Part shown: in pieces, positions 1 through 64,000 of the stretch | Layout of the letters: the number at the start of each line of letters is the position of its first letter | Position numbering within the stretch: position 1 is the stretch's first letter | Assembly (NCBI GenBank): GCA_963764725.1 | Contig: CAVXTM010000015.1 | Coordinates: 288,001 to 352,000 of the forward strand | Direction of reading: 5' to 3' | Origin: an uncultured Gammaproteobacteria bacterium | GTDB lineage: Bacteria; Pseudomonadota; Gammaproteobacteria; JACCXJ01 | DNA: 64,000 nt | Position numbers and translations under genes: made by a program | The notes under the pieces: generated by a model | What the model was told of the DNA's origin: nothing | Database searches by the model: none | The model's input: only the letters and a program-made list of their open reading frames with translations

Positions 1-39
1 AGCCGAACCCTATCGGTATAACGTGAAAGGAGATTGTTT

Positions 40-393
40 ATGACCTACATCGATGGATTTGTAGCTGCCGTGCCTACGGCCAACCGAGACATTTACAAGA
101 AGCATGCTGAAGACGCTGCCGTTGTTTTCAAGGAGTACGGCGCGCTGAAGCTGGTCGAGTGTTGGGGAGACGATGTCCCCGAGGGCAAGTTGACGTCTTT
201 TCCGATGGCGGTCAAGCGCAAGGATGATGAGACCGTCGTCTTTTCCTGGATTGTATGGCCTTCTCGTCAGGTGAGAGATGCGGGCATGAAGAAAGTGATG
301 GCCGACCCGCGGCTGCAGCCTGATACTAATCCGATGCCTTTTGATGGCACACGGATGATATACGGAGGTTTCGAAGTGATCGTGGATGTTTGA
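40..393 (+). CDS. DUF1428 (YbaA-like) protein
   Basis: MTYIDGFVAAVP...VECWGDDVPEGKLTSFPMAV...ETVVFSWIVWP...MPFDGxRMIYGGF is typical of DUF1428; GGAG RBS before ATG at 40. Confidence 0.9.
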   Translation: MTYIDGFVAAVPTANRDIYKKHAEDAAVVFKEYGALKLVECWGDDVPEGKLTSFPMAVKRKDDETVVFSWIVWPSRQVRDAGMKKVMADPRLQPDTNPMPFDGTRMIYGGFEVIVDV

Positions 394-570
394 TAGCGGC
401 GATTTTCGGCCCGAGCCGTTATATCTCAAAGTTGATGGGACTCGTGTTCGATATGACAAGACGATCGGCGGGAAATCTTCTTTCGCATTGCCAAGAAGGC
501 AAATCATTCGATTACGTTTCAACCATGACTCGAGAACGTTTTACTCACCACATCCTATAAGGAGGAATCC

Positions 571-1170
571 ATGCGTCACATAAAACTCGCTCTTACCGGT
601 TTCTGTGTTGTGCTGATGGCATCCGTTGCCATCGCGAAGGACAAGAAGGCGGAGAAACCGATGGACCCGCAGGCGATGATGGAGGTCTATGCGAAGCTGG
701 CGCAGCCTGGCGAGCCGCACAAGTTGTTTGCAAGTCTGGCCGGTAGCTGGACGACAAAAACCAAGGAGTGGATGGAACCCGGCAAGCCTCCAACGGAATC
801 AACCGGCTTCGCGGAAATGAAGATGTTGCTGGACGGGCGCTTTCTCTACCAGGAATTCACCGGCCAGATGATGGGACAACCTTTCTCCGGGATTGGCATC
901 GACGCCTACGACAACCTTCGAAAGAGATATGTCACCGCGTGGATGGATACCATGGGCACAGGGATCTTCACGATGGAAGGCACGGCGAGCGCGGATGGCA
1001 AGACCATTACACTGAAAGGGCAGCATGCTGAACCGGGCGGAGGGCACATGACGCATCGCGCCATCTGGAGGATTGTGGACAGCAATACCCAGACGTTTGA
1101 CATGTATGGGACTCACCACGGCGGCAAGGAAACGAAGATGATGGAGATCACGTACACGCGAAAGCTGTAG
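571..1170 (+). CDS. DUF1579 family exported protein
   Basis: Signal peptide, PGEPHKLFASLAGSW, GRFLYQE, YVTAWMDTMGTG; AAGGAGG RBS. Confidence 0.85.
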   Translation: MRHIKLALTGFCVVLMASVAIAKDKKAEKPMDPQAMMEVYAKLAQPGEPHKLFASLAGSWTTKTKEWMEPGKPPTESTGFAEMKMLLDGRFLYQEFTGQMMGQPFSGIGIDAYDNLRKRYVTAWMDTMGTGIFTMEGTASADGKTITLKGQHAEPGGGHMTHRAIWRIVDSNTQTFDMYGTHHGGKETKMMEITYTRKL

Positions 1171-1282
1171 CACGAAGGGCGACGAAAGAGCCATATGAAA
1201 AGTGAATCATTTGGCTCATTCTGCGCTGCGGGTATCGCCGCCCAGCCATGCGACACAGATCGTGGGTTGAATTAGGTGTAGT

Positions 1283-1321
1283 CGTAACCCAACGAATTGA
1301 CGCGCAAGATGTTGGGTTACG
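1283..1321. repeat. 11-bp perfect inverted repeat (REP-like or terminator) between convergent genes
   Basis: CGTAACCCAAC-N17-GTTGGGTTACG. Confidence 0.55.
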
Positions 1322-1353
1322 CGATAAACCTCGATTAGCCGCCGGATCCCCGA

Positions 1354-2397
1354 TCATTCGATCACCTGCGTCTGCCCGTGGCGGAGGACGAAAAACTCCT
1401 CCTCCGCCACACTTCGGGCCTGCCGTGCCGCGGCAAGATCGCGCAGCGGCTGATCCAGAGGCTCGATCGTCAGGTGCTCGAAGGTCCCCCAATGGATGCC
1501 GAGTGAGCGGCGTGCGCCGATCTCGCCGTGGATGCGCACCGCCTCCTCCGGATTGACGTGGTTGTTGCGCATGAACCAGCGCGGCTCGTAGTGGCCGATG
1601 GCGATGGCGGCGAGGTCGAACGGGCCGAGCCGGCGGCCGACCTCGGGGAAATCCTCCGAGTAGGCGGTATCGCCGGAGAAGAAGAAACGGAAGCCCGCGT
1701 GCTCCGCCGCCCAGCCGCCCCACAGGTTGCTGTTGCCGTCCCAGGGGGTGCGCGCGCTCCAGTGGTGCACCGGCACCAGCGTCACCATCACGCCCGCCAC
1801 CGCGCGGCTCTCCCACCAGTCGAGCGCCGCGACGTTCGCATCGGGCAGCCGGCGGCGGAACCAGCGCTCCAGCCCCAGCGGCACGGCGAAGCTGGGCGCT
1901 CCGCCGCGCTGGCGCGAAAGCGCCCGCACGCTGGGCAGATCCAGGTGGTCGTAGTGGTTGTGGGAGATCAGCACCAGATCGATGGGCGGCAGATCGCGCA
2001 GCGCGATGCCCGGCGCCTGGTGGCGCCGCGGGCCGGTAAAGGGCAGGGGCGAGGCGCGCCGCGAGAACATCGGATCGGTGATGAGGTTGCACCCGCCCGT
2101 CTGCACCAGCACGGTGGAATGCCCGATCCAGGTGACCGTGTGCCGCGTGCGGTTGGCCTGCAGCAGCGCCAGATCCGGCGCCACCGGCGAGAGGTCGACC
2201 TGCGGCGCGCTCGGCGGCGCCTGCGCTCCGAGATCGCGGTGCAGGCGTGCCAACTCCTCCTGCGTGGGCGGGACGCGGGGATGATTGTTGCGGAAGCCGT
2301 CCGGCGAGTGATGGCGCTTCGCCGCGTCGAAGTACGGGTTGTGCGGCTTCGGCCTCGGCAGCATGCGCACCAGACGCAATACCGACCAGTGGTTCAT
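1354..2397 (-). CDS. MBL-fold metallo-hydrolase (RomA/NAPE-PLD-like)
   Basis: TWIGHST, LITDPMFS, SHNHYDHLD, VHHWSAR, FSGDT, IHWGTF motifs. Confidence 0.9.
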   Translation of the reverse strand: MNHWSVLRLVRMLPRPKPHNPYFDAAKRHHSPDGFRNNHPRVPPTQEELARLHRDLGAQAPPSAPQVDLSPVAPDLALLQANRTRHTVTWIGHSTVLVQTGGCNLITDPMFSRRASPLPFTGPRRHQAPGIALRDLPPIDLVLISHNHYDHLDLPSVRALSRQRGGAPSFAVPLGLERWFRRRLPDANVAALDWWESRAVAGVMVTLVPVHHWSARTPWDGNSNLWGGWAAEHAGFRFFFSGDTAYSEDFPEVGRRLGPFDLAAIAIGHYEPRWFMRNNHVNPEEAVRIHGEIGARRSLGIHWGTFEHLTIEPLDQPLRDLAAARQARSVAEEEFFVLRHGQTQVIE

Positions 2398-2485
2398 GAG
2401 CCGCCCCGCTCGCGACGGCGCCCCGGCCTGCGTGATGTGCTGTAACGAGTCTGCATGGGTACGAACGCTTTGGCAGGTTGTGCAG

Positions 2486-2905
2486 TTATTCGCCGATGAT
2501 TTTCACCAGCACGCGCTTCTTGCGGCGACCATCGAACTCTCCGTAAAAAATCTGTTCCCAGGGGCCCACATCGAGCTGGCCGCTCGTTATCGCTACCACC
2601 ACCTCGCGCCCCATGATTTGGCGTTTTATGTGCGCATCGGCGTTGTCTTCACCCGTGTCGTTATGGCGATACTGACTGACCGGTGCATGGGGCGCGAGCT
2701 TCTCTAGCCAGGCTTGGTAGTCATGATGCAAGCCACGTTCATCGTCGTTGATGAACACACTCGCGGTGATATGCATCGCATTGACGAGAACCAGACCCTC
2801 TTGGACGCCACTTTCCACGACGCACTGCTCCACGTCCGGCGTGAGGTTCACAAATCCGACCCGAGTCGGAAGATTGAACCAGAGTTCTTTGCGGTAGCTT
2901 TTCAT
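2486..2905 (-). CDS. yjbQ: YjbQ/UPF0047 secondary thiamine-phosphate synthase family
   Basis: [10 protein letters not shown]...[15 protein letters not shown]...[12 protein letters not shown]...[13 protein letters not shown]. Confidence 0.9.
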
Positions 2906-3304
2906 CACGGTCGTGGACACCGGTCGATTCAGTGTCCGGATACGGTCGTCTTGAGTGCTATGATAGCCTGCCAATGCTGGGCTTTGCGATCATGGACTTC
3001 CGCGAGACGCCAACTGGTCCTGAAACTTGGCGCCTCGGCCCCATGAATGGCCTGAAAATTCCCCGCTGGACCTAAGACACGCGTGTTTGATAGCTACTGC
3101 AGCGCTCACCAAACAATCCAGGAGTCGCCCACCGGAGCCAATCTCTCCCACGGACAGCAACCGCGCACCAGAGGGCAGGGCCGCTACACTGCCGCGCCGG
3201 GTGGTTTCTCCCTGACGGAAAGGGAAGGCTGAGGTCCTTCCGGAGGGAGGGGGCTGATCGCGGACGGCCCGCAGGCTCGGGAGCAGCCCTTCTACACCCC
3301 GTTC

Positions 3305-4717
3305 TTACGCGTCGTAGTAAAGTGCGAACTCATACGGGTGCGGACGCAGCCGGATTGGATCACATTCCTTGGTGCGCTTGTAGTCGAGCCAGGTCTCGAT
3401 GACATCGGCGGTAAAGACATTTCCCCGGAACAAAAAGTCGTGATCTTTCTCTAGCGCATCGAGCGCGGCTTCGAGCGAAGCGGGACAGCTCGGGACCTTG
3501 GCCAGCTCTTCGGGGGGCAAGTCGTAGAGATTCTTGTCGAGCGGATCGCCCGGGTTGATCTTGTTCATGATGCCATCGAGGCCCGCCATCAACATCGCCG
3601 CGAACGCCAAATAGGGGTTGCAGGAGGGATCGGGGAAGCGGACTTCGATACGCTTGGCCTTGGGGCTCGGGGAATAAACCGGGATGCGGATCGACGCCGA
3701 GCGGTTGCGCGAGGAATAGGCCAGGTTGACGGGCGCCTCGAAGCCGGGCACGAGGCGCTTGTAGGAGTTGGTGGTCGGGGCCACGAAGGCGCAAAGCGCC
3801 GGGGCATGTTTCAAGATGCCTCCGATGTACCACAGGCAGAGATCGCTCACCCCGGCGTATTTGTCGCCGGCAAAGAGCGGCTGACCGCCTTTCCAGATAC
3901 TCTGGTGGGTGTGCATGCCCGATCCGTTATCCCCGAACAGCGGTTTCGGCATGAAGGTGACGGTCTTGCCGTGTCGCAAGGCGACGTTTTTGACGATGTA
4001 CTTGTACATCATCATCTTGTCGGCCATGCGGGTGAGCGAGTCGTAAAGCAGATCGATCTCCGCTTGCCCCGCAGTGGCCACTTCGTGATGGTGCTTTTCG
4101 ACCACGATCCCGGCCTTCTCCATCTCCAGGATCATCTCGGTGCGAATGTCTTGCTGCGAGTCGGTCGGGGGTACGGGGAAGTAGCCTTCCTTGTGGCGCG
4201 GTTTGTGGCCCAGGTTCGGGCCTTTGTCGCTCCCCGAGGCCCACACCCCTTCCGCGGACTCGACGTAATAATATCCCTCGTGGGCATTTTGGTCGAAGCG
4301 AATGCCGTCGAAGATGAAGAACTCCGCTTCCGGCCCGAAGTACGCGACATCGCCAATGCCGGAGCTCTTCAGGTAATTTTCAGCCTTGGCCGCGACGTAG
4401 CGGGGGTCGCGCGAATATTGCTCGCGGGTGACCGGATCGACGATATTGCAGATCAACGAGAGGGTCGGGCATTCGGTAAAGGGGTCGATGACGGCCGTGA
4501 CCGGGTCCGGCACCACCATCATGTCGCTGGCATGGATCGCTTGCCAGCCCCGGATGCTGGATCCGTCAAAACCCAATCCTTCGTCGAAGATTTCCGGCGC
4601 GGCCTGGCTCACCGGTATCGAAAAATGCTGCCAGGTGCCGGGGAAATCCTGGAACTTGAGGTCCAGGATTTCAATGTTCTTGGCCTTGATGAGATCGATG
4701 ATTTCTTTCGGTGTCAT
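3305..4717 (-). CDS. glnA: Glutamine synthetase type I
   Basis: [51 protein letters not shown]; adenylylation motif NLYDLP. Confidence 0.97.
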
Positions 4718-4854
4718 GGATGGCTCTCCTCGTTTTTAGCTGGGATCGCTCTGCCGAGCGCCCCCGATTCTTATTAGGAGGATGCTCCGGGCATCCTCTC
4801 CCGCGGAAAAGTATAGCGCGTGTCAACCGCCGCTCGCTATCGGTCGATTGTCCG

Positions 4855-7043
4855 TTATCCTCCCGGCTCCACCACCTCGAGCTCCCGCAGCCGGTGCCGG
4901 AACTCTTCGGTCACCGCGCGCGCCTCGGCTTGATCGCGTACGGCCCGGGGGGTCATCAGGACCATTAACTCCTGGCGCTCGGCGTTGTCCGTGGTGGTGC
5001 TGAACAGAGCCCCGAGCACCGGGATATCCTTGAGGAACGGGATACCTCTGTTCGACTCGGTTTTGTTCTCGCTGATCAAGCCGCCGAGCACAAGTGTCTC
5101 GCCGCTCTGGACGGTGACTGTGCTCTCTATGTTGCGTTTGATGAACGCGGGATTTCCCCCAGGGTTTGTGCTCTGGTCGACAGCGGTATTGACTTCGGAT
5201 ACCTCCTGTTTGAGCTCCAGGGTGATGCGACCGCCGAGGTTGACACGAGGCGTCACCTCGAGGATCACGCCGACGTCCTTGAACTCGACCGAATTGACTA
5301 TGTTGGGGTCTTGGGCGGTCACCGCCTGCTGCTGCTGTGTGGTGACCGGCACCTCATCCACCACCTCAATGATTGCAGTTTGGTTGTCGAGTACCATCAA
5401 GGAAGGCGAAGACAGGACGTTCAGCTTGTTTTGCGAAGCCAGCGCGTTCAATAGGGCCTTAACTTCGTTGCCTGAGAGTAGCGCATAGGTAAAGCCTGCG
5501 CCTGGTACAAACGGGGTTACAAACGGACACCAACCCCCGGGGTAACCCCCAAGCGCAGCGAACCCTGGCCAGTGGTGCCGCCTCCTGGTCCGGTGTTCCT
5601 AAACAGCCACTCGACCCCATATTGCAAATTATCCGTCAGCGTGATGTCGACGACAGTGGCTTCGATCAGCACCTGCAGCGGGATGACATCCAGGCGTCTT
5701 AGTGCCGACTCGATCATCTTGTAGTCCTGCGGCTTGGCCATGATCAGAAGCGCGTTGTTGGTCTCATCGGCAGTGATGCGCAGGGTCTCGGTCTCCACCA
5801 CCGAGACTGCGGCAGCGCCCTCGCGGCGCTCGCCGCTCCGTCGTCGACGGTCGGACCCGCCCATCCTCTCGCGTTCGCCTTCCTGCGGTTCGCTCTCGAG
5901 GCTCGCGAGGGTCTCTCCCGGCGCGGCCTCGGGCTCCGGTGCAGTCGGTTCGCCCGCCTTGGCCTCGGCGCCGAAGATCCCGCCGAGCACGGCGGCAAGG
6001 TCGGCCGCTTTGCCGTTCTGTACGCGATAAACATAGAGACGCGGGCTGACCGATTCGCCTATTTGATCCAAGCGTTCGACCCAGTTCCGCGCCTGGTCAA
6101 GGTAGCCCGGATGCGAGGAGACGACGAGCAGCGCGTTGAGGCGCTCCACCGGCACCATCCGGACAACACCGGTCAGGGGACTGTCTTTCTCTCCGAGGAT
6201 CTTCTCCAGCTCGCCGTGCAGCGTCTTGACATCGGCGTGCTGAAGCTTGAACAGCGCCATCGACATCCCGCTGAGCCAGTCCACGTCGAACAGCTCCACA
6301 AGCTCCACGGCCGCTTGGATTTCCTGCTCGCTTCCGGTCAGGATCAAAAGGTTGCGCTGCGGGTCTACGATTTGCGGCGCGTCTTGGGGCAAGAAGGGCT
6401 CGATTAACTTGTGGAGCTCGCGGGCGGAGGCGTAACGCAGCGGTACGACGCGAATCGAATAGCCACGCGCCGCGGCGAGCCGGCTCACCGACGACGGCGG
6501 GGAACCGCGGGCCGCTTGCGGGGAGGGGAGGATCTTGTACATGCCTTCGGCTTGCAGCAACGAGGCGCCGTTCAAGCGCAGCAGGTTTTCCAGCGTCGGT
6601 AATAACTCGTGCCGCTTGAGCGGCCGGGTCGTCTGAATCGTGGTCGTTCCCGCCACCTTCGGGTCGATGAAATAGTTCTCCTTGAGGAGATCGCCCAGGA
6701 CCGCCTTGACCACCTCCTGCAAATCGGTGTTTTCGAAGTTGAGCGTGTATTCTCCCGTATCGTCGCTCGGCGGTGGACCTTTGTATCCGCCTTGCGGTTT
6801 CACGAAAGTGCCGCTCCCGGGATACATCTCGACTTCGGTCTTAAGGGGTTTCTTGTCGTCGGGTTCTTCGAGCGGGATCATTTCTGTGATGGGCGGAGGC
6901 GCGGGCTGGACCACCGGGGGCGGCGCGCCGCGGACAGGAGCGCCCGGTTCCGCCTCGTGGGGACGCGAGGCGGTACAGGCGCCACCCACGGCAATGCCGG
7001 CAGCCACGAACGTCCATCGAACCCACAGCGCGCTAAGGTCCAT
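4855..7043 (-). CDS. gspD: T2SS secretin GspD, split by an apparent 1-bp deletion near 5525
   Basis: ORFs 5517-7043 (lipoprotein signal, LNFENTDLQEVV, QVLIEATVVDI) and 4855-5451 (VQSGETLVLGGLI, GIPFLKDIPVLGALF) form one secretin. Confidence 0.9.
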
Positions 7044-7185
7044 TACAGCTTGATAACCCCAATTGTGCTAAGTGCAGAGGGACCGGTGTTGGCCCGCGGA
7101 GATTTCTGGCGCTACTATAAACAAACGTAGAATAAAAATCTCCTTAGTCATGGTGTTATCCGATAAATATAAGATCACTTCGATA

Positions 7186-7845
7186 TTAGGCCGCCTTAAT
7201 CGTGCGGGGCAACTCTCGGGTGGTTCGCCGGATTCCAGGGGTGGCGCCTGGGGTGGCGCCTCGGGGTGGCGCGGCGGGATTTCGTGGCGCGCGGACGGGA
7301 GGTTGCCTGCGGGCCAGAAGCGCGGCGCGCTGGGCAGCCACCTTGAACTTCTCCGGCGTTTTGCGGAGCAGCGGTAGACGTTCTTGTTCGCGCTCCCGCG
7401 TGAATATAACAGCGTCATGCTCAATCGCTTTCACGGTCCAGCCATGAAACTCCTGGCCATCCGCGACGCGCTGGAGCTTGTCGTCCTTAATTCCGCGAAT
7501 CAAAGCGAAGCGTTGCTCGGGTGTGATCACGACGGCCGAGACGGCATACTTGCTCAAGGGCGTATCCGAGGTGGGCTGCGTCGCGGCGCCGGTATTCGCG
7601 CTCGGTGCCGGACGGCGTGTCTTCAAGAATAGGGGACGGGTGATGATTTCCTGGAATTGATTCAACGGCGGTAAGGTAAAATCGCTTTCGACGGCGGGCG
7701 CCTTCCAAGGCAGGTCCGTCGATGCCGCGTCGACCCGCACTGGTTTTGAAGGGACGGCAAACTCATAGGCGAGCACGAGACCCAGTAGCGTACACAGCGC
7801 GCCCAGGGTCATGGTGACGGCACTCATGGATCCCAGCCATTTCAT
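7186..7845 (-). CDS. T2SS XpsN/GspC-like bitopic protein
   Basis: N-terminal TM, RPLFLKTRRP motif, position between gspM and gspD. Confidence 0.7.
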   Translation of the reverse strand: MKWLGSMSAVTMTLGALCTLLGLVLAYEFAVPSKPVRVDAASTDLPWKAPAVESDFTLPPLNQFQEIITRPLFLKTRRPAPSANTGAATQPTSDTPLSKYAVSAVVITPEQRFALIRGIKDDKLQRVADGQEFHGWTVKAIEHDAVIFTREREQERLPLLRKTPEKFKVAAQRAALLARRQPPVRAPRNPAAPPRGATPGATPGIRRTTRELPRTIKAA

Positions 7846-8441
7846 GACTTCTCAAGCGCCATGTAGCCGGAGAGACTAAAGCGAATATCCATCTCGTCAT
7901 TCGCTGGTTTCCCCGGCCGGAACTGGTAAGCGCTCCGGCCGCGTAGATACACTTGATCGACAAACATGCGCGGCTGTCCTGCCTCTAAGGTGTGAAACAC
8001 GCGTTGTACCGTCTCGGTGGAACCCAACATTTGGACCTTGATCGATACGGGCTGCTTGGCGTCGGCTTTGCCCCCGTCCTCCGTCGTGTCGGGCATGATC
8101 TGTATGCTATTGAGCCGTCCGGCGTTTGCTTCAACGACCTTCTTCACATGCTGTTGCATCTCCGCGGCCGCGAGTGCGCGCGTCTTGCCCTGCAAATACC
8201 CGCGTTGTTGCTTGGATAGTTGCTCCTTGAGCCGCACAAACTGTTGCTGTAAATCGCTGCTACGGCTAGCGACGCGCTCGTAACCGGCCAATCGATTCTG
8301 GAGATCTGAGATCCGCTCTCCGTAATCTCCGTACATCGAAACCAGCGGTTGAATCAAGACCATGTACAACGCGGCGAGCAGCAGCAAGAGTAGGCCGACG
8401 GCCACCCCTTGGCGTTGACCCGCAGTGAGGCGCTCCATCAC
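7842..8441 (-). CDS. gspM: T2SS protein GspM
   Basis: TM, coiled coil, AAAEMQQHVKKVV, LEAGQPRMFVD; operon position. Confidence 0.85.
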   Translation of the reverse strand: MMERLTAGQRQGVAVGLLLLLLAALYMVLIQPLVSMYGDYGERISDLQNRLAGYERVASRSSDLQQQFVRLKEQLSKQQRGYLQGKTRALAAAEMQQHVKKVVEANAGRLNSIQIMPDTTEDGGKADAKQPVSIKVQMLGSTETVQRVFHTLEAGQPRMFVDQVYLRGRSAYQFRPGKPANDEMDIRFSLSGYMALEKS

Positions 8442-9550
8442 GATGAGCCCGCCTCCGCAACCACTTCGGCGGCGAGATTGAAACGCTCGGCGCCGGTCAA
8501 GCGGTTTTGGGTCACGGGCGACCGAAACGAGGCATTCTTGAATAACGGCGATGCCTCTATGAGGCCAATGACCGCTGAGGAGGTGGAAGATTCACCTTGC
8601 ATCGTCATTTCCGTCCCGCTGATCTCAAACTGGTACAGCCAGGTGTCGTCGGGAAGCACGCGGGTAAGCTCGTCCAGAACCCCGATCGTTACGGGCGTTG
8701 TTTTCTTTTTTTCGATGAGAAAGCGGGAGTCGCTGGCCAAGACTTCGAGCTGCCGATGCAGATCGTCCACGGCCTGGGCTTGTGTCTTAACTTCGGCGAT
8801 TCGGCTCTCGATCTCGGTAATGGACCGCTGCTTCTGTATCAAGGGTACGGCCACGGCGCCGGCTAGTAGACCGGCGGCCGCGGCTGCGAGGGCGAGATTC
8901 AGGCCTTGCCAGACAGGCGTTTTCACCCGTCGCCGGTCGAGCGGCAGTAAATTGATCTCATGGCCGTTGCCTCTCGCTTCCGGCGTCCGTACCCGGTCGG
9001 GATGCAGACCGAACGGCGCGAGCTTGCCGAGGATCTCATCCAATGAGGCGCGGGGGATGGCAACCACCTCGACCCGCAAACGCTTTGCTGCCGTAACTCG
9101 CTCGAGGACACGAAAGTCGTAGTAGACCTGGCCGGCTTTAAACGGCGTCTCCTGGTCCATGGCGTAACCGAGGACCTCCCTGAGGTTTTCCTCGGCAGCC
9201 AGCGGCAGGTGCACCTCCCGGCGCAACACGCGCTGCGGCGGTAGTTCAAGTATCACTTCGGTTGCGGGCGTCCGATCACTCCCGAGATGCCGCAATGCCG
9301 CCAAAGCAGCCTCCGACGGCGCGGTGGTAGAGAAGCGGGAACGCGGGACCGCCGGATCATGCCCGTCGGTCTCTCGAACAACCTCGATCTCGGTGTCGAG
9401 CCACTGAATGACCCAGCGTTCCGGCTCTATGTTCGCCAGCCGCCGTATCGAGTCCGGCAACAGCATCCAAAGCTCGCTCGACCACCAATCGAAGAACGCG
9501 CGTGCCTGTGCCCGCACCCAATCGATGTTTAGCCTCGAGTCGCTAGACAC
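8438..9550 (-). CDS. gspL: T2SS protein GspL (PilN-like C-terminus)
   Basis: FFDWWSSEL, LPLAAEENLREVLGYAMDQETPF, INLLP, LPDDTWL. Confidence 0.85.
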   Translation of the reverse strand: MSSDSRLNIDWVRAQARAFFDWWSSELWMLLPDSIRRLANIEPERWVIQWLDTEIEVVRETDGHDPAVPRSRFSTTAPSEAALAALRHLGSDRTPATEVILELPPQRVLRREVHLPLAAEENLREVLGYAMDQETPFKAGQVYYDFRVLERVTAAKRLRVEVVAIPRASLDEILGKLAPFGLHPDRVRTPEARGNGHEINLLPLDRRRVKTPVWQGLNLALAAAAAGLLAGAVAVPLIQKQRSITEIESRIAEVKTQAQAVDDLHRQLEVLASDSRFLIEKKKTTPVTIGVLDELTRVLPDDTWLYQFEISGTEMTMQGESSTSSAVIGLIEASPLFKNASFRSPVTQNRLTGAERFNLAAEVVAEAGSS

Positions 9551-9574
9551 TGCTCATCACCAATCTAAGAACTG

Positions 9575-10486
9575 TCAAACGCCTTCCTGCCACGCAAGCA
9601 CGCTATACGGTTTCCCGGAGCGGTGAATTAGTTTTATTATTGCGGCGACGGACGCCAGCGTCTGGCCCGGTAACCTAGCTTCGGCTCGCACCGTATAGAT
9701 TACACCATTACTTGGCACAACGAAGCGGGCGTCGATGATCGGCTTGAGCGCATCGCGCCGGTTCTCGCCCGGTTCCTCGGCGTTGTCGCGCCGGCGGGCA
9801 AGGACCTCCTCGAGATCGCGGCCGGTGTCTTCACCGGACAGCAGCAATGCGCGCAGTACCTCGGGCGGAGCCACCTTATCGTCTATCCCGGCCGAATGGG
9901 AGTGCACGGTAAGCGCGGGCCGCAGACGCTTGAACAAGCGTGGTGTCACACCGAGCACCTGTTGCAGTTCCTCGACCGTATTAAACGTAGCGTCCTTGGC
10001 CCCGTGGGTCCTGCCGGCCGCTTCGTATTCTTGATCTTCGGCGCCGTTCAAGCGCCGCAAGCTATCCGGGTCGCGCCAGTCTTCTATCGCGTCGAGTAGC
10101 GCGTCGCGCCGGTCGTCTTCGATATCCGATGCCCGGAGCAAGGCGTCGAGGAGGCCGCGTTGAGCGCTATTGAGGTCGACCTTGCCTGCTTCGTCCTGCA
10201 GTGACACCGTGATCGACGCCCCCCCGAAGCGGATCCGGTGGCGGCTGCCATCGCCACGCCAGCGGCGCAAGCGATCGGGGTTCGTAAGCTCTAGGATGCC
10301 CCGATACAGGCCCGCCTCGGCGAGCGCGCGGGCCTGTGCCTGTACCACGAGATCGTGAGCCAGCGTGGTCTCGGTCCGCATGCTGAACGCCAGGCTGGCG
10401 GCCACGGTACTGAGCAAGGCGACGACCCAGAGGACGATCACGAGCGCGAATCCCTGCTCCGTCGCCGACGCCCGTATCGCTTTCAT
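9575..10486 (-). CDS. gspK: T2SS minor pseudopilin GspK
   Basis: GFALVIVLWVV, DEAGKVDLN, AIEDWRDPD, EELQQVLGVT. Confidence 0.92.
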   Translation of the reverse strand: MKAIRASATEQGFALVIVLWVVALLSTVAASLAFSMRTETTLAHDLVVQAQARALAEAGLYRGILELTNPDRLRRWRGDGSRHRIRFGGASITVSLQDEAGKVDLNSAQRGLLDALLRASDIEDDRRDALLDAIEDWRDPDSLRRLNGAEDQEYEAAGRTHGAKDATFNTVEELQQVLGVTPRLFKRLRPALTVHSHSAGIDDKVAPPEVLRALLLSGEDTGRDLEEVLARRRDNAEEPGENRRDALKPIIDARFVVPSNGVIYTVRAEARLPGQTLASVAAIIKLIHRSGKPYSVLAWQEGV

Positions 10487-10507
10487 AGTGCGTAAACGTC
10501 CAGGAGG

Positions 10508-11221
10508 CTAGAAATCATCGGGACCCTCCTCGCCGACCTCATCAAAATCGAGGTTCGCGTCCGATTCTTCCGCGGATTCGGGCGGCTGCATGAGCAGTTG
10601 TGGTTCGCCGGCGTCCGGTTCCGCGTGGACCGGGATCACGAGCACGGGCCAGGCGCCGTGCCTTGCGGTCTTGATATTGAGCCGTACCCGCGTCGGCAGC
10701 CGTTTGTTGTCGTTCCAGGTGTCGTGCCACGCGGTGACGCGGCGGGATCTGCCGTAGTAGGAGAACAGGGCGTTCTGAACGTGGTTGAGCATCACGGTTC
10801 GGCGGGCGTGCTCGGGGGCAACCAACGGGTCGTCGAGATCGGGTTCGGCGCGCCAATAGGTGAATACGAGCTGGCCACCGCTGACGAGCTCGATCGCGCC
10901 GATATAAAGCCCGCCCGGCTCGCCCCGGATGGGCGAGTCGGCGGTAAAGATTAGGGATCGAGATCCGCCGCGAAATACAAGCTGCTGTTGGGCTTGGTCT
11001 AGCCAGACCAGGGGATAGGCGCGGCTTACCTGGCGCGAAATGAAACCGGCGACCGCCCGCTGATCCTCGGTCATCGCCGCCCGCGTCTCGGCGGCATCGG
11101 AAGCGCGGGTCCCGACCCGCAATCCGCTGTAGAGCGCCACCATGATGAGGCCGGTGAGTGTAAGTGCGAGCAAGAGTTCGACGAGCGTGAATCCGCCGCC
11201 CGCGCGTTGCCGCGTCGTCAT
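10508..11221 (-). CDS. gspJ: T2SS minor pseudopilin GspJ
   Basis: Prepilin motif GFTLVELLLAL; start at MTTRQR overlapping the gspI stop. Confidence 0.85.
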   Translation of the reverse strand: MTTRQRAGGGFTLVELLLALTLTGLIMVALYSGLRVGTRASDAAETRAAMTEDQRAVAGFISRQVSRAYPLVWLDQAQQQLVFRGGSRSLIFTADSPIRGEPGGLYIGAIELVSGGQLVFTYWRAEPDLDDPLVAPEHARRTVMLNHVQNALFSYYGRSRRVTAWHDTWNDNKRLPTRVRLNIKTARHGAWPVLVIPVHAEPDAGEPQLLMQPPESAEESDANLDFDEVGEEGPDDF

Positions 11222-11628
11222 CGGCGCGGCCGCGGCCGCAGCCTCAAGCTCATTAGGCTGACCGCGCGTGTTTTCGCGGCTTCTTGCCAGAGCACGCTGA
11301 CCGTGACTCGATAGGCGTCGAGCGACAGCTTTTCCGGGTCGAGATGGGCGGGGAAATAGGGTTCGATGCGGCGTGTCCACTGATAGCGGCCACCGGTCTC
11401 TCCCGACTCCTCGCCGGACAGCGCGGTGGTCTCCAGATCCACGCCCGCCAGCAACGATTCGGCCCACAGGACCGCCTCCGTGTAGTCGGCGCCGAGCTTG
11501 CTGCTACGCAGGGCGGTGGCGAAGATCTGCAGCAGCACGCCTAAGGCGATGGCCAAGATCGAGAACGCGACCAACACCTCGAGCAAAGAAAAGCCGCGTG
11601 CGACTCGGATAGGACTAGAAAATCGCAA
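11218..11628 (-). CDS. gspI: T2SS minor pseudopilin GspI
   Basis: RGFSLLEVLVAFSILA prepilin motif. Confidence 0.88.
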   Translation of the reverse strand: MRFSSPIRVARGFSLLEVLVAFSILAIALGVLLQIFATALRSSKLGADYTEAVLWAESLLAGVDLETTALSGEESGETGGRYQWTRRIEPYFPAHLDPEKLSLDAYRVTVSVLWQEAAKTRAVSLMSLRLRPRPRR

Positions 11629-12148
11629 CGCGGCCGGTCAACCAACTGATATCAACGACATAGCGTAAGGGCCCGCTCGCGAGGGTGATCTGGCCGCCCG
11701 TCGAGCTGCCGTCGGGGTAGAATCGAAACGCCCCGGTACTTTCCGACCGCAACTGGGAACGGGCGGTGTCGAGCTTGATGTCAGCCCCTCGCGGTAGCGT
11801 CCGGGTACCTTTGCGTCCGCTGATCTCATAGTGCTTATCGGCGATGTTTACCGTCACGGTGGATTCGACGTGGCGGTTAATCGCCCGGCTACGAGCGTAG
11901 CGTAGCGCCGCGGCTATTTCGCGCGCGGCCGAGCGCAACTCCACGCCCGTAGCGCCTTTCGAGAACAGGGGAGGAACCAGCGCCAGCATGAGGCCGCCGA
12001 TGACCAATACGACTAAAAGCTCGACCAGCGTGAACCCGCGGGGCACAGGCGAAACTCTATTGCCAATTGGCGATGTCCCGGTCCTCGCCCTCACCGCCCT
12101 CGGCGTTGTCCGCGCCAAGCGTGTACAGGTCAAAATCGCCGTGTTCAC
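11615..12148 (-). CDS. gspH: T2SS minor pseudopilin GspH (start uncertain)
   Basis: RGFTLVELLVVL, RFYPDGSSTGG, WLTGRV. Confidence 0.85.
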   Translation of the reverse strand: MNTAILTCTRLARTTPRAVRARTGTSPIGNRVSPVPRGFTLVELLVVLVIGGLMLALVPPLFSKGATGVELRSAAREIAAALRYARSRAINRHVESTVTVNIADKHYEISGRKGTRTLPRGADIKLDTARSQLRSESTGAFRFYPDGSSTGGQITLASGPLRYVVDISWLTGRVAIF

Positions 12149-12488
12149 CCGGAAACCGATACTGGTAGTCCAAGCCCCAGGGATCTTTGGGTACTTGTTT
12201 CTTCTTTAAATACGGCCCATTCCAGCGTTCGGTCCCGGCCGGCGCCTCGACCAGCGCGTCGAGCCCCTCGTCGCTCGTGGGATAGCGGCCGATCTCCAGC
12301 TTGTACATGTCCAAGGTGGCGGCGAGATCCTCGATTTGCAAGCGGGCCGAATCGCTTTTAGCCCCGCTCAGATATTTCATGACCCGGGGTCCCACGAGGC
12401 TCGCGAGCAACCCTAGAATCACCAGCACCACCAGTAACTCGATGAGCGTGAAACCCCGCAGTGAACGGCGTTCCTTAGTTCGTTTCAT
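12057..12488 (-). CDS. gspG: T2SS major pseudopilin GspG
   Basis: GFTLIELLVVLVILGLLA, GRYPTSDEGL, WNGPYL, DPWG, LGADNAEGGEGED. Confidence 0.95.
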   Translation of the reverse strand: MKRTKERRSLRGFTLIELLVVLVILGLLASLVGPRVMKYLSGAKSDSARLQIEDLAATLDMYKLEIGRYPTSDEGLDALVEAPAGTERWNGPYLKKKQVPKDPWGLDYQYRFPGEHGDFDLYTLGADNAEGGEGEDRDIANWQ

Positions 12489-12516
12489 TTCGCTAAGTCC
12501 TCTAGTTGACGTAAGT

Positions 12517-13737
12517 TTAAAACGCAAGCTCGTTTACGCTCAAGATCGCGACTAGGATAGACATGATGATCGCCGCGATCACGAGACCGAGACCCAAGAT
12601 CAATACCGGTTCCAAGAGCGCCAGCATGCGCTTGACCGTGGCCCGCACCTCGCGATCATAGACCTCAGCCACTTGCATGAGCATCTCTTCGAGCTGTCCG
12701 GTCTCTTCCCCCACGCGGACCATGTGTACGGCAAGGCGAGGAAAATAAGCGATCTCTGTCAAGGGTTCAGCAAGCCCATGGCCGTGTTTCAGGCGCTCGG
12801 CGACGGTACCCATGCCCTCCGCCAAGACCTGGTTCCCCAGGGTCTCTTTCACGATCGATAGCCCGTTCAACAAAGGCACGCCGTTTGTGAGCAGGGTGCC
12901 GAGCATGCGGCTGAAGCGCGCCACCTCGATCTTCGTAATCAGCTCTCCGGCCAAGGGTAGCTTGAGGAAACGCTGATCCCAGCGGTAACGCGTCGCGGGT
13001 TGCGAGAGTTGCTTGCGGAAATAGAGTCCAATCACCACGGTGGCCAGGATGAGCAGCCACCAGTAATCACGCAGAAAATTCCCCATCGAGATGACCACTT
13101 GGGTGGCGAACGGCAAGGCCGCGCCCGCGTCCGAAAATAACTGCTCGAATTGCGGCACAACGTACACCAGGAGCACCAGTACCGAGAGCCCGGCCACGCC
13201 GAGCAGTATGGCCGGATAGATGAGCGCTGAGGTCACGCTTTCCTGAAGCTCGCGCGCGCGCTCGAGGTACTCGGAAAGACGCGTTAGCACCAGCTCGAGG
13301 GCGCCGCCGGCTTCGCCCGCGCGCAACATATTGAGATAAAGCCGCGAGAAGACGCCACCTTGGGCCTCCATGGCCGCCGAGAGCGTGGCGCCGCCGTGGA
13401 CGCCCTCGCGGATGCGTGTCAGCAATTGGCCTGCGGTTCCTTGGCCGGAGAGATCAATGAGGACCTCCAGGGCGCGGTCGAGCGGCAGCCGCGCGCGCAG
13501 CAAGGTGGCGAGCTCTTGGGTCAGGACCACTAACTGCGCTTGCGATAAGCGCTTCGAGCGCCGTAGCGTGATCCAGCCGGAGCGCCTGGCGCCCACGGCT
13601 GACGTTTCTTCGGCCCGGATCGGGATGTAACCGAGCGATTGCAGGCGCTCGATGGCCGCGGCCTGATCGCGTGCTTCCAACTCGCCTTCGAGAACCTCGC
13701 CTTCGGGGTTGGCGGCCTTGTAGCGATACAGCGCCAT
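12517..13737 (-). CDS. gspF: T2SS inner membrane platform protein GspF
   Basis: MALYRYKA, RAGEAGG, ALIYP, VGEETG, LLEP. Confidence 0.93.
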   Translation of the reverse strand: MALYRYKAANPEGEVLEGELEARDQAAAIERLQSLGYIPIRAEETSAVGARRSGWITLRRSKRLSQAQLVVLTQELATLLRARLPLDRALEVLIDLSGQGTAGQLLTRIREGVHGGATLSAAMEAQGGVFSRLYLNMLRAGEAGGALELVLTRLSEYLERARELQESVTSALIYPAILLGVAGLSVLVLLVYVVPQFEQLFSDAGAALPFATQVVISMGNFLRDYWWLLILATVVIGLYFRKQLSQPATRYRWDQRFLKLPLAGELITKIEVARFSRMLGTLLTNGVPLLNGLSIVKETLGNQVLAEGMGTVAERLKHGHGLAEPLTEIAYFPRLAVHMVRVGEETGQLEEMLMQVAEVYDREVRATVKRMLALLEPVLILGLGLVIAAIIMSILVAILSVNELAF

Positions 13738-13739
13738 GC

Positions 13740-15464
13740 TCAGGAGACGTTGGTCACGCGCAGCACCTCTTCGATGGCCGTGATCCCGCGGAGCGCCTTG
13801 TCGACACCGTCTTTGAACATGGTACGCATGCGGGCTTCGACCGCCGCGGCTTGAATTTGTCCCGCATCGGCGCGCTTGAGCACCAGCCGCCGGATCGGGT
13901 CCGTCATGGCAAGAAACTCGAGGATCGCGGTGCGCCCTCGGAACCCTGTGCCCGCGCATTGGGGACAACCGACGGGTTCATAAAGCACGACGTTCTTATC
14001 TTGCACATAGTCGCGCAGTTTCAGTTCCTCCACGATCTCGGGCAGCGCCTCATAGGGACGCCGGCATTGTATGCACAGCGTCCGCACCAAACGCTGCGCC
14101 AGAACACCGTTGACGGTCGAAGTCAGCAAATAGTCTTCAACGCCCATGTCCAGCAAACGCGTAACGCTGCTGCCCGCATCGTTGGTATGTAGGGTGGAGA
14201 GGACCAAGTGACCCGTGAGCGCCGACTGGACCGCGATCTCCGCGGTCTCGAGATCGCGGATTTCCCCGATCATGATGACGTCGGGGTCCTGGCGGACGAT
14301 GGATCGCAGGGCGTTGGCGAAATTAAGGCCGATCTGCGGTTTCACCTGGATCTGATTGATGCCCTCGAGCTGGTATTCCACCGGATCCTCGACGGTGAAA
14401 AGCTTACGCTCGGGGGTGTTGAGTCGCTTGAGCGCCGCGTACAGCGTGCTCGTCTTGCCGCTTCCGGTCGGGCCGGTCACCAACAGGATCCCGTGGGGAA
14501 GATCCAGGATCTCGAGAAACGCTTTGAGCACATCGTCGCTAAAACCGAGCGGCTGGAATTCGAAGCTGATGGCCTGTTTGTCCAATACCCGCATGACCAC
14601 GCTTTCCCCGTGCAGCGTCGGGACGGTTGAGATCCGGAGGTCGATCTCCTTGCCTTGTACGCGTAATTGAATGCGGCCGTCCTGGGGCAGGCGGCGTTCG
14701 GCGATGTTGAGCTTGGCCATGATCTTCACGCGCGAGATCACGGCGGCCGTGGAGCGAGCGGGCGGGGCTTCGACCTCGTGCAGCACGCCGTCGATGCGGT
14801 AGCGCACTTTGAGCCGGTTCTCGAACGGCTCGATGTGGATGTCGGAGGCGCGCGAGTCGATGGCGCGATTGATGAGGTGGTTCACCAAGCGCACGATCGG
14901 CGCTTCGCTAGCCAGATCCTTGAGCCGCTCGATATCTTCCTGCTCGCTCACGTCGGTGCGTGTCTCAATGTCATCGACGATCTGGTCGAGAACCGTTTTA
15001 CCGGTTCCGTACAGCCTTTCGATCGCGGCGAGGATCTCCGAAGGCACGCCAATGACCGGCCAGACGGGCCGCCCGCAGGCGAGCGCGAGCGCCTCGACGA
15101 CATAGGTATCCTCGGGCATGGCCATCGCTACGACCAGGGTGCCATCCTGCTCGAAGACCGGGATCGCCCGGGCGGTTTTTAGAAACTTCGCCGAGACCTG
15201 TTCTTCATAGAGCGGCGTGACCGGGTAGTCGTCCGCGGCGAGGAGCGGAACTTCGAACAGTGCCGCGAGTGCGTCCGCGAGGTCTCGCTCCGAAACCTGG
15301 CCTAGCTTGACCAACACCGTCCCGAGATATTCGCCATTCGTTTGCGCCAGGCGCGAGGCACTCTCGAGGCCCTCTCGCGAGAGCTTGCCCGCGGCAATCA
15401 AGTGGCTGCCCAGGCGTTCGGCGCTCGTGGGTGGAGGTTCTGTAAGCGTCGCTAATGATCTCAT
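13740..15464 (-). CDS. gspE: T2SS ATPase GspE
   Basis: ASDIHIEP, Walker A GPTGSGKT, RQDPDVIMIGEIRD, LSTLHTND, CxxC zinc motifs. Confidence 0.95.
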   Translation of the reverse strand: MRSLATLTEPPPTSAERLGSHLIAAGKLSREGLESASRLAQTNGEYLGTVLVKLGQVSERDLADALAALFEVPLLAADDYPVTPLYEEQVSAKFLKTARAIPVFEQDGTLVVAMAMPEDTYVVEALALACGRPVWPVIGVPSEILAAIERLYGTGKTVLDQIVDDIETRTDVSEQEDIERLKDLASEAPIVRLVNHLINRAIDSRASDIHIEPFENRLKVRYRIDGVLHEVEAPPARSTAAVISRVKIMAKLNIAERRLPQDGRIQLRVQGKEIDLRISTVPTLHGESVVMRVLDKQAISFEFQPLGFSDDVLKAFLEILDLPHGILLVTGPTGSGKTSTLYAALKRLNTPERKLFTVEDPVEYQLEGINQIQVKPQIGLNFANALRSIVRQDPDVIMIGEIRDLETAEIAVQSALTGHLVLSTLHTNDAGSSVTRLLDMGVEDYLLTSTVNGVLAQRLVRTLCIQCRRPYEALPEIVEELKLRDYVQDKNVVLYEPVGCPQCAGTGFRGRTAILEFLAMTDPIRRLVLKRADAGQIQAAAVEARMRTMFKDGVDKALRGITAIEEVLRVTNVS

Positions 15465-15611
15465 GGCTACGCCGTGTGGGGCTTCAGTAGAGGGGACGGT
15501 TTGTCAACGGAAAACGATTCACCGAGTTTACATGTGCCGCTCCGTGTCGTTGCGCTATTGTAACTACCCTTGCACCGGGTGGGCTAGGGTGCGGCGAAAG
15601 AGTGCGAAGAA

Positions 15612-15627
15612 TGTGAAATATTTCACA
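15612..15627. promoter_or_regulatory. CRP/Vfr/Clp-type binding site
   Basis: Perfect TGTGA-N6-TCACA palindrome (TGTGAAATATTTCACA) in the divergent intergenic region. Confidence 0.6.
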
Positions 15628-15815
15628 AAAGGGCTGCCAGTTCTTGCCGTAAAAACGTGCACTCGCTTAAACTTGCTGCGCTTCGGCCTTGGGGACGCGG
15701 CAAAAAACCTGGCACGCCGTGCGGCAGAGTGCGTGCGCCGGGGATAATGGGCCGAACGACTCTGGAATAAGTTTGTTCACTTTCGTTCACTGATAACACA
15801 TGGAGAAATCACAAA

Positions 15816-16637
15816 ATGCCTATCTTACATCGTTTCACCACGCTCACTGTCGCCAGTACCATCGCCTTGAGCCTGGGGTCGGGCGCGGCGTATGCTGCTG
15901 GCAATCCGTGCAAGGATTTACCGAGTTACGCCGACTTAAGGAATGCGCTGAAGTTAGCGACCGATTCTGACGCGGATGGTACACCCGACGGCAACGGCGG
16001 GTTTAATCTCGATATGTGGGGCACGATTGTCAACCGTGACGGCGTGGTATGTGCCGTTGCTTTCTCGGGTGATGTGCGGGGCGATCAATGGCCGGGTAGC
16101 CGAGTGATCTCCGCGCAGAAGGCAAACACTGGCAATGCCTTTAGCCTAGCAGGTTTGGCATTATCGACCGCCAACCTGTATTCGGCGGTCTCGCCCGGCG
16201 GCAGCTTATACGGCTTGCAGCATAGCAACCCGGTTTCCACTACGGTAGCTTATCGTGGGGATCCGAAGCACTACGGCCAGGTTAACGATCCGATGGTGGG
16301 CCGCAAGATCGGCGGTGTCAATGTGTTCGGTGGCGGCGGTGGCCTGTATAACGCGGCCGGCACGCTTGTGGGTGGGTTGGGTGTGAGCGGTGATAGCTCG
16401 TGCGCAGACCACAACATCTTCTGGAAGACCCGTTTTAATCTGAACCTGGATAACGTACCTGGCGGCGTGAGCACCACGGGCGACGATAATATTGTCAATG
16501 ACATCACTTCGCAGGACGGTCAACAGGAAGGCGAGAGCGCTAGTGGTTGGGGCCATCCCGTTTGTAGTGATGCCGCTACCCCTATCGGAGCTGCGTTGCC
16601 AACCGACTTCCCGGTTGGTCCGGCACCGGCACCTTAG
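15816..16637 (+). CDS. Secreted GlcG/HbpS-family heme-binding protein
   Basis: Signal peptide; IVNRDG, SAQKANT, GGVNVFGGG, VGGLGVSGD..CADH. Confidence 0.85.
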   Translation: MPILHRFTTLTVASTIALSLGSGAAYAAGNPCKDLPSYADLRNALKLATDSDADGTPDGNGGFNLDMWGTIVNRDGVVCAVAFSGDVRGDQWPGSRVISAQKANTGNAFSLAGLALSTANLYSAVSPGGSLYGLQHSNPVSTTVAYRGDPKHYGQVNDPMVGRKIGGVNVFGGGGGLYNAAGTLVGGLGVSGDSSCADHNIFWKTRFNLNLDNVPGGVSTTGDDNIVNDITSQDGQQEGESASGWGHPVCSDAATPIGAALPTDFPVGPAPAP

Positions 16638-16685
16638 GTCTGCATGCTTTTGGCGATACGATAAGACGCCTGTAGTCGCATCGCG

Positions 16686-16724
16686 AGGGCCACTGGAATC
16701 CTTCCAGTGGCTCTTTTCATTTTT
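16686..16724 (+). terminator. Rho-independent terminator
   Basis: AGGGCCACTGGAA-TCC-TTCCAGTGGCTCT hairpin followed by a T-rich tail. Confidence 0.8.
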
Positions 16725-16762
16725 GCGGGCGAGTAGCCTATAGGTTTGTTACAGGTTGCAGG

Positions 16763-17011
16763 CTACTCCGGGGCTGCTGATGAGGATCCCGAATCATCCG
16801 GGACGTTCAGTCCCTTCTCGCGCAGCCCTTTGGCGATCATCTCCCGGATCTTGGCTGCCTGCTCGTCGCGGCGCTTTTGCTGTTCTATGAGCCTTTTGTC
16901 TTGCAATCCGGCCGCTTGCTGCGCCTCGTACGAACGCCACTGTTCAAAAGCGTACTGCGAGGCGAGGGCGCCTATAAAAACACCGAGCGCGATTTGGAAA
17001 ACAAGCTTCAC
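16763..17011 (-). CDS. Small membrane-anchored hypothetical protein
   Basis: N-terminal TM followed by coiled coil; overlaps the pfp stop (translational coupling). Confidence 0.65.
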   Translation of the reverse strand: MKLVFQIALGVFIGALASQYAFEQWRSYEAQQAAGLQDKRLIEQQKRRDEQAAKIREMIAKGLREKGLNVPDDSGSSSAAPE

Positions 17012-18273
17012 GGGAGTTTATAATCCGTAGTAAGTTTCTTCGACACGGGCTCGTTCTTGAGCCGCACATAGCGCGGCAGCCCGTTTTCATACGGGGGATA
17101 GTCTTCGCCCTGGATGAGCGGGCTGAGATAGCGGCGGCAGTTGTCGGTGATCCCCCACCCATCCGCGCTGATATATTCGCGCGGCATCTTCTTCTCGACG
17201 TTGGCGACCTCTTCGAGCCGCGCTTCCCCCACCTCCCACACGTAGGGTTCATCGGACTTGCGCACGATGATCGGCAGGACGGCGTTCTTCCCGGCGAGCG
17301 CGAATTCGACCGCGGCCCGGCCCAGGGCATACGCTTGTTCGACATCGGTTTTCGATGCGATATGGCGTGCCGCGCGTTGAAGATAATCCGCGACCGCCCA
17401 GTGGTATTTGTAACCCAGCCCCGTCTTTACCAACCCCGCGATGACCGGCGCGACCCCGCCGAGCTGCGCATGGCCGAAGGCATCGCGGGTCCCGGCTTCG
17501 GATAGAAATTCCCCGGCCTTGTTTTTTAGTCCTTCCGAGACCACGATGACGCAATAGCCCTCGGTGTCGACGACGTGGTTGACGCGCGTCAAGAATCCCG
17601 CCTCATCGAAAGGGATCTCCGGGAACAAGATAATATGCGGGGGATCGGTCGGCCGCTCCTGCGCCAATCCACCTGCGGCCGCGATCCAGCCCGCGTGCCG
17701 CCCCATGACCTCCAGGATGAACACCTTGGTCGAGGTCTTGGCCATCGAGGCCACGTCAAAGGCCGCCTCGCGCACCGAGACCGCCACGTATTTGGCCACC
17801 GATCCGAAGCCCGGGCAGGCATCGGTGACCGGCAGATCGTTATCGACGGTCTTGGGGATGCCGATGCAGGTAAGCGGATACCCGATCTGGGCCGCCATCT
17901 GTGCGATCTTGTTTGAGGTGTCTTGCGAATCCCCGCCGCCGTTATAGAAGAAGTAACCGATGTCATGGGCCTTACAGACCTCGATGAGCCGCTCGTATTC
18001 AGCGCGATTCTTGTCCAAGCCCTTGAGCTTATAGCGGCAGGAGCCGAACGCGCCGGCGGGGGTGTGGCGGAGGGCGGCGATGGCCTCATCCGACTCCTTG
18101 GAGGTATCGATGAGGTCCTCGGTCAGGGCGCCGATGATCCCATTGCGCCCGGCGTAGACCTTGGCGATGCGATCGGGATACCGGCGGGCCGTTTGAATGA
18201 GGCCGCAGGCGCTGGCGTTGATGACGGCGGTGACCCCACCGGACTGTGCGTAGAAGGCGTTTTTTGCTGACAT
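17008..18273 (-). CDS. pfp: 6-phosphofructokinase, probably PPi-dependent
   Basis: YAQSGGVTAVINA, GGGDS, PKTVDNDL, EVMGRHAGW. Confidence 0.9.
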   Translation of the reverse strand: MSAKNAFYAQSGGVTAVINASACGLIQTARRYPDRIAKVYAGRNGIIGALTEDLIDTSKESDEAIAALRHTPAGAFGSCRYKLKGLDKNRAEYERLIEVCKAHDIGYFFYNGGGDSQDTSNKIAQMAAQIGYPLTCIGIPKTVDNDLPVTDACPGFGSVAKYVAVSVREAAFDVASMAKTSTKVFILEVMGRHAGWIAAAGGLAQERPTDPPHIILFPEIPFDEAGFLTRVNHVVDTEGYCVIVVSEGLKNKAGEFLSEAGTRDAFGHAQLGGVAPVIAGLVKTGLGYKYHWAVADYLQRAARHIASKTDVEQAYALGRAAVEFALAGKNAVLPIIVRKSDEPYVWEVGEARLEEVANVEKKMPREYISADGWGITDNCRRYLSPLIQGEDYPPYENGLPRYVRLKNEPVSKKLTTDYKLP

Positions 18274-18430
18274 GGTTTTTCTGGCTTTGGAAATAGTGTG
18301 ATACTACCGCGACATACTCGCCCGGGAAAAGCAGCTAAGTACCATTGTGCGCCGGGCGCTGCTCGATTACTTTAGTGCGGCTTATTTGCCCGCAGCCTCC
18401 GTGCACACGCAAGACGAGATAGCTTCTTCA

Positions 18431-19660
18431 ATGTCGTTCCCCGCCCGAGCATTGCGGCTGTGGCAGCGCGCGCCGCTCTACATGCGCATCGTGTTGGGGT
18501 TGGTCCTTGGGGTCCTCGTGGGCCTGGCCTTGGGGCCCGCGGCCGGCGGCTTGGGGTTGCCGGGACAACTCGTGCTGCGCCTTCTCGGCGCCCTCGCGCC
18601 GCCGCTCATCCTCGCGGCTATCGTGCATGCGCTCATGACCGCGCAGCTCGAAGGCGCTCTGACCTTCCGGCTCGTGCGCCTATTGATCCTGAATACCTTG
18701 GTCGCTATTTGCGTCGGTTTGACGGTCGCCAACGTGCTCGAACCGGGGGCCGGCGCCGGTCTGAAACCGCCAACTGCCGCTGCGGAGCACGCTGTGCCAG
18801 GCCACTCCGACCCGTGGTTGACGTTTCTCGATAACATACCGAGAAGTCTGCTCGGACCCTTGGGCGATAACGGCAAGGTGCTGGGCGTGATCGCGATCGC
18901 CTTGGCCTTCGGCATCGCGCTTAGGCGCGAGCGGACGCGGCCGCTCGACACGCCGCAGGATCTCGTCGAGCTATTCTTGGCGTGTCTCGTGCGCATCCTG
19001 CACTGGATCATCGCCATCGTGCCCCTGGCCGTATTCGGGATCGTGGCTAGCGTGGTCGGAACCGGTGGCTTCCGCGACTTCCGCAGCCTAGGCCTCTTTG
19101 TCTTGAGCGTGATCGTGGCCTTGCTCATTCAGGCGGGGTACTACCTGCTACGCATACGCTTCGGCTCGTGGGTGCATCCCTGGAAGGCGATCCAGGGTTC
19201 GCGCGACGCCCTGGTCATGGCGTTCTCGACCGCGAGCTCGACCGCGACCATGCCGGTCACGTATGCCTGTCTCAAGGATCGGGTAGGGCTGCGGGAGCGC
19301 TCGGCCACCCTCGGGGCGCTCGTCGGGGCCAATTTCAATAACGACGGCACCGCGCTCTACGAGGCCATGGCCGCGCTCTTCGTGGCGCAGATGCTGGGTC
19401 TCGATCTAACCCTTGCGCAACAGCTTATGGTGGTGTTGACCAGCGTCATCGCCTCGGTGGGAGCGGCCGGGATCCCCGAGGCCGGTTTGGTGACGATGAC
19501 CTTGGTGTTTAACGCGGTCGGGCTGCCTACCGAGTATATCGCCATCCTCCTGACCGTCGATTGGTTCCTGGACCGCTGCCGCACCGCCATCAATGTCATG
19601 GGCGACATCAATGTCAGTTGTCTGCTCGATGGGAAGCGGCGCGAGGCTGATCCCCCCTGA
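18431..19660 (+). CDS. Dicarboxylate/amino acid:cation symporter (DAACS)
   Basis: AFSTASSTATMP, GANFNNDGTALY, GAAGIP, DWFLDRCRTAINV. Confidence 0.92.
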   Translation: MSFPARALRLWQRAPLYMRIVLGLVLGVLVGLALGPAAGGLGLPGQLVLRLLGALAPPLILAAIVHALMTAQLEGALTFRLVRLLILNTLVAICVGLTVANVLEPGAGAGLKPPTAAAEHAVPGHSDPWLTFLDNIPRSLLGPLGDNGKVLGVIAIALAFGIALRRERTRPLDTPQDLVELFLACLVRILHWIIAIVPLAVFGIVASVVGTGGFRDFRSLGLFVLSVIVALLIQAGYYLLRIRFGSWVHPWKAIQGSRDALVMAFSTASSTATMPVTYACLKDRVGLRERSATLGALVGANFNNDGTALYEAMAALFVAQMLGLDLTLAQQLMVVLTSVIASVGAAGIPEAGLVTMTLVFNAVGLPTEYIAILLTVDWFLDRCRTAINVMGDINVSCLLDGKRREADPP

Positions 19661-19760
19661 GCGTTTGTGAAGAAATCACAGAGTTCTACGAAGCTTCGAC
19701 TAACTTCGACATATCCCGATGGTCCTTTGCTTTTGCTACTAAGGCGGCGTGGGAGGCTGT

Positions 19761-20687
19761 TTACCGGTCCTGTGCTCTAGGGTTGAACACAGCGAGTTCA
19801 TCCTGAGTTGGACCCACAGGGTCCAGCCGGCGGGCGAGCTCTTCGGGCATGGGCGCGGCATCGCTGGCTCGACGGAAATCCCGCAGAGCCGTCCCCGTGC
19901 AGCGCACGTCGACGTTGGGTGCCCCTCGCCCGCGCTCGACGTCACTCCGACTCACGGTCCGGAAGTCGATACTGTAACGGGACAAGCAGCCCGCGCTCGA
20001 CGCGGTCGCGTGCAACTGCGATCCGGAGAACACGATGAGTCCACCCACTTCCGGGAGCAGCCGGAACTCCGGCTCGTCCTGGCTTAAGCCGATCGCCGAC
20101 GGCTGGACGCGCGGATCTTCGTCGACAAACTTCGCGACGTCCCTCCGCTCGACGTTGTGGCGGTAGTAATTGAACTGATCCGAATCGTTGACTACCGGAT
20201 TCGAGAAGTAACGTGGGTACAACGCCATAGCGTTGTCTCCGGTCAGCGGGTAAATCGGCAGCCACCAGTTGATCTGAGCTTGGGGTGCCCCGTACCACGT
20301 GTCCCGATGCACAGGGAAGGCATAGGCAATTCCTTTCGTGAGGTGCCCTGTGGGATAGGAGGTTCGAAGCTTGGGGACATCCATGTGGCAATCATCGAGA
20401 TCGGTCCCAAGCTCATCAAGGATACGACTGGCGAGCCGGCGCGCCTCGGGGTGATGCGTGAACGTGGGCTTGAGCCGCCCGAGCACGGACGCCAGCTCGC
20501 TTGGGGTGAGGGCCTCATGCACGCGCAGTGGATCGTGCGCCGCCAGGGCCGCTTCCACGATCTCACGGGCGAACGAAGCGAACTGCGCGACGGACCGAAG
20601 GTCATCGTAGACAAAGATCTCCCCAGCGAAGAGCCTTCTGCGTCGTTCCTCGTCCTGAATCGCATGGTTAAACCAGATTACCGTCAT
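19761..20687 (-). CDS. Hypothetical protein, putative Fe(II)/2OG oxygenase-like (HRDTWY family)
   Basis: H-x-D (HRDTWY), distal H (SQLHAT) and RYSIDFR suggest a 2-His-1-carboxylate DSBH fold. Confidence 0.6.
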   Translation of the reverse strand: MTVIWFNHAIQDEERRRRLFAGEIFVYDDLRSVAQFASFAREIVEAALAAHDPLRVHEALTPSELASVLGRLKPTFTHHPEARRLASRILDELGTDLDDCHMDVPKLRTSYPTGHLTKGIAYAFPVHRDTWYGAPQAQINWWLPIYPLTGDNAMALYPRYFSNPVVNDSDQFNYYRHNVERRDVAKFVDEDPRVQPSAIGLSQDEPEFRLLPEVGGLIVFSGSQLHATASSAGCLSRYSIDFRTVSRSDVERGRGAPNVDVRCTGTALRDFRRASDAAPMPEELARRLDPVGPTQDELAVFNPRAQDR

Positions 20688-20737
20688 GTTCTCTTAGCTG
20701 TAAAAATTGGAAACCGCACTTTAGTGAGGTATTTGCG

Positions 20738-21851
20738 TCAGTTTTCGAAGAAACGTCGCGCCCAGGCTTCGCGCTCGTAGCACCACAACTGGCCGAAGGA
20801 TTCCTTGAGCAGATAAGCGGTATTCAATCGCTTGTTGGCGGCGAGGAGCCTTTTCAGGGCGGCTCGACCATCGAGGGTCAGATGCTCCCGCCGGGAGAGC
20901 AGCGTATACCTTTGACCCTTGATGTAGCTCCGTTTCTCGCCGCTGAGCCGGGCATACTCCTCCTTGCGGATCTTATCGAGCGCCTCACCCAGGTGACGCA
21001 TCACGTGAAATTTATCGAACAGGATAGCCGCCTGGGGTGCTTGTTCTCTGGTACTGTTGCGAAACGGCTTCCACATGTCCATCACGGCCAAGCGTACCCC
21101 CTTGGTTTTACGTGGCCCCAGCCAGGTGAAGAATTCGTCCATGCTGGCCTCCGAGCGACCGGTTCCGCCGAACCAAATGGGTCGGCCACGGAGGAGATCG
21201 CTGACCACGATGCGATAGGTGTGACCCTTGCGGATGGCGATCTCATCGATGCCGATAACCGCAGGTCCTGGCCGGCCAGCCCGTGCAAGCTGCGCACCCA
21301 TGTATTGCTTGTCCAACTCCTTGACCGTCTGCCAGTCGAGATCCAACTCATCGGCCACCGCTTTGATGGTGCTCGTGCGCCAGCGCCGCCCGACGTAGAA
21401 AGCAAAGCGCTTGGTGTAGAAAGGGTTGTCGGCCAGAAAGTCCAGACGCTCGCGCTTCACCTTGCCGCACTGCCGGCAATCCACACGCCGGACCTCCAAC
21501 TCCAGCCGCACGTGCGTATCCCCGCAGGAGAGATCTCGAACCTGCCGCAGCTTCTTGTCGTACCAACCGCGATGCAACGTACCGCAGACTCCACAGCGTG
21601 TTTTTTTGAGCGTCGTACGAGCGTGACGATGCGGACCTTCGGTTCCCCGAAAACCCCGCGTACCGTTGCTTGTGGACGAAAGCCGTCAAAGGCGTATGTG
21701 TCGGTGAGACGACGAGAGCGTTTGCGTTGGGTAGCCATCGCCACAGCATGCCAGAAATTACCGTCCCTTCAACCGGGCGTAATCCCTTGCAGAGCAAGCC
21801 TTGCAGCGTGACCATGAAACCAATATTACCCACACGTTTTTACGAAGACCC
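20738..21851 (-). mobile_element. ISL3-family element, 3'-truncated
   Basis: Transposase motifs CRQCGKVKRE, IGIDEIAIRKGH, AVMDMW, FDKFHV; upstream ORF 21457-21744; probable left end GGGTCTTCG at 21851; no right end seen. Confidence 0.85.
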
Positions 21852-21859
21852 TCATTTTT

Positions 21860-22702
21860 TTACGTGCCATAGCACTGCGCAAACAGGCCTAGGAAAACGT
21901 TTCGCACGGCTTTTACTAAATTTTCGGGTGTCCCGATGTCGAGACAGGTGTCATCGGGAAATACTACCCCTTCCACTCGCAGATCACTTTCGATCGCAGC
22001 CTTGAGAACGTCCCCAACAATCAATTCTCGCTGCTCGCGCATATTGTCCTGTTTGTTTGCTTTTTGGATAGCGCCAAGATATTCGTGCATGAAATGTGTG
22101 AAGACCGGTGTCCAGAGAGCAATACTCCATCCGTAGCGTAGATGAGTCTCTTTAGGTTTTATTGCAATGAGACTTATTCGACCGTCGTCGTCCAGATCCA
22201 CCATGTCCCATTTCTGCGGCTCTTCGATAGGGAAGAGCCCCAACACTACATCGGCATTCGTGGTTGCTTGCCTGGCCAGCAAGCGAACGAATGCATCGTC
22301 GGTTTTGAAAATAATATCGGGATAACCGAATGCCACCAACGCGCTTTGCACAAAGGGATAAGCCTGGTCCAAGGTGTAGGGCGCGCCAAAAGGCAAACCC
22401 ATCATCAAGTAGGCTAAATGCATATCCAACATTGCGCCATCTCCCAGATAGGCGGGAATGTCCCATTTGCCTTTGCCTAGCACAATGTAGACCTTGATGA
22501 CACCTGCCAATCGCATCTTCTCGAGCAGATAATGGCAAACCACTTTCGGACGCACGCTCTCACTGTCGCCCAAGGCCCGGAAGCCCACCGGATATAACTC
22601 TTTGCTGCAAGGTAATGGGGCCAGCCGCGTTGCTTTCCCGCCTGCCGGGAGCAACCCAATGACTTCCCGATAAAGCTCTCGGTCCCGGTTCGAGTTAGGC
22701 AT
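21860..22702 (-). CDS. Sugar-phosphate nucleotidyltransferase (RmlA-like)
   Basis: GLLPAGGKATRLAPLPCSKEL, DIGTPE. Confidence 0.88.
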   Translation of the reverse strand: MPNSNRDRELYREVIGLLPAGGKATRLAPLPCSKELYPVGFRALGDSESVRPKVVCHYLLEKMRLAGVIKVYIVLGKGKWDIPAYLGDGAMLDMHLAYLMMGLPFGAPYTLDQAYPFVQSALVAFGYPDIIFKTDDAFVRLLARQATTNADVVLGLFPIEEPQKWDMVDLDDDGRISLIAIKPKETHLRYGWSIALWTPVFTHFMHEYLGAIQKANKQDNMREQRELIVGDVLKAAIESDLRVEGVVFPDDTCLDIGTPENLVKAVRNVFLGLFAQCYGT

Positions 22703-22750
22703 GGCTTTCTGGATCTCGTGCGTAGATAAGGCGCCAGTCAGAGGTCTTAA

Positions 22751-23479
22751 CTAATAGGATTTGATGAGAGGCCGAATGCTGATATTGGTCACCTCGACAG
22801 TGCGCGGCAACCCGAGTGCGTTGATCACCACAGCGACCACGTCTTCAGGCTGCATGAGGAGCTCAGGGCGATAAGCCCTGCCCTCGGCCTCATGAATAGC
22901 CGCCTGCCGCGGCGTAGCGGTGCGTCCAGGAAACACACTTAGAACACGCACTCCGTCGACGTTCACTTCCTCTCGCAGGCTATCGGCGATGGCCTTAAGC
23001 GCGTGTTGGGTTGCGGCATATTGACACACGTTGGCTCTGGCGTTCAGGCCTACGGATGAGTTGATAAACACTATCTGACCTCGACGCAATTTGAGCATGG
23101 GCAGCAAGGCTTGCGTCAAGACATAAGGAGCACGAACATTGGTTTTGTACTGCCGGTCCAAGTCTGTGACAAGGGCAGTTTCAAGCGGGCCTTGAGAAAA
23201 ACTACCGGCACTGTGCACGAGCACATCAACCTGTCCAAAATTTTTCTGGAGACCCTCCGCGAGCTTGCGAATGTCATCATCCCGCGTCAGCTCGATCTGC
23301 CAAGCTTGCACCACTGGTGTGATCGCTCGAGCACTCTGCGCAACCGCATCTAGTCTTCGTAGATTTCGTCCCACCAGACAGAGCGTAGCACCCTGCGAGG
23401 CGAGGCCGAGGGCGATGGCTTTGCCGATCCCGTTGCTAGCGCCCGTAACTACGGCAATTTTATCCGTGAATGTTTTCAG
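22751..23479 (-). CDS. SDR family oxidoreductase (apparent CTG start)
   Basis: Frame open upstream of the called GTG through AVVTGASNGIG; HSAG, YAATQ; GGAG precedes CTG at 23479. Confidence 0.8.
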   Translation of the reverse strand: MKTFTDKIAVVTGASNGIGKAIALGLASQGATLCLVGRNLRRLDAVAQSARAITPVVQAWQIELTRDDDIRKLAEGLQKNFGQVDVLVHSAGSFSQGPLETALVTDLDRQYKTNVRAPYVLTQALLPMLKLRRGQIVFINSSVGLNARANVCQYAATQHALKAIADSLREEVNVDGVRVLSVFPGRTATPRQAAIHEAEGRAYRPELLMQPEDVVAVVINALGLPRTVEVTNISIRPLIKSY

Positions 23480-24491
23480 ACTCTTGCTCCAACTTGGTAT
23501 TAGTTAAGGCTGGGGTCTTACTTGGAGAGGATCGCTGGTCACGGTAGGGGCAGGGCTTCTGCGCGCGGTTTCCGAGCGTCTGGAGGAATAGCCGCGCTAT
23601 CCGCTTGCCCGCCACCAGCAGGTCCTTGACGAAGCCTTTGAAGAAGCGGAGAAACCATATGCCGACCTGAGGGTAGCAACGCAGCTTGTCATAAAGGCTC
23701 AAATCCGAGATCTGAAGGGCCCTTGCAAGCTCGAATAGAAGCTTCCATCGAGGGAGCAGTATGCGCCCCTTATTGATAGGGTCCACGAATGCAGCTTTCT
23801 CCCAGGGATCTAGGTAACCCGATCCCTCCGTATGACGCCGTCTGTACAGGAGGCGCTCGGGCAGCTCATAGAATTGCCCCATCAAAGCCAGCTCAGACAA
23901 TAGCACGACATCTGAGGCGTTATAGCTGCCCTCCAACCGGGTCTTCCTGATAACCTCGGTTCTCATGACGCCAAACATCGGATTGATCCACCAGTTCCCC
24001 CCCCGGAACCGCCGGTGGAAAGCCCGATAGCGCACGACCGGATCCGGTGCCCGCAGATCGAGCCCGTCCTCAGGATCGCTCACGAGGTTTCCATGCTCGT
24101 CTATCACTCGACTTTGCGGGTAGCAGAGCACAACCGCGGGGTGCTGCTCCAGGACCTCGACGCACCGGGCGAGAAACTCCGGGGCACACAGGTCATCGTG
24201 ATGCGCCGACTTGAAGTATTTGCCGATCGCCAACTGGATAGTGCGGTTCCCATTGCGCGCGCTGCCTATGTTTTCGTCGTTTCGGGAATAGCGTATGCGT
24301 GGGTCGCGAGCCGCGTATTCGCGGCAGATCGCCTCGGTGGCATCTGTCGAGGCGTTATCCGAAATAATTAATTCAAAATCATGGAACGTCTGTGCCAGCA
24401 CGGCGTCCAGGGCGGCTTTCACGTAACGCTCGCCGTTATAGACGGGCATGCCGACGGACACGCGCGGCGGGATATTATTCGCGTGGGTCAT
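23460..24491 (-). CDS. GT2 glycosyltransferase (copy A)
   Basis: VSVGMPVYNGE, IISDNASTD, HHDD. Confidence 0.92.
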   Translation of the reverse strand: MTHANNIPPRVSVGMPVYNGERYVKAALDAVLAQTFHDFELIISDNASTDATEAICREYAARDPRIRYSRNDENIGSARNGNRTIQLAIGKYFKSAHHDDLCAPEFLARCVEVLEQHPAVVLCYPQSRVIDEHGNLVSDPEDGLDLRAPDPVVRYRAFHRRFRGGNWWINPMFGVMRTEVIRKTRLEGSYNASDVVLLSELALMGQFYELPERLLYRRRHTEGSGYLDPWEKAAFVDPINKGRILLPRWKLLFELARALQISDLSLYDKLRCYPQVGIWFLRFFKGFVKDLLVAGKRIARLFLQTLGNRAQKPCPYRDQRSSPSKTPALTNTKLEQESENIHG

Positions 24492-24964
24492 AGGTCTCGA
24501 AGATCAAGCCAGTGGTTGTGGGCCATGGGACTTACAGGTTCGGCATGGCTTCCGGCACCCGTTGCTTTCCGCACACCGGTCGAAAGGACCCGACGCTCTC
24601 TTTTGCATTATAATGAGTGGGACGAAAGTACGCAAAACGGACCGCATCTCGGTGAACTCACGACCACTCGCTGTTGCGGCGGCCCCAGGTTCGTCCCATT
24701 CCTCATCGATAAGGGGGTTAGGAGTCGGAGTCGGTTGAGAAATGGAATTGGATTTATTATGCTTTTACTTGGGGTCAGGAGCACCCACGACGATATCGGG
24801 TAGCATCAGTTGAAGCGGATTGTGTGCGATTACTATTAAGAACCATCCATTGGAGTATTGGCAATCTAGACGTCTGCTGGCAAGCTTGCTTAGATTTGGT
24901 ACGCGGTTCTGATCCAATAATCGTCGAGCGGGCGAACAAATTACCTGTGCATATATCCTCTATA

Positions 24965-26245
24965 TCAATAGATCCTTGGTGAACAGCGACTGGCCTTCTG
25001 AGGGCATGAGGCAAACCTCCAGGCCGTGAATCGTCGAAATGTACGCAAACACCTAAAAGCTGCGTAGTCCCATGCGCCGAACGCAATCGCACGGGCGAGC
25101 AGCACGGCCATAGGGAGTAGGCAACAGTAGCAATGCAAACCGTCCCCTTTTTCATCACAACGGCCCGGTCCGGCACCCAGTCGCTTTACGCGGCTGCCGT
25201 ACTCACTCAATCTTGGTCGTCGCAGTAGCTTGGTTGCTGACCAGCACCACGCCGAGTCCCACCGCGTGGTCCGTTGATCCGGGCGCCTCAACGAGACACT
25301 GCCACACTCGGAGCTTCTGCAGACTTGGAGGCACCGCATGACGGAAGCGTCGCCAAGTTCGACGAAAGGATGAGGGACGGTCCCTGTCACCGCTTCAAGA
25401 TAACGGGTCTGAAGGGCCGTCAAAACAGGCGATGCTTCCGGCAGCGGCAAGCCGTCGATTGATTTAGCCGGTATGACCACCGCGAGAGTTCCGCACAGAG
25501 CGATCTCGTCCGCCACCAGCAATTCCGTGCGATCGATCGGACGCCGTATGAACTCGATGTTCATAGAATGAGCCAACGCCTCAACGACATCCAGCGTGAT
25601 ACCCTCCAACGCCCCTTCTGTCGCGGAAGGCGTGCACACCGTACCCTCCCGAACCATCAGCACGCAGGACCCGGTTGCCTCCGCTACCCGGCCCCACTGA
25701 TTGAGCAGCACCATGTCCGGGCACCCCCGCGCGCGACCCTCGATCCTTGCCAAGCGGCCGGTCTGGTAGTTGGTTGCGGTCTTGATCCTGGCAGGAAGCG
25801 ACAAGTCGCCACTCCGCTGCCAAGTACTGACTCCCAAGTTAATAGGCGGGGACACGGGTGTGTCGTGGTGGTAGGCGGTCACGGCGAGATCCGCGGCAGT
25901 TCCCTCGCCCCAATGTCCCTCAGTCACGTAAAGTGTTGTCCGAGCCCACATATTCCGGCCCGGTTCGACTAAGGCACCGATCAGTTCGTCGAGCGCGCCC
26001 TCGTACTCCTCGTACGTCGTGAGGAAAGGAATGTGCAGCAAACGAGCAGATCGTCGCAGACGTTCATAATGACGACGCAGCATCACCATTGCGAACCGCC
26101 CATCGGGCTGCCAAAAGCCCGTGATCCCTTCGAATACGCTGAGACCCCTGGTGAAAGCCTCACAACCGATATGGAGCAGGGCTTCGTTCCACAGACGAAG
26201 TTTGCCTCCCATGTATACGAACTTTGGTTCTTGCAGTGTTGCCAC
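24965..26245 (-). CDS. Class IV PLP aminotransferase (BCAT/ADC-lyase-like); C-terminal about 120 aa probably spurious read-through
   Basis: GLSVFEG, RLRRSA, IKTATNY, AEATG, LEGIT, ADEIALCGT. Confidence 0.8.
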   Translation of the reverse strand: MATLQEPKFVYMGGKLRLWNEALLHIGCEAFTRGLSVFEGITGFWQPDGRFAMVMLRRHYERLRRSARLLHIPFLTTYEEYEGALDELIGALVEPGRNMWARTTLYVTEGHWGEGTAADLAVTAYHHDTPVSPPINLGVSTWQRSGDLSLPARIKTATNYQTGRLARIEGRARGCPDMVLLNQWGRVAEATGSCVLMVREGTVCTPSATEGALEGITLDVVEALAHSMNIEFIRRPIDRTELLVADEIALCGTLAVVIPAKSIDGLPLPEASPVLTALQTRYLEAVTGTVPHPFVELGDASVMRCLQVCRSSECGSVSLRRPDQRTTRWDSAWCWSATKLLRRPRLSEYGSRVKRLGAGPGRCDEKGDGLHCYCCLLPMAVLLARAIAFGAWDYAAFRCLRTFRRFTAWRFASCPQKASRCSPRIY

Positions 26246-26479
26246 GTCGGCCTCCTGTATCGTCTCCTGACGAGCTAAGCCTCGAGATGCGTGCCTCGGC
26301 GGGTTCGCTATCTGCTCAATCCCTATGCTGGTACAACAGGACCTTCTCGGCTCTCTGTTCCGTCAGTATAGACAGCCACAATCTCGTCGGCAATGCGGGA
26401 GGAATCGGTCCCGCGCAGATGATCCCTCATGGTAGCGCCCGTACAAGCCTCATCCCCTGGGGGCGCTCCCCGCTTCGCG

Positions 26480-26867
26480 AGACGTCTTCGAGGTGAACGA
26501 CCCTAAAGTCGATGCTGAATCTGGTCTTTCCCGAGGTGTTGACTGGAGTGCATTTGTGCGCCTGAGAACGTAATAAGTCCGCCTACCGGACAGATCAGCC
26601 GGATCTGCGGATCCAACTCGATCGGCTCTGTGGCGCGCGGGAGGGGCCGCGGGTCCTCTTTGTATAGCCTGCCACGCTGGCGCCGCGATAGAGCTTGTTC
26701 CATTCATAGTAATTGTATCCGCTCGAGCTGTTTCGCACCGGCCGGTTCCAGTAGCGCGGGTGAAACGCCATCGCATTATCGGATTCAAAATCGTAAACTG
26801 GCATCCACCAGTTTATCTGCCAGGGGGGTAGAGTACCACGTGTCGCGGTGAGGGTGCCACGCGTACG
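26480..26867 (-). pseudogene. 5'-truncated, frameshifted paralog of the HRDTWY protein
   Basis: AYAWHPHRDTWYS...INWWMPVY..ESDNAMAFHPRYW...GGLITFSGAQMH aligns with 19761-20687. Confidence 0.8.
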
Positions 26868-27122
26868 CTAGGCGGGGATGTCCCATTTGCCTTTGCCTAA
26901 CACAATGTAGACCTTGATGACACCTGCCAACCGCATCTTCTCGAGCAGATAATGGCAAACCACTTTCGGGCGCACGCTCTCACTGTCGTCCAAGGCCCGG
27001 AAGCCCACCGGATATAACTCTTTGCTGCAAGGTAATGGGGCTAGCCGCGTTGCTTTCCCGCCTGCCGGGAGCAACCCAATGACTTCCCGATAAAGCTCTC
27101 GGTCCCGGTTCGAGTTAGCCAT
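26868..27122 (-). pseudogene. 3'-truncated near-identical copy of the nucleotidyltransferase
   Basis: 84 aa almost identical to the N-terminus of 21860-22702, ending at WDIPA. Confidence 0.9.
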
Positions 27123-27167
27123 GGCTTTCTGGAGCGTTATAACCTCATCTATTTGTTGAACACTACA

Positions 27168-28476
27168 CTAGTTATATTGTCTATAGACGGTCTTAACAGG
27201 CGGGCCGATCATGAATTTGCTCACACCTTCATCCAGCGCCCTGCGGTAGATCCCAAGGGCTTCGTGGATGGCTTCGACAGTCCTGTCGATATCCGCATCC
27301 GTGTGCGCATAGCTCACCACGAGAGACGGCGCGAGGATGCCGCGCTTTATTGTTTCCTGCAGAAACAAGGTCCTGAAGACCTGAGAGGCTTGCTTAGTCT
27401 CATCCCGAGTCGCGTACACGAGGCAGCACGGTCTTCCCATGACTTGGAAGTACGATTCCAAGCGATGCTCCGTAATCGACTTCCTGATGCCTTGATCGAG
27501 GCGTTGTCCTTGCCGCCAAAGGGTATCGATAACTGGTTCGCGCTTATAAGTGCGCATTGTTTCCATGGCGGCCGCCAGGCCGTGACTCTCTGCTCCGTGT
27601 GTCGTGGAAAGTAGGAACACCCGTTCCCGCTCGTGATCAAGCCCCCCAAGCCGCATGATCTCTTTCTTACCAGCCAAAGCCGACACTGAGAAACCATTTC
27701 CCAGAGCTTTCCCGAAGGTCGAACAGATCGGGAACTACGTTGTGGAAGCGTTGGGCACCCCCGTTATGCCAGCGGAAGCCCGTGATCATCTCGTCCAGGA
27801 TAAAAACCGTGCCATTTTCACGGCAGAGTTTTTGGGCTTCGTGGAGGAAATCATTCTTAGGTGGCGTCTCTTTTTCGGGCTCGAGGATTACGCAGGCTAT
27901 TCGCGCCGGCTCCTCGGCAAACAAACGCCGCAGGCTTTCGATATCGTTATAGCGGAACTTGCGGGTCAATGCCTGTATCGTACTCGGAATTCCGGCCGCC
28001 ATCGCAGTAGTCCCGATAAACCAGTCACTAACCGAGAAGAATGGGTGGTCGCTACAAACTGCCACCAGATCCCTGCCCGTATAGGCGCGGGACAGCCGGA
28101 TTGCCGCATCGTTTACGTCAGACCCGTTCTTGGCGAATTTCACCATCTCGGCGCCTTCGATGAGGCTGAGAAGCTCTTCTGCGCACTCAAGCTCGATGGG
28201 CGCGGGACGCACGAAGTTCGTTCCTCGCAGCATGGCCCTGTGGGCGGCTTCCACCACTGGCGCGTAAGCGTGCCCCAGCGTCACCGCCCGCAGGCCCATG
28301 CCGTACTCGATGAATTCATTGCCGTCCACATCCCATACGTGGCATCCCAGGCCTCTATCGATGTAACGCGGACAAGAACCCGGATACTGGTCGTCCCCTT
28401 TCGCATAGGTATGCGCGCCACCGGGGATTAACGCATGGAACCGCTGTGCCATTGTTCGGGATTTATCAAAGCTCAT
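27168..28476 (-). CDS. Class III PLP aminotransferase (GSA-aminomutase-like, sugar-cluster type), frameshift near 27720
   Basis: IPGGAHTYAKGDDQY, WDVDGNEFIEY, KNGSD, DEMITGFR, LSTTHGAE across ORFs 27667-28530 and 27168-27686. Confidence 0.85.
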
Positions 28477-28611
28477 TTGCCTATCACCGCTCTGTCTTCG
28501 AGGATTTCCGGGTCTCAAATGTTGCACCAAGGAAACGATTCAGCTTACTCCCGAGAGGAAGCGGAGAGGCTGGCCTTGGAAGGCGAGGGAGAGCGGCCCA
28601 GGGTGGCAAGC

Positions 28612-29553
28612 TCAGGTCCTTTCAGCTTGGCTCCCAAACTTCTGCATGGACAGCTCCGCTATCCGCTTGGCTGCGACCAGCAGGTCTTTGACAAAGCTTT
28701 TGAAATAGCGCAGAAACCATAAGCCGATCTGAGGGCAGCAACGCAGCTTGTCATAAAGACTCAAATCCGAGTTCTGCAAGGCCTTTGCAAGCTCGAATAG
28801 GAGCTTCCATCGAGGGAGTAGTATCCGGCCCTTATTGACAGGGTCTTCGAACACAGCCTTCTCCCAGGGATCCAGGTTACCCGATCCCTCCGGATGACGC
28901 CGTCTGTACAGGAGGCGCTCGGAAAGCTCGTGGAATTCCCCCATCAGAGCCAGCTCAGACAGTAGCACGACGTCTGCGGCGAAATAGCTGCCGTCCAACC
29001 GGGTCTTCTTGATGACTTCGGTTCTCATGACGCCAAACATCGGATTAATCCACCAGTTCCCCCCCCGATACCGCCGGAGGAAAGCTCGATAGCGCTCGAC
29101 CGGATCGGTTGCGCGCAGGTCGAGTCCGTCCTCTGGATCGCTCACGAAGTCTCCATGCTCGTCTATCACTCTACTTTGCGGATAACAGAGCACCGCGGCA
29201 GGCTGCTGCTCTAGGACCTGGACGCAGCGAAGGAGAAACTCCGGGGCACACAGATCATCGTGATGCGCCCATTTGAAGTATTGGCCGGTCGCCAGCTCAA
29301 CGGTGCGGTTGCTATTGCGCGCGGCGCCTATGTTTTCGTCGTTTCGAGAATAGCGTATGCGCGGGTCGCGAGCCGCGTATTCGCGGCAAATCTCCCCGGT
29401 GGCATCGGTCGAGGCGTTATCCGAGATGATTAGCTCAAAATCACGGAATGTCTGGGTCAGCACAGCGTCCAATGCAGCTTTTACGTAACGCTCGCCGTTA
29501 TAGACGGGCATGCCGACAGAGACGCGCGGCGGGATATCATTCGTGCGGGTCAT
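28612..29553 (-). CDS. GT2 glycosyltransferase (copy B)
   Basis: Close paralog of 23460-24491. Confidence 0.92.
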   Translation of the reverse strand: MTRTNDIPPRVSVGMPVYNGERYVKAALDAVLTQTFRDFELIISDNASTDATGEICREYAARDPRIRYSRNDENIGAARNSNRTVELATGQYFKWAHHDDLCAPEFLLRCVQVLEQQPAAVLCYPQSRVIDEHGDFVSDPEDGLDLRATDPVERYRAFLRRYRGGNWWINPMFGVMRTEVIKKTRLDGSYFAADVVLLSELALMGEFHELSERLLYRRRHPEGSGNLDPWEKAVFEDPVNKGRILLPRWKLLFELAKALQNSDLSLYDKLRCCPQIGLWFLRYFKSFVKDLLVAAKRIAELSMQKFGSQAERT

Positions 29554-29723
29554 AGGTCTCGGAGTTCAACCAGCGGTCGTGGGTTATGGCACTTACATGT
29601 CCGGCATGGCTTCTGACGCCCCTTGCCTTCGGCACACAGGTCGAACAGGCCCAATGCCGTCGCTTGCATAATACGGGGTGGAGTGGGTAGTACGCAACGG
29701 ACCGCGACGCGTGCCAGGGCCTC

Positions 29724-30626
29724 TCACCGACACCAGTGGGTTAAATCCCGGCCAAGTAGTTCACTCAGGCGTTGCACCTCGGGGTGGAATTTACGCTGAA
29801 GTTCGACCCTCAACTCTGGATCCATCGCAGGACGTGTCACATATTTGGTGTTAAGTTGTCCCAGTCTTTGAAGAACTTCGCGACGCAAAGGTCGGGGCAC
29901 CGTTGCCCTGACGAGCGATCGAGCCAAAGGGTGGCTCTTCAAGGTCCACAACAAGCTTCTGAAGGTCTTGCTGCGCACCTGTTTGTTTGGATTCACTACC
30001 TCAAACCTGGGTTGGAAGCGGTCGTCTATATTCAAAAAGCACAGCGTCTCTTGATAGACAGATGCCGCATCTTGCTTAAGGTCGTCATAAATGATGATGT
30101 GTACTTTCTCCCGCCCAAACCTGTCAAAATAGCGCTTGACCTGATCTGTATACTTGCCAACCTCCATATAAAAGAAGCCACTGATTATCAACTCATTCTC
30201 AGGAAGCCTGGCTCCTGGTTTTCTTATACTCTCATCCTCAAGGGCCGCCCTAAAATCCTCGATCTCTTCTCCTCCAGTGCGTAGCATATGACTATGCAGA
30301 GAGTAAAGCATATCTACTGGATTTCTGAGCATAATAATTATATCTGCGGCACCAGCGAAATCCCGAATCTCGTAAGCCGCGCGCTTTGAATACAAATAGA
30401 ACACTGATTTCTCGCCTACTCGCCTCCGGAACTTCGCCTCGGGAGTATCAAAGTGCGCCAGGTATTGCTCAATGGTGCACCTGGGATGTGTAAACAGCAG
30501 GTCATTACCGAAGAAATCCATCTCCTTCTCTGGCAAACAAATATCCGGATGCTGACTCAAGTAATACCGCATGGCTGTTGTTCCACACTTTGGCGCTCCG
30601 ACAATGAAAAAGTCTGGCTTTCTCAC
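29724..30626 (-). CDS. PAPS-dependent sulfotransferase
   Basis: PDFFIVGAPKCGTT (5'-PSB) and LRNPVDMLYS (3'-PB). Confidence 0.9.
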   Translation of the reverse strand: MRKPDFFIVGAPKCGTTAMRYYLSQHPDICLPEKEMDFFGNDLLFTHPRCTIEQYLAHFDTPEAKFRRRVGEKSVFYLYSKRAAYEIRDFAGAADIIIMLRNPVDMLYSLHSHMLRTGGEEIEDFRAALEDESIRKPGARLPENELIISGFFYMEVGKYTDQVKRYFDRFGREKVHIIIYDDLKQDAASVYQETLCFLNIDDRFQPRFEVVNPNKQVRSKTFRSLLWTLKSHPLARSLVRATVPRPLRREVLQRLGQLNTKYVTRPAMDPELRVELQRKFHPEVQRLSELLGRDLTHWCR

Positions 30627-31950
30627 GGGGTACTCCTCAAACCGAAGCTCCCCGCAGCCGTGGTGTAAATGCCAAGCCGCTGGTAAACCCATACCGCAAG
30701 CAGGATATTCCACGTTGCCACGCTGATCGCGGTTGCAATGGCCGCCCCTTCAATCCCCCATACCGGGATCAGTAGGGCGTTCAGTGCTACATTCATCACA
30801 GCGGCTATGCCCACACCTGTAGCGGTGTCGCGCTCATGACCGGTCATGACCAGGAGCAACCCTACAGAGCCCATCCCAGCGTTAATGATTTGCGCTGCAC
30901 TGAGAATAGCGAGTGCCGTTGCTCCAGAGACAAAGTCGGCGCCAAACACCGTCAGCAGGATCCACCGGCTGAAAATGATCATGCTCAGGGCCACAGGCAG
31001 AGAACCTAACAGAACAACACGGGCGCTAATGGTGACAATGCGCTGTAAGCGCTGTAGCTCACCGGCAGTGTAGAGGCTGGAAACGACTGGCCCTAGCGCC
31101 ATATTGGCGGCGGCCAAGACAAACGAGACGAGATCAGCCCCCGCGTAGCCACTTGATAGACGCCGGCAGCTTCGGCGCCTTGCATGGCTCCCACCATAAG
31201 GATGGCCGTCTCATGGTTAATCGCCGCCAGGCTGCCCAGCGCCAGCAGAGGAAGGGCGCTTTTTATCCACGCGCGGGTTTCATAGGTTGGCGCCGTCTCC
31301 TTAACCGCCTGCGGCAACCGCTTGACTAACCACACCGCGCCCACCAAAAAGGCAGCGGCACTAGCGGCCACCTGCATTCCCATAGCCCAGACAGCGGTAA
31401 ACTGGCCGGCGCCCGACAGCAAATAACCGCCCCCAGCTAACAGGATGAATAGGCCAGGTTTGATCAGCGCTTCAGGCAGTTGTCCCAGCAGCACATAGCC
31501 GAGTCCGCGCAGGGTTGCCGTGCGCAGGGCATTCAGGGCCATTAAGGGCAACAGAACCAGGGCCAGCCAGAAAGTCGCAAGCCCTTCGGGCGGGAGGCGG
31601 TCGGCCAGCACCCAGCCGATGACCGCCGCCAGCAGTACCAGTCCCCATGAGATGAGCAGGACCGCTTGATTTGCCTTTAGTAACAGGCCACGCATCAAGG
31701 ACCAAACCGAGCGGCTCTGGTAGGCCGCGATGTAACGAATGATCAAGCTCGGCAGGCCCAGCTTGGCCGGTACGCTTAACAAGTTGACCAGTGCCATGGC
31801 GTAGGCATAGGTACCGTAGTCCGCCGCCCCCAACAGGCGCGCTAAAACGATACTGAGGATGAAACCCAATGCGGTCGCGACAAGTCTCAGGGCAAAACTT
31901 CCTCCGGCTCCGCGAATCAGATAGTCCCGGAGGCTGTGTCTTGCACCCAT
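30623..31950 (-). CDS. Wzx-type polysaccharide flippase, frameshift near 31130
   Basis: LARLLGAADYGTY, AAGVYQVA, NALLIPVWGIEGAA; multi-TM. Confidence 0.85.
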
Positions 31951-32008
31951 ACTAGCCGCTAGAAGCGGACCCCGATTTTTGGACAAAGATCGTACCGCCC
32001 TGATTCGA

Positions 32009-33302
32009 CTATGCAGCAGACAAGTACAGCACCGCATCGCCGCTGAACGGCGCCGTGAACGACTTGCTGCTTCCTCCCGTCACGGAACCGGCCGTCACGG
32101 TCGAGCCCGTACCCGGATTGAACCACTCGACCTTGAGTGATCCCGTGCTCGACGATAAGTTCATCGTCACGGACCCGCCGCTCGGCAGATACACGAGGTA
32201 CTCGGCTCCCGTTGCGCTCGGGTTGGCCAAGCAGTAGCCGGTCGAGGCGAGGCCGTTCTTCGGCGTCATCTTGGCGAGGTTCATCTTCCGGGCGTAGGTG
32301 AGCGTGTGCCCCATTGCCTTGCGGGCACCCTCGTGCGTCGGATCGACATCCAGCGGGTCCATGTAAATGGGATTGAGCCCGCGCGCGAAGCTCTTCCAAA
32401 CCCACTTCCGATCGCCTCCGACGCCCCAGAGGTGGTCCGTGTCGGTGAGGAGGATCTTGGAGCCGTTGGCCGCAGGCGGATTCGATCTATAGTCGCTTCC
32501 GACCTCGTGCCTCGGCGAGATCCAGTCCGCCTTGCTGCTGAACAGCGCCGCGTTCGTGCCGGTGCTCCACTGAAACGTCATCCCGACCGGATGCTGTTTG
32601 GGCTTTCCGGCCTGATGAGCTTTGACGACATCGATCATGTGATACTGAAAGCTCGTCGAGTACGAGCCACGTCTCGTTTGCGATCTCGTAGAGGACGTTG
32701 GGTAGGTCGTTCACGGTGTCGACGACCTTCTTGACGTAGGCTCTCTGAATCGCGGTGACCTTCGGCAGGCTCAGTGTGTGCGTCTCGGTACCCTTACCGT
32801 CGTTGTTGGGATCGCCGTTGATGCCGTTGATGTTGTTGGCGGCGTGAAACGGGTGACCCTTCCAGCGCCAAGCGGAATCCGAGAACTGCATGCCATGGCC
32901 CTCGAACAGCATGATGGAAACGTAAATTCCCTTGTCTCTGGCCTGAATGACGCGCGACCTCAGTCGATCGAAGTACGATTGGTTGAGCTTACTGAGATCG
33001 AATTTGCGCTTGCCGTCGAGCGCAGTACCGGAGCCGGTGCGCGGCCATGGAAACTGGATCGTGTTTCTGATCGGCCCGCCGCGGTAGCTGTAGCGGGCAA
33101 GCTCCCAGGTCCACATGCGCATGAAGTTGTGATTTTTCGACACCAGGAAGCTCAGGTACCCGCTGTAGTTGAAGAGTGGGCCCGGAACGCGGTCTTTCAG
33201 GTTATACCAGATGTGCGATCCGGTCAGATAGATCGCTTTCCCGCTGCCGTCGGTGAAGTACCGCTTGTTGGTCGCGTGGACCTTGAGCGGCCCCGTCGCC
33301 AC
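32009..33302 (-). CDS. DUF4038/DUF6298-like glycoside-hydrolase domain with C-terminal putative collagen-binding domain, frameshift near 32660
   Basis: RYFTDGSGKAIYLTGSH, YFDRLRSRV, NVLYEIANE, DTDHLWG, VEWFNPGTG, APFSGDAVLYL. Confidence 0.75.
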
Positions 33303-34771
33303 GTTGGAGGCGGAAAGGGCGGCGTTCGCATGGTAGGTAAAGGTTCTATCCCGTTGAAATCCGGATTGGGCTAGGTAAAGAGCTGTCCGTGTTCAACATC
33401 GGCGTGTCGTTGGCGAGGATCGCGGGCGCCGGCTTGGTTAAGGTGGTGTTCTTTACTAACGTGTACGAATCATCGGCGGCGTTCGGTGCGACGTTGGCCG
33501 TGATTAGCACCTGGTCCATGTCGGTGAGATCGCCGTCGGTGATATCGAGCCGCAGGAGATACGCCTCGCCACATCAGGCGTGAAGCTCGGCGTGGCGGTC
33601 GTCGCGCCCGATAGATTGGCGTTGGTGATCGCGCTCGTCGGAGGCACGCTCACGAAGGTCCATAGGAAACTCAATGGGCTTGGGCCGTTGTCCGGATCGT
33701 TACTGGCCGTACCGTCGAGCGTCGTCTGATTGCCGAGTTGCACCACGATATCCGATCCGGCGTCGGCATTGGGCGCCACATTGGGCGGCGAGACGGTGAT
33801 TACGACCTCGTCCTGATTGATGTCGGCGCCGTCGTTGGCCTCGAGGCCGCACGCGAAACGCTCCGGGTAGATCCGGGGCGAAGGAGGCGAGCGCGGTGGC
33901 CGCCCCGGTGATGTTGGTATCCGTAGGCGCACCGCCTGGGCGGAACGGCCACGAAGAACCAGCGGAAGGCGAACGGCAAGCGCCGGCGTCGGGGTTGGCG
34001 CTGACCTGGCCGTTGAGGTCAACGATCGGGCCGATGACAGCGGACGGTCTGCACCCCGCGTCGGCGTTCGGCGGCACGTTGGGGGTTGCGGCCGTGACCG
34101 TCACCGTATCACGTTGGTCATCTGCCCGTCGGAAACCTCGATCGCTAACTGCGTAGGGGCCATCGCACATCGGTGGTGAAGCTAGGGGCAGCCGCGGCCG
34201 GATTCGCGAGCGACGCGTTGGTGACCGTGCTCGCGGGCGGCACCGAAAGGAACTGCCACGAGAAGGTCAGTGGATCGCCGTTTGGATCGGAGGAGCTGGA
34301 ACCTATCGAAGGTGACGAGAGCACCTGTCGCCACGTTGAAGTCCAGGCCGGCATCGGCCATCGGCAGCCCGTTTCCGGACTCCACCGTATTCGCACCCGG
34401 GCCGCAGTGGACGTCCGCCGTCGTTGTCCTGGACACTGTAGCGGAAGCGATCGCGACCGAGGAAACCCAGAGCCGGGCTGTACGTCACGGTGCCGTCCCG
34501 GTGGTTTGTTACGCGCTTACCATGCTTGGGTTTCGTGACGATTCTGACCGTGCTTGGGACGAAAGATGCGGCCATCGCGATCCCTATCGTTGGCGATGAC
34601 GTTGATGCGCACGCGCGTATCGAGCGCCGTGGTCGCGGCGTCGTTCTTCGCGATCGGAGCGTTAGCAACCGCATAGGTAGCCGCTGGTACAGAGAGAAAT
34701 AACATGATTCCCAACATCACCGTTGAACCTAAGGTCCTGGCGAAGTTGAGGCGTGCTGTAATACTAAGCAT
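33303..34771 (-). pseudogene. Exported Ig-like (Big_9/PKD) repeat protein, heavily frameshifted
   Basis: Signal peptide, NAPIAKNDAATT, PKHG..DGTVTYSP, repeated PNADAG..LDG..S.DPD..PL.F.W..VP motifs scattered across frames. Confidence 0.7.
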
Positions 34772-35112
34772 TAAGTACCCCCTTGATTACGTATATGTGC
34801 TTAGCGAAACGCCCAGCACACAGGAGGTACTGTTTGATCGCCTGGCAACCCTGCGGCCATGCCCCCCATTCATTAGGGGTTTAGGCCAGTAGCTTTGCGT
34901 CCCATCCTTTCAGATGGTTTGCCTTTTTCAGTGCTCTCGATTTCTTTGAGGGTGTTGATCCAGCTCGCGAGAACATCGCTCGAACGCCCGAATCTATCGA
35001 CCCTCGCTTCTCAGGCTTTAATAGCGGCTCCTGGGACGTTGTCCAATGACCACCATGCTGACACAGAGCAGCTGAACGTCATTCTGAAACGACTCTACCC
35101 AGCCCGACTTCC

Positions 35113-35530
35113 ACGCGCCGTGCAAAAGCATGGTCTTTCAGTGGGTGTGATTCCAACCAGGTAACTATAGCTATAGTCAGTAGTAATAAAATCAGTCGTG
35201 AAGGTAACCAAGCGGCTGAAACCTGCGGTGTAGAGGGTCACTATGGGTGATCTGGCAGGTATGCAAGCCGTAACGTGAGTGAACGCCGAATAAGTCTCGA
35301 AAAGGGTGATTCGGAAGCCGACGCAGCCGCCAATTCTGGGAAGACTGCTATTTCTGTGGAAGAGATAGAGGTAGGCATCCATGGATTCCGCCGGGGTATT
35401 GGCGACAGCATCCATACAAGGGGAAGTGCAACACGGGAAGCCCATCGTGTGGTTCGGGCGTGAGAAGCAAATCGACCGCCCGTGGCCCGTGCAACCCCAG
35501 TCCGTAGCCCCAACCGCGGCCCGCGAGCAC
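35113..35530 (+). mobile_element. Group II intron 5' remnant (domain I region), no RT ORF
   Basis: GCGCCGTG..CAGTGGGTG..; GGTAACCAAGCGGCTGAAACC; GCAAGCCGTAACGTGAGTGAACGCCGAATAAGTCTCG..GGAAGCCGAC; GGATTCCGCCGGGGTA..GGCGACAGCAT..AACACGGGAAGCCC resemble bacterial group II intron 5' sequences (recognised by eye). Confidence 0.6.
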
Positions 35531-35649
35531 CCCACGATACCGGTCAGGAATCAGTTGCAAAATGGCATTGGATTTTTTATCCTGCCTAATGTGAGGGGTT
35601 AAGCGGCCGTTGCCGAGGCGACTCAGGGAGTACCACTATTTCGAATGGG

Positions 35650-36105
35650 TGACGGGCCGCACCTGAAATATGTGGGCATAGGCTTCCATTACGCGTAGCT
35701 CTCGCCCTACTACGCGCTTTTTCCGGTCGAGGCCGCCCAGGTCCATTTGCACGAGGACTTCGTGGTGGACGCACCCGGGCTTGATTCGCCGTGTGTTCGA
35801 GTTTCTGGGCGTGTACGATAAATTCGAACCCGATATGCGCGGAAAACTCAACCAGGGCCACTCGGACAAGATCTTGGCCATGCATCAATTTTTTGCGAAA
35901 GACAGTCCGGTCAAGCTGCTCGTACGTTCGGTATTGGCGGGCGGATGGCTCCAGAATGAAAGGGAGGATGCAGGCCGCCAATCGGCTGCCGCGGCCGGAG
36001 CTCACGCCGGAGATGCACGAAAGGCTGGTTACCGTATACCGGAACGACATCTTGCGTTTCCAGAACATGATCGGCCGGGATCTGTCCGCGTGGCTGCGGC
36101 CGTAG
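35650..36105 (+). pseudogene. Sulfotransferase C-terminal remnant
   Basis: LHEDF..IRRVFEFLGV..FEP and RPELTPE..RL...YRNDILRFQNMIGRDLSAW; internal stop and frameshift. Confidence 0.7.
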
Positions 36106-36131
36106 CCCGCAAACGGTGGCCGATCGTGACG

Positions 36132-36420
36132 ATGCCGACCTTTCTGATTATCAGCGCCCAGAAGGCCGGCACGACCTCGATGTACGAGTACCTGTGGCAG
36201 GACCCCGACATTTTCATGAGTGCGGTGAAGGAGCCCTGGCACTTCGCCTCGCACGCGAGGAGGCGATGGACGGAACCAGGCGATGATTACATCCGCGCCG
36301 GCTACTTGGCCCTGGCCCGCGTGGAGGATTACGAAGCGCTGTTTGAGGGAGGAACGCACGCGCTGGCACGCGGGGAAGCCAGCACGATTTACCTGCTGAC
36401 CGAAGGTTGCGCGGAGCGCA
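36132..36420 (+). pseudogene. Sulfotransferase N-terminal remnant
   Basis: MPTFLIISAQKAGTTS...KEPWHF...GEASTIY, then breaks off. Confidence 0.75.
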
Positions 36421-36500
36421 TGGTTCGCAACGGTCATCTGCCTGGCGGACGATACAGACCGGTGTGGGGGCTGTGGAAGTGAAGATGCCGCGGGTTCGAC
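36420..36500 (+). mobile_element. IS256-family transposase scar
   Basis: VRNGHLP / RTIQTGVGAVEVKMPRVR matches the IS256 N-terminal motif. Confidence 0.6.
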
Positions 36501-36584
36501 TATTTCTCGAGGCCCAGGCTTTACTACCTTCTTTCAGACTCATCTTTGAATTAGAAAATACTCAGTCCACCTCGTTCTGGAATT

Positions 36585-39500
36585 GTGAAGAAGAACAAAC
36601 GCTTTCTTAGTCCAACTATTGAGTCTTCCACGATAGTTGAACTCCTTCGCTGGAGAGCGCTTTTACAGCCCGAACAGCGAGCCTATACTTTTCTCGTTGA
36701 TGGGAAGGTAGAAGGACCAAACCTGACTTATGCAGAACTCGATTGTAAAGCCCGAAGCATTGGTGCCTTGCTCCAACAGCATAGAGCGCCAGGGGAGCGG
36801 GCTCTGCTGCTCTACCCCCAAGGTGTGGAGGTCATAGCTGCTTTTTGCGGTTGCCTTTACGGTGGGGCGATCGCCATCCCTGTGCCTCCACCCGAAGCGA
36901 GTAGAGTAAAGCGAACCCTGCCTAGACTTCAGGCGATCATCAAGGATGCCCAAGCCTCGTTTGTCCTGACTACGTCCACAATTCTATCCCTAGTTGAGGA
37001 ATTTCGAGAGCAGATTCCTGAATTCCAGGCTATGCGCTGGATAGACACCGAGCAGGTTGGTCTGGAACTGGCGGAGGAATGGCAAGATCCAGCAGTTAGC
37101 AGCGATATGCTGGCTTACCTCCAATACACCTCAGGTTCCACCGCTACCCCCAAGGGTGTGATGATCAGCCATGGAAACGTAATGTTCCACTCTGCGTACC
37201 TTAAAAAGGCATGCGGGTACACACCCGATAGCATAACTGTGACGTGGATGCCTTACTTCCATGATTATGGACTGGTTGAAGGACTGATCCAACCTCTATA
37301 CAACGGTACCCCGTGCTTTGCGATGTCGCCCCTTGCATTTATCAAGCGACCGATTCATTGGCTCCAGGCAATTTCCCGATATAAGGGAACCCATAGCCAA
37401 GCCCCGAACTTTGCCTACGAGCACTGCGTTCGCAAGATCTCACCAGAACAACGCTCTACCTTAGACCTTAGCTGTTGGCGTGCAGCAGGCAACGCCGCAG
37501 AGCCAATCAACCCGAAGGTAATGGAGAGTTTCTTCGCAGCCTTTGAACCGTGTGGTTTCCGCTGGAACGCCTTTTGTCCTGCTTATGGACTTGCCGAGGA
37601 CACTCTGTTAGTTTCTTCGAGTCAGCAAACTGCGGCGCCCGTTTTGTGCAAGCTCGATGCGGCAGCGCTGGAAAAAAATCGGATTGTTGACGCCAACAAA
37701 CACGACAGCGTTGCGCGGACGGTAGTGGGATGTGGTCGCCTGGTTTGCGATACAAAGGTAGCTATCGTTGATCCAGAAACGTTGATCCAATGTGCGCCCG
37801 ATGAAGTCGGTGAGATTTGGGTGTCAGATCCTAGTGTCGCTCAAGGCTATTGGAATCGACTCGAAGAGACAGAATGCACCTTTCGGGCACACTTGGCAGA
37901 CACAGGCGAAGGTCCCTTTCTCCGCACCGGCGATCTGGGATTCATGAAAGATGGTGAGCTATTTATCACTGGTCGCATCAAAGATTTGATCATTATTAGA
38001 GGCACTAATCATTATCCTCAAGACATTGAGTGGACAGTGCAGCGGAGTCACCCAGCACTAAGACATGAACATGGAGCAGCGTTTTCGGTTGTAGATGGCG
38101 AGGAGCGACTGGTAGTTGCTCAGGAAATCGAGCGTCGTTACCCGAATTTGAACTTCGATGAGGTATTTGAGACAGTTTGCCAGACGGTGGCGGACCATCA
38201 CGAGTTGGCAGTTTATGCCATATTGCTGCTTAAAACTGGCAGCATTCTTAAGACTTCCAGTGGGAAGATCCAGCGCAAGGCTTGCCGGGCCAGCTTTCTG
38301 GATGGAAGCTTAGATGTTATAGGGACTTGGACTGCAAACAAGGTTACAAAACCAGGAGGGGGTACTGTGCCAATGCCACCTGCACCAGACATTCGCACCC
38401 ATGGTGCTACAGATATCTTAACCGATTCATCTGTCAGGATTACGGATGTCACCGCAGAACAGGGCATAAGCAGAGAGCGTGCTGACGCTATCATTGACTG
38501 GCTTCGCACTTATGCAAATGAGCGGCTCAACTCCGGACTGATTGATAAGCGCCGTTGTATACCCCCCTACGTGGTACTCGACTTTGGAAATCGCGGCATA
38601 CTCGGGATGCAAATCCCTGAAAAATACGGAGGGACTGCCCTAAGAAACCTCGATGCTATGCGCGTTGTCGAACAGCTCGCAGCCATAGATCTGACACTTG
38701 CTACATTCGTTGTCAACAATGATTTTCTTGGGATTCGCCCGATCCAGCGCTATGCTACCGAAACCGCACGCGATGAGCTTCTCCCTATCCTTGCCAAAGG
38801 TCGCGAGCTTGCGGCATTCGCACTGACAGAGCCAGACGCTGGTTCAAATCCCCAAGCGATCTCAGCAACAGGAGTCGCGGACGCTACAGGTGGCTGGCGA
38901 TTACACGGTACTAAGGTTTGGAGTGGCTCTGCTGCATGGGCAGGTGTGATCAATGTCTTTGTCAAACTCGTTGATGCCAACAACAAATCAAGCGGCATCG
39001 CCGGTTTTGCTGTGCGTCAGGGAACAGCTGGCTTGCGTCCGGGACCTGAATCGCTGACGATGGGGATGCGTGGCATGGTGCAAAACTTCATCCACCTCAA
39101 CGACGTTCGAGTAGGTTCGGTCCATGTGCTAGGCGAACCCAGAGCTGGGATGGAAGCTGCCCAAGATGCGATGCTGTATACCCGTCTGGCCATTGGAGCA
39201 ATGTGTGTCGGCGGGATGAAGCGCTGCGCGCAGTTGATGCTCCGCTATGCAACGCGTCGTGACATCGGTACAGGACGTCTGCTGGACAACCCAGTCACAC
39301 TGACACGCTTGAGTGACCTCACAGCAGCGATCGCGGCATTTGAAACGCTTGTTGCTCGGATTGCCGAGTTACTTGACGATGGCTATTTGGTTCCGGCGGA
39401 GGCGTATGTCGCCTGCAAGACAGCCGGTCCGGAATTGCTTTGGAAGGCTGCTGACAATCTCGTTCAGCTTTTGGGAGGTCGCGGGTATATAGAGACGAAT

Positions 39501-40064
39501 ATTGCTGCCCAAATCCTGCGCGATGCTAGAGTATTTCGGATTTTTGAAGGTCCCACCGAGACCTTAAATATGTTCCTTGGCTCACGCCTGCTCCACCGAA
39601 GCGCCGAACTGCATCAGTTCCTGTGCAATGGTCTCGGCGCTCCTGCCGTCTCAGACAGTTTGAGAGATGCTGCGGAACGAATTCAGGCACGGTGGTGGTC
39701 AGAGCCAACTGCTCCTTCCTCAGACGGTCCTTCTGCCCTACGTTGGGCTTCCATGCTCATCGGTGAAGTTGCTACATCCGCAATTCTGCTAGCAGCAGTG
39801 CAGGGAGGGGTTAAGCGCACGCCATCAAACCAGCTGCGTCGTGCTGTTGAATGGGCACGATGCCAGTTCGACCAGACCCTTGAGCGAGCCCTTACTGGCA
39901 CACCCGTTGAACCTGTGCTGCTTAACGCCAATGAAGCTACGGCTCTTATATCCAGCTATGCTGAAACAATCGGAGATCTCGAACAAACCCTCGCGGGTGA
40001 AGATCGTGCATTAGACGAGCTACTACGGCGCGAAGAAACAACGCGTGAAGGAAGAGGAACATGA
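36585..40064 (+). CDS. Fatty acyl-AMP ligase fused to acyl-CoA/ACP dehydrogenase
   Basis: AYLQYTSGSTATPKGV, YGLAE, FLRTGDLGF, KTSSGKIQR; then AFALTEPDAGS, GTKVWS, LLGGRGY, RIFEGPTE. Confidence 0.92.
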   Translation: MKKNKRFLSPTIESSTIVELLRWRALLQPEQRAYTFLVDGKVEGPNLTYAELDCKARSIGALLQQHRAPGERALLLYPQGVEVIAAFCGCLYGGAIAIPVPPPEASRVKRTLPRLQAIIKDAQASFVLTTSTILSLVEEFREQIPEFQAMRWIDTEQVGLELAEEWQDPAVSSDMLAYLQYTSGSTATPKGVMISHGNVMFHSAYLKKACGYTPDSITVTWMPYFHDYGLVEGLIQPLYNGTPCFAMSPLAFIKRPIHWLQAISRYKGTHSQAPNFAYEHCVRKISPEQRSTLDLSCWRAAGNAAEPINPKVMESFFAAFEPCGFRWNAFCPAYGLAEDTLLVSSSQQTAAPVLCKLDAAALEKNRIVDANKHDSVARTVVGCGRLVCDTKVAIVDPETLIQCAPDEVGEIWVSDPSVAQGYWNRLEETECTFRAHLADTGEGPFLRTGDLGFMKDGELFITGRIKDLIIIRGTNHYPQDIEWTVQRSHPALRHEHGAAFSVVDGEERLVVAQEIERRYPNLNFDEVFETVCQTVADHHELAVYAILLLKTGSILKTSSGKIQRKACRASFLDGSLDVIGTWTANKVTKPGGGTVPMPPAPDIRTHGATDILTDSSVRITDVTAEQGISRERADAIIDWLRTYANERLNSGLIDKRRCIPPYVVLDFGNRGILGMQIPEKYGGTALRNLDAMRVVEQLAAIDLTLATFVVNNDFLGIRPIQRYATETARDELLPILAKGRELAAFALTEPDAGSNPQAISATGVADATGGWRLHGTKVWSGSAAWAGVINVFVKLVDANNKSSGIAGFAVRQGTAGLRPGPESLTMGMRGMVQNFIHLNDVRVGSVHVLGEPRAGMEAAQDAMLYTRLAIGAMCVGGMKRCAQLMLRYATRRDIGTGRLLDNPVTLTRLSDLTAAIAAFETLVARIAELLDDGYLVPAEAYVACKTAGPELLWKAADNLVQLLGGRGYIETNIAAQILRDARVFRIFEGPTETLNMFLGSRLLHRSAELHQFLCNGLGAPAVSDSLRDAAERIQARWWSEPTAPSSDGPSALRWASMLIGEVATSAILLAAVQGGVKRTPSNQLRRAVEWARCQFDQTLERALTGTPVEPVLLNANEATALISSYAETIGDLEQTLAGEDRALDELLRREETTREGRGT

Positions 40065-40531
40065 GAGAACCAAGAGACAAGGAGGCAAGGGGACAAGGGG
40101 AATCTTCATCAATCCTCTCCCCATCCTCCCATCCTCCCTTTTCTAGCCATACCGTCGAGTCCATTGAAACCTGGCTAGCAAGATGGGTTTCTGATGAACT
40201 AAAAATAGTGCTCACTTCGATTGACACGCGCAAGTCCTTTTTCTTTTACGGTCTCGATTCAGTGACGGCTATCGGGCTTTCATCTGACCTCGAGGTTTGG
40301 CTTGGACGCCAGCTTTCTCCCGCTCTGGCGTGGAATTATCCTACCATCGAGACCCTTGCCCAGCATTTAGCTCAGGAAAGCGATGTTAGGGAGGACGAGT
40401 ATAAAGATAGCCAGGCCAATGTAATCGACAAAATCAACCAGGGAAAGGCGGAACAATCATTGGCTAACCTCTCCGATGAAGAAGTGGATTCCTTGCTAAG
40501 TCAGATGTTAGCGGAGGAAGGTGATTCATGA
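40061..40531 (+). CDS. Acyl carrier protein with C-terminal docking helix
   Basis: GLDSV phosphopantetheine site, WNYPTIETLA; LSDEEVDSLL tail. Confidence 0.9.
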   Translation: MREPRDKEARGQGESSSILSPSSHPPFSSHTVESIETWLARWVSDELKIVLTSIDTRKSFFFYGLDSVTAIGLSSDLEVWLGRQLSPALAWNYPTIETLAQHLAQESDVREDEYKDSQANVIDKINQGKAEQSLANLSDEEVDSLLSQMLAEEGDS

Positions 40532-41850
40532 GTGACATCTCTAAACGTACCGCTGATCTTTCGCCGGAGGAAAAGCGCGCACTTCTAGCGCAACTGCTGC
40601 AGAAAAAGGCTAGCCAGTCGAGCGAGGCCCTTGCGGAGAATGTAGCCAAGGAGAGCGATAGTTCTTCGCTGCCAGCGACGCCAGCTCAGGCAAGACTTGA
40701 GCGGGAAAGAACTGTCGCACCAGTTGATGGGCCACAAGCAAAGGGTCCGGACGGCAAACAGCCTCTCCCCACGCCGGTTAAAGGCATGCAATTCAGCCTG
40801 CTTTACTTCTCCAGCAACGAGTCTAAGTTTATAGATAACAAGTATCAACTGTTGCTGGAAGGAGCAAAGTTCGCCGATCAACATGGCTTTACTGCCGTTT
40901 GGACACCAGAACGTCATTTTCATGCCTTTGGTGGCATCTACCCCAATCCGTCCGTCTTATGCGCCGCGCTCGCCATGGTGACCGAGCGAATCCGCTTACG
41001 AGCTGGCAGTGTTGTCATGCCTCTACAGAATCCAATTCGAGTTGCTGAAGAATGGTCTGTGGTAGATAACTTGTCACAAGGCAGAGTAGACATTGCCTTT
41101 GCTAGAGGTTGGAATGTGCAGGACTTTGTCCTTTGGCCGCAGCACTACGCCAACAGTAGAGAAGTCCTGTTTTCAGGGGTTAAAACCGTGCAAAAGCTTT
41201 GGCGGGGTGAGGCAATCTTAGTACCCGATGGCGTTGGGAAAGAGACCGAGATCAAAATTTACCCCTTGCCCAAGCAGCCCGAATTGCCTATTTGGATCAC
41301 CAGTAGCGGTAGTAAAGAAACGTTTATTGAGGCGGGTGCCTTTGGATACCACGTCTTGACTGCCCTTCTTTTCCAAGAGATTGAAGAATTGACCGAAAAA
41401 TTAGCCCTCTATCGCGACTCCAGGGCGAAACATGGGTACGACCCCCAAACTGGTCATGTCACTCTAATGCTGCATACATTTGTCGGCGAAGACATAGATG
41501 TTGTTCGCGACAAGGTGCGAGGGCCGTTTACAGAATATCTCAAAACTTCTGTTGACTTGTGGCGTCGTGGCTCTAAGAGTGTTGGCGAGTTGAGCGAAAG
41601 AGAGCGGGAAAAACTTGTGGCTTACGCATTTGAGCGTTACTCTCGTACTAACGCCTTATTTGGGACACCAAGCACATGCTTAGAAATGGTCAATCGACTA
41701 AAGGAAATTGGTGTCGATGAAATTGCTTGTTTAATCGACTTTGGAGTCGACGTAGATTCGGTTCTGGCAAGTCTTTACTCCCTAAATATGCTTAGAGAGC
41801 GGTTTAATAGGGAGTTTCAGATGTTAGCAGCGGAGGAAGTTAACTCATGA
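40528..41850 (+). CDS. MupA/Atu3671-type luciferase-like FMN monooxygenase with N-terminal docking peptide
   Basis: FSLLYFS, AVWTPERHFHAFGG.YPNPSV, RVAEEWSVVDNLS.GRV, GVDEIACLIDFG. Confidence 0.9.
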   Translation: MSDISKRTADLSPEEKRALLAQLLQKKASQSSEALAENVAKESDSSSLPATPAQARLERERTVAPVDGPQAKGPDGKQPLPTPVKGMQFSLLYFSSNESKFIDNKYQLLLEGAKFADQHGFTAVWTPERHFHAFGGIYPNPSVLCAALAMVTERIRLRAGSVVMPLQNPIRVAEEWSVVDNLSQGRVDIAFARGWNVQDFVLWPQHYANSREVLFSGVKTVQKLWRGEAILVPDGVGKETEIKIYPLPKQPELPIWITSSGSKETFIEAGAFGYHVLTALLFQEIEELTEKLALYRDSRAKHGYDPQTGHVTLMLHTFVGEDIDVVRDKVRGPFTEYLKTSVDLWRRGSKSVGELSEREREKLVAYAFERYSRTNALFGTPSTCLEMVNRLKEIGVDEIACLIDFGVDVDSVLASLYSLNMLRERFNREFQMLAAEEVNS

Positions 41851-44800
41851 GTGCTGTCTCCAAACTTACAACTGAGCTGTCACCGGAGGAAAAGCGTGCG
41901 CTTCTAGCGCAGCTACTGCAGAAAAAGGCTAGCCAGTCCAAATCTTTGCTTCCTCTCTCCCTCGGTCAGCAGGCACTGTGGTTTTTGTACACGCTCGCAC
42001 CCCAAAGCTGGGCTTACAATGTGTTGTTTGCAGCCCGAATTCGCTCACATGTAGACGTTCCGGCCTTGCGACGCGCGTTTGGGGCGCTGATTGATCGCCA
42101 TCCTTCCCTCAGAACCACTTATACTTTGCGCGACGGTAGACCGGTGCAGCAAGTCCACGAGCACACTCAAGTCCACTTTGAGGAGACAGACGCTTCAGCT
42201 TGGAGCCAGACAGCGTTGAATAACCGCCTGGTTGAGGAAGCACGCCGTCCCTTCAATTTGGAACGGGGACCCTTGCTGCGGGTGAACTTGTTCACTCAAT
42301 CAGCCAAAGAACACATCCTTTTGCTGACGATGCACCACATTGCAGTCGATCTCTGGTCCCTTACCGTGTTGTTGGACGAGCTCCGCGTGCTGTACCCTGC
42401 CCAAAGAGCTGGCACACAGGCACCTCTACCTCCTCTCGCCTGGCAATACACGGACTTCGTTCGTTGGCAGACCGAAATGCTAGCAAGCGCAGAAGGAGAA
42501 CGGCTTTGGACCTATTGGCAGAAACAGCTTGCTGGTGAATTGCCTGTGCTGAATCTGCCTACTGATCGGCCTCGACCGCCGATTCAGACGTATCGCGGTG
42601 CCTCGCACGCCTTCAAGCTGAGCGAGGAATTGACGCGGCAGATCAAGGCGCTGACGAAGACCGAGGAAGTAACTCTTTATATAACGCTCCTGGCGGCCTT
42701 CGAGGTGTTGCTTTATCGCTATACCGGTCAAGAAGACATTCTGGTAGGCTCTCCCGCTACTGGTCGGAGTCGGCGTGAATTTTCAGGGATAGTGGGTGAC
42801 TTCATCAACCCAGTTGTCTTGCGAGCGGATCTTTCCGGCAATCCCACATTCAAGACGTTTCTCACTCAGGTGCGCTATACGGTGCTAAATGCTCTCAATC
42901 ATCAGGACTACCCTTTCCCACTCATAATCGAGCGACTCCGTCTAACTCCAGATCCCAGTCGTTCGCCGCTCTTCGGGGTCATGCTCATCTTACGGAAGCT
43001 ACACCGATTCGAGGAACTATCAGATTTCATCGAGCCGAACCAAATCCAGGCCAAGATGGATTTTGGGGGGCTTGAGATAGAACCTTTTGATCAGGCACAG
43101 CAGGAGGGTCAGTTTGATCTGACCTTAGCGATGATCGAGACCGGCGGCTCACTTTTTGGCGTTTTGAAGTACAACCCAGACTTGTTTGAGGCTGCAACTA
43201 TCGCCCGGATGACCGGACATTTTCAGACCTTGCTCGAAGGCGTCGTCACCAACCCAGACCAGCCGATTTCACGCTTGCCACTTTTGAGAGCAGCAGACCG
43301 GCATCAGTTACTCGTGGAGTGGAACGACACCCAGGTAGATTACCCCAAGGATGCGCGCATCCATCGGCTATTTGAGGCACAGGTAGAGCGAACACCTGAG
43401 GCTATTGCCGTCGTCTTTGAAGACCAGCAGCTAAGCTATCGAGACCTGAATCGCCGCGCAAATCAACTCGCGCATCACTTGATCGGCCGGGGCGTCGGCC
43501 CCGACATTCTGGTTGGCATCTTTGTCGAGCGCTCGCTTGACATGATCGTCGGTCTATTAGGCATTTTGAAGGCGGGGGGCGCCTATGTGCCGCTCGATCC
43601 GGACTACCCCATTGAGCGGCTCGGCTTCATGGTGAGAGATGCGGCGCTCTCGGTGGTGGTGACTCGGCAAAGGCTCGAGTCTACCCGCGAATGGCGCAAA
43701 ACTCGTCCGACTGGACAGCGATCGAAGCGCGATCGACGCGCAACCCGATCACAACCCTGTCGATCGGGCTGATGCCGACTCGCTCGCCTATGTAATCTAC
43801 ACCTCGGGCTCGAACGGGTCAACCGAAGGGCGTGATGATTGAGCATCGCTCCGTGGCCAACTATCTTGCCGCGGCAAGCCAACTGTACGGGGTGCAAGCG
43901 AGTGACCGTGTTCTACAGTTCGCATCGATCAGTTTCGATGTCAGCGTCAGGGAAATCTTCGGCAGCTTGACCAGTGGCGCTGCGCTCATCTTGTGCGCCG
44001 ATCGGCGACAGGACAGCGCGCAGTTCTTTTCCGATTGCCAGGACCGGCCATTACGATGGTTAGCCTGCCCACGGCATACTGGCACAGACTTGCCAGCGCT
44101 TTGGACGAGGAAGGTTGGCGGATTCCGCCATCGTTGCGCCTGGTCAGCGCCGGTGGGGCGAAAATGTTGGCTGATCGCCTGGCGATTTGGCGCCGTGCCG
44201 CTCCGCAACTGTCGCCTTATCAATAGCTACGGCCCCACTGAAACCACGGTATCTGCCGCAGCGTCGGAATCCCGGGCAAGCAGAAGCGCTCGTGGATGTC
44301 CCGATTGGCCGCCCGATCGCCAACACGCAAACCTACATCCTCGACGCTCACTTGAACCCGGTGCCGACAGGGGTTCCCGGCGAGCTGCACATCGGCGGCA
44401 GTGGTTTGGCGCGCGGATACCTGGGTCGTGCCTGACTTAACCGCTGAGAAGTTCATCGGCAATCCGTTCAGCGACGATCCAAAAGAACGGCTGTATAAGA
44501 CCGGCGATCTCGCGCGCTATCTCTCTGATGGCAATATCGCGTTTTTGGGACGCGTCGATCATCAAGTCAAGATCAGGGGTTTTCGCATCGAGCCGGGCGA
44601 GATCGAAGCGGTGTTAATTCACCATTCCAGCGTGTGTGAAGCGGTCGTGATCGCGCGAGAAGATATCCCTGGCGACAAGCGCCTGGTCGCCTACGTCATC
44701 GCTTCAACGGACGACGACGCGAGCCTGATCACGTCGCTGCGCAGTCACCTTAAGTCAACTGCTTCCCGACTACATGCTACCTTCGGCTTTCGTCATCCTC

Positions 44801-46005
44801 GACAAACTACCGGTCACTCCGAATGGAAAGCTCGATCGGAAAGCTTTGCCGGCGCCGGAATATCAATCGCAAGAGGTTTTTGTCGCGCCGCGCACGCCGA
44901 TCGAGCAACAACTCGCGGCGATCTTCGCGGGGGTATTGAAAGCTCGATCGGGTTGGCATCCACGACAACTTCTTCGATCTCGGCGGGCATTCGTTTCTGG
45001 TGTTGCGCGTGTTGGCCGAAATCGAAAAGACTTGCGGCCGGCGTTTGTCGGTCGCGACGCTGTTCCAGGCACCGACCGTGGAACAGATCGGCCGAATCCT
45101 GGCGGCGGGAGATTCTCTCGATGACTCGGATGTGATCGTGCCGCTCAACCCCCACGGCACGACCCCGCCGCTATTCAGTGTATGGCTGGGCATCGCAACT
45201 ATGCTGCGCGAGTTGTGCCGCTGCCTCGGGCCTGATCAGCGTCTGTACGGAATCAGCTCTCACTGGGACCCGAGGCAGATGCGCATGACGCGCATTGAAG
45301 AAATGGCCGCTTTTAATCTGACTCACCTGCGCAAGGTACAGCCGCACGGACCTTATTATTTGAGCAGTGACTGCGTGTCGACGCTGGTCGCGCTGGAAAT
45401 GGCGCAGCAGTTGCTCGCCCAAGGCGAAGAGATCGCGGCGCTGGTGTTGATCGATCCCCCACCGCCGAAGACGCCAATGGCACGCGATCGTTCTCGCAAC
45501 CGTGTCGAAAGGCATTTACGCAGCCTGGTCAATAAAAATGTCATCGAGCAGCTCGCCTATGTGTGGGCGCGTGTGTGGTACGGGTTGAACGTCCTCTGTC
45601 AGGAGAATCGCGCTTCCTATTTTCCTGGCGTGCAGACTGCCTTTGTCGCGCGGTCTTTTGTCGCGCTATACTATTGATTCGCATCGGCGCGCGAAAAAGA
45701 ACTATGTGCCGAGAGCCTATGCCGGCAAGATCTGGTTTATCTGGGCGGCCGACGATATGGACGAGGTGCGGCGCCGCGAAATTCAAAACGCCTGGTCCCG
45801 GCTTGCCGCGCAAGCAACCCATCGCCTGGTCCCAGGCATGCATGTCGAACTGTTTCAAGATCCTTATGTCGGGCCGCTGGCCGAACAAATGAAGATCTGC
45901 CTGGCCGAGGCGCGAAGGGCGCCGCACACCTCCCCCGGGGCCCAAGACAATGCCACTGGAAGCCTAGCTCACAAACCCAGCATTCAACGAGCGTCCTTGG
46001 CGTGA
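41847..46005 (+). CDS. NRPS module C-A-PCP-TE; A-PCP-TE part broken by multiple frameshifts
   Basis: C domain HHIAVD; A domain [43 protein letters not shown]; [11 protein letters not shown]; [10 protein letters not shown]...VPGMH. Confidence 0.85.
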
Positions 46006-46688
46006 GGCTTCGCATTGCGGCGGATCGAGTCGACCTCTGGCGCGCGTCGCTTCCCGCTTTGCCCGCTCTGCAAGCCCAGCTCTCGCCCGATGAATTGGAC
46101 CGCGCGGCGCGTTTTCATTTCGAGAAAGACAGCAGGCATTTCATCGCGGCTCGCGGCTGGCTGCGAACAGTGCTCGCACGCTACCTCGACACGTCGCCCG
46201 CCGATCTCCGCTTCGATTATGGCGTGCGCGGCAAACCCGTGCTTTCCACAGGCTGTGATCTCCGCTTCAACCTTTCGCACTCCCATGATCTCGTCTTGCT
46301 TGCCGTGACCAAAAAACGCGAGCTCGGCATCGATGTCGAATTCATCAAAGCATCAATAGGTCCGGAAATCGCCGAGCGTTTCTTTTCTGCCGCCGAAATC
46401 GCCGAACTCCGTGCTCTGCCTCGGGAACAACAGCGCGCGGCATTCTTTGCGGGCTGGACGCGCAAGGAATCCTATATCAAGGCAACCGGGACCGGATTGT
46501 TCGCCCCGCTCGATTGCTTCACCGTTTCGCTCGCACCGAACGAGTCGCGCGTGTCGCTGCGCGTCCACGACGACGAGCGCGAGGCCGCGCGTTGGACCTT
46601 ATGCAGCTTGCATCTCGACGAAGGCTACGCCGGGGCGCTAGCCGTCGAAGGCAGCGATTGGCGATTGCGATGCTTCGACTGGTCGTAG
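46002..46688 (+). CDS. Sfp-type 4'-phosphopantetheinyl transferase
   Basis: GKP, FNLSHS, GIDVE, WTRKESYIKATGTG. Confidence 0.92.
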   Translation: MRLRIAADRVDLWRASLPALPALQAQLSPDELDRAARFHFEKDSRHFIAARGWLRTVLARYLDTSPADLRFDYGVRGKPVLSTGCDLRFNLSHSHDLVLLAVTKKRELGIDVEFIKASIGPEIAERFFSAAEIAELRALPREQQRAAFFAGWTRKESYIKATGTGLFAPLDCFTVSLAPNESRVSLRVHDDEREAARWTLCSLHLDEGYAGALAVEGSDWRLRCFDWS

Positions 46689-46891
46689 CTGTCGGCCTAT
46701 ATGATGCCGACGGTTGTGCTCGATCGACTGCCGCTTACGCCAAACAGTCACCGAATCCGGCCGTAAGGCATTACGCAACCTCCGGTTAAGAGTATAGAAC
46801 GATCATTCTCACGTTGAGTCGATTGAAAGAAGGAAAGGATTCGATACCACCGGCTCTACCAGCCTTAATAGCTACGACTGAAGCTGGTGCT

Positions 46892-48364
46892 TTATGACAA
46901 TGACTCTTTTCGTGGCCCACCGAAAAGGAGCGCGATGGCCTCTGTCATTAGCGCCCTTTGGAAGACGAAGGATAATACTATATATCCAACTAGTCCAACT
47001 ATCGCGGCCAGCGCACAAGCCACGATGTTGCTATCTATCGCAACGAAACGGATCACCAAAGACATTAGGACACCCATACAGAGCGCTAAGACAATAGGTT
47101 TTGCTGTGACTGTGGCGTATTCGGTAAAGCACGGACCGATGAGTTTACGTATAAGGACTCTGTAGTGCATGAAAGCAAGAAAAAACTGGAGTAAGACGAG
47201 CGAGTAACAAACATTAACCAAATCGCCCGTTTTGGCTGCGGCAAAGATAGTCGGCGGAATCAACAAAGTTAATGACAAATTCCAGTAAAGCATCCAGTTT
47301 GCCTTTCCTTTTGCGACAATGAGACTGCCCGCAGCGCTTCCGAACGATCGAAATAATGAATAGAACGCGAGGATCTGGACTAGCGGTATTGCAGGACGCC
47401 ATTTGTCGCCCAAGAGTATGGGGACAAGCAGCGGCGCTAACGCTGCCATGCCAACAAGAACAGGCGCATTTACTGATGTAACAAGACCAATCATCTTCAT
47501 AAAGCCTCTTTTTAGCAACGCGTGGTCGTCTTGAACCAACGAAAACGCAGGGAAGGCCACGGTTGTCAAGATGCTGTTTATCCTTGTAAGAGGAGCGATC
47601 GCTAAACGAAAAGCCATGTTGTAATAGCCCAATGAAATGGGGCCTAAGAGATAGCCGACCAGTAACTGGTCGATGCGAAAGTTAATATAATTGACAAACC
47701 CCTCTCCTGTAAGATAAATACCAAAACTCAAATATCTCCTCCCCTTGTTCCAGTCAAAGTGCAGGAACGGTAACACTTTCTCCGCTTTCGCCCATGCAAT
47801 CCTCATAATGGTGATGGAAAACGTGGCGGTAAGGCTTCCCCAGACTAAAGCCCACACGCCAAATCCGTACAACGCTAGCGCCACAGAGACAGCCATGCCA
47901 ATCAGGGAACTAGCGATATTGAATTTTGTAAGGATATCAAAACGTAGCTTCTTAGTGATTTGTGCTGAAAACTGCGCTCCAATAGAGTAAATAACAAAGG
48001 AAAATGCGGCGACAGACACCAACGCTCTGAGCTGTGTCGCGCCGAACGCAGTGGCCACTAGGGGAGCGACAAGAACAAACAATATGAATATCGCAAAACC
48101 GGCAACGACGTTCATCCAATATAAAGTGGATAACTCTTCACGCGTTGGGGACACTCTTTGTATCAGAGCCCCCGATAGCCCTAGATTTGAGAAGGCACTC
48201 CCGAAACCCGTTATCACACTGACAATGGCCATTAGTCCATAAGCCTCTGCCCCGAGCAGACGAGCTAAGATAGCGAGCTCAATGAAATGTATCGCGGTAG
48301 TGCTTAGCGTGTTAATGCCGCTCCATCGGACACCATGAGTGACCTTGCGCTTGAAATCTGCCAT
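46892..48364 (-). CDS. WzxC/PST-family polysaccharide flippase
   Basis: GVRWS, LARLLG...GL, D.LLVG..LG...LGYY..A, LLGDKW; MADFKR start. Confidence 0.88.
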   Translation of the reverse strand: MADFKRKVTHGVRWSGINTLSTTAIHFIELAILARLLGAEAYGLMAIVSVITGFGSAFSNLGLSGALIQRVSPTREELSTLYWMNVVAGFAIFILFVLVAPLVATAFGATQLRALVSVAAFSFVIYSIGAQFSAQITKKLRFDILTKFNIASSLIGMAVSVALALYGFGVWALVWGSLTATFSITIMRIAWAKAEKVLPFLHFDWNKGRRYLSFGIYLTGEGFVNYINFRIDQLLVGYLLGPISLGYYNMAFRLAIAPLTRINSILTTVAFPAFSLVQDDHALLKRGFMKMIGLVTSVNAPVLVGMAALAPLLVPILLGDKWRPAIPLVQILAFYSLFRSFGSAAGSLIVAKGKANWMLYWNLSLTLLIPPTIFAAAKTGDLVNVCYSLVLLQFFLAFMHYRVLIRKLIGPCFTEYATVTAKPIVLALCMGVLMSLVIRFVAIDSNIVACALAAIVGLVGYIVLSFVFQRALMTEAIALLFGGPRKESLS

Positions 48365-48419
48365 AAAAACCTTTGTGTTTTGGCTCCAGAAAAGGCACAT
48401 CCTACCGTTTGGCTGATCC

Positions 48420-49862
48420 CTACTGGTCTTTCGGCGGAGTGCGCACTACGAGGAGGCGAATTTCGGTCATGTCTTCCATGGCGAAACGCACGCCCTCTCT
48501 GCCTAGTCCGCTGTCTTTCACGCCGCCATAGGGCATGTGATCCACGCGCCACGAGGGAATGTCACCGATGATCACGCTACCCACATCGAGCCGGTCCCAG
48601 GCGCGGTGGGCTTTGTAGAGATCGCGAGTGAAGAGTCCGGCCTGCAGCCCGAATTCACTATCGTTGATTTCGTCCAGGGCCGCCTCGAATGATCGAAAAG
48701 GAGCCAGCACCGCCACGGGGCCGAATGCCTCCTGCGCGCACACGTCCTCGGTCTTGGGGACGTTTTCCAGCAGGGTGGGCTCCAGCATCGCCCCCCGCCG
48801 TTGGCCTCCGCATAAAAGACGTGCGCCCGCTCTTACTGCATTGTGAATCCAGCCGTCCAGACGCGTGGCTTCCGCCTCCGAAATCAACGGGCCGATGAAC
48901 GTCGATTCATCCTTGGGATCACCGCATTTCAATTTTTGGGTGGCGGCCACGAGCTTGGTTCGAAAAGCCTCGTAAATTTTTTCGTGGATCAGGATTCGTT
49001 GTACGCTGATGCAACTCTGACCGGATTGGTAGAACGCACCGAAAATAATGCGCTCGACGGCGTCCTCGAGATCGGCGTCCTCGTCGACGAGGCAAGCGGC
49101 ATTGCCTCCCAGCTCGAGCGTGACCTTTTTCTTGCCTGCCTTCGCCTTGAGGCCCCAGCCGACGGCCGGAGAGCCCGTGAAGCTCAGAAACTTGAGCCTT
49201 GGATCCCCTGTGAACAGCCCGGCTCCGTCCCGGTGGCAGGGCAGGATTGAAAAAGCCCCTTCGGGCAAGTCGGTCTCGGCTAGCACCTCTCCAATGATGA
49301 GAGCGCCCAAGGGGGTTCGGCTCGCCGGCTTAAGAACGAAAGGGCAACCCACGGCAATGGCGGGTGCCACTTTATGGGCGGCTAGATTGAGTGGAAAGTT
49401 GAAGGGGGATATGAACGAGCAGGGCCCGATGGGCACCCGCTTCCACATCCCCACATACCCTTTAGCGCGCGGAGTAATGTCCAAGGGAAGCACCTCCCCC
49501 GTTATTCGAGTGGCTTCCTCGGCGGCAATCCGAAACGTATCAATGAGGCGCATGACTTCGCCCCGGCTATCCTTAATGGGCTTTCCGGCCTCGACACAAA
49601 GGAGCAGCGCAAGCTCCTCGGCCCGCTCTTCGAACCGCTTTACGCAGTGGTGGAGTACTTTGGCCCGCGCATAAGCAGGCAGGCGGGCCATGGGCCCGGT
49701 GGCCTCGACTGCTTTCCGAATGGCGCGGTCGATGGTTTTTGCGTCGGCCAGTGCCACGCGGGCCGCTACCTCGCCGCTGTATTTGTCGGTGACCTCGAGA
49801 TCCCGGTTGGGCTGTTCGGATCGGTTCGCCACATAACACGGGTATACGTTCCGCATTGTCAT
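48420..49862 (-). CDS. NAD(P)-dependent aldehyde dehydrogenase
   Basis: ISPFNFP, FTGS, LELGGN, GQSCIS, EAFGP, PYGGVKDSGLGREG. Confidence 0.95.
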   Translation of the reverse strand: MTMRNVYPCYVANRSEQPNRDLEVTDKYSGEVAARVALADAKTIDRAIRKAVEATGPMARLPAYARAKVLHHCVKRFEERAEELALLLCVEAGKPIKDSRGEVMRLIDTFRIAAEEATRITGEVLPLDITPRAKGYVGMWKRVPIGPCSFISPFNFPLNLAAHKVAPAIAVGCPFVLKPASRTPLGALIIGEVLAETDLPEGAFSILPCHRDGAGLFTGDPRLKFLSFTGSPAVGWGLKAKAGKKKVTLELGGNAACLVDEDADLEDAVERIIFGAFYQSGQSCISVQRILIHEKIYEAFRTKLVAATQKLKCGDPKDESTFIGPLISEAEATRLDGWIHNAVRAGARLLCGGQRRGAMLEPTLLENVPKTEDVCAQEAFGPVAVLAPFRSFEAALDEINDSEFGLQAGLFTRDLYKAHRAWDRLDVGSVIIGDIPSWRVDHMPYGGVKDSGLGREGVRFAMEDMTEIRLLVVRTPPKDQ

Positions 49863-49922
49863 CGTCGGCTCCTATTCAAGGCCCATTCGTACTTCTGGAC
49901 CGGTGCGAGACTTTTCACGGAA

Positions 49923-50330
49923 CTAAGCAAAAACGTTCTCGGCAAGCGACTGCGGTGAATGAATCGTCACGCCGCCGAGCGTCTTGCCATAAAGGCCCCG
50001 AAGTGGGTGCGGTCACCCGTTACGAGAACGTCGCATGCTAACCGGATCGCGGCGGCCAAAACCGGGCGATCTTTCTCGGGGATCGCAAGAGTCTCCCGCA
50101 AGGATACCGGATGAGCCTGGGCGGCTGCCATGGAGACGCGCGCGAGCAATGTTTCCAGAACAGCGAGACTACCCGGGGCCTTAGTCGCGAGGTTGCGCCG
50201 CGCTTCTTCCACCACGTAGCCGTCGGCCCAGCATTCGTGACCCGCTTCCATCAGCCACGCGAGCAACTGCCTCACGGCCCCGTCCGCCTTCGGCGGGAAA
50301 AAGTATGTTGGCGTCGAGAAATATCCGCAT
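49923..50330 (-). CDS. PIN-domain (VapC-like) toxin, two apparent frameshifts
   Basis: MRIFLDANILF, EEARRNL, KDRPVLAAA, LVTGDRTHF. Confidence 0.8.
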
Positions 50331-50575
50331 CAACGCGCGGACTTGGTCTTCTTCTTCCGATGCAAAACCTTCTCAAGCTCTGCTTCGCCTTGATCGAATT
50401 CGCGGATCCGCTTCTCGTTATAGATCTCGATCGGCAGCGTGACGGCAGGTCGCAAAAGCAAGCCTTCCGGCGTTTCGGCGATGAGCTGCTCGTCGGCGTT
50501 GATGCCAAGCGCCTCCCGGAGCTTGGCCGGTACTGTGATGACGCCTCGGCTGGTGATGGTGAGGGTGGTTTTCAC
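50330..50575 (-). CDS. AbrB/MazE/SpoVT-family antitoxin
   Basis: TITSRGVITVPAKLREALGI...GLLLRP; directly upstream of the PIN gene. Confidence 0.85.
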   Translation of the reverse strand: MKTTLTITSRGVITVPAKLREALGINADEQLIAETPEGLLLRPAVTLPIEIYNEKRIREFDQGEAELEKVLHRKKKTKSAR

Positions 50576-50772
50576 GGCGGCAGTCTCGCAGAAATACAGT
50601 AATGCTGCAAGGCAACGATATGCTTCAGCCTAAAGTGAGTCTGTCTCGTTGCTTTCGTCGTAACCCGCGCACCCGACGTGCGGTGATCTTCCGAGGCGTA
50701 CCGCGCGGAGACCCAGTTCGGCCGTCGATAGGCGCCAGTCCTCGTGCCTATTAGAACCTATTTGGCCTCCGC

Positions 50773-51049
50773 TTACGTCGAGTTGTCCGCGACCGCGAGG
50801 TCCCCCGCAATCAACCGAAACTGCTCGAGCGCCGCCTCCAGGTCATCGACGATCTCCTGCGCGATCACGTCCGGCGGTGGTAGGTTATCGGAATCCGCGA
50901 GGCTTTCGTCCTTCAGCCAGAAGATATCGAGGCTGGCTTTGTCGCGGGCGATCAGCTCGTCGTAGTCGTAGCAGCGCCAGCGACCCTCGCTCCCGGTTCC
51001 GTCGTTCTTACGCTGCTGCCCGCTTCGCACCGTCCCCTCTCCCTGAGGG
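50773..51049 (-). pseudogene. hsdM: Type I R-M methyltransferase HsdM, extreme C-terminal fragment
   Basis: EGRWRCYDYDELIARDKASLDIFWLKDESLADSDNLPPPDVIAQEIVDDLEAAL. Confidence 0.85.
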
Positions 51050-52030
51050 CTGTCTCTTGATCGGATCTTTTCACTGTTTTTTGAGGCTCAGAAATTGCGC
51101 GCTGACCTGAGTAGCATCGACGCGTTCCTGCAAGCGGAACCAGCCCTCCCACAATACAGCCCAGCCAGCGCGTCCGGTGCGTTTTGTGTCTATCCAGCCG
51201 CCCAGTTTGGCGAGGGTCTCGCAGGCCCACTTCAGCGAAGGCGCTTGCGCGGGCGGGCGGCACCGGTGCTGTGTGACCCACAATACTTTCCATTCCATCT
51301 CCTCGAGCACCCCGGCACAGCTGACTTGCCCTGCTGCCTCCACCGACAAGCCTTTGCCTGTAGCGCTATCGAGCCATTCGCGCAATTGCAGCAGCCGCAC
51401 CGCGATGAATGCCAATATCACGGCCATGCGCTCCAAATTGTCGGCCGACTGCATACGTCGGGCTTCTACCCCAGCGCCGGATTTCCACGCCTTGTGAAAA
51501 TCCTCCACTCGCCAGCGCCGCGCATAGTGGCTCAATACCCGCTGCGCCTCGATGATGGTAGCCACCGGTTCGCTCGCCAACAACAGCCAGCACAAGGGTT
51601 CCTGCCCATGCGGGGGATGTGCCTCCATCGCCAACACCGCATTGACCTGCAGCGAGGGCAGTCCCGGTGCGCGCCGTGGGGCGCAAAACTCAATGCAGGC
51701 GCTGCGCACCTGCAGATGCGCTTGCCGCGAACGCCGTGCATGCGCCCCACCGCGTTGCTGGACCCGCACGCCATGCGAACCCAACACCGGCGCACGCTCC
51801 AGGGCTTCGAACAGGTGGCGCGCCTCGCCCGCCACGCGCCGGTCCCAACTTGCGCGCACGACGAACCGCTCGCCACGCTCGACTTTGTACTGCAAATACT
51901 CGTAGATGTCAGCCTCACGGTCACACACCGAAATCACTCGCGCCTGCGTCACCCCCAAGCGCTCGGCCATCCGTCCACTGGCGCGCTGCCACTTGAAGCT
52001 TTCCTTCTCCCCATAGGCGCGCTCCCCACG
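51050..52030 (-). mobile_element. IS4-family IS50/Tn5-like element, 5'-truncated
   Basis: EKESFKW, VCDREADI, Y..RWRVEDFHKAWKSG, AKLGGW..TKRTG..GW..LWEG; end CTGTCTCTTGATCGGATCT at 51050-51068. Confidence 0.9.
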
Positions 52031-55207
<3,177 letters not shown>

Positions 55208-55211
<4 letters not shown>

Positions 55212-55664
55212 CGCTGCCTATCGAAGTACGCGTGGTGCTGGCCGGGGCGACTCCAAGCCGTCACACTCGACACACCGAATACCGCATCAATGCCCGAATC
55301 GGCATCGAGCCCGAATGCGCAGATCGTGCCCTCGTCAGACGAACACAACAAGTTGGCCCAAGCGTCAATGATGTTCGTCCAGATCGGGTTGTACCTAGTA
55401 GCCCATCGCTCACGGCGCCAGTCGCCGGCTGGATCGCCGCGGCGGAAGGACACGGGTGACACCTCGTCAGTTTCACCGTCATCCTCAGGTTGTGTGTTCT
55501 GCGGTTTCGGAAATTCGATGAAAGTGAATGGATCGAACACGCACCACCAGCGGTCAGCGAAATACTCCAAGCTAAGTCGAACACCTCCGGCGAACGGGAA
55601 TCCGAGATTCGGCACAGTGCCACCAAGCGGCGATTTGTATGCGCGTTGCAGCTTGGCCAAGCGC
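55208..55664 (-). CDS. APAZ-like C-terminal part of the short-pAgo partner (5' end missing)
   Basis: Overlaps the pAgo start by 4 bp; GVRLSLE..WWCVFDP...RERWATRYN..W..IIDAW resembles the APAZ ends of Sir2-APAZ proteins. Confidence 0.7.
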
Positions 55665-56060
55665 TGAGAGCGCGATCCACTATGGAATCGATCGCTAAGG
55701 GTAAAGTTAAAAAAGCAAAAATACTATCACTGCCCAACTGACCAGCCTTTGGATCCGCAAGCGCTGGATGCCGCGCTCCTTGGTTGGCAGGCCGAGCGAC
55801 TAGTGGTTGGTCATTGTCCAATCGAAAGTGGAGAAATCTTGATGCACCACCCTCTCTACAGAGAAAAAATCGTAATGGTCGATACCCGTATCTCGGCTGC
55901 CGACGGCAGTCTCAGTGCCCTGTGCATTACTTCGGAGGAGGTTACTCCACTCTATTTGAAGAGTCGCGAACCGGGCCGAGCGATAAGAACGGTGGAAAAG
56001 AAAATGGCCGACAAACAACCTCGGTACGGCGGTCTAGTTCACCCGTCCGGCTCCAGCTAG
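55665..56060 (+). pseudogene. Calcineurin-like (Shelph-type) metallophosphoesterase, 3' fragment
   Basis: DPLWNRS...RLVVGHCP...IVMVDTRIS...LSALCI in one frame. Confidence 0.6.
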
Positions 56061-56138
56061 TCGGGCCAGTCCGTGGTGTAACCGGCACTCCTATAAAAGA
56101 TTGGCTACAAGTGGTCGCCGCCCAACCTCAGAACGCTG

Positions 56139-56888
56139 CTAAACCATCCCCAGTCGTTGACGGATTTCCGCCCATAAATTCCCGTACGCTTGCGCCGCTG
56201 AGCTCGCAGGTGCGAATACCAACAATGGCGCCCGCTGCCGGCCCATGAGTTCGACTTGACTTGCGTATGGAATCGTTGTCAACAGAAACTGCGAGGCGGC
56301 GCCCGTAGCCTCTTTAACGATATCTCGGTGCAAGCGCTTGCGGTGGTCTACCATCACAAAGAAAGGCAAGACATCGGGTACTCGTTTGTTTAGCCCTTGC
56401 AGATGATCGAGCAGCTGCCTATGGGTCCGCAGCGATAGCGGCGTCGGTATGGTGGGAACGATCAACGCATCAGCGACCTTAAGTACGTTGTCTGCCAACA
56501 GTGAAATTCCCGGCGGACAATCAAGAATGATTAATGCGTAGTTTTCGGCTACTGGTTCGAGAAGCCTACGTAATTGTTTCGCGGGCTTGTTGCGCTCATA
56601 AAGCGCTAGATCGAAGTGTCGATATGAAAAATCGGCTGGCAGCACATCGAGACGTTCGAAATCCGACGCCTTAATCGCCGCATCAAGGTCATGTTTATGC
56701 GCCAAGAGCCGATCGATACCTCCTCTGACGCGCGGGTGGATACGAAGATAGAAAGTCGCGGCCCCCTGCGGATCGAGATCCCACAAAAGTGTGGTCAAAC
56801 CCTGCGCCGCCGCCAAGTAGGCAAGATTGACCGCTGTAGCTGTTTTACCGACACCGCCTTTGATGTTGTAAATTGCAAGGATAATCAC
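56139..56888 (-). CDS. ParA/Soj-family ATPase
   Basis: YNIKGGVGKT, WDLDPQG, LDCPP. Confidence 0.9.
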   Translation of the reverse strand: MIILAIYNIKGGVGKTATAVNLAYLAAAQGLTTLLWDLDPQGAATFYLRIHPRVRGGIDRLLAHKHDLDAAIKASDFERLDVLPADFSYRHFDLALYERNKPAKQLRRLLEPVAENYALIILDCPPGISLLADNVLKVADALIVPTIPTPLSLRTHRQLLDHLQGLNKRVPDVLPFFVMVDHRKRLHRDIVKEATGAASQFLLTTIPYASQVELMGRQRAPLLVFAPASSAAQAYGNLWAEIRQRLGMV

Positions 56889-58512
56889 GGGTGAATGATC
56901 CGGGGGGCGAGCATTGTTCATCTCTAGACAAGGCTTTTACTCTAAATAGGCCATGAAATCGTTCAAAGTTTTTCGGTCCTGTAAAAAGCTGAAAGCTTTC
57001 CGCAAAATGCGCGCGAGCCCTCTCTTGCCGCGCGACCAAATTTCCGATTAACGTCCCCATGGCAAGAAGGGTCTCGCGCGCAAGGTCTCCCCGATCCATC
57101 TCGCGTGCGTAACGCTCCAATGCCTTACTCTGAATGGCGGCGTCTTGAAAATCACCCAGTATATCCTGCAAGTGTTTTAATGCTTTAATGCTGTCCTGCA
57201 GTTCCCCTTCGGGAAAAAGGCTGCGGAAAAACTCCAGCAAATAACGGAGCTTCTTGCACGACTTACGTAGTATATGTAACGCCTCTGGCGCTGTATCAGG
57301 TTGGATCGCAGCCCCTTGCTGGCAAATTCTGCGATATAACCGCCACAGGCGGTGGCTAGCGACCAAGATTATCGGTCGCGCTGCACTGGGCAAGCGTGAC
57401 CGGCGTGGAGGATTCGTACACAAGAATCGGCCCCAGCCGCTCAATAGGCGCTTGTAGCGCGCAGAATCCATGGCGATCACAAGCGCCTGATGCGCTTGCC
57501 GTTTATGCTGCCGCAAAAGTACTCGCAGAGGCTCAAGTGCCTTCCGCAGAGAGACCGGTAGGCTTGCTTGATATGCATCGAAGTTCAAAAGGTAGACATC
57601 GAGATCACGCGGCGGACCGGTAATTTGACCTAGCCAAGCAAATTCTCGGCGGTAGCGTTCAACAGTGGAGACGGGGAAAACGCCCTTCATCTGGCCCAAG
57701 GCGGATCGCGTACGGCGGATCGCTACGCGATAGTCGTGCAAGCATTCCGCATCGACGTCCCCACGCACCCCCGCTTCATTGGTTTGCAGGGCCATAAGGA
57801 GTTGCGTGCAAATGTGTTTCACGGCTGCATCGGCGCGCGACTCTGGATTGAGGCAAAGAGTCAATTTGGATGAGTAACTGCCCGGTTGCTTGCCGTTTAT
57901 CGCCAGCGCCTGCAGATAAACGGAATCGTCGATCGGTGCCGCGCCAAGACTTTCTTCCACGAGTGCTCGTACGCGCGAAAACGGCACTGAATATCCTTTC
58001 AGACCAATCAGCCGTAGTTGCCGCACGTGACGTGTAGGTTTGTCACTGTTCCCCAGGCAATAGTCCTCCAATAGGATCCGCAGCAGCGTTTTTCCTTCGG
58101 TATCGACGACCAAGACTGTACGGGTTGTTACAATTACCGTAGCCAATGGTAATAACGCCCGCTGTGCAATGCGCTCTTCGAGCCGCTCGCGAATCGCGCC
58201 GACTGGAAGATCAATGGCAAAGCGCGGTTCCTTATGGAGCGACAGCGAGGCATAGCAATCATTGCCGTCCATTGAGGACCAGGCCAAGCGCAGCGAATGC
58301 GCCGCGCGATCAGTTGTCAGGATCTCGCCTGCCGCAAATAGACGCCAATCGAAAGTATCGTAGTATGTCCGCTGGACCGATTCGGACGGGCGCTCGCGCA
58401 GTTCGAATTCTTCCGAGAGCCGGGTACGTACCGCATGCGGCCCGGCCGGGGAAACGACGGGGAAGATTAATTGGCTACCGCCCGGTCCGAAAACTCGATC
58501 GCGCGGGATCAT
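56845..58512 (-). CDS. CHAD-domain protein
   Basis: YYDTFDWRL; ECLHDYRVAIRRTRS, RDLDV, LHILRKSCKKLRYLLE, LQDILGDFQD. Confidence 0.9.
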   Translation of the reverse strand: MIPRDRVFGPGGSQLIFPVVSPAGPHAVRTRLSEEFELRERPSESVQRTYYDTFDWRLFAAGEILTTDRAAHSLRLAWSSMDGNDCYASLSLHKEPRFAIDLPVGAIRERLEERIAQRALLPLATVIVTTRTVLVVDTEGKTLLRILLEDYCLGNSDKPTRHVRQLRLIGLKGYSVPFSRVRALVEESLGAAPIDDSVYLQALAINGKQPGSYSSKLTLCLNPESRADAAVKHICTQLLMALQTNEAGVRGDVDAECLHDYRVAIRRTRSALGQMKGVFPVSTVERYRREFAWLGQITGPPRDLDVYLLNFDAYQASLPVSLRKALEPLRVLLRQHKRQAHQALVIAMDSARYKRLLSGWGRFLCTNPPRRSRLPSAARPIILVASHRLWRLYRRICQQGAAIQPDTAPEALHILRKSCKKLRYLLEFFRSLFPEGELQDSIKALKHLQDILGDFQDAAIQSKALERYAREMDRGDLARETLLAMGTLIGNLVARQERARAHFAESFQLFTGPKNFERFHGLFRVKALSRDEQCSPPGSFTRDYPCNLQHQRRCR

Positions 58513-58976
58513 GCCGTAGTCATGGAAGGCGCAGCGTAACGAGAGCTCGCGAAAAGTAATGCACGATTGATCAGTTCCTCCTTTATGGAACGGACGTCGC
58601 GTTCTGCGGAAACGCTCAAATCGGACGAAGTCGGTGGCACAGCCGTATTATCTAGGCGCCTTCGTGTTCCAGCAATCCCTCGAACGATCTGAGCGTAAGA
58701 TGGCGAAGGACTGCCTTGCGCGGGCACCCAAAGGCGAGGGATTGGGGCGGCAACGTTCTCATCTACTCAGACGCGATTGCCAACGATAAGCCAGATACAG
58801 GGAGGACGCATCGCCGTCGGCTTCTAAGGACGGATGGGCCAGATACAGATTGCTGTGTAGGGCACCCGGCTACCCTTTAGGCGCATTGGTTAACCAATCC
58901 AAAAGAAGAGCGAAGATGAATCGAGTGGTCGCGCAACGATGCGGGCGGGCTGCACAGTAGATTTATTGACAAGCTC

Positions 58977-61900
58977 TCACATGCGCCGGCGATAGCGGCC
59001 GCCGACTTCATAGAGCGCTTGGGTGATCTGACCCAGCGAGCAGTCACGCACGGTATCCATCAGCTCGGCGAAGGTATTGCCACCCGCATCGATCACCTCT
59101 TGCAGGCGTTTTAACGCTTGCGGGGCCTTATCGGCATGTTGTCGCTTGAAACCTGCGACGGCTTCGATCTGCGCCCGCTTCTCCTCCTCGCTCGCGCGTA
59201 CCAGGCCGCCTGCCATGGCGCGCCGCTCGGCGTCCTCGCGCACGAAGGTATTGACCCCGATGATCGCTAAGTCGCCGCTCTGTTTGCGTCCCTCGTAATA
59301 GAGGCTTTCTTCTTGGATCTTCATGCGCTGATAGAGGGTTTCCATGGCCCCGAGCACGCCGCCGCGTTGCGACAAGCGCGAAAACTCCTCGTAGACCGCC
59401 TCTTCGAGGCGATCGCTCAGCTCCTCGATGATAAAGGAGCCTTGCAAGGGATTCTCGTTGTAATTGAGACCGAGCTCGCGGTTAATGATGAGTTGAATCG
59501 CGAGCGCCCGGCGGGCCGACTCCTCGGTCGGGGTCGTTACCGCCTCGTCGTAGGCGTTCGTGTGCAGGCTATTGCAGTTATCGTAAATGGCATAGAGCGC
59601 CTGCAAGCTGGTGCGGATATCGTTGAACTCGATCTCGCGCGCATGCAAACTGCGTCCTGAGGTCTGAACATGATATTTGAGCATCTGGCTGCGCGGACCC
59701 GCCCGGTAAATCTCCCGCAACGCCCGCGCCCAGATGCGCCGCGCGACCCGCCCGAGCACGGCATATTCCGGGTCCATGCCGTTACTGAAGAAGAAGCTGA
59801 GGCTCGGCGCGAATTGGTCGATTGCCATTCCCCGGCCGAGGTAATACTCGACCAAGGTAAAGCCGTTCGCGAGCGTGAAGGCAAGTTGGGTGAGGGGGTT
59901 GGCGCCGGCCTCGGCGATGTGATAGCCGGAGACCGAGACACTATAGTAATTGCGTACCCGGTGGGCGATAAAGAATTCCTGGATATCGCCCATCATGCGG
60001 AGCGCGAACTCGATGGCGAAGATGCACTCGTTTTGCGCCTGGTCTTCCTTCAAGATATCGGCCTGCACCGTGCCGCGTACTCTAGCCAGGGTGTCGGCGC
60101 GGATGCGCGCGTAGGTCTCGGGGTCCAGCCATTGACCGCCGCTCACTCCCAAGAGCCCGAGGCCCAAGCCGTCATGCCCTTGAGGCAGCAGGCCACGATA
60201 CTGCGGGCGCGGTAGATCCTGGTATACGGCCGCGATCCGCGGCTCGACTTCCTGCCAGCGGCCAGACTCGCGCAGGTATTTTTCCACCTGCTGATCGATG
60301 GCCGCGTTCATGAAGCAGGCGAGCAAGATGGGCGCGGGACCGTTGATGGTCATCGATACCGATGTCGCCGGATCGCAGAGATCGAAGCCCGAGTATAATT
60401 TTTTCACATCGTCTAAGGTCGCAACCGAAACCCCCGACATGCCCAGGCGCCCGTAAATATCGGGGCGCGTGTCGGGATCTTCGCCGTAAAGCACGATCGG
60501 ATCGAAGGCGGTGGAGAGGCGCGTCGCTGTTTGCCCGGCGGCCAGGTAGTGGAAGCGCCGGTTGGTGCGCTCGGGGCCACCTTCGCCCGCGAACATGCGC
60601 GTGGGCTCCTCGGTGCCGCGGCGATAGGGATAGACGCCGGCGGTGTAAGGGTAACGGCCCGGCAGGTTTTCCTTGAGCAAAAAGCGCAGCAGGCTGCCCC
60701 AGTCTTGGTAATGAGGCAGCGCCAACCTCGGAATGCGCAGATGACTCAGGCTCTCGGTGGCATTATCGCCAGTGATCTCGGCTCCACGCACACTATAGGC
60801 ATAGCGTTCCTGCTCGGCCTGGGCGCGCACCTGGGGCCACTCTTCCAGTGCGGCGATGGCCTCGGGGCTTAACGTCGCTAAGGCCTCTTGGTAACAGCGG
60901 CGCAGCCGCACCAGCGCATCGTCACCGTTCGACTGGGAAAGATCGCCGGAGTACGGCTTAAGAGGCGGCGGCAACTGCGGATCGGCCAGCGCTTGCAAAC
61001 TGAGATAATAACCCTGGGCCTGGGAAGCCGCCCGGACCTGCTGTTCGATCGCCGCGGTCTCGGCCCGGCCCTGCTCGGCGATCTCCCCGAGATAGCGGCT
61101 CCGCCGTGCCGGGATGAGCGGTTGTGCCACGCGCGCCGCCGCACGGTCACCCGGGAGTGGCGTCCACGGCTCGCGATCCCGGGATCGAAGGCGATCGAGC
61201 TGCTCGCAAAGCGCATAAAACAAATGCGCGACACCCGGATCACGGACCCGGCTTGCGACCGTGGGATAGACCGGGACTTGGGCGTCTGGAAGAGTAAAGG
61301 CATTGCGATTGCGCCGCCATTGTTTGCGCACGTCCCGCAAGGCGTCTTGCGACTCGCGCGCGTCGCATTTATTGAGCGCGATGAGATCGGCGTAGTCCAG
61401 CATCTGGATCTTCTCGAGCTGCGTGGGCCCGCCGTAATCACTGGTCATGACGTAGAGCGAGACATCGGCGAGTCCCACAAGCTCGGTGCCTCCTTGCCCC
61501 GTGCCGGCGGTCTCGATGATGATGAGATCGAAGTCCAAGGACTTGAGAAAATCGACGCAATCGCCGAGGATTTCGTTGGTGGCCAGGTGCCGGCGCCGGG
61601 TGGCCATGGAACGCATAAAGACGCGGGGATCGGCGGCAAAGTTCATACGCAGGCGATCACCGAGCAAGGCCCCGCCGCTCTTCTGGCGCGTGGGATCGAG
61701 CGCGATGACCGCAAACGCGCGCGTCGGGAAGCTGCGCAAGCAGTCACCGAGCAGCTCGTCGATCACCGTGCTTTTGCCTGAACCGCCGCTGCCCGTGACG
61801 CCCACGACCGGGACGTTCCGATCTTTCCGCTTGCGCCGAGCGGGGATGAAGGGCAAGCCGGTCTCGATGAGCGAAAGCCGGCGGCCGACCGCGCGTATGT

Positions 61901-62393
61901 CTTCCCTCCCAAAGCGTCGCGGCGCCGCATACGCGGATTTCAGCGCGCGTGTGCGGGTGATGATGTCCTTCGCCATGCCTTCGATACCGAGCCGCTGGCC
62001 GTCCTCGGGCAGGTAGATCTTCTCCACCCCGTAGGCCTCGAGGGTCTTCGCTTCCTCGTCCGTGATGGTTCCTCCGCCTCCGGCAAAAACCCGGATCTCA
62101 CCGGCGCCCGCGGCTTTCAAGGAATCCAGCAAATAACGGAAAAACTCCAGGTGCCCGCCCTGATAAGAGCTGACCGCGATCCCGTCGGCATCCTCTTGGA
62201 GCGCTGTGCGCACGATATCCTCGACGCCCCGGTTGTGGCCCAAATGCACCACTTCCGCGCCTTGGGCTTGCAACAAACGCCGGATGATGTTAATCGCCGC
62301 GTCATGGCCATCGAAAATGGAAGTCGCGGTGACGAAGCGCAGCGGCGCTTGGGCCACGAGCTTTGGGGAGGAGGGTTGAGTCATGCTTGCCAT
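58977..62393 (-). CDS. icmF: Fused isobutyryl-CoA mutase/GTPase IcmF
   Basis: B12-binding FDGHDAAIN, MeaI GTPase GSGGSGKS/ETAG/NKCD, mutase RMFAGEG, GTVQADILKEDQ, SLHTNAYDEA. Confidence 0.93.
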   Translation of the reverse strand: MASMTQPSSPKLVAQAPLRFVTATSIFDGHDAAINIIRRLLQAQGAEVVHLGHNRGVEDIVRTALQEDADGIAVSSYQGGHLEFFRYLLDSLKAAGAGEIRVFAGGGGTITDEEAKTLEAYGVEKIYLPEDGQRLGIEGMAKDIITRTRALKSAYAAPRRFGREDIRAVGRRLSLIETGLPFIPARRKRKDRNVPVVGVTGSGGSGKSTVIDELLGDCLRSFPTRAFAVIALDPTRQKSGGALLGDRLRMNFAADPRVFMRSMATRRRHLATNEILGDCVDFLKSLDFDLIIIETAGTGQGGTELVGLADVSLYVMTSDYGGPTQLEKIQMLDYADLIALNKCDARESQDALRDVRKQWRRNRNAFTLPDAQVPVYPTVASRVRDPGVAHLFYALCEQLDRLRSRDREPWTPLPGDRAAARVAQPLIPARRSRYLGEIAEQGRAETAAIEQQVRAASQAQGYYLSLQALADPQLPPPLKPYSGDLSQSNGDDALVRLRRCYQEALATLSPEAIAALEEWPQVRAQAEQERYAYSVRGAEITGDNATESLSHLRIPRLALPHYQDWGSLLRFLLKENLPGRYPYTAGVYPYRRGTEEPTRMFAGEGGPERTNRRFHYLAAGQTATRLSTAFDPIVLYGEDPDTRPDIYGRLGMSGVSVATLDDVKKLYSGFDLCDPATSVSMTINGPAPILLACFMNAAIDQQVEKYLRESGRWQEVEPRIAAVYQDLPRPQYRGLLPQGHDGLGLGLLGVSGGQWLDPETYARIRADTLARVRGTVQADILKEDQAQNECIFAIEFALRMMGDIQEFFIAHRVRNYYSVSVSGYHIAEAGANPLTQLAFTLANGFTLVEYYLGRGMAIDQFAPSLSFFFSNGMDPEYAVLGRVARRIWARALREIYRAGPRSQMLKYHVQTSGRSLHAREIEFNDIRTSLQALYAIYDNCNSLHTNAYDEAVTTPTEESARRALAIQLIINRELGLNYNENPLQGSFIIEELSDRLEEAVYEEFSRLSQRGGVLGAMETLYQRMKIQEESLYYEGRKQSGDLAIIGVNTFVREDAERRAMAGGLVRASEEEKRAQIEAVAGFKRQHADKAPQALKRLQEVIDAGGNTFAELMDTVRDCSLGQITQALYEVGGRYRRRM

Positions 62394-62511
62394 CGCACCT
62401 ACCTGTCGGGAACTCTCTGTTTGCGGAGCGGTTTGGTTTGCAGACTAAGACCCCTCATCCCCGGCGGCGTTCCGGCAGAGGGTGACCACGCTCCCCGCCG
62501 CGACGGTCCGA

Positions 62512-62673
62512 TCACGCGCCGGCGGCGGCGCGCTCGGCGCGTTTGCGTTGGTGTTCGTTGAGGAGCTTCTTGCGCAGCCGGATGGCCTTGGGGGTGATCT
62601 CGACCAGCTCATCGTCGTCGATGAATTCGAGCGCCTGCTCCAGATCCAAGCGGATCGGCGGGGTCAGGAGCTG
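62512..62673 (-). pseudogene. typA: TypA/BipA GTPase, 3' end only
   Basis: LTPPIRLDLEQALEFIDDDELVEITPKAIRLRKK followed by stop. Confidence 0.85.
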
Positions 62674-62687
62674 CATAGGCCAAACGC

Positions 62688-62716
62688 TTTACAATACTAA
62701 CGTTCTCCGTTAGCAT
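62688..62716 (+). promoter_or_regulatory. Sigma70 promoter with internal operator palindrome for higBA
   Basis: TTTACA-N17-TAGCAT, with CTAACG-N5-CGTTAG at 62697-62713. Confidence 0.7.
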
Positions 62717-62721
62717 CATGC

Positions 62722-63003
62722 GTGGCCATCATATCCTTTGCCTGTGCTGACACGGGGAACCTCTTCAATGGCAAGCGGGTCAGGCGTTTCGTAAACATTC
62801 AGACCGTTGCGATGCGCAAGCTCGCGATGCTCAATCGAGCAGCCACGCTGCAGGATCTCAGAGTTCCGCCAGGAAACAGATTGGAGGCGCTTGTGGGAGA
62901 TCGTACAGGCCAACACAGCATTCGGATCAATGACCAGTTTCGAGTCTGTTTTGTGTGGTCGGCGGAAGGCCCTGCAGACGTCGAGATCGTTGACTATCAC
63001 TGA
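62722..63003 (+). CDS. higB: HigB/RelE-family toxin
   Basis: DLRVPPGNRLEALVGDRTGQHSIRINDQFRVCF..VEIVDYH. Confidence 0.93.
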   Translation: MAIISFACADTGNLFNGKRVRRFVNIQTVAMRKLAMLNRAATLQDLRVPPGNRLEALVGDRTGQHSIRINDQFRVCFVWSAEGPADVEIVDYH

Positions 63004-63015
63004 GCGAGCACCAAC

Positions 63016-63378
63016 ATGCGTAAGGTTCCCTATCCACATCCCGGTGAAATTCTCATGGAAGAATTCCTCAAACCCATGGGCATCACCCAGTATCGCCTCG
63101 CGAAGGAAATCGAGGTTCCACAGCGTCGCATCGGAGAGATTGTTGCGGGCACTCGTGGCATCACAGCCGATACGGGCCTACGCCTTTCCCGGTTTTTCGG
63201 CATGTCCGAGGGCTTCTGGATTGGCTTGCAAATGGACTACGACGCAGCCTTGGCTAAGGACACCCTTACAAAGACTCTCGCAAAGATCAAGCCTTGGAGG
63301 CATGACGAGAATGATGGGATCGAGGCCCAACAAGGCGCTGCACCTGACCGAGGCCGCCGTTTTGGCTCCGCGCGGTAG
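63016..63378 (+). CDS. higA: HigA antitoxin (HTH)
   Basis: HPGEILMEEFLKP, ITADTGLRLSRFFG.S..FW..LQ. Confidence 0.92.
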   Translation: MRKVPYPHPGEILMEEFLKPMGITQYRLAKEIEVPQRRIGEIVAGTRGITADTGLRLSRFFGMSEGFWIGLQMDYDAALAKDTLTKTLAKIKPWRHDENDGIEAQQGAAPDRGRRFGSAR

Positions 63379-63423
63379 TATGTCATTGCAGGCGGCCCCG
63401 GCAGGTGAGCTTGGTCGTTGAAG
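63325..63423 (+). other. Integron attC-like recombination site
   Basis: GCCCAAC core, GCTGCACCTGACC / GGCAGGTGAGC inner boxes with two unpaired bases, GGCCGCC/GGCGGCC stem, terminal GTT. Confidence 0.75.
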
Positions 63424-63559
63424 CTGTCGACAAACTCGTTTTTTATGTGTCTTGTGGTGGATCACCTACCCATGGCCCACGTAGACGCGTTTCTTCTGGA
63501 AGCTGTGAGCGATTATGGCAACGAACTTCATAGTAACTCACTTCCCGAACAGAGCTGAC

Positions 63560-64000
63560 TCACATTTTTCTGCATATTTCCTGATAGGATGCTGCTAGCG
63601 CCGTTGGCGTTCTGGAACTTCGGGCTTTCCGGAGGTTGAGCACCTGGCGATCGTAGTGGGACTTGTCAACTCTCTGCACTATGTGTTCGATAATTTCTTT
63701 TAACTCCATCTCATTGTGGAACAAATAGCCGATATCGCCATGGGTCCTAAACATATTTTCGAATAGTGAAAGCCTTCTTGTAATCAAAGGTTTTCCCAAG
63801 CGAGGGCATCTAGCATCGTTCCGCTTGGAGATAGCTCGTAATGTTCCGCATCATGAGGGAATATGATGAAGTGAAGTTTCTTTAGACCTTGGATAAAGTC
63901 TACTCTACTTAAGCAAGTTACCCCCGGCTTGGTTGCCAGAGCGTCTATCTCCATCGTTGGATTTCTTTCCCCTGCGAATCTGCCAATAGCATGGAATTCC
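63560..64000 (-). CDS. GT-B (GT4-like) glycosyltransferase C-terminal part, frameshifted, runs off the window
   Basis: FIIFPH..Y..SPSGTMLDALAW.KPLI...GDIGYLF. Confidence 0.6.

Follow-up and report, generated by a model that had tools for sequence, protein, structure and literature searches.

A conserved thiotemplate operon, probably for an envelope-directed N-acyl amino acid, among polysaccharide genes of an uncultured gammaproteobacterium

Organization of the locus

A set of genes that would activate a fatty acid and pass it to a single NRPS module raises, when found in a polysaccharide locus, the question of what is made and whether it is set free or kept at the cell surface. The case considered here is a 64,000-nucleotide stretch of DNA of an uncultured gammaproteobacterium (GenBank assembly GCA_963764725.1, contig CAVXTM010000015.1, positions 288,001 to 352,000), hereafter the window. 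On its forward strand, at 36585–46688, five thiotemplate genes form an operon in which, from the ORFs and the letters at the junctions, each gene overlaps the end of the one before it by 4 bases. On balance, we favour the view that these conserved genes together make a modified N-acyl amino acid (lipo-amino acid), probably directed to the envelope or to a surface glycan. The features are as follows.

21860–32079, − strand: sugar-modification block, eight genes from NTP transferase to Wzx (Pfam)
30626–32079, − strand: second (upstream) Wzx, split (Pfam; 1-base deletion at 31138)
36585–40064, + strand: FAAL-ACAD fusion, 1159 residues, intact (Pfam, NCBIfam and PDB matches)
40061–40531, + strand: stand-alone ACP, 156 residues (PP-binding)
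40501–40619, + strand: junction repeat, copy 1, approx. 120 nt, end of the ACP gene and start of the monooxygenase gene (self-alignment)
40528–41850, + strand: FMN-dependent luciferase-like monooxygenase (LLM) of the MupA/Atu3671 family, 440 residues, intact (TIGR04020, PDB 6KET)
41817–41938, + strand: junction repeat, copy 2, end of the monooxygenase gene and start of the NRPS gene (self-alignment)
41847–approx. 46005, + strand: NRPS, C-A-PCP-TE, frame-broken (Condensation, AMP-binding, relatives)
41847–43675, + strand: intact part of the NRPS, with N-terminal peptide, C domain and A domain up to motif A2 (Pfam)
43676–44940, + strand: A-domain core of the NRPS, A3–A10, eight frame changes, strain-variable (frames traced by homology)
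44940–46005, + strand: PCP-TE of the NRPS, near-identical to the NRPS ends on contig C12, one frame break (alignment to C12)
46002–46688, + strand: HetI/Sfp-type 4'-phosphopantetheinyl transferase (PPTase), 228 residues, intact, duplicated on C12 (ACPS, AASDHPPT_N)
46892–48400, − strand: MOP/Wzx-family flippase, 502 residues, convergent with the operon (Polysacc_synt_3, NF007773)

The coupled FAAL-ACAD, ACP, LLM and PPTase genes are where a preliminary description had placed them, with intact ORFs, 4-base overlaps and the families confirmed, while the end it had set for the region, 48364, lies within the gene of the downstream Wzx (46892–48400; Polysacc_synt_3, 5.6e-79; NF007773, 405 bits with a cut-off of 273). 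The upstream block encodes, in order, an NTP transferase, an SDR, a GT2, a class IV and a class III aminotransferase, another GT2, a sulfotransferase and Wzx, so that the GT2s and aminotransferases reported nearby are present, but the sulfotransferases, given in the plural, reduce to one Sulfotransfer_1 gene. A deletion of one base (31138) splits its Wzx gene and an insertion of one base (27723) its class III aminotransferase gene, L108 having intact copies of the two, and a GspD gene is split by a 7-base deletion with respect to its relatives. Two independent assemblies of the window's species, G003 and L108 (the latter a metagenome contig), also have the sugar genes of this block adjoining the operon. 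The DNA between sugar genes and operon differs in all three conspecific assemblies, and the window lacks the epimerase/NAD_binding_4 gene found ahead of the operon in G003 and L108. IS copies are numerous, with IS elements on the flanks of the island, and fragments of adhesin genes are found at 32009–35535. The second NRPS cluster of this genome, on C12, adjoins an EPS-export locus.

Acyl chain activation and oxidation

The first protein combines an AMP-binding domain (6.9e-60) with three ACAD domains (Acyl-CoA_dh_N, Acyl-CoA_dh_M and Acyl-CoA_dh_1; Pfam). For the FAAL part, the best NCBIfam models are all FAALs, each scoring under its equivalog cut-off, and the top 15 PDB matches are FAALs or FAAL domains (1e-167 to 4e-64; 7R7E-G, 1e-167, 3KXW and FadD32 among them), as compared with only 7e-21 for the acyl-CoA synthetase FadD13. 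By these comparisons, the N-terminal domain resembles proven FAALs more than it does acyl-CoA synthetases. The closest PDB structures to the ACAD part are ACAD9 and VLCAD (approx. 1e-39), and the column of E988, within the stretch FEGPTE, is invariant in 14 of 14 aligned FAAL-ACAD sequences; by comparison with MCAD, we take it to be that of the catalytic-base Glu. We infer that the ACAD would act on acyl-ACP rather than on acyl-CoA. The fusion protein is 97–98% identical to those of G003 and L108, with dN/dS values of 0.17–0.24 that include the window/L108 pair, and it belongs to a large family, at least the best 120 matches all having FAAL plus ACAD.

The ACP (PP-binding, 1.5e-12, residues 38–103) begins with a stretch of low complexity and ends in an acidic tail, and in relatives of 70–76% identity it is fused to FAAL-ACAD. 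The PPTase is a two-domain ACPS-fold protein (ACPS, 4.4e-20, plus AASDHPPT_N; Pfam), which scores 190.6 bits with the NCBIfam HetI model, below its cut-off of 370, an assignment to be read at family level only.

An inserted monooxygenase

The third protein matches Bac_luciferase (Pfam) and the whole of TIGR04020 (model positions 1–341 of 341; 509 bits, cut-off 244.45), the NCBIfam family to which PuwE Ox and MupA also belong, and its nearest solved structure is the PuwE Ox domain (PDB 6KET, E-value 3.6e-125 over the whole domain). Unlike PuwE Ox and MupA, it is a stand-alone protein with an N-terminal extension of 88 residues, and borrowed termini, and it would act alongside an ACAD. Its dN/dS values are 0.10–0.15, again with the window/L108 pair included. 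The gene is a lineage-specific insertion between the ACP and NRPS genes that carries a copied NRPS N-terminus and a copied ACP tail, because in L112, L113 and L115 (FAAL 69–73% and ACAD 79–82% identical in amino acid sequence to the window's) the ACP leads straight to the C domain with no monooxygenase gene between them, because the approx. 120-nt junction repeat brackets it, with 83.6% identity between the two copies, and because the protein termini match: the first approx. 31 residues of monooxygenase and NRPS are nearly the same, and the C-terminus of the monooxygenase is a copy of the C-terminal tail of the ACP. The junction repeat is also found in G003, L108 and L109. The copied termini may be docking elements that place the monooxygenase in line. 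As to its reaction, MupA is described as an α-hydroxylase of ACP-bound thioesters (PMC10952193), and to the Ox domain of PuwE the 2-hydroxyl of the puwainaphycin fatty acid has been assigned (PMC4219810). An ACAD and a monooxygenase both aimed at C2 make a chemically awkward pair.

The NRPS: a broken frame and a variable core

The N-terminal part of the NRPS matches Condensation (1e-110) and positions 1–114 of the AMP-binding profile (Pfam). The best solved relatives of its C domain are Txo2/Txo1 (approx. 1e-91) and TycC, of the elongation type, as opposed to only 1e-12 for the starter C domain of RzmA, a comparison made by PDB search with no subtype classifier; a starter role is argued because of the position of the domain directly after the acyl-ACP. 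At the TE, the nucleophile position is occupied by Cys in an S-x-C-x-S motif (TE alignment).

The C-A-PCP-TE protein had been presented as an open gene, which it is not in this sequence: the homology runs through frames 3, 1, 2, 1, 2, 3, 1, 2, 3 and 1, with nine changes between 43676 and 45601, of which eight are +1, and the ORF pieces extend over 41847–43772, 43832–44440, 44401–45135, 45000–45677 and onward. In the A-domain core, the changes are at approx. 43676, 43820, 44030, 44240, 44290, 44430, 44755 and 44940; the ninth is one extra C at 45600, in the PCP-TE part. Single extra bases with respect to comparators were found at 43821, 44429 and 44938/44942, and another at 44762 with respect to a soil-metagenome contig that matches 44718–44899 with one mismatch and lacks that base; five of the shifts are seen directly as one extra base, mostly outside homopolymers. 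The broken NRPS contains no in-frame stops, and all A3–A10 and PCP motifs are kept. In L108, the gene is intact (1364 residues, all of C-A-PCP-TE), and in G003 it is open for 1095 residues, up to the contig end. Another part of the window's assembly, an IS copy on C7, shows 59 inserted and no deleted bases, 13 mismatches and clean flanks.

The broken interval is the strain-variable one. The NRPS gene is 90–96% identical in nucleotide sequence to those of G003 and L108 over 41847–43675, as against 39–78% over the A-domain core (43676–44940), where G003 and L108 share 40–53% between them; in sequence, the cores of the three conspecific alleles are unrelated. Since the core differs completely among the three assemblies, the amino acid would be strain-specific. 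The specificity codes, with residues placed by motif anchors, also differ: G003 and the window have unassigned codes, with E and R at position 239, and the L108 code is presumably that for Val. The same anchors reproduce the codes of C12a and C4par, which we take to be those for Thr.

The PCP-TE repeat and the integrity of the locus

From 44940 to 46700, the approx. 1.8 kb encoding PCP, TE and PPTase are 99.5% identical to the second NRPS cluster on C12. Identity between the PCP-TE part and C12:~350500–349400 is 97–100% per 100-column block, that with the intact C12a copy is 96–99% at the amino acid level, and the PPTase is 100% identical in amino acid sequence to that at C12:348735–349418. 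In L108, the operon has another right flank, namely a PPTase remnant and then a DUF4910 gene, and this flank follows, with 93% identity, the C12 cluster in G000. Both the repeat and the different L108 flank make the adjacency to the right-hand Wzx insecure. Of the proposed location between two Wzx genes, the presence of both flippases stands, with the upstream one split, while the right-hand neighbourhood stays in doubt.

The breaks are, in our estimate, fairly likely to be mostly local consensus errors rather than true decay, because of the +1 bias, the intact motifs, the lack of stops, the extra bases relative to comparators, the coincidence of broken and strain-variable intervals and the insertion-only IS copy on C7. 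No sequencing run with the source reads was found, the best one containing 9% of the sampled words. It is possible, if doubtful, that the NRPS is instead a true pseudogene of this strain and that the operon is dying in a decaying, IS-ridden island, with only its upstream genes readable; the nine frame changes as such, the two further split island genes (27723 and 31138) and GspD, each intact in relatives, the lost epimerase-like gene, the adhesin fragments and the flanking IS elements would all agree with this. However, there are nine breaks in 1.9 kb and none in the 7.1 kb of operon before it, eight of the nine are +1 and most avoid homopolymers, one of the extra bases is missing from an environmental contig of near-identical sequence, neither nonsense codons nor motif decay accompany the breaks, a second insertions-only stretch exists in the same assembly, and purifying selection on FAAL-ACAD and monooxygenase extends to the window/L108 pair. 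A mis-join or recent recombination across the 1.8-kb repeat, which would have brought in the PCP-TE-PPTase-Wzx half and made the two-Wzx arrangement non-native, is unlikely. The 99.5% identity to C12, the exchanged right flanks in L108 and G000, and the G003 contigs, which break inside the repeat and show two different right flanks, would speak for it, but the adjacency of PPTase end and Wzx recurs in G003 contig C154, and both alternative right flanks are polysaccharide loci, so that the general conclusion stands either way. An artefactual linkage, which the preliminary description had named as a possible objection, would concern the right-hand junction, which runs through the repeat; the left-hand linkage is found in three assemblies.

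Homologous lines and known systems

Glycan genes lie beside all three short, TE-ended FAAL-ACAD lines from other species, a group of three members: L117 has, on one strand, genes for a P450, FAAL-ACAD, ACP, C-A-PCP-TE, a GT2, an unknown protein and a Wzx-like protein; L123, also on one strand, has genes for an epimerase, a deacetylase, UDP-Glc dehydrogenase, a P450, FAAL-ACAD, ACP and C-PCP-TE; and in L110, GT4 and Wzz-kinase genes are divergent from FAAL-ACAD-ACP-TE. No glycan genes appear in the DNA fetched for the other eight of the 11 non-conspecific FAAL-ACAD loci (L031, L032, L066, L111, L112, L113, L115 and L186), with the contigs of L111 and L112 ending before the rest of the line and L031 having little flank; in L032, L066, L113, L115 and L186, FAAL-ACAD feeds PKS lines or larger PKS/NRPS ones. 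Among stand-alone FAALs, the nearest relatives lie in a FAAL/ACAD/ACP/MBOAT cassette in 15 of the 15 loci long enough to tell.

The first reading recognized no characterized equivalent, which is too strong for the parts, for which NvlI, PuwE/MupA and ObiF1 are precedents. ACAD-type desaturases take part in lipo-initiation as friulimicin LipB and as the CDA oxidase HxcO. Lipo-initiation of the daptomycin type employs a FAAL, a free ACP and the first C domain (PMC9113097). The window's line resembles it in that the fatty acid would be adenylated, loaded on an ACP, oxidized while carrier-bound and joined by the first C domain; it differs in having FAAL and ACAD in one protein, a single TE-ended module, an in-line flavin monooxygenase and, as neighbours, sugar genes in place of a large peptide synthetase. 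A term search of two FAAL reviews finds no mention of FAAL-ACAD fusions. The same fusion is found in NvlI, the only published member of the family, a FAAL-ACAD-ACP module for loading in the nostovalerolactone cluster of Nostoc punctiforme, for which activation of a fatty acid followed by oxidation by the adjacent ACAD was proposed, as a model and not from an assay, at the start of a diffusible polyketide (PMC9324945); there, unlike in the window, the ACP is fused and type I PKS modules are fed. ObiF1 of obafluorin biosynthesis is a single C-A-PCP-TE module with a Cys-using TE, and its product is derived from an N-acyl amino acid (PMC6668435). The C domains match with 3.6e-14 (PDB search), but ObiF1 takes an aryl acid and a β-hydroxy amino acid and closes a β-lactone, whereas the acyl group in the window would be fatty, the amino acid (with the presumed Val code of L108) cannot lactonize, and the TE motif is S-x-C-x-S instead of G-x-C-x-G.

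Two further systems act at the cell surface. In the Dlt system (DltA-DltC-DltB), as in other routes with a carrier and an MBOAT, an adenylating enzyme loads a carrier and the cargo ends on an extracytoplasmic polymer. Its layout of adenylating enzyme, carrier and MBOAT is exactly that of the sister FAAL/ACAD/ACP/MBOAT cassette, while the window operon has no MBOAT and has an NRPS module and a TE. In mycobacterial glycopeptidolipids, the lipopeptide core comes from a FAAL-primed NRPS, is glycosylated and is exposed at the cell surface; compared by description, they differ in their four modules, MmpL export and actinobacterial origin.

Proposed pathway and its alternatives

The thiotemplate logic suggested earlier, from FAAL to ACP, ACAD/oxygenase and C domain, holds: all families score strongly, and the line is intact in G003 and L108. 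From the families, the HetI/Sfp-type PPTase would prime the carriers. The FAAL would adenylate a free long-chain fatty acid and load it on the stand-alone ACP, on which the fused VLCAD-like ACAD would oxidize the acyl thioester to the 2-enoyl form and the MupA/PuwE-type flavin monooxygenase would oxygenate the chain at C2 or an adjacent position. In the single NRPS module, the first C domain would then join the chain to the PCP-held amino acid, and the TE, with Cys at the nucleophile position, would either hydrolyse the product off or transfer it to another nucleophile. From the gene context, the product is probably meant for the cell envelope or a surface glycan and not a free antibiotic, because sugar genes adjoin the operon also in G003 and L108 and accompany all three short lines, because of the sister MBOAT cassette and because the C12 cluster lies by an EPS-export locus.

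A free, diffusible lipo-amino acid (biosurfactant, signal or antibiotic) would be the product if the sugar-gene setting were coincidental, operon and sugar genes both lying in strain-variable islands, and this we regard as a less favoured but tenable reading. SwrW is a single-module C-A-PCP-TE enzyme that makes a free N-acyl amino acid derivative. So is ObiF1 (PMC6668435), FAAL-ACAD-ACP starts diffusible PKS/NRPS products in the five loci named above and in NvlI, the interval between sugar genes and operon is different in each conspecific assembly, and the product could simply leave through the adjacent MOP-family flippase. Against this stand the operon-like same-strand runs on unrelated contigs, in L117 with a GT2 and a Wzx-like gene and in L123 with UDP-sugar genes, the MBOAT cassette, and the lack, as first noted, of a peptide exporter, no ABC or MFS exporter gene being found by Pfam in the 36–50 kb region. 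Another variant concerns the monooxygenase, which might hydroxylate the α-carbon of the amino-acid residue so that a primary fatty amide is released. The monooxygenase domains of MtaG and MelG, which lead to amide release by this route, and the occurrence of the same broad LLM class in NRPS settings provide a parallel. Such a target is very improbable, since the closest solved relative, the PuwE domain, is assigned to the acyl chain, the gene lies between those of ACP and NRPS with copies of both termini, and the A-domain code of L108 reads presumably Val, not Gly.

Concluding remarks

Starting from the preferred reading of an envelope-directed lipo-amino acid, a more specific picture can be drawn, which is speculative and rather improbable in its full detail: the operon would make an N-acyl amino acid that is specific to the strain and has a 2-oxygenated or 2-enoyl acyl group, and the Cys-type TE would pass it to a lipid-linked glycan or an amino sugar, where it would serve a sulfated surface polysaccharide as lipid decoration or as anchor. 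If this were true, the swapping of A-domain cores between strains would work like serotype variation, and the short FAAL-ACAD lines, with a TE or an MBOAT, would represent a widespread, undescribed class of envelope-lipidation systems.

Operon structure and conservation in the species

The FAAL-ACAD, ACP, LLM (luciferase-like monooxygenase of the MupA/PuwE type), NRPS and PPTase genes form a real and conserved lipo-amino-acid operon, the product class being predicted from the domain content, and represent a new variation on known lipo-initiation chemistry. ORF calling gave five ORFs or groups of ORFs, with a 4-base overlap between start and preceding stop at every junction:

36585-40064 (+), FAAL-ACAD, an AMP-binding domain fused with a complete acyl-CoA-dehydrogenase fold (Pfam)
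40061-40531 (+), ACP carrier protein (Pfam)
40528-41850 (+), LLM, passing the curated MupA/Atu3671 LLM model with 509 bits against a cut-off of 244
start at 41847 (+), NRPS
46002-46688 (+), two-domain PPTase (Pfam/NCBIfam)

In searches of the PDB, the FAAL half matched solved FAALs with values from 1e-167 to 4e-64, against just 7e-21 for the acyl-CoA synthetase FadD13, the structures nearest to the ACAD half were ACAD9 and VLCAD, and the LLM matched the solved PuwE domain (3.6e-125). The dN/dS values of FAAL-ACAD and LLM (0.10-0.24) indicate that both are under purifying selection. A FAAL-ACAD-ACP loading module, NvlI, is treated in PMC9324945, the PuwE Ox domain in PMC4219810 and MupA in PMC10952193. 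PMC11837247 and PMC12820801, searched by term, gave no mention of an ACAD fusion.

Among the matches listed from a search of 60 related genomes, a tally that takes in unpublished ones, a full-length match (97%) was found in G003 only, a genome of the same species. Its contig C139 carries the same operon (94-97% nucleotide identity), in which the NRPS ORF runs uninterrupted for 1095 aa until the contig stops. The sugar genes are on C139 too, as are the T2SS/PFK core genes by which they are flanked in the window. In L108, a metagenome contig also of this species, all four genes are present, FAAL-ACAD being 98% identical, the NRPS is an unbroken C-A-PCP-TE protein of 1364 aa, and both a class III aminotransferase and Wzx are intact. 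By taking into account G003 and L108, the linkage to sugar genes on the left-hand side, on which the preliminary description had in part based a glycan connection, is no assembly artefact, and the intact form is the natural state of the operon.

The sugar block of the window is partly duplicated, as indicated by two GT2 genes (23579-24645 and 28641-29705) that are 85.6% identical copies and by a 265-nt segment (22449-22713) approximately 97% identical to 26869-27133. Other features of this side are:

19761-20687 (-), 308-aa protein with an H-R-D-T-W-Y motif and no relative in Pfam, NCBIfam or PDB
~26850 (-), degenerate second copy of this protein, within the duplicated segment
32009-35535 (-), large adhesin-like gene in fragments and several frames (Collagen_bind_2, DUF6298, REJ/PKD, Big_9/Cadherin), the pieces 78-87% identical to loci on contigs C1, C11 and C12 of the same assembly
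36415-36564, two short repeats directly upstream of the FAAL-ACAD start

The short repeats, an 85-nt unit with eight or more further copies in this genome (approx. 86% identity) and a unit of approximately 50 nt with 2 copies, may be small mobile elements; G003 and the window diverge exactly there.

The NRPS reading frame: consensus error or decay

The operon had been read by eye as translationally coupled, which the 4-base overlaps bear out as far as the gene junctions are concerned; a continuous NRPS was part of the same reading and does not hold, as it concealed nine frame changes. The gene starting at 41847 is not open as one ORF: ORF 41847-43772 encodes the C domain and the A domain up to profile position 114, and the remaining homology is spread across three more ORFs in other frames (Pfam). 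Three-frame translation and tblastn, with four paralogues from the same assembly and the G003 and L108 orthologues as queries, traced the homology through frames 3>1>2>1>2>3>1>2>3>1, with frame changes near 43676, 43820, 44030, 44240, 44290, 44430, 44755, 44940 and 45601. Five are directly visible as a single extra base against comparator sequences (C12a and C12b are NRPS-end copies on contig C12):

43821, against G003 and against contigs from three sequencing runs
44429 and 44938/44942, against C12b and G003
44762, against a soil contig otherwise 1 letter off in 181
45600, against C12a and C12b

We consider assembly error the probable, if by no means certain, origin of the breaks, judging from their pattern. 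Eight of the nine are +1 shifts, no stop codon lies inside any piece, and every motif from A3 to A10 can be read, as can the PCP serine motif; this excess of +1 shifts in contexts other than homopolymers, with nonsense codons absent and motifs retained, favours error, as does the environmental (soil) contig that lacks one of the extra bases. So does the contrast in density, with 9 breaks within 1.9 kb and none in the 7.1 kb before. The broken interval also coincides with the strain-variable one, which points in the same direction because a mixed-strain assembly would be weakest where strains differ. Finally, the same assembly holds a second stretch with insertions, no deletions and clean flanks, namely a truncated IS copy of approximately 1 kb (C7:39832-40884, that is L190:5833-6885), which against sister copies of 99.8-100% identity has 59 inserted bases, most of them C or G, 0 deleted bases and 13 mismatches. 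Lack of polishing at this place in the assembly is the probable cause; that this region is generally poor sequence was ruled out by its flanks, which are clean against G003.

True decay of the NRPS in the window strain is a possible but somewhat doubtful account, which draws on signs of gene loss beyond the NRPS: genes unsplit in relatives are split here, the class III aminotransferase by +1 at 27723, Wzx by -1 at 31138, within a C run, and GspD by -7 at 5526-5529, the window lacks an epimerase/NAD_binding_4 gene that G003 and L108 have 5' of the operon, and IS copies are numerous. A mosaic origin of the broken A core, from the G003, L108 or C12 alleles, was ruled out, since no high-identity segment was found. 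Sequencing runs contained at most 9% of the sampled window words in any run, and in the four compared the matches were for the most part short and fell on conserved NRPS motifs belonging to other organisms, with bins 43960-44247 uncovered; no claim on habitat or absence is based on them.

The secretin GspD is present as two ORFs (4858-5598 and 5520-7067) after the 7-base deletion with respect to G003; no other frame-breaking difference from G003 occurs in the T2SS operon over 7.8 kb.

Changes in the assembly line among close relatives

In three related loci (L112, L113 and L115; FAAL 69-73% and ACAD 79-82% aa identity to the window), the ACP is fused to FAAL-ACAD and is directly followed by a C domain 76-80% identical to that of the window. 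In the operon of the window's species, a junction of approximately 120 nt occurs twice, so that the N-terminal ~31 residues of the LLM nearly equal the NRPS N-terminus, and the LLM C-terminus copies the acidic tail of the ACP. The comparison indicates that the LLM gene is an insertion between ACP and NRPS, and we read its duplicated termini as putative docking elements.

From approximately 43610 to 44300, the three conspecific alleles are only 39-78% identical, against 90-96% in their flanks. The A-domain specificity residues, as obtained by motif-anchored extraction, differ among L108, G003 and the window: that of L108 is a code which we take to be that of Val, and G003 and the window have unassigned codes, one each, whose residues at position 239 carry opposite charges. 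On two paralogues, the anchors yield what is presumably a Thr code. An alignment places Cys at the TE nucleophile position of the window, C12a, L108 and L117, and Ser at that of L110, L123 and a PKS TE; a Cys-using TE is documented for ObiF1 (PMC6668435).

Thus, two assembly-line changes are caught among close relatives, the insertion of a tailoring enzyme with duplicated termini and the replacement of a whole A-domain core within a species, both of which are useful to NRPS engineers.

The right-hand end of the operon

The segment 44940-46700 (PCP, TE and PPTase) is 99.5% identical to C12:~350500-348700, and with C12a there are three copies of the PCP-TE repeat in all (window 44940-46700, C12:348700-350500 and C12:363415-365085), two of which include the PPTase. 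A private extra base breaks the TE frame both in the window copy and in C12b (an extra G), so that C12a is the sole copy with an unbroken TE. In L108 the NRPS is followed by a PPTase remnant and a DUF4910 gene, matching at 93% the flank behind the C12 cluster, and the G003 contigs end within the repeat, both right flanks occurring in that genome. The placement of the operon between two Wzx flippases is therefore insecure, given this 1.8-kb-scale repeat, the alternative flank of L108 and the G003 contig breaks. Both possible right flanks are polysaccharide loci, one with Wzx and aldehyde dehydrogenase, the other with DUF4910, BBP2_2 porin, Poly_export, sugar C-methyltransferase, GT4s and epimerase.

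C12:334000-381000 (L203, L204) is a second, larger NRPS cluster of the same assembly, with an A-PCP protein, two C-A-PCP(-TE) genes, a 3069-aa gene and transposases; the genes that come after it (PPTase and then the second set of flanking genes, from DUF4910 to epimerase) place it next to an EPS locus as well.

Glycan context of the FAAL-ACAD family

FAAL-ACAD proteins are plentiful (4798 of 7999 scored candidates at E <= 0.001). Both halves are present in all of the best 120 of these 4798; in most of them an ACP is fused on, and TE, AONS-like, reductase or LLM domains occur in some. A profile scan of genome contigs with the FAAL-ACAD alignment gave mainly FAAL-only loci, with the fusion in L031, L032 and L066 only. 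Eleven non-conspecific FAAL-ACAD loci were compared (these three and L110, L111, L112, L113, L115, L117, L123 and L186); L188 (genome G042; ACAD-A-PCP) and L189 (G025; FAAL-ACP-C) lack the architecture and were left out of the counts.

Glycan genes adjoin all three short TE-ended lines (L110, L117 and L123), on the same strand and with short gaps in two of them. No glycan genes were found in the DNA fetched around the other 8 of the 11 loci, 5 of which feed PKS or larger PKS/NRPS lines; among the 8, L111 and L112 stop too early for the remainder of the line to be visible, and L031 has little flank. An oxygenase accompanies every short line, namely LLM in the window, P450 in L117 and L123, and PhyH in L110, and a P450 is also present in L031. 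In L123 the NRPS (8913-11513) lacks an A domain (C-PCP-TE); P450, FAAL-ACAD and ACP precede it, and UDP-sugar genes are in line with it. The literature searched gave no account of a gene set like that of the window operon within a polysaccharide locus.

The nearest stand-alone FAAL relatives (60-70% identical) sit in a cassette of PPTase, stand-alone FAAL, stand-alone ACAD, ACP, MBOAT and a conserved unknown gene (L146:8834-16991; also L114, L118-L120, L122, L124, L126, L133, L141, L147, L150, L161, L170, L179 and L030). MBOAT is found in 15 of the 15 metagenome loci that extend far enough, a further 10 ending too early, and GT genes lie upstream in L141, L146 and L147. The layout is similar to that of the Dlt route and, by this analogy, the cassette has the look of a Dlt-type route, with an oxidised fatty acyl group as its cargo. 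The literature searched contained neither this cassette nor any bacterial study in which MBOAT and FAAL occur together.

The proposal that the product decorates a surface glycan is thus somewhat strengthened in its context by the three short TE-ended lines and the MBOAT sister cassette, but weakened by the 8 of 11 loci without glycan genes, and is plausible by gene context. In this small sample, such context makes an envelope destination of the acyl group more likely. A FAAL-ACAD route to envelope polymers was not found described in the literature searched; if the context signal is real, FAAL-ACAD cassettes would mark a bacterial route by which envelope polymers acquire lipo-amino-acid or oxidised fatty acyl groups.
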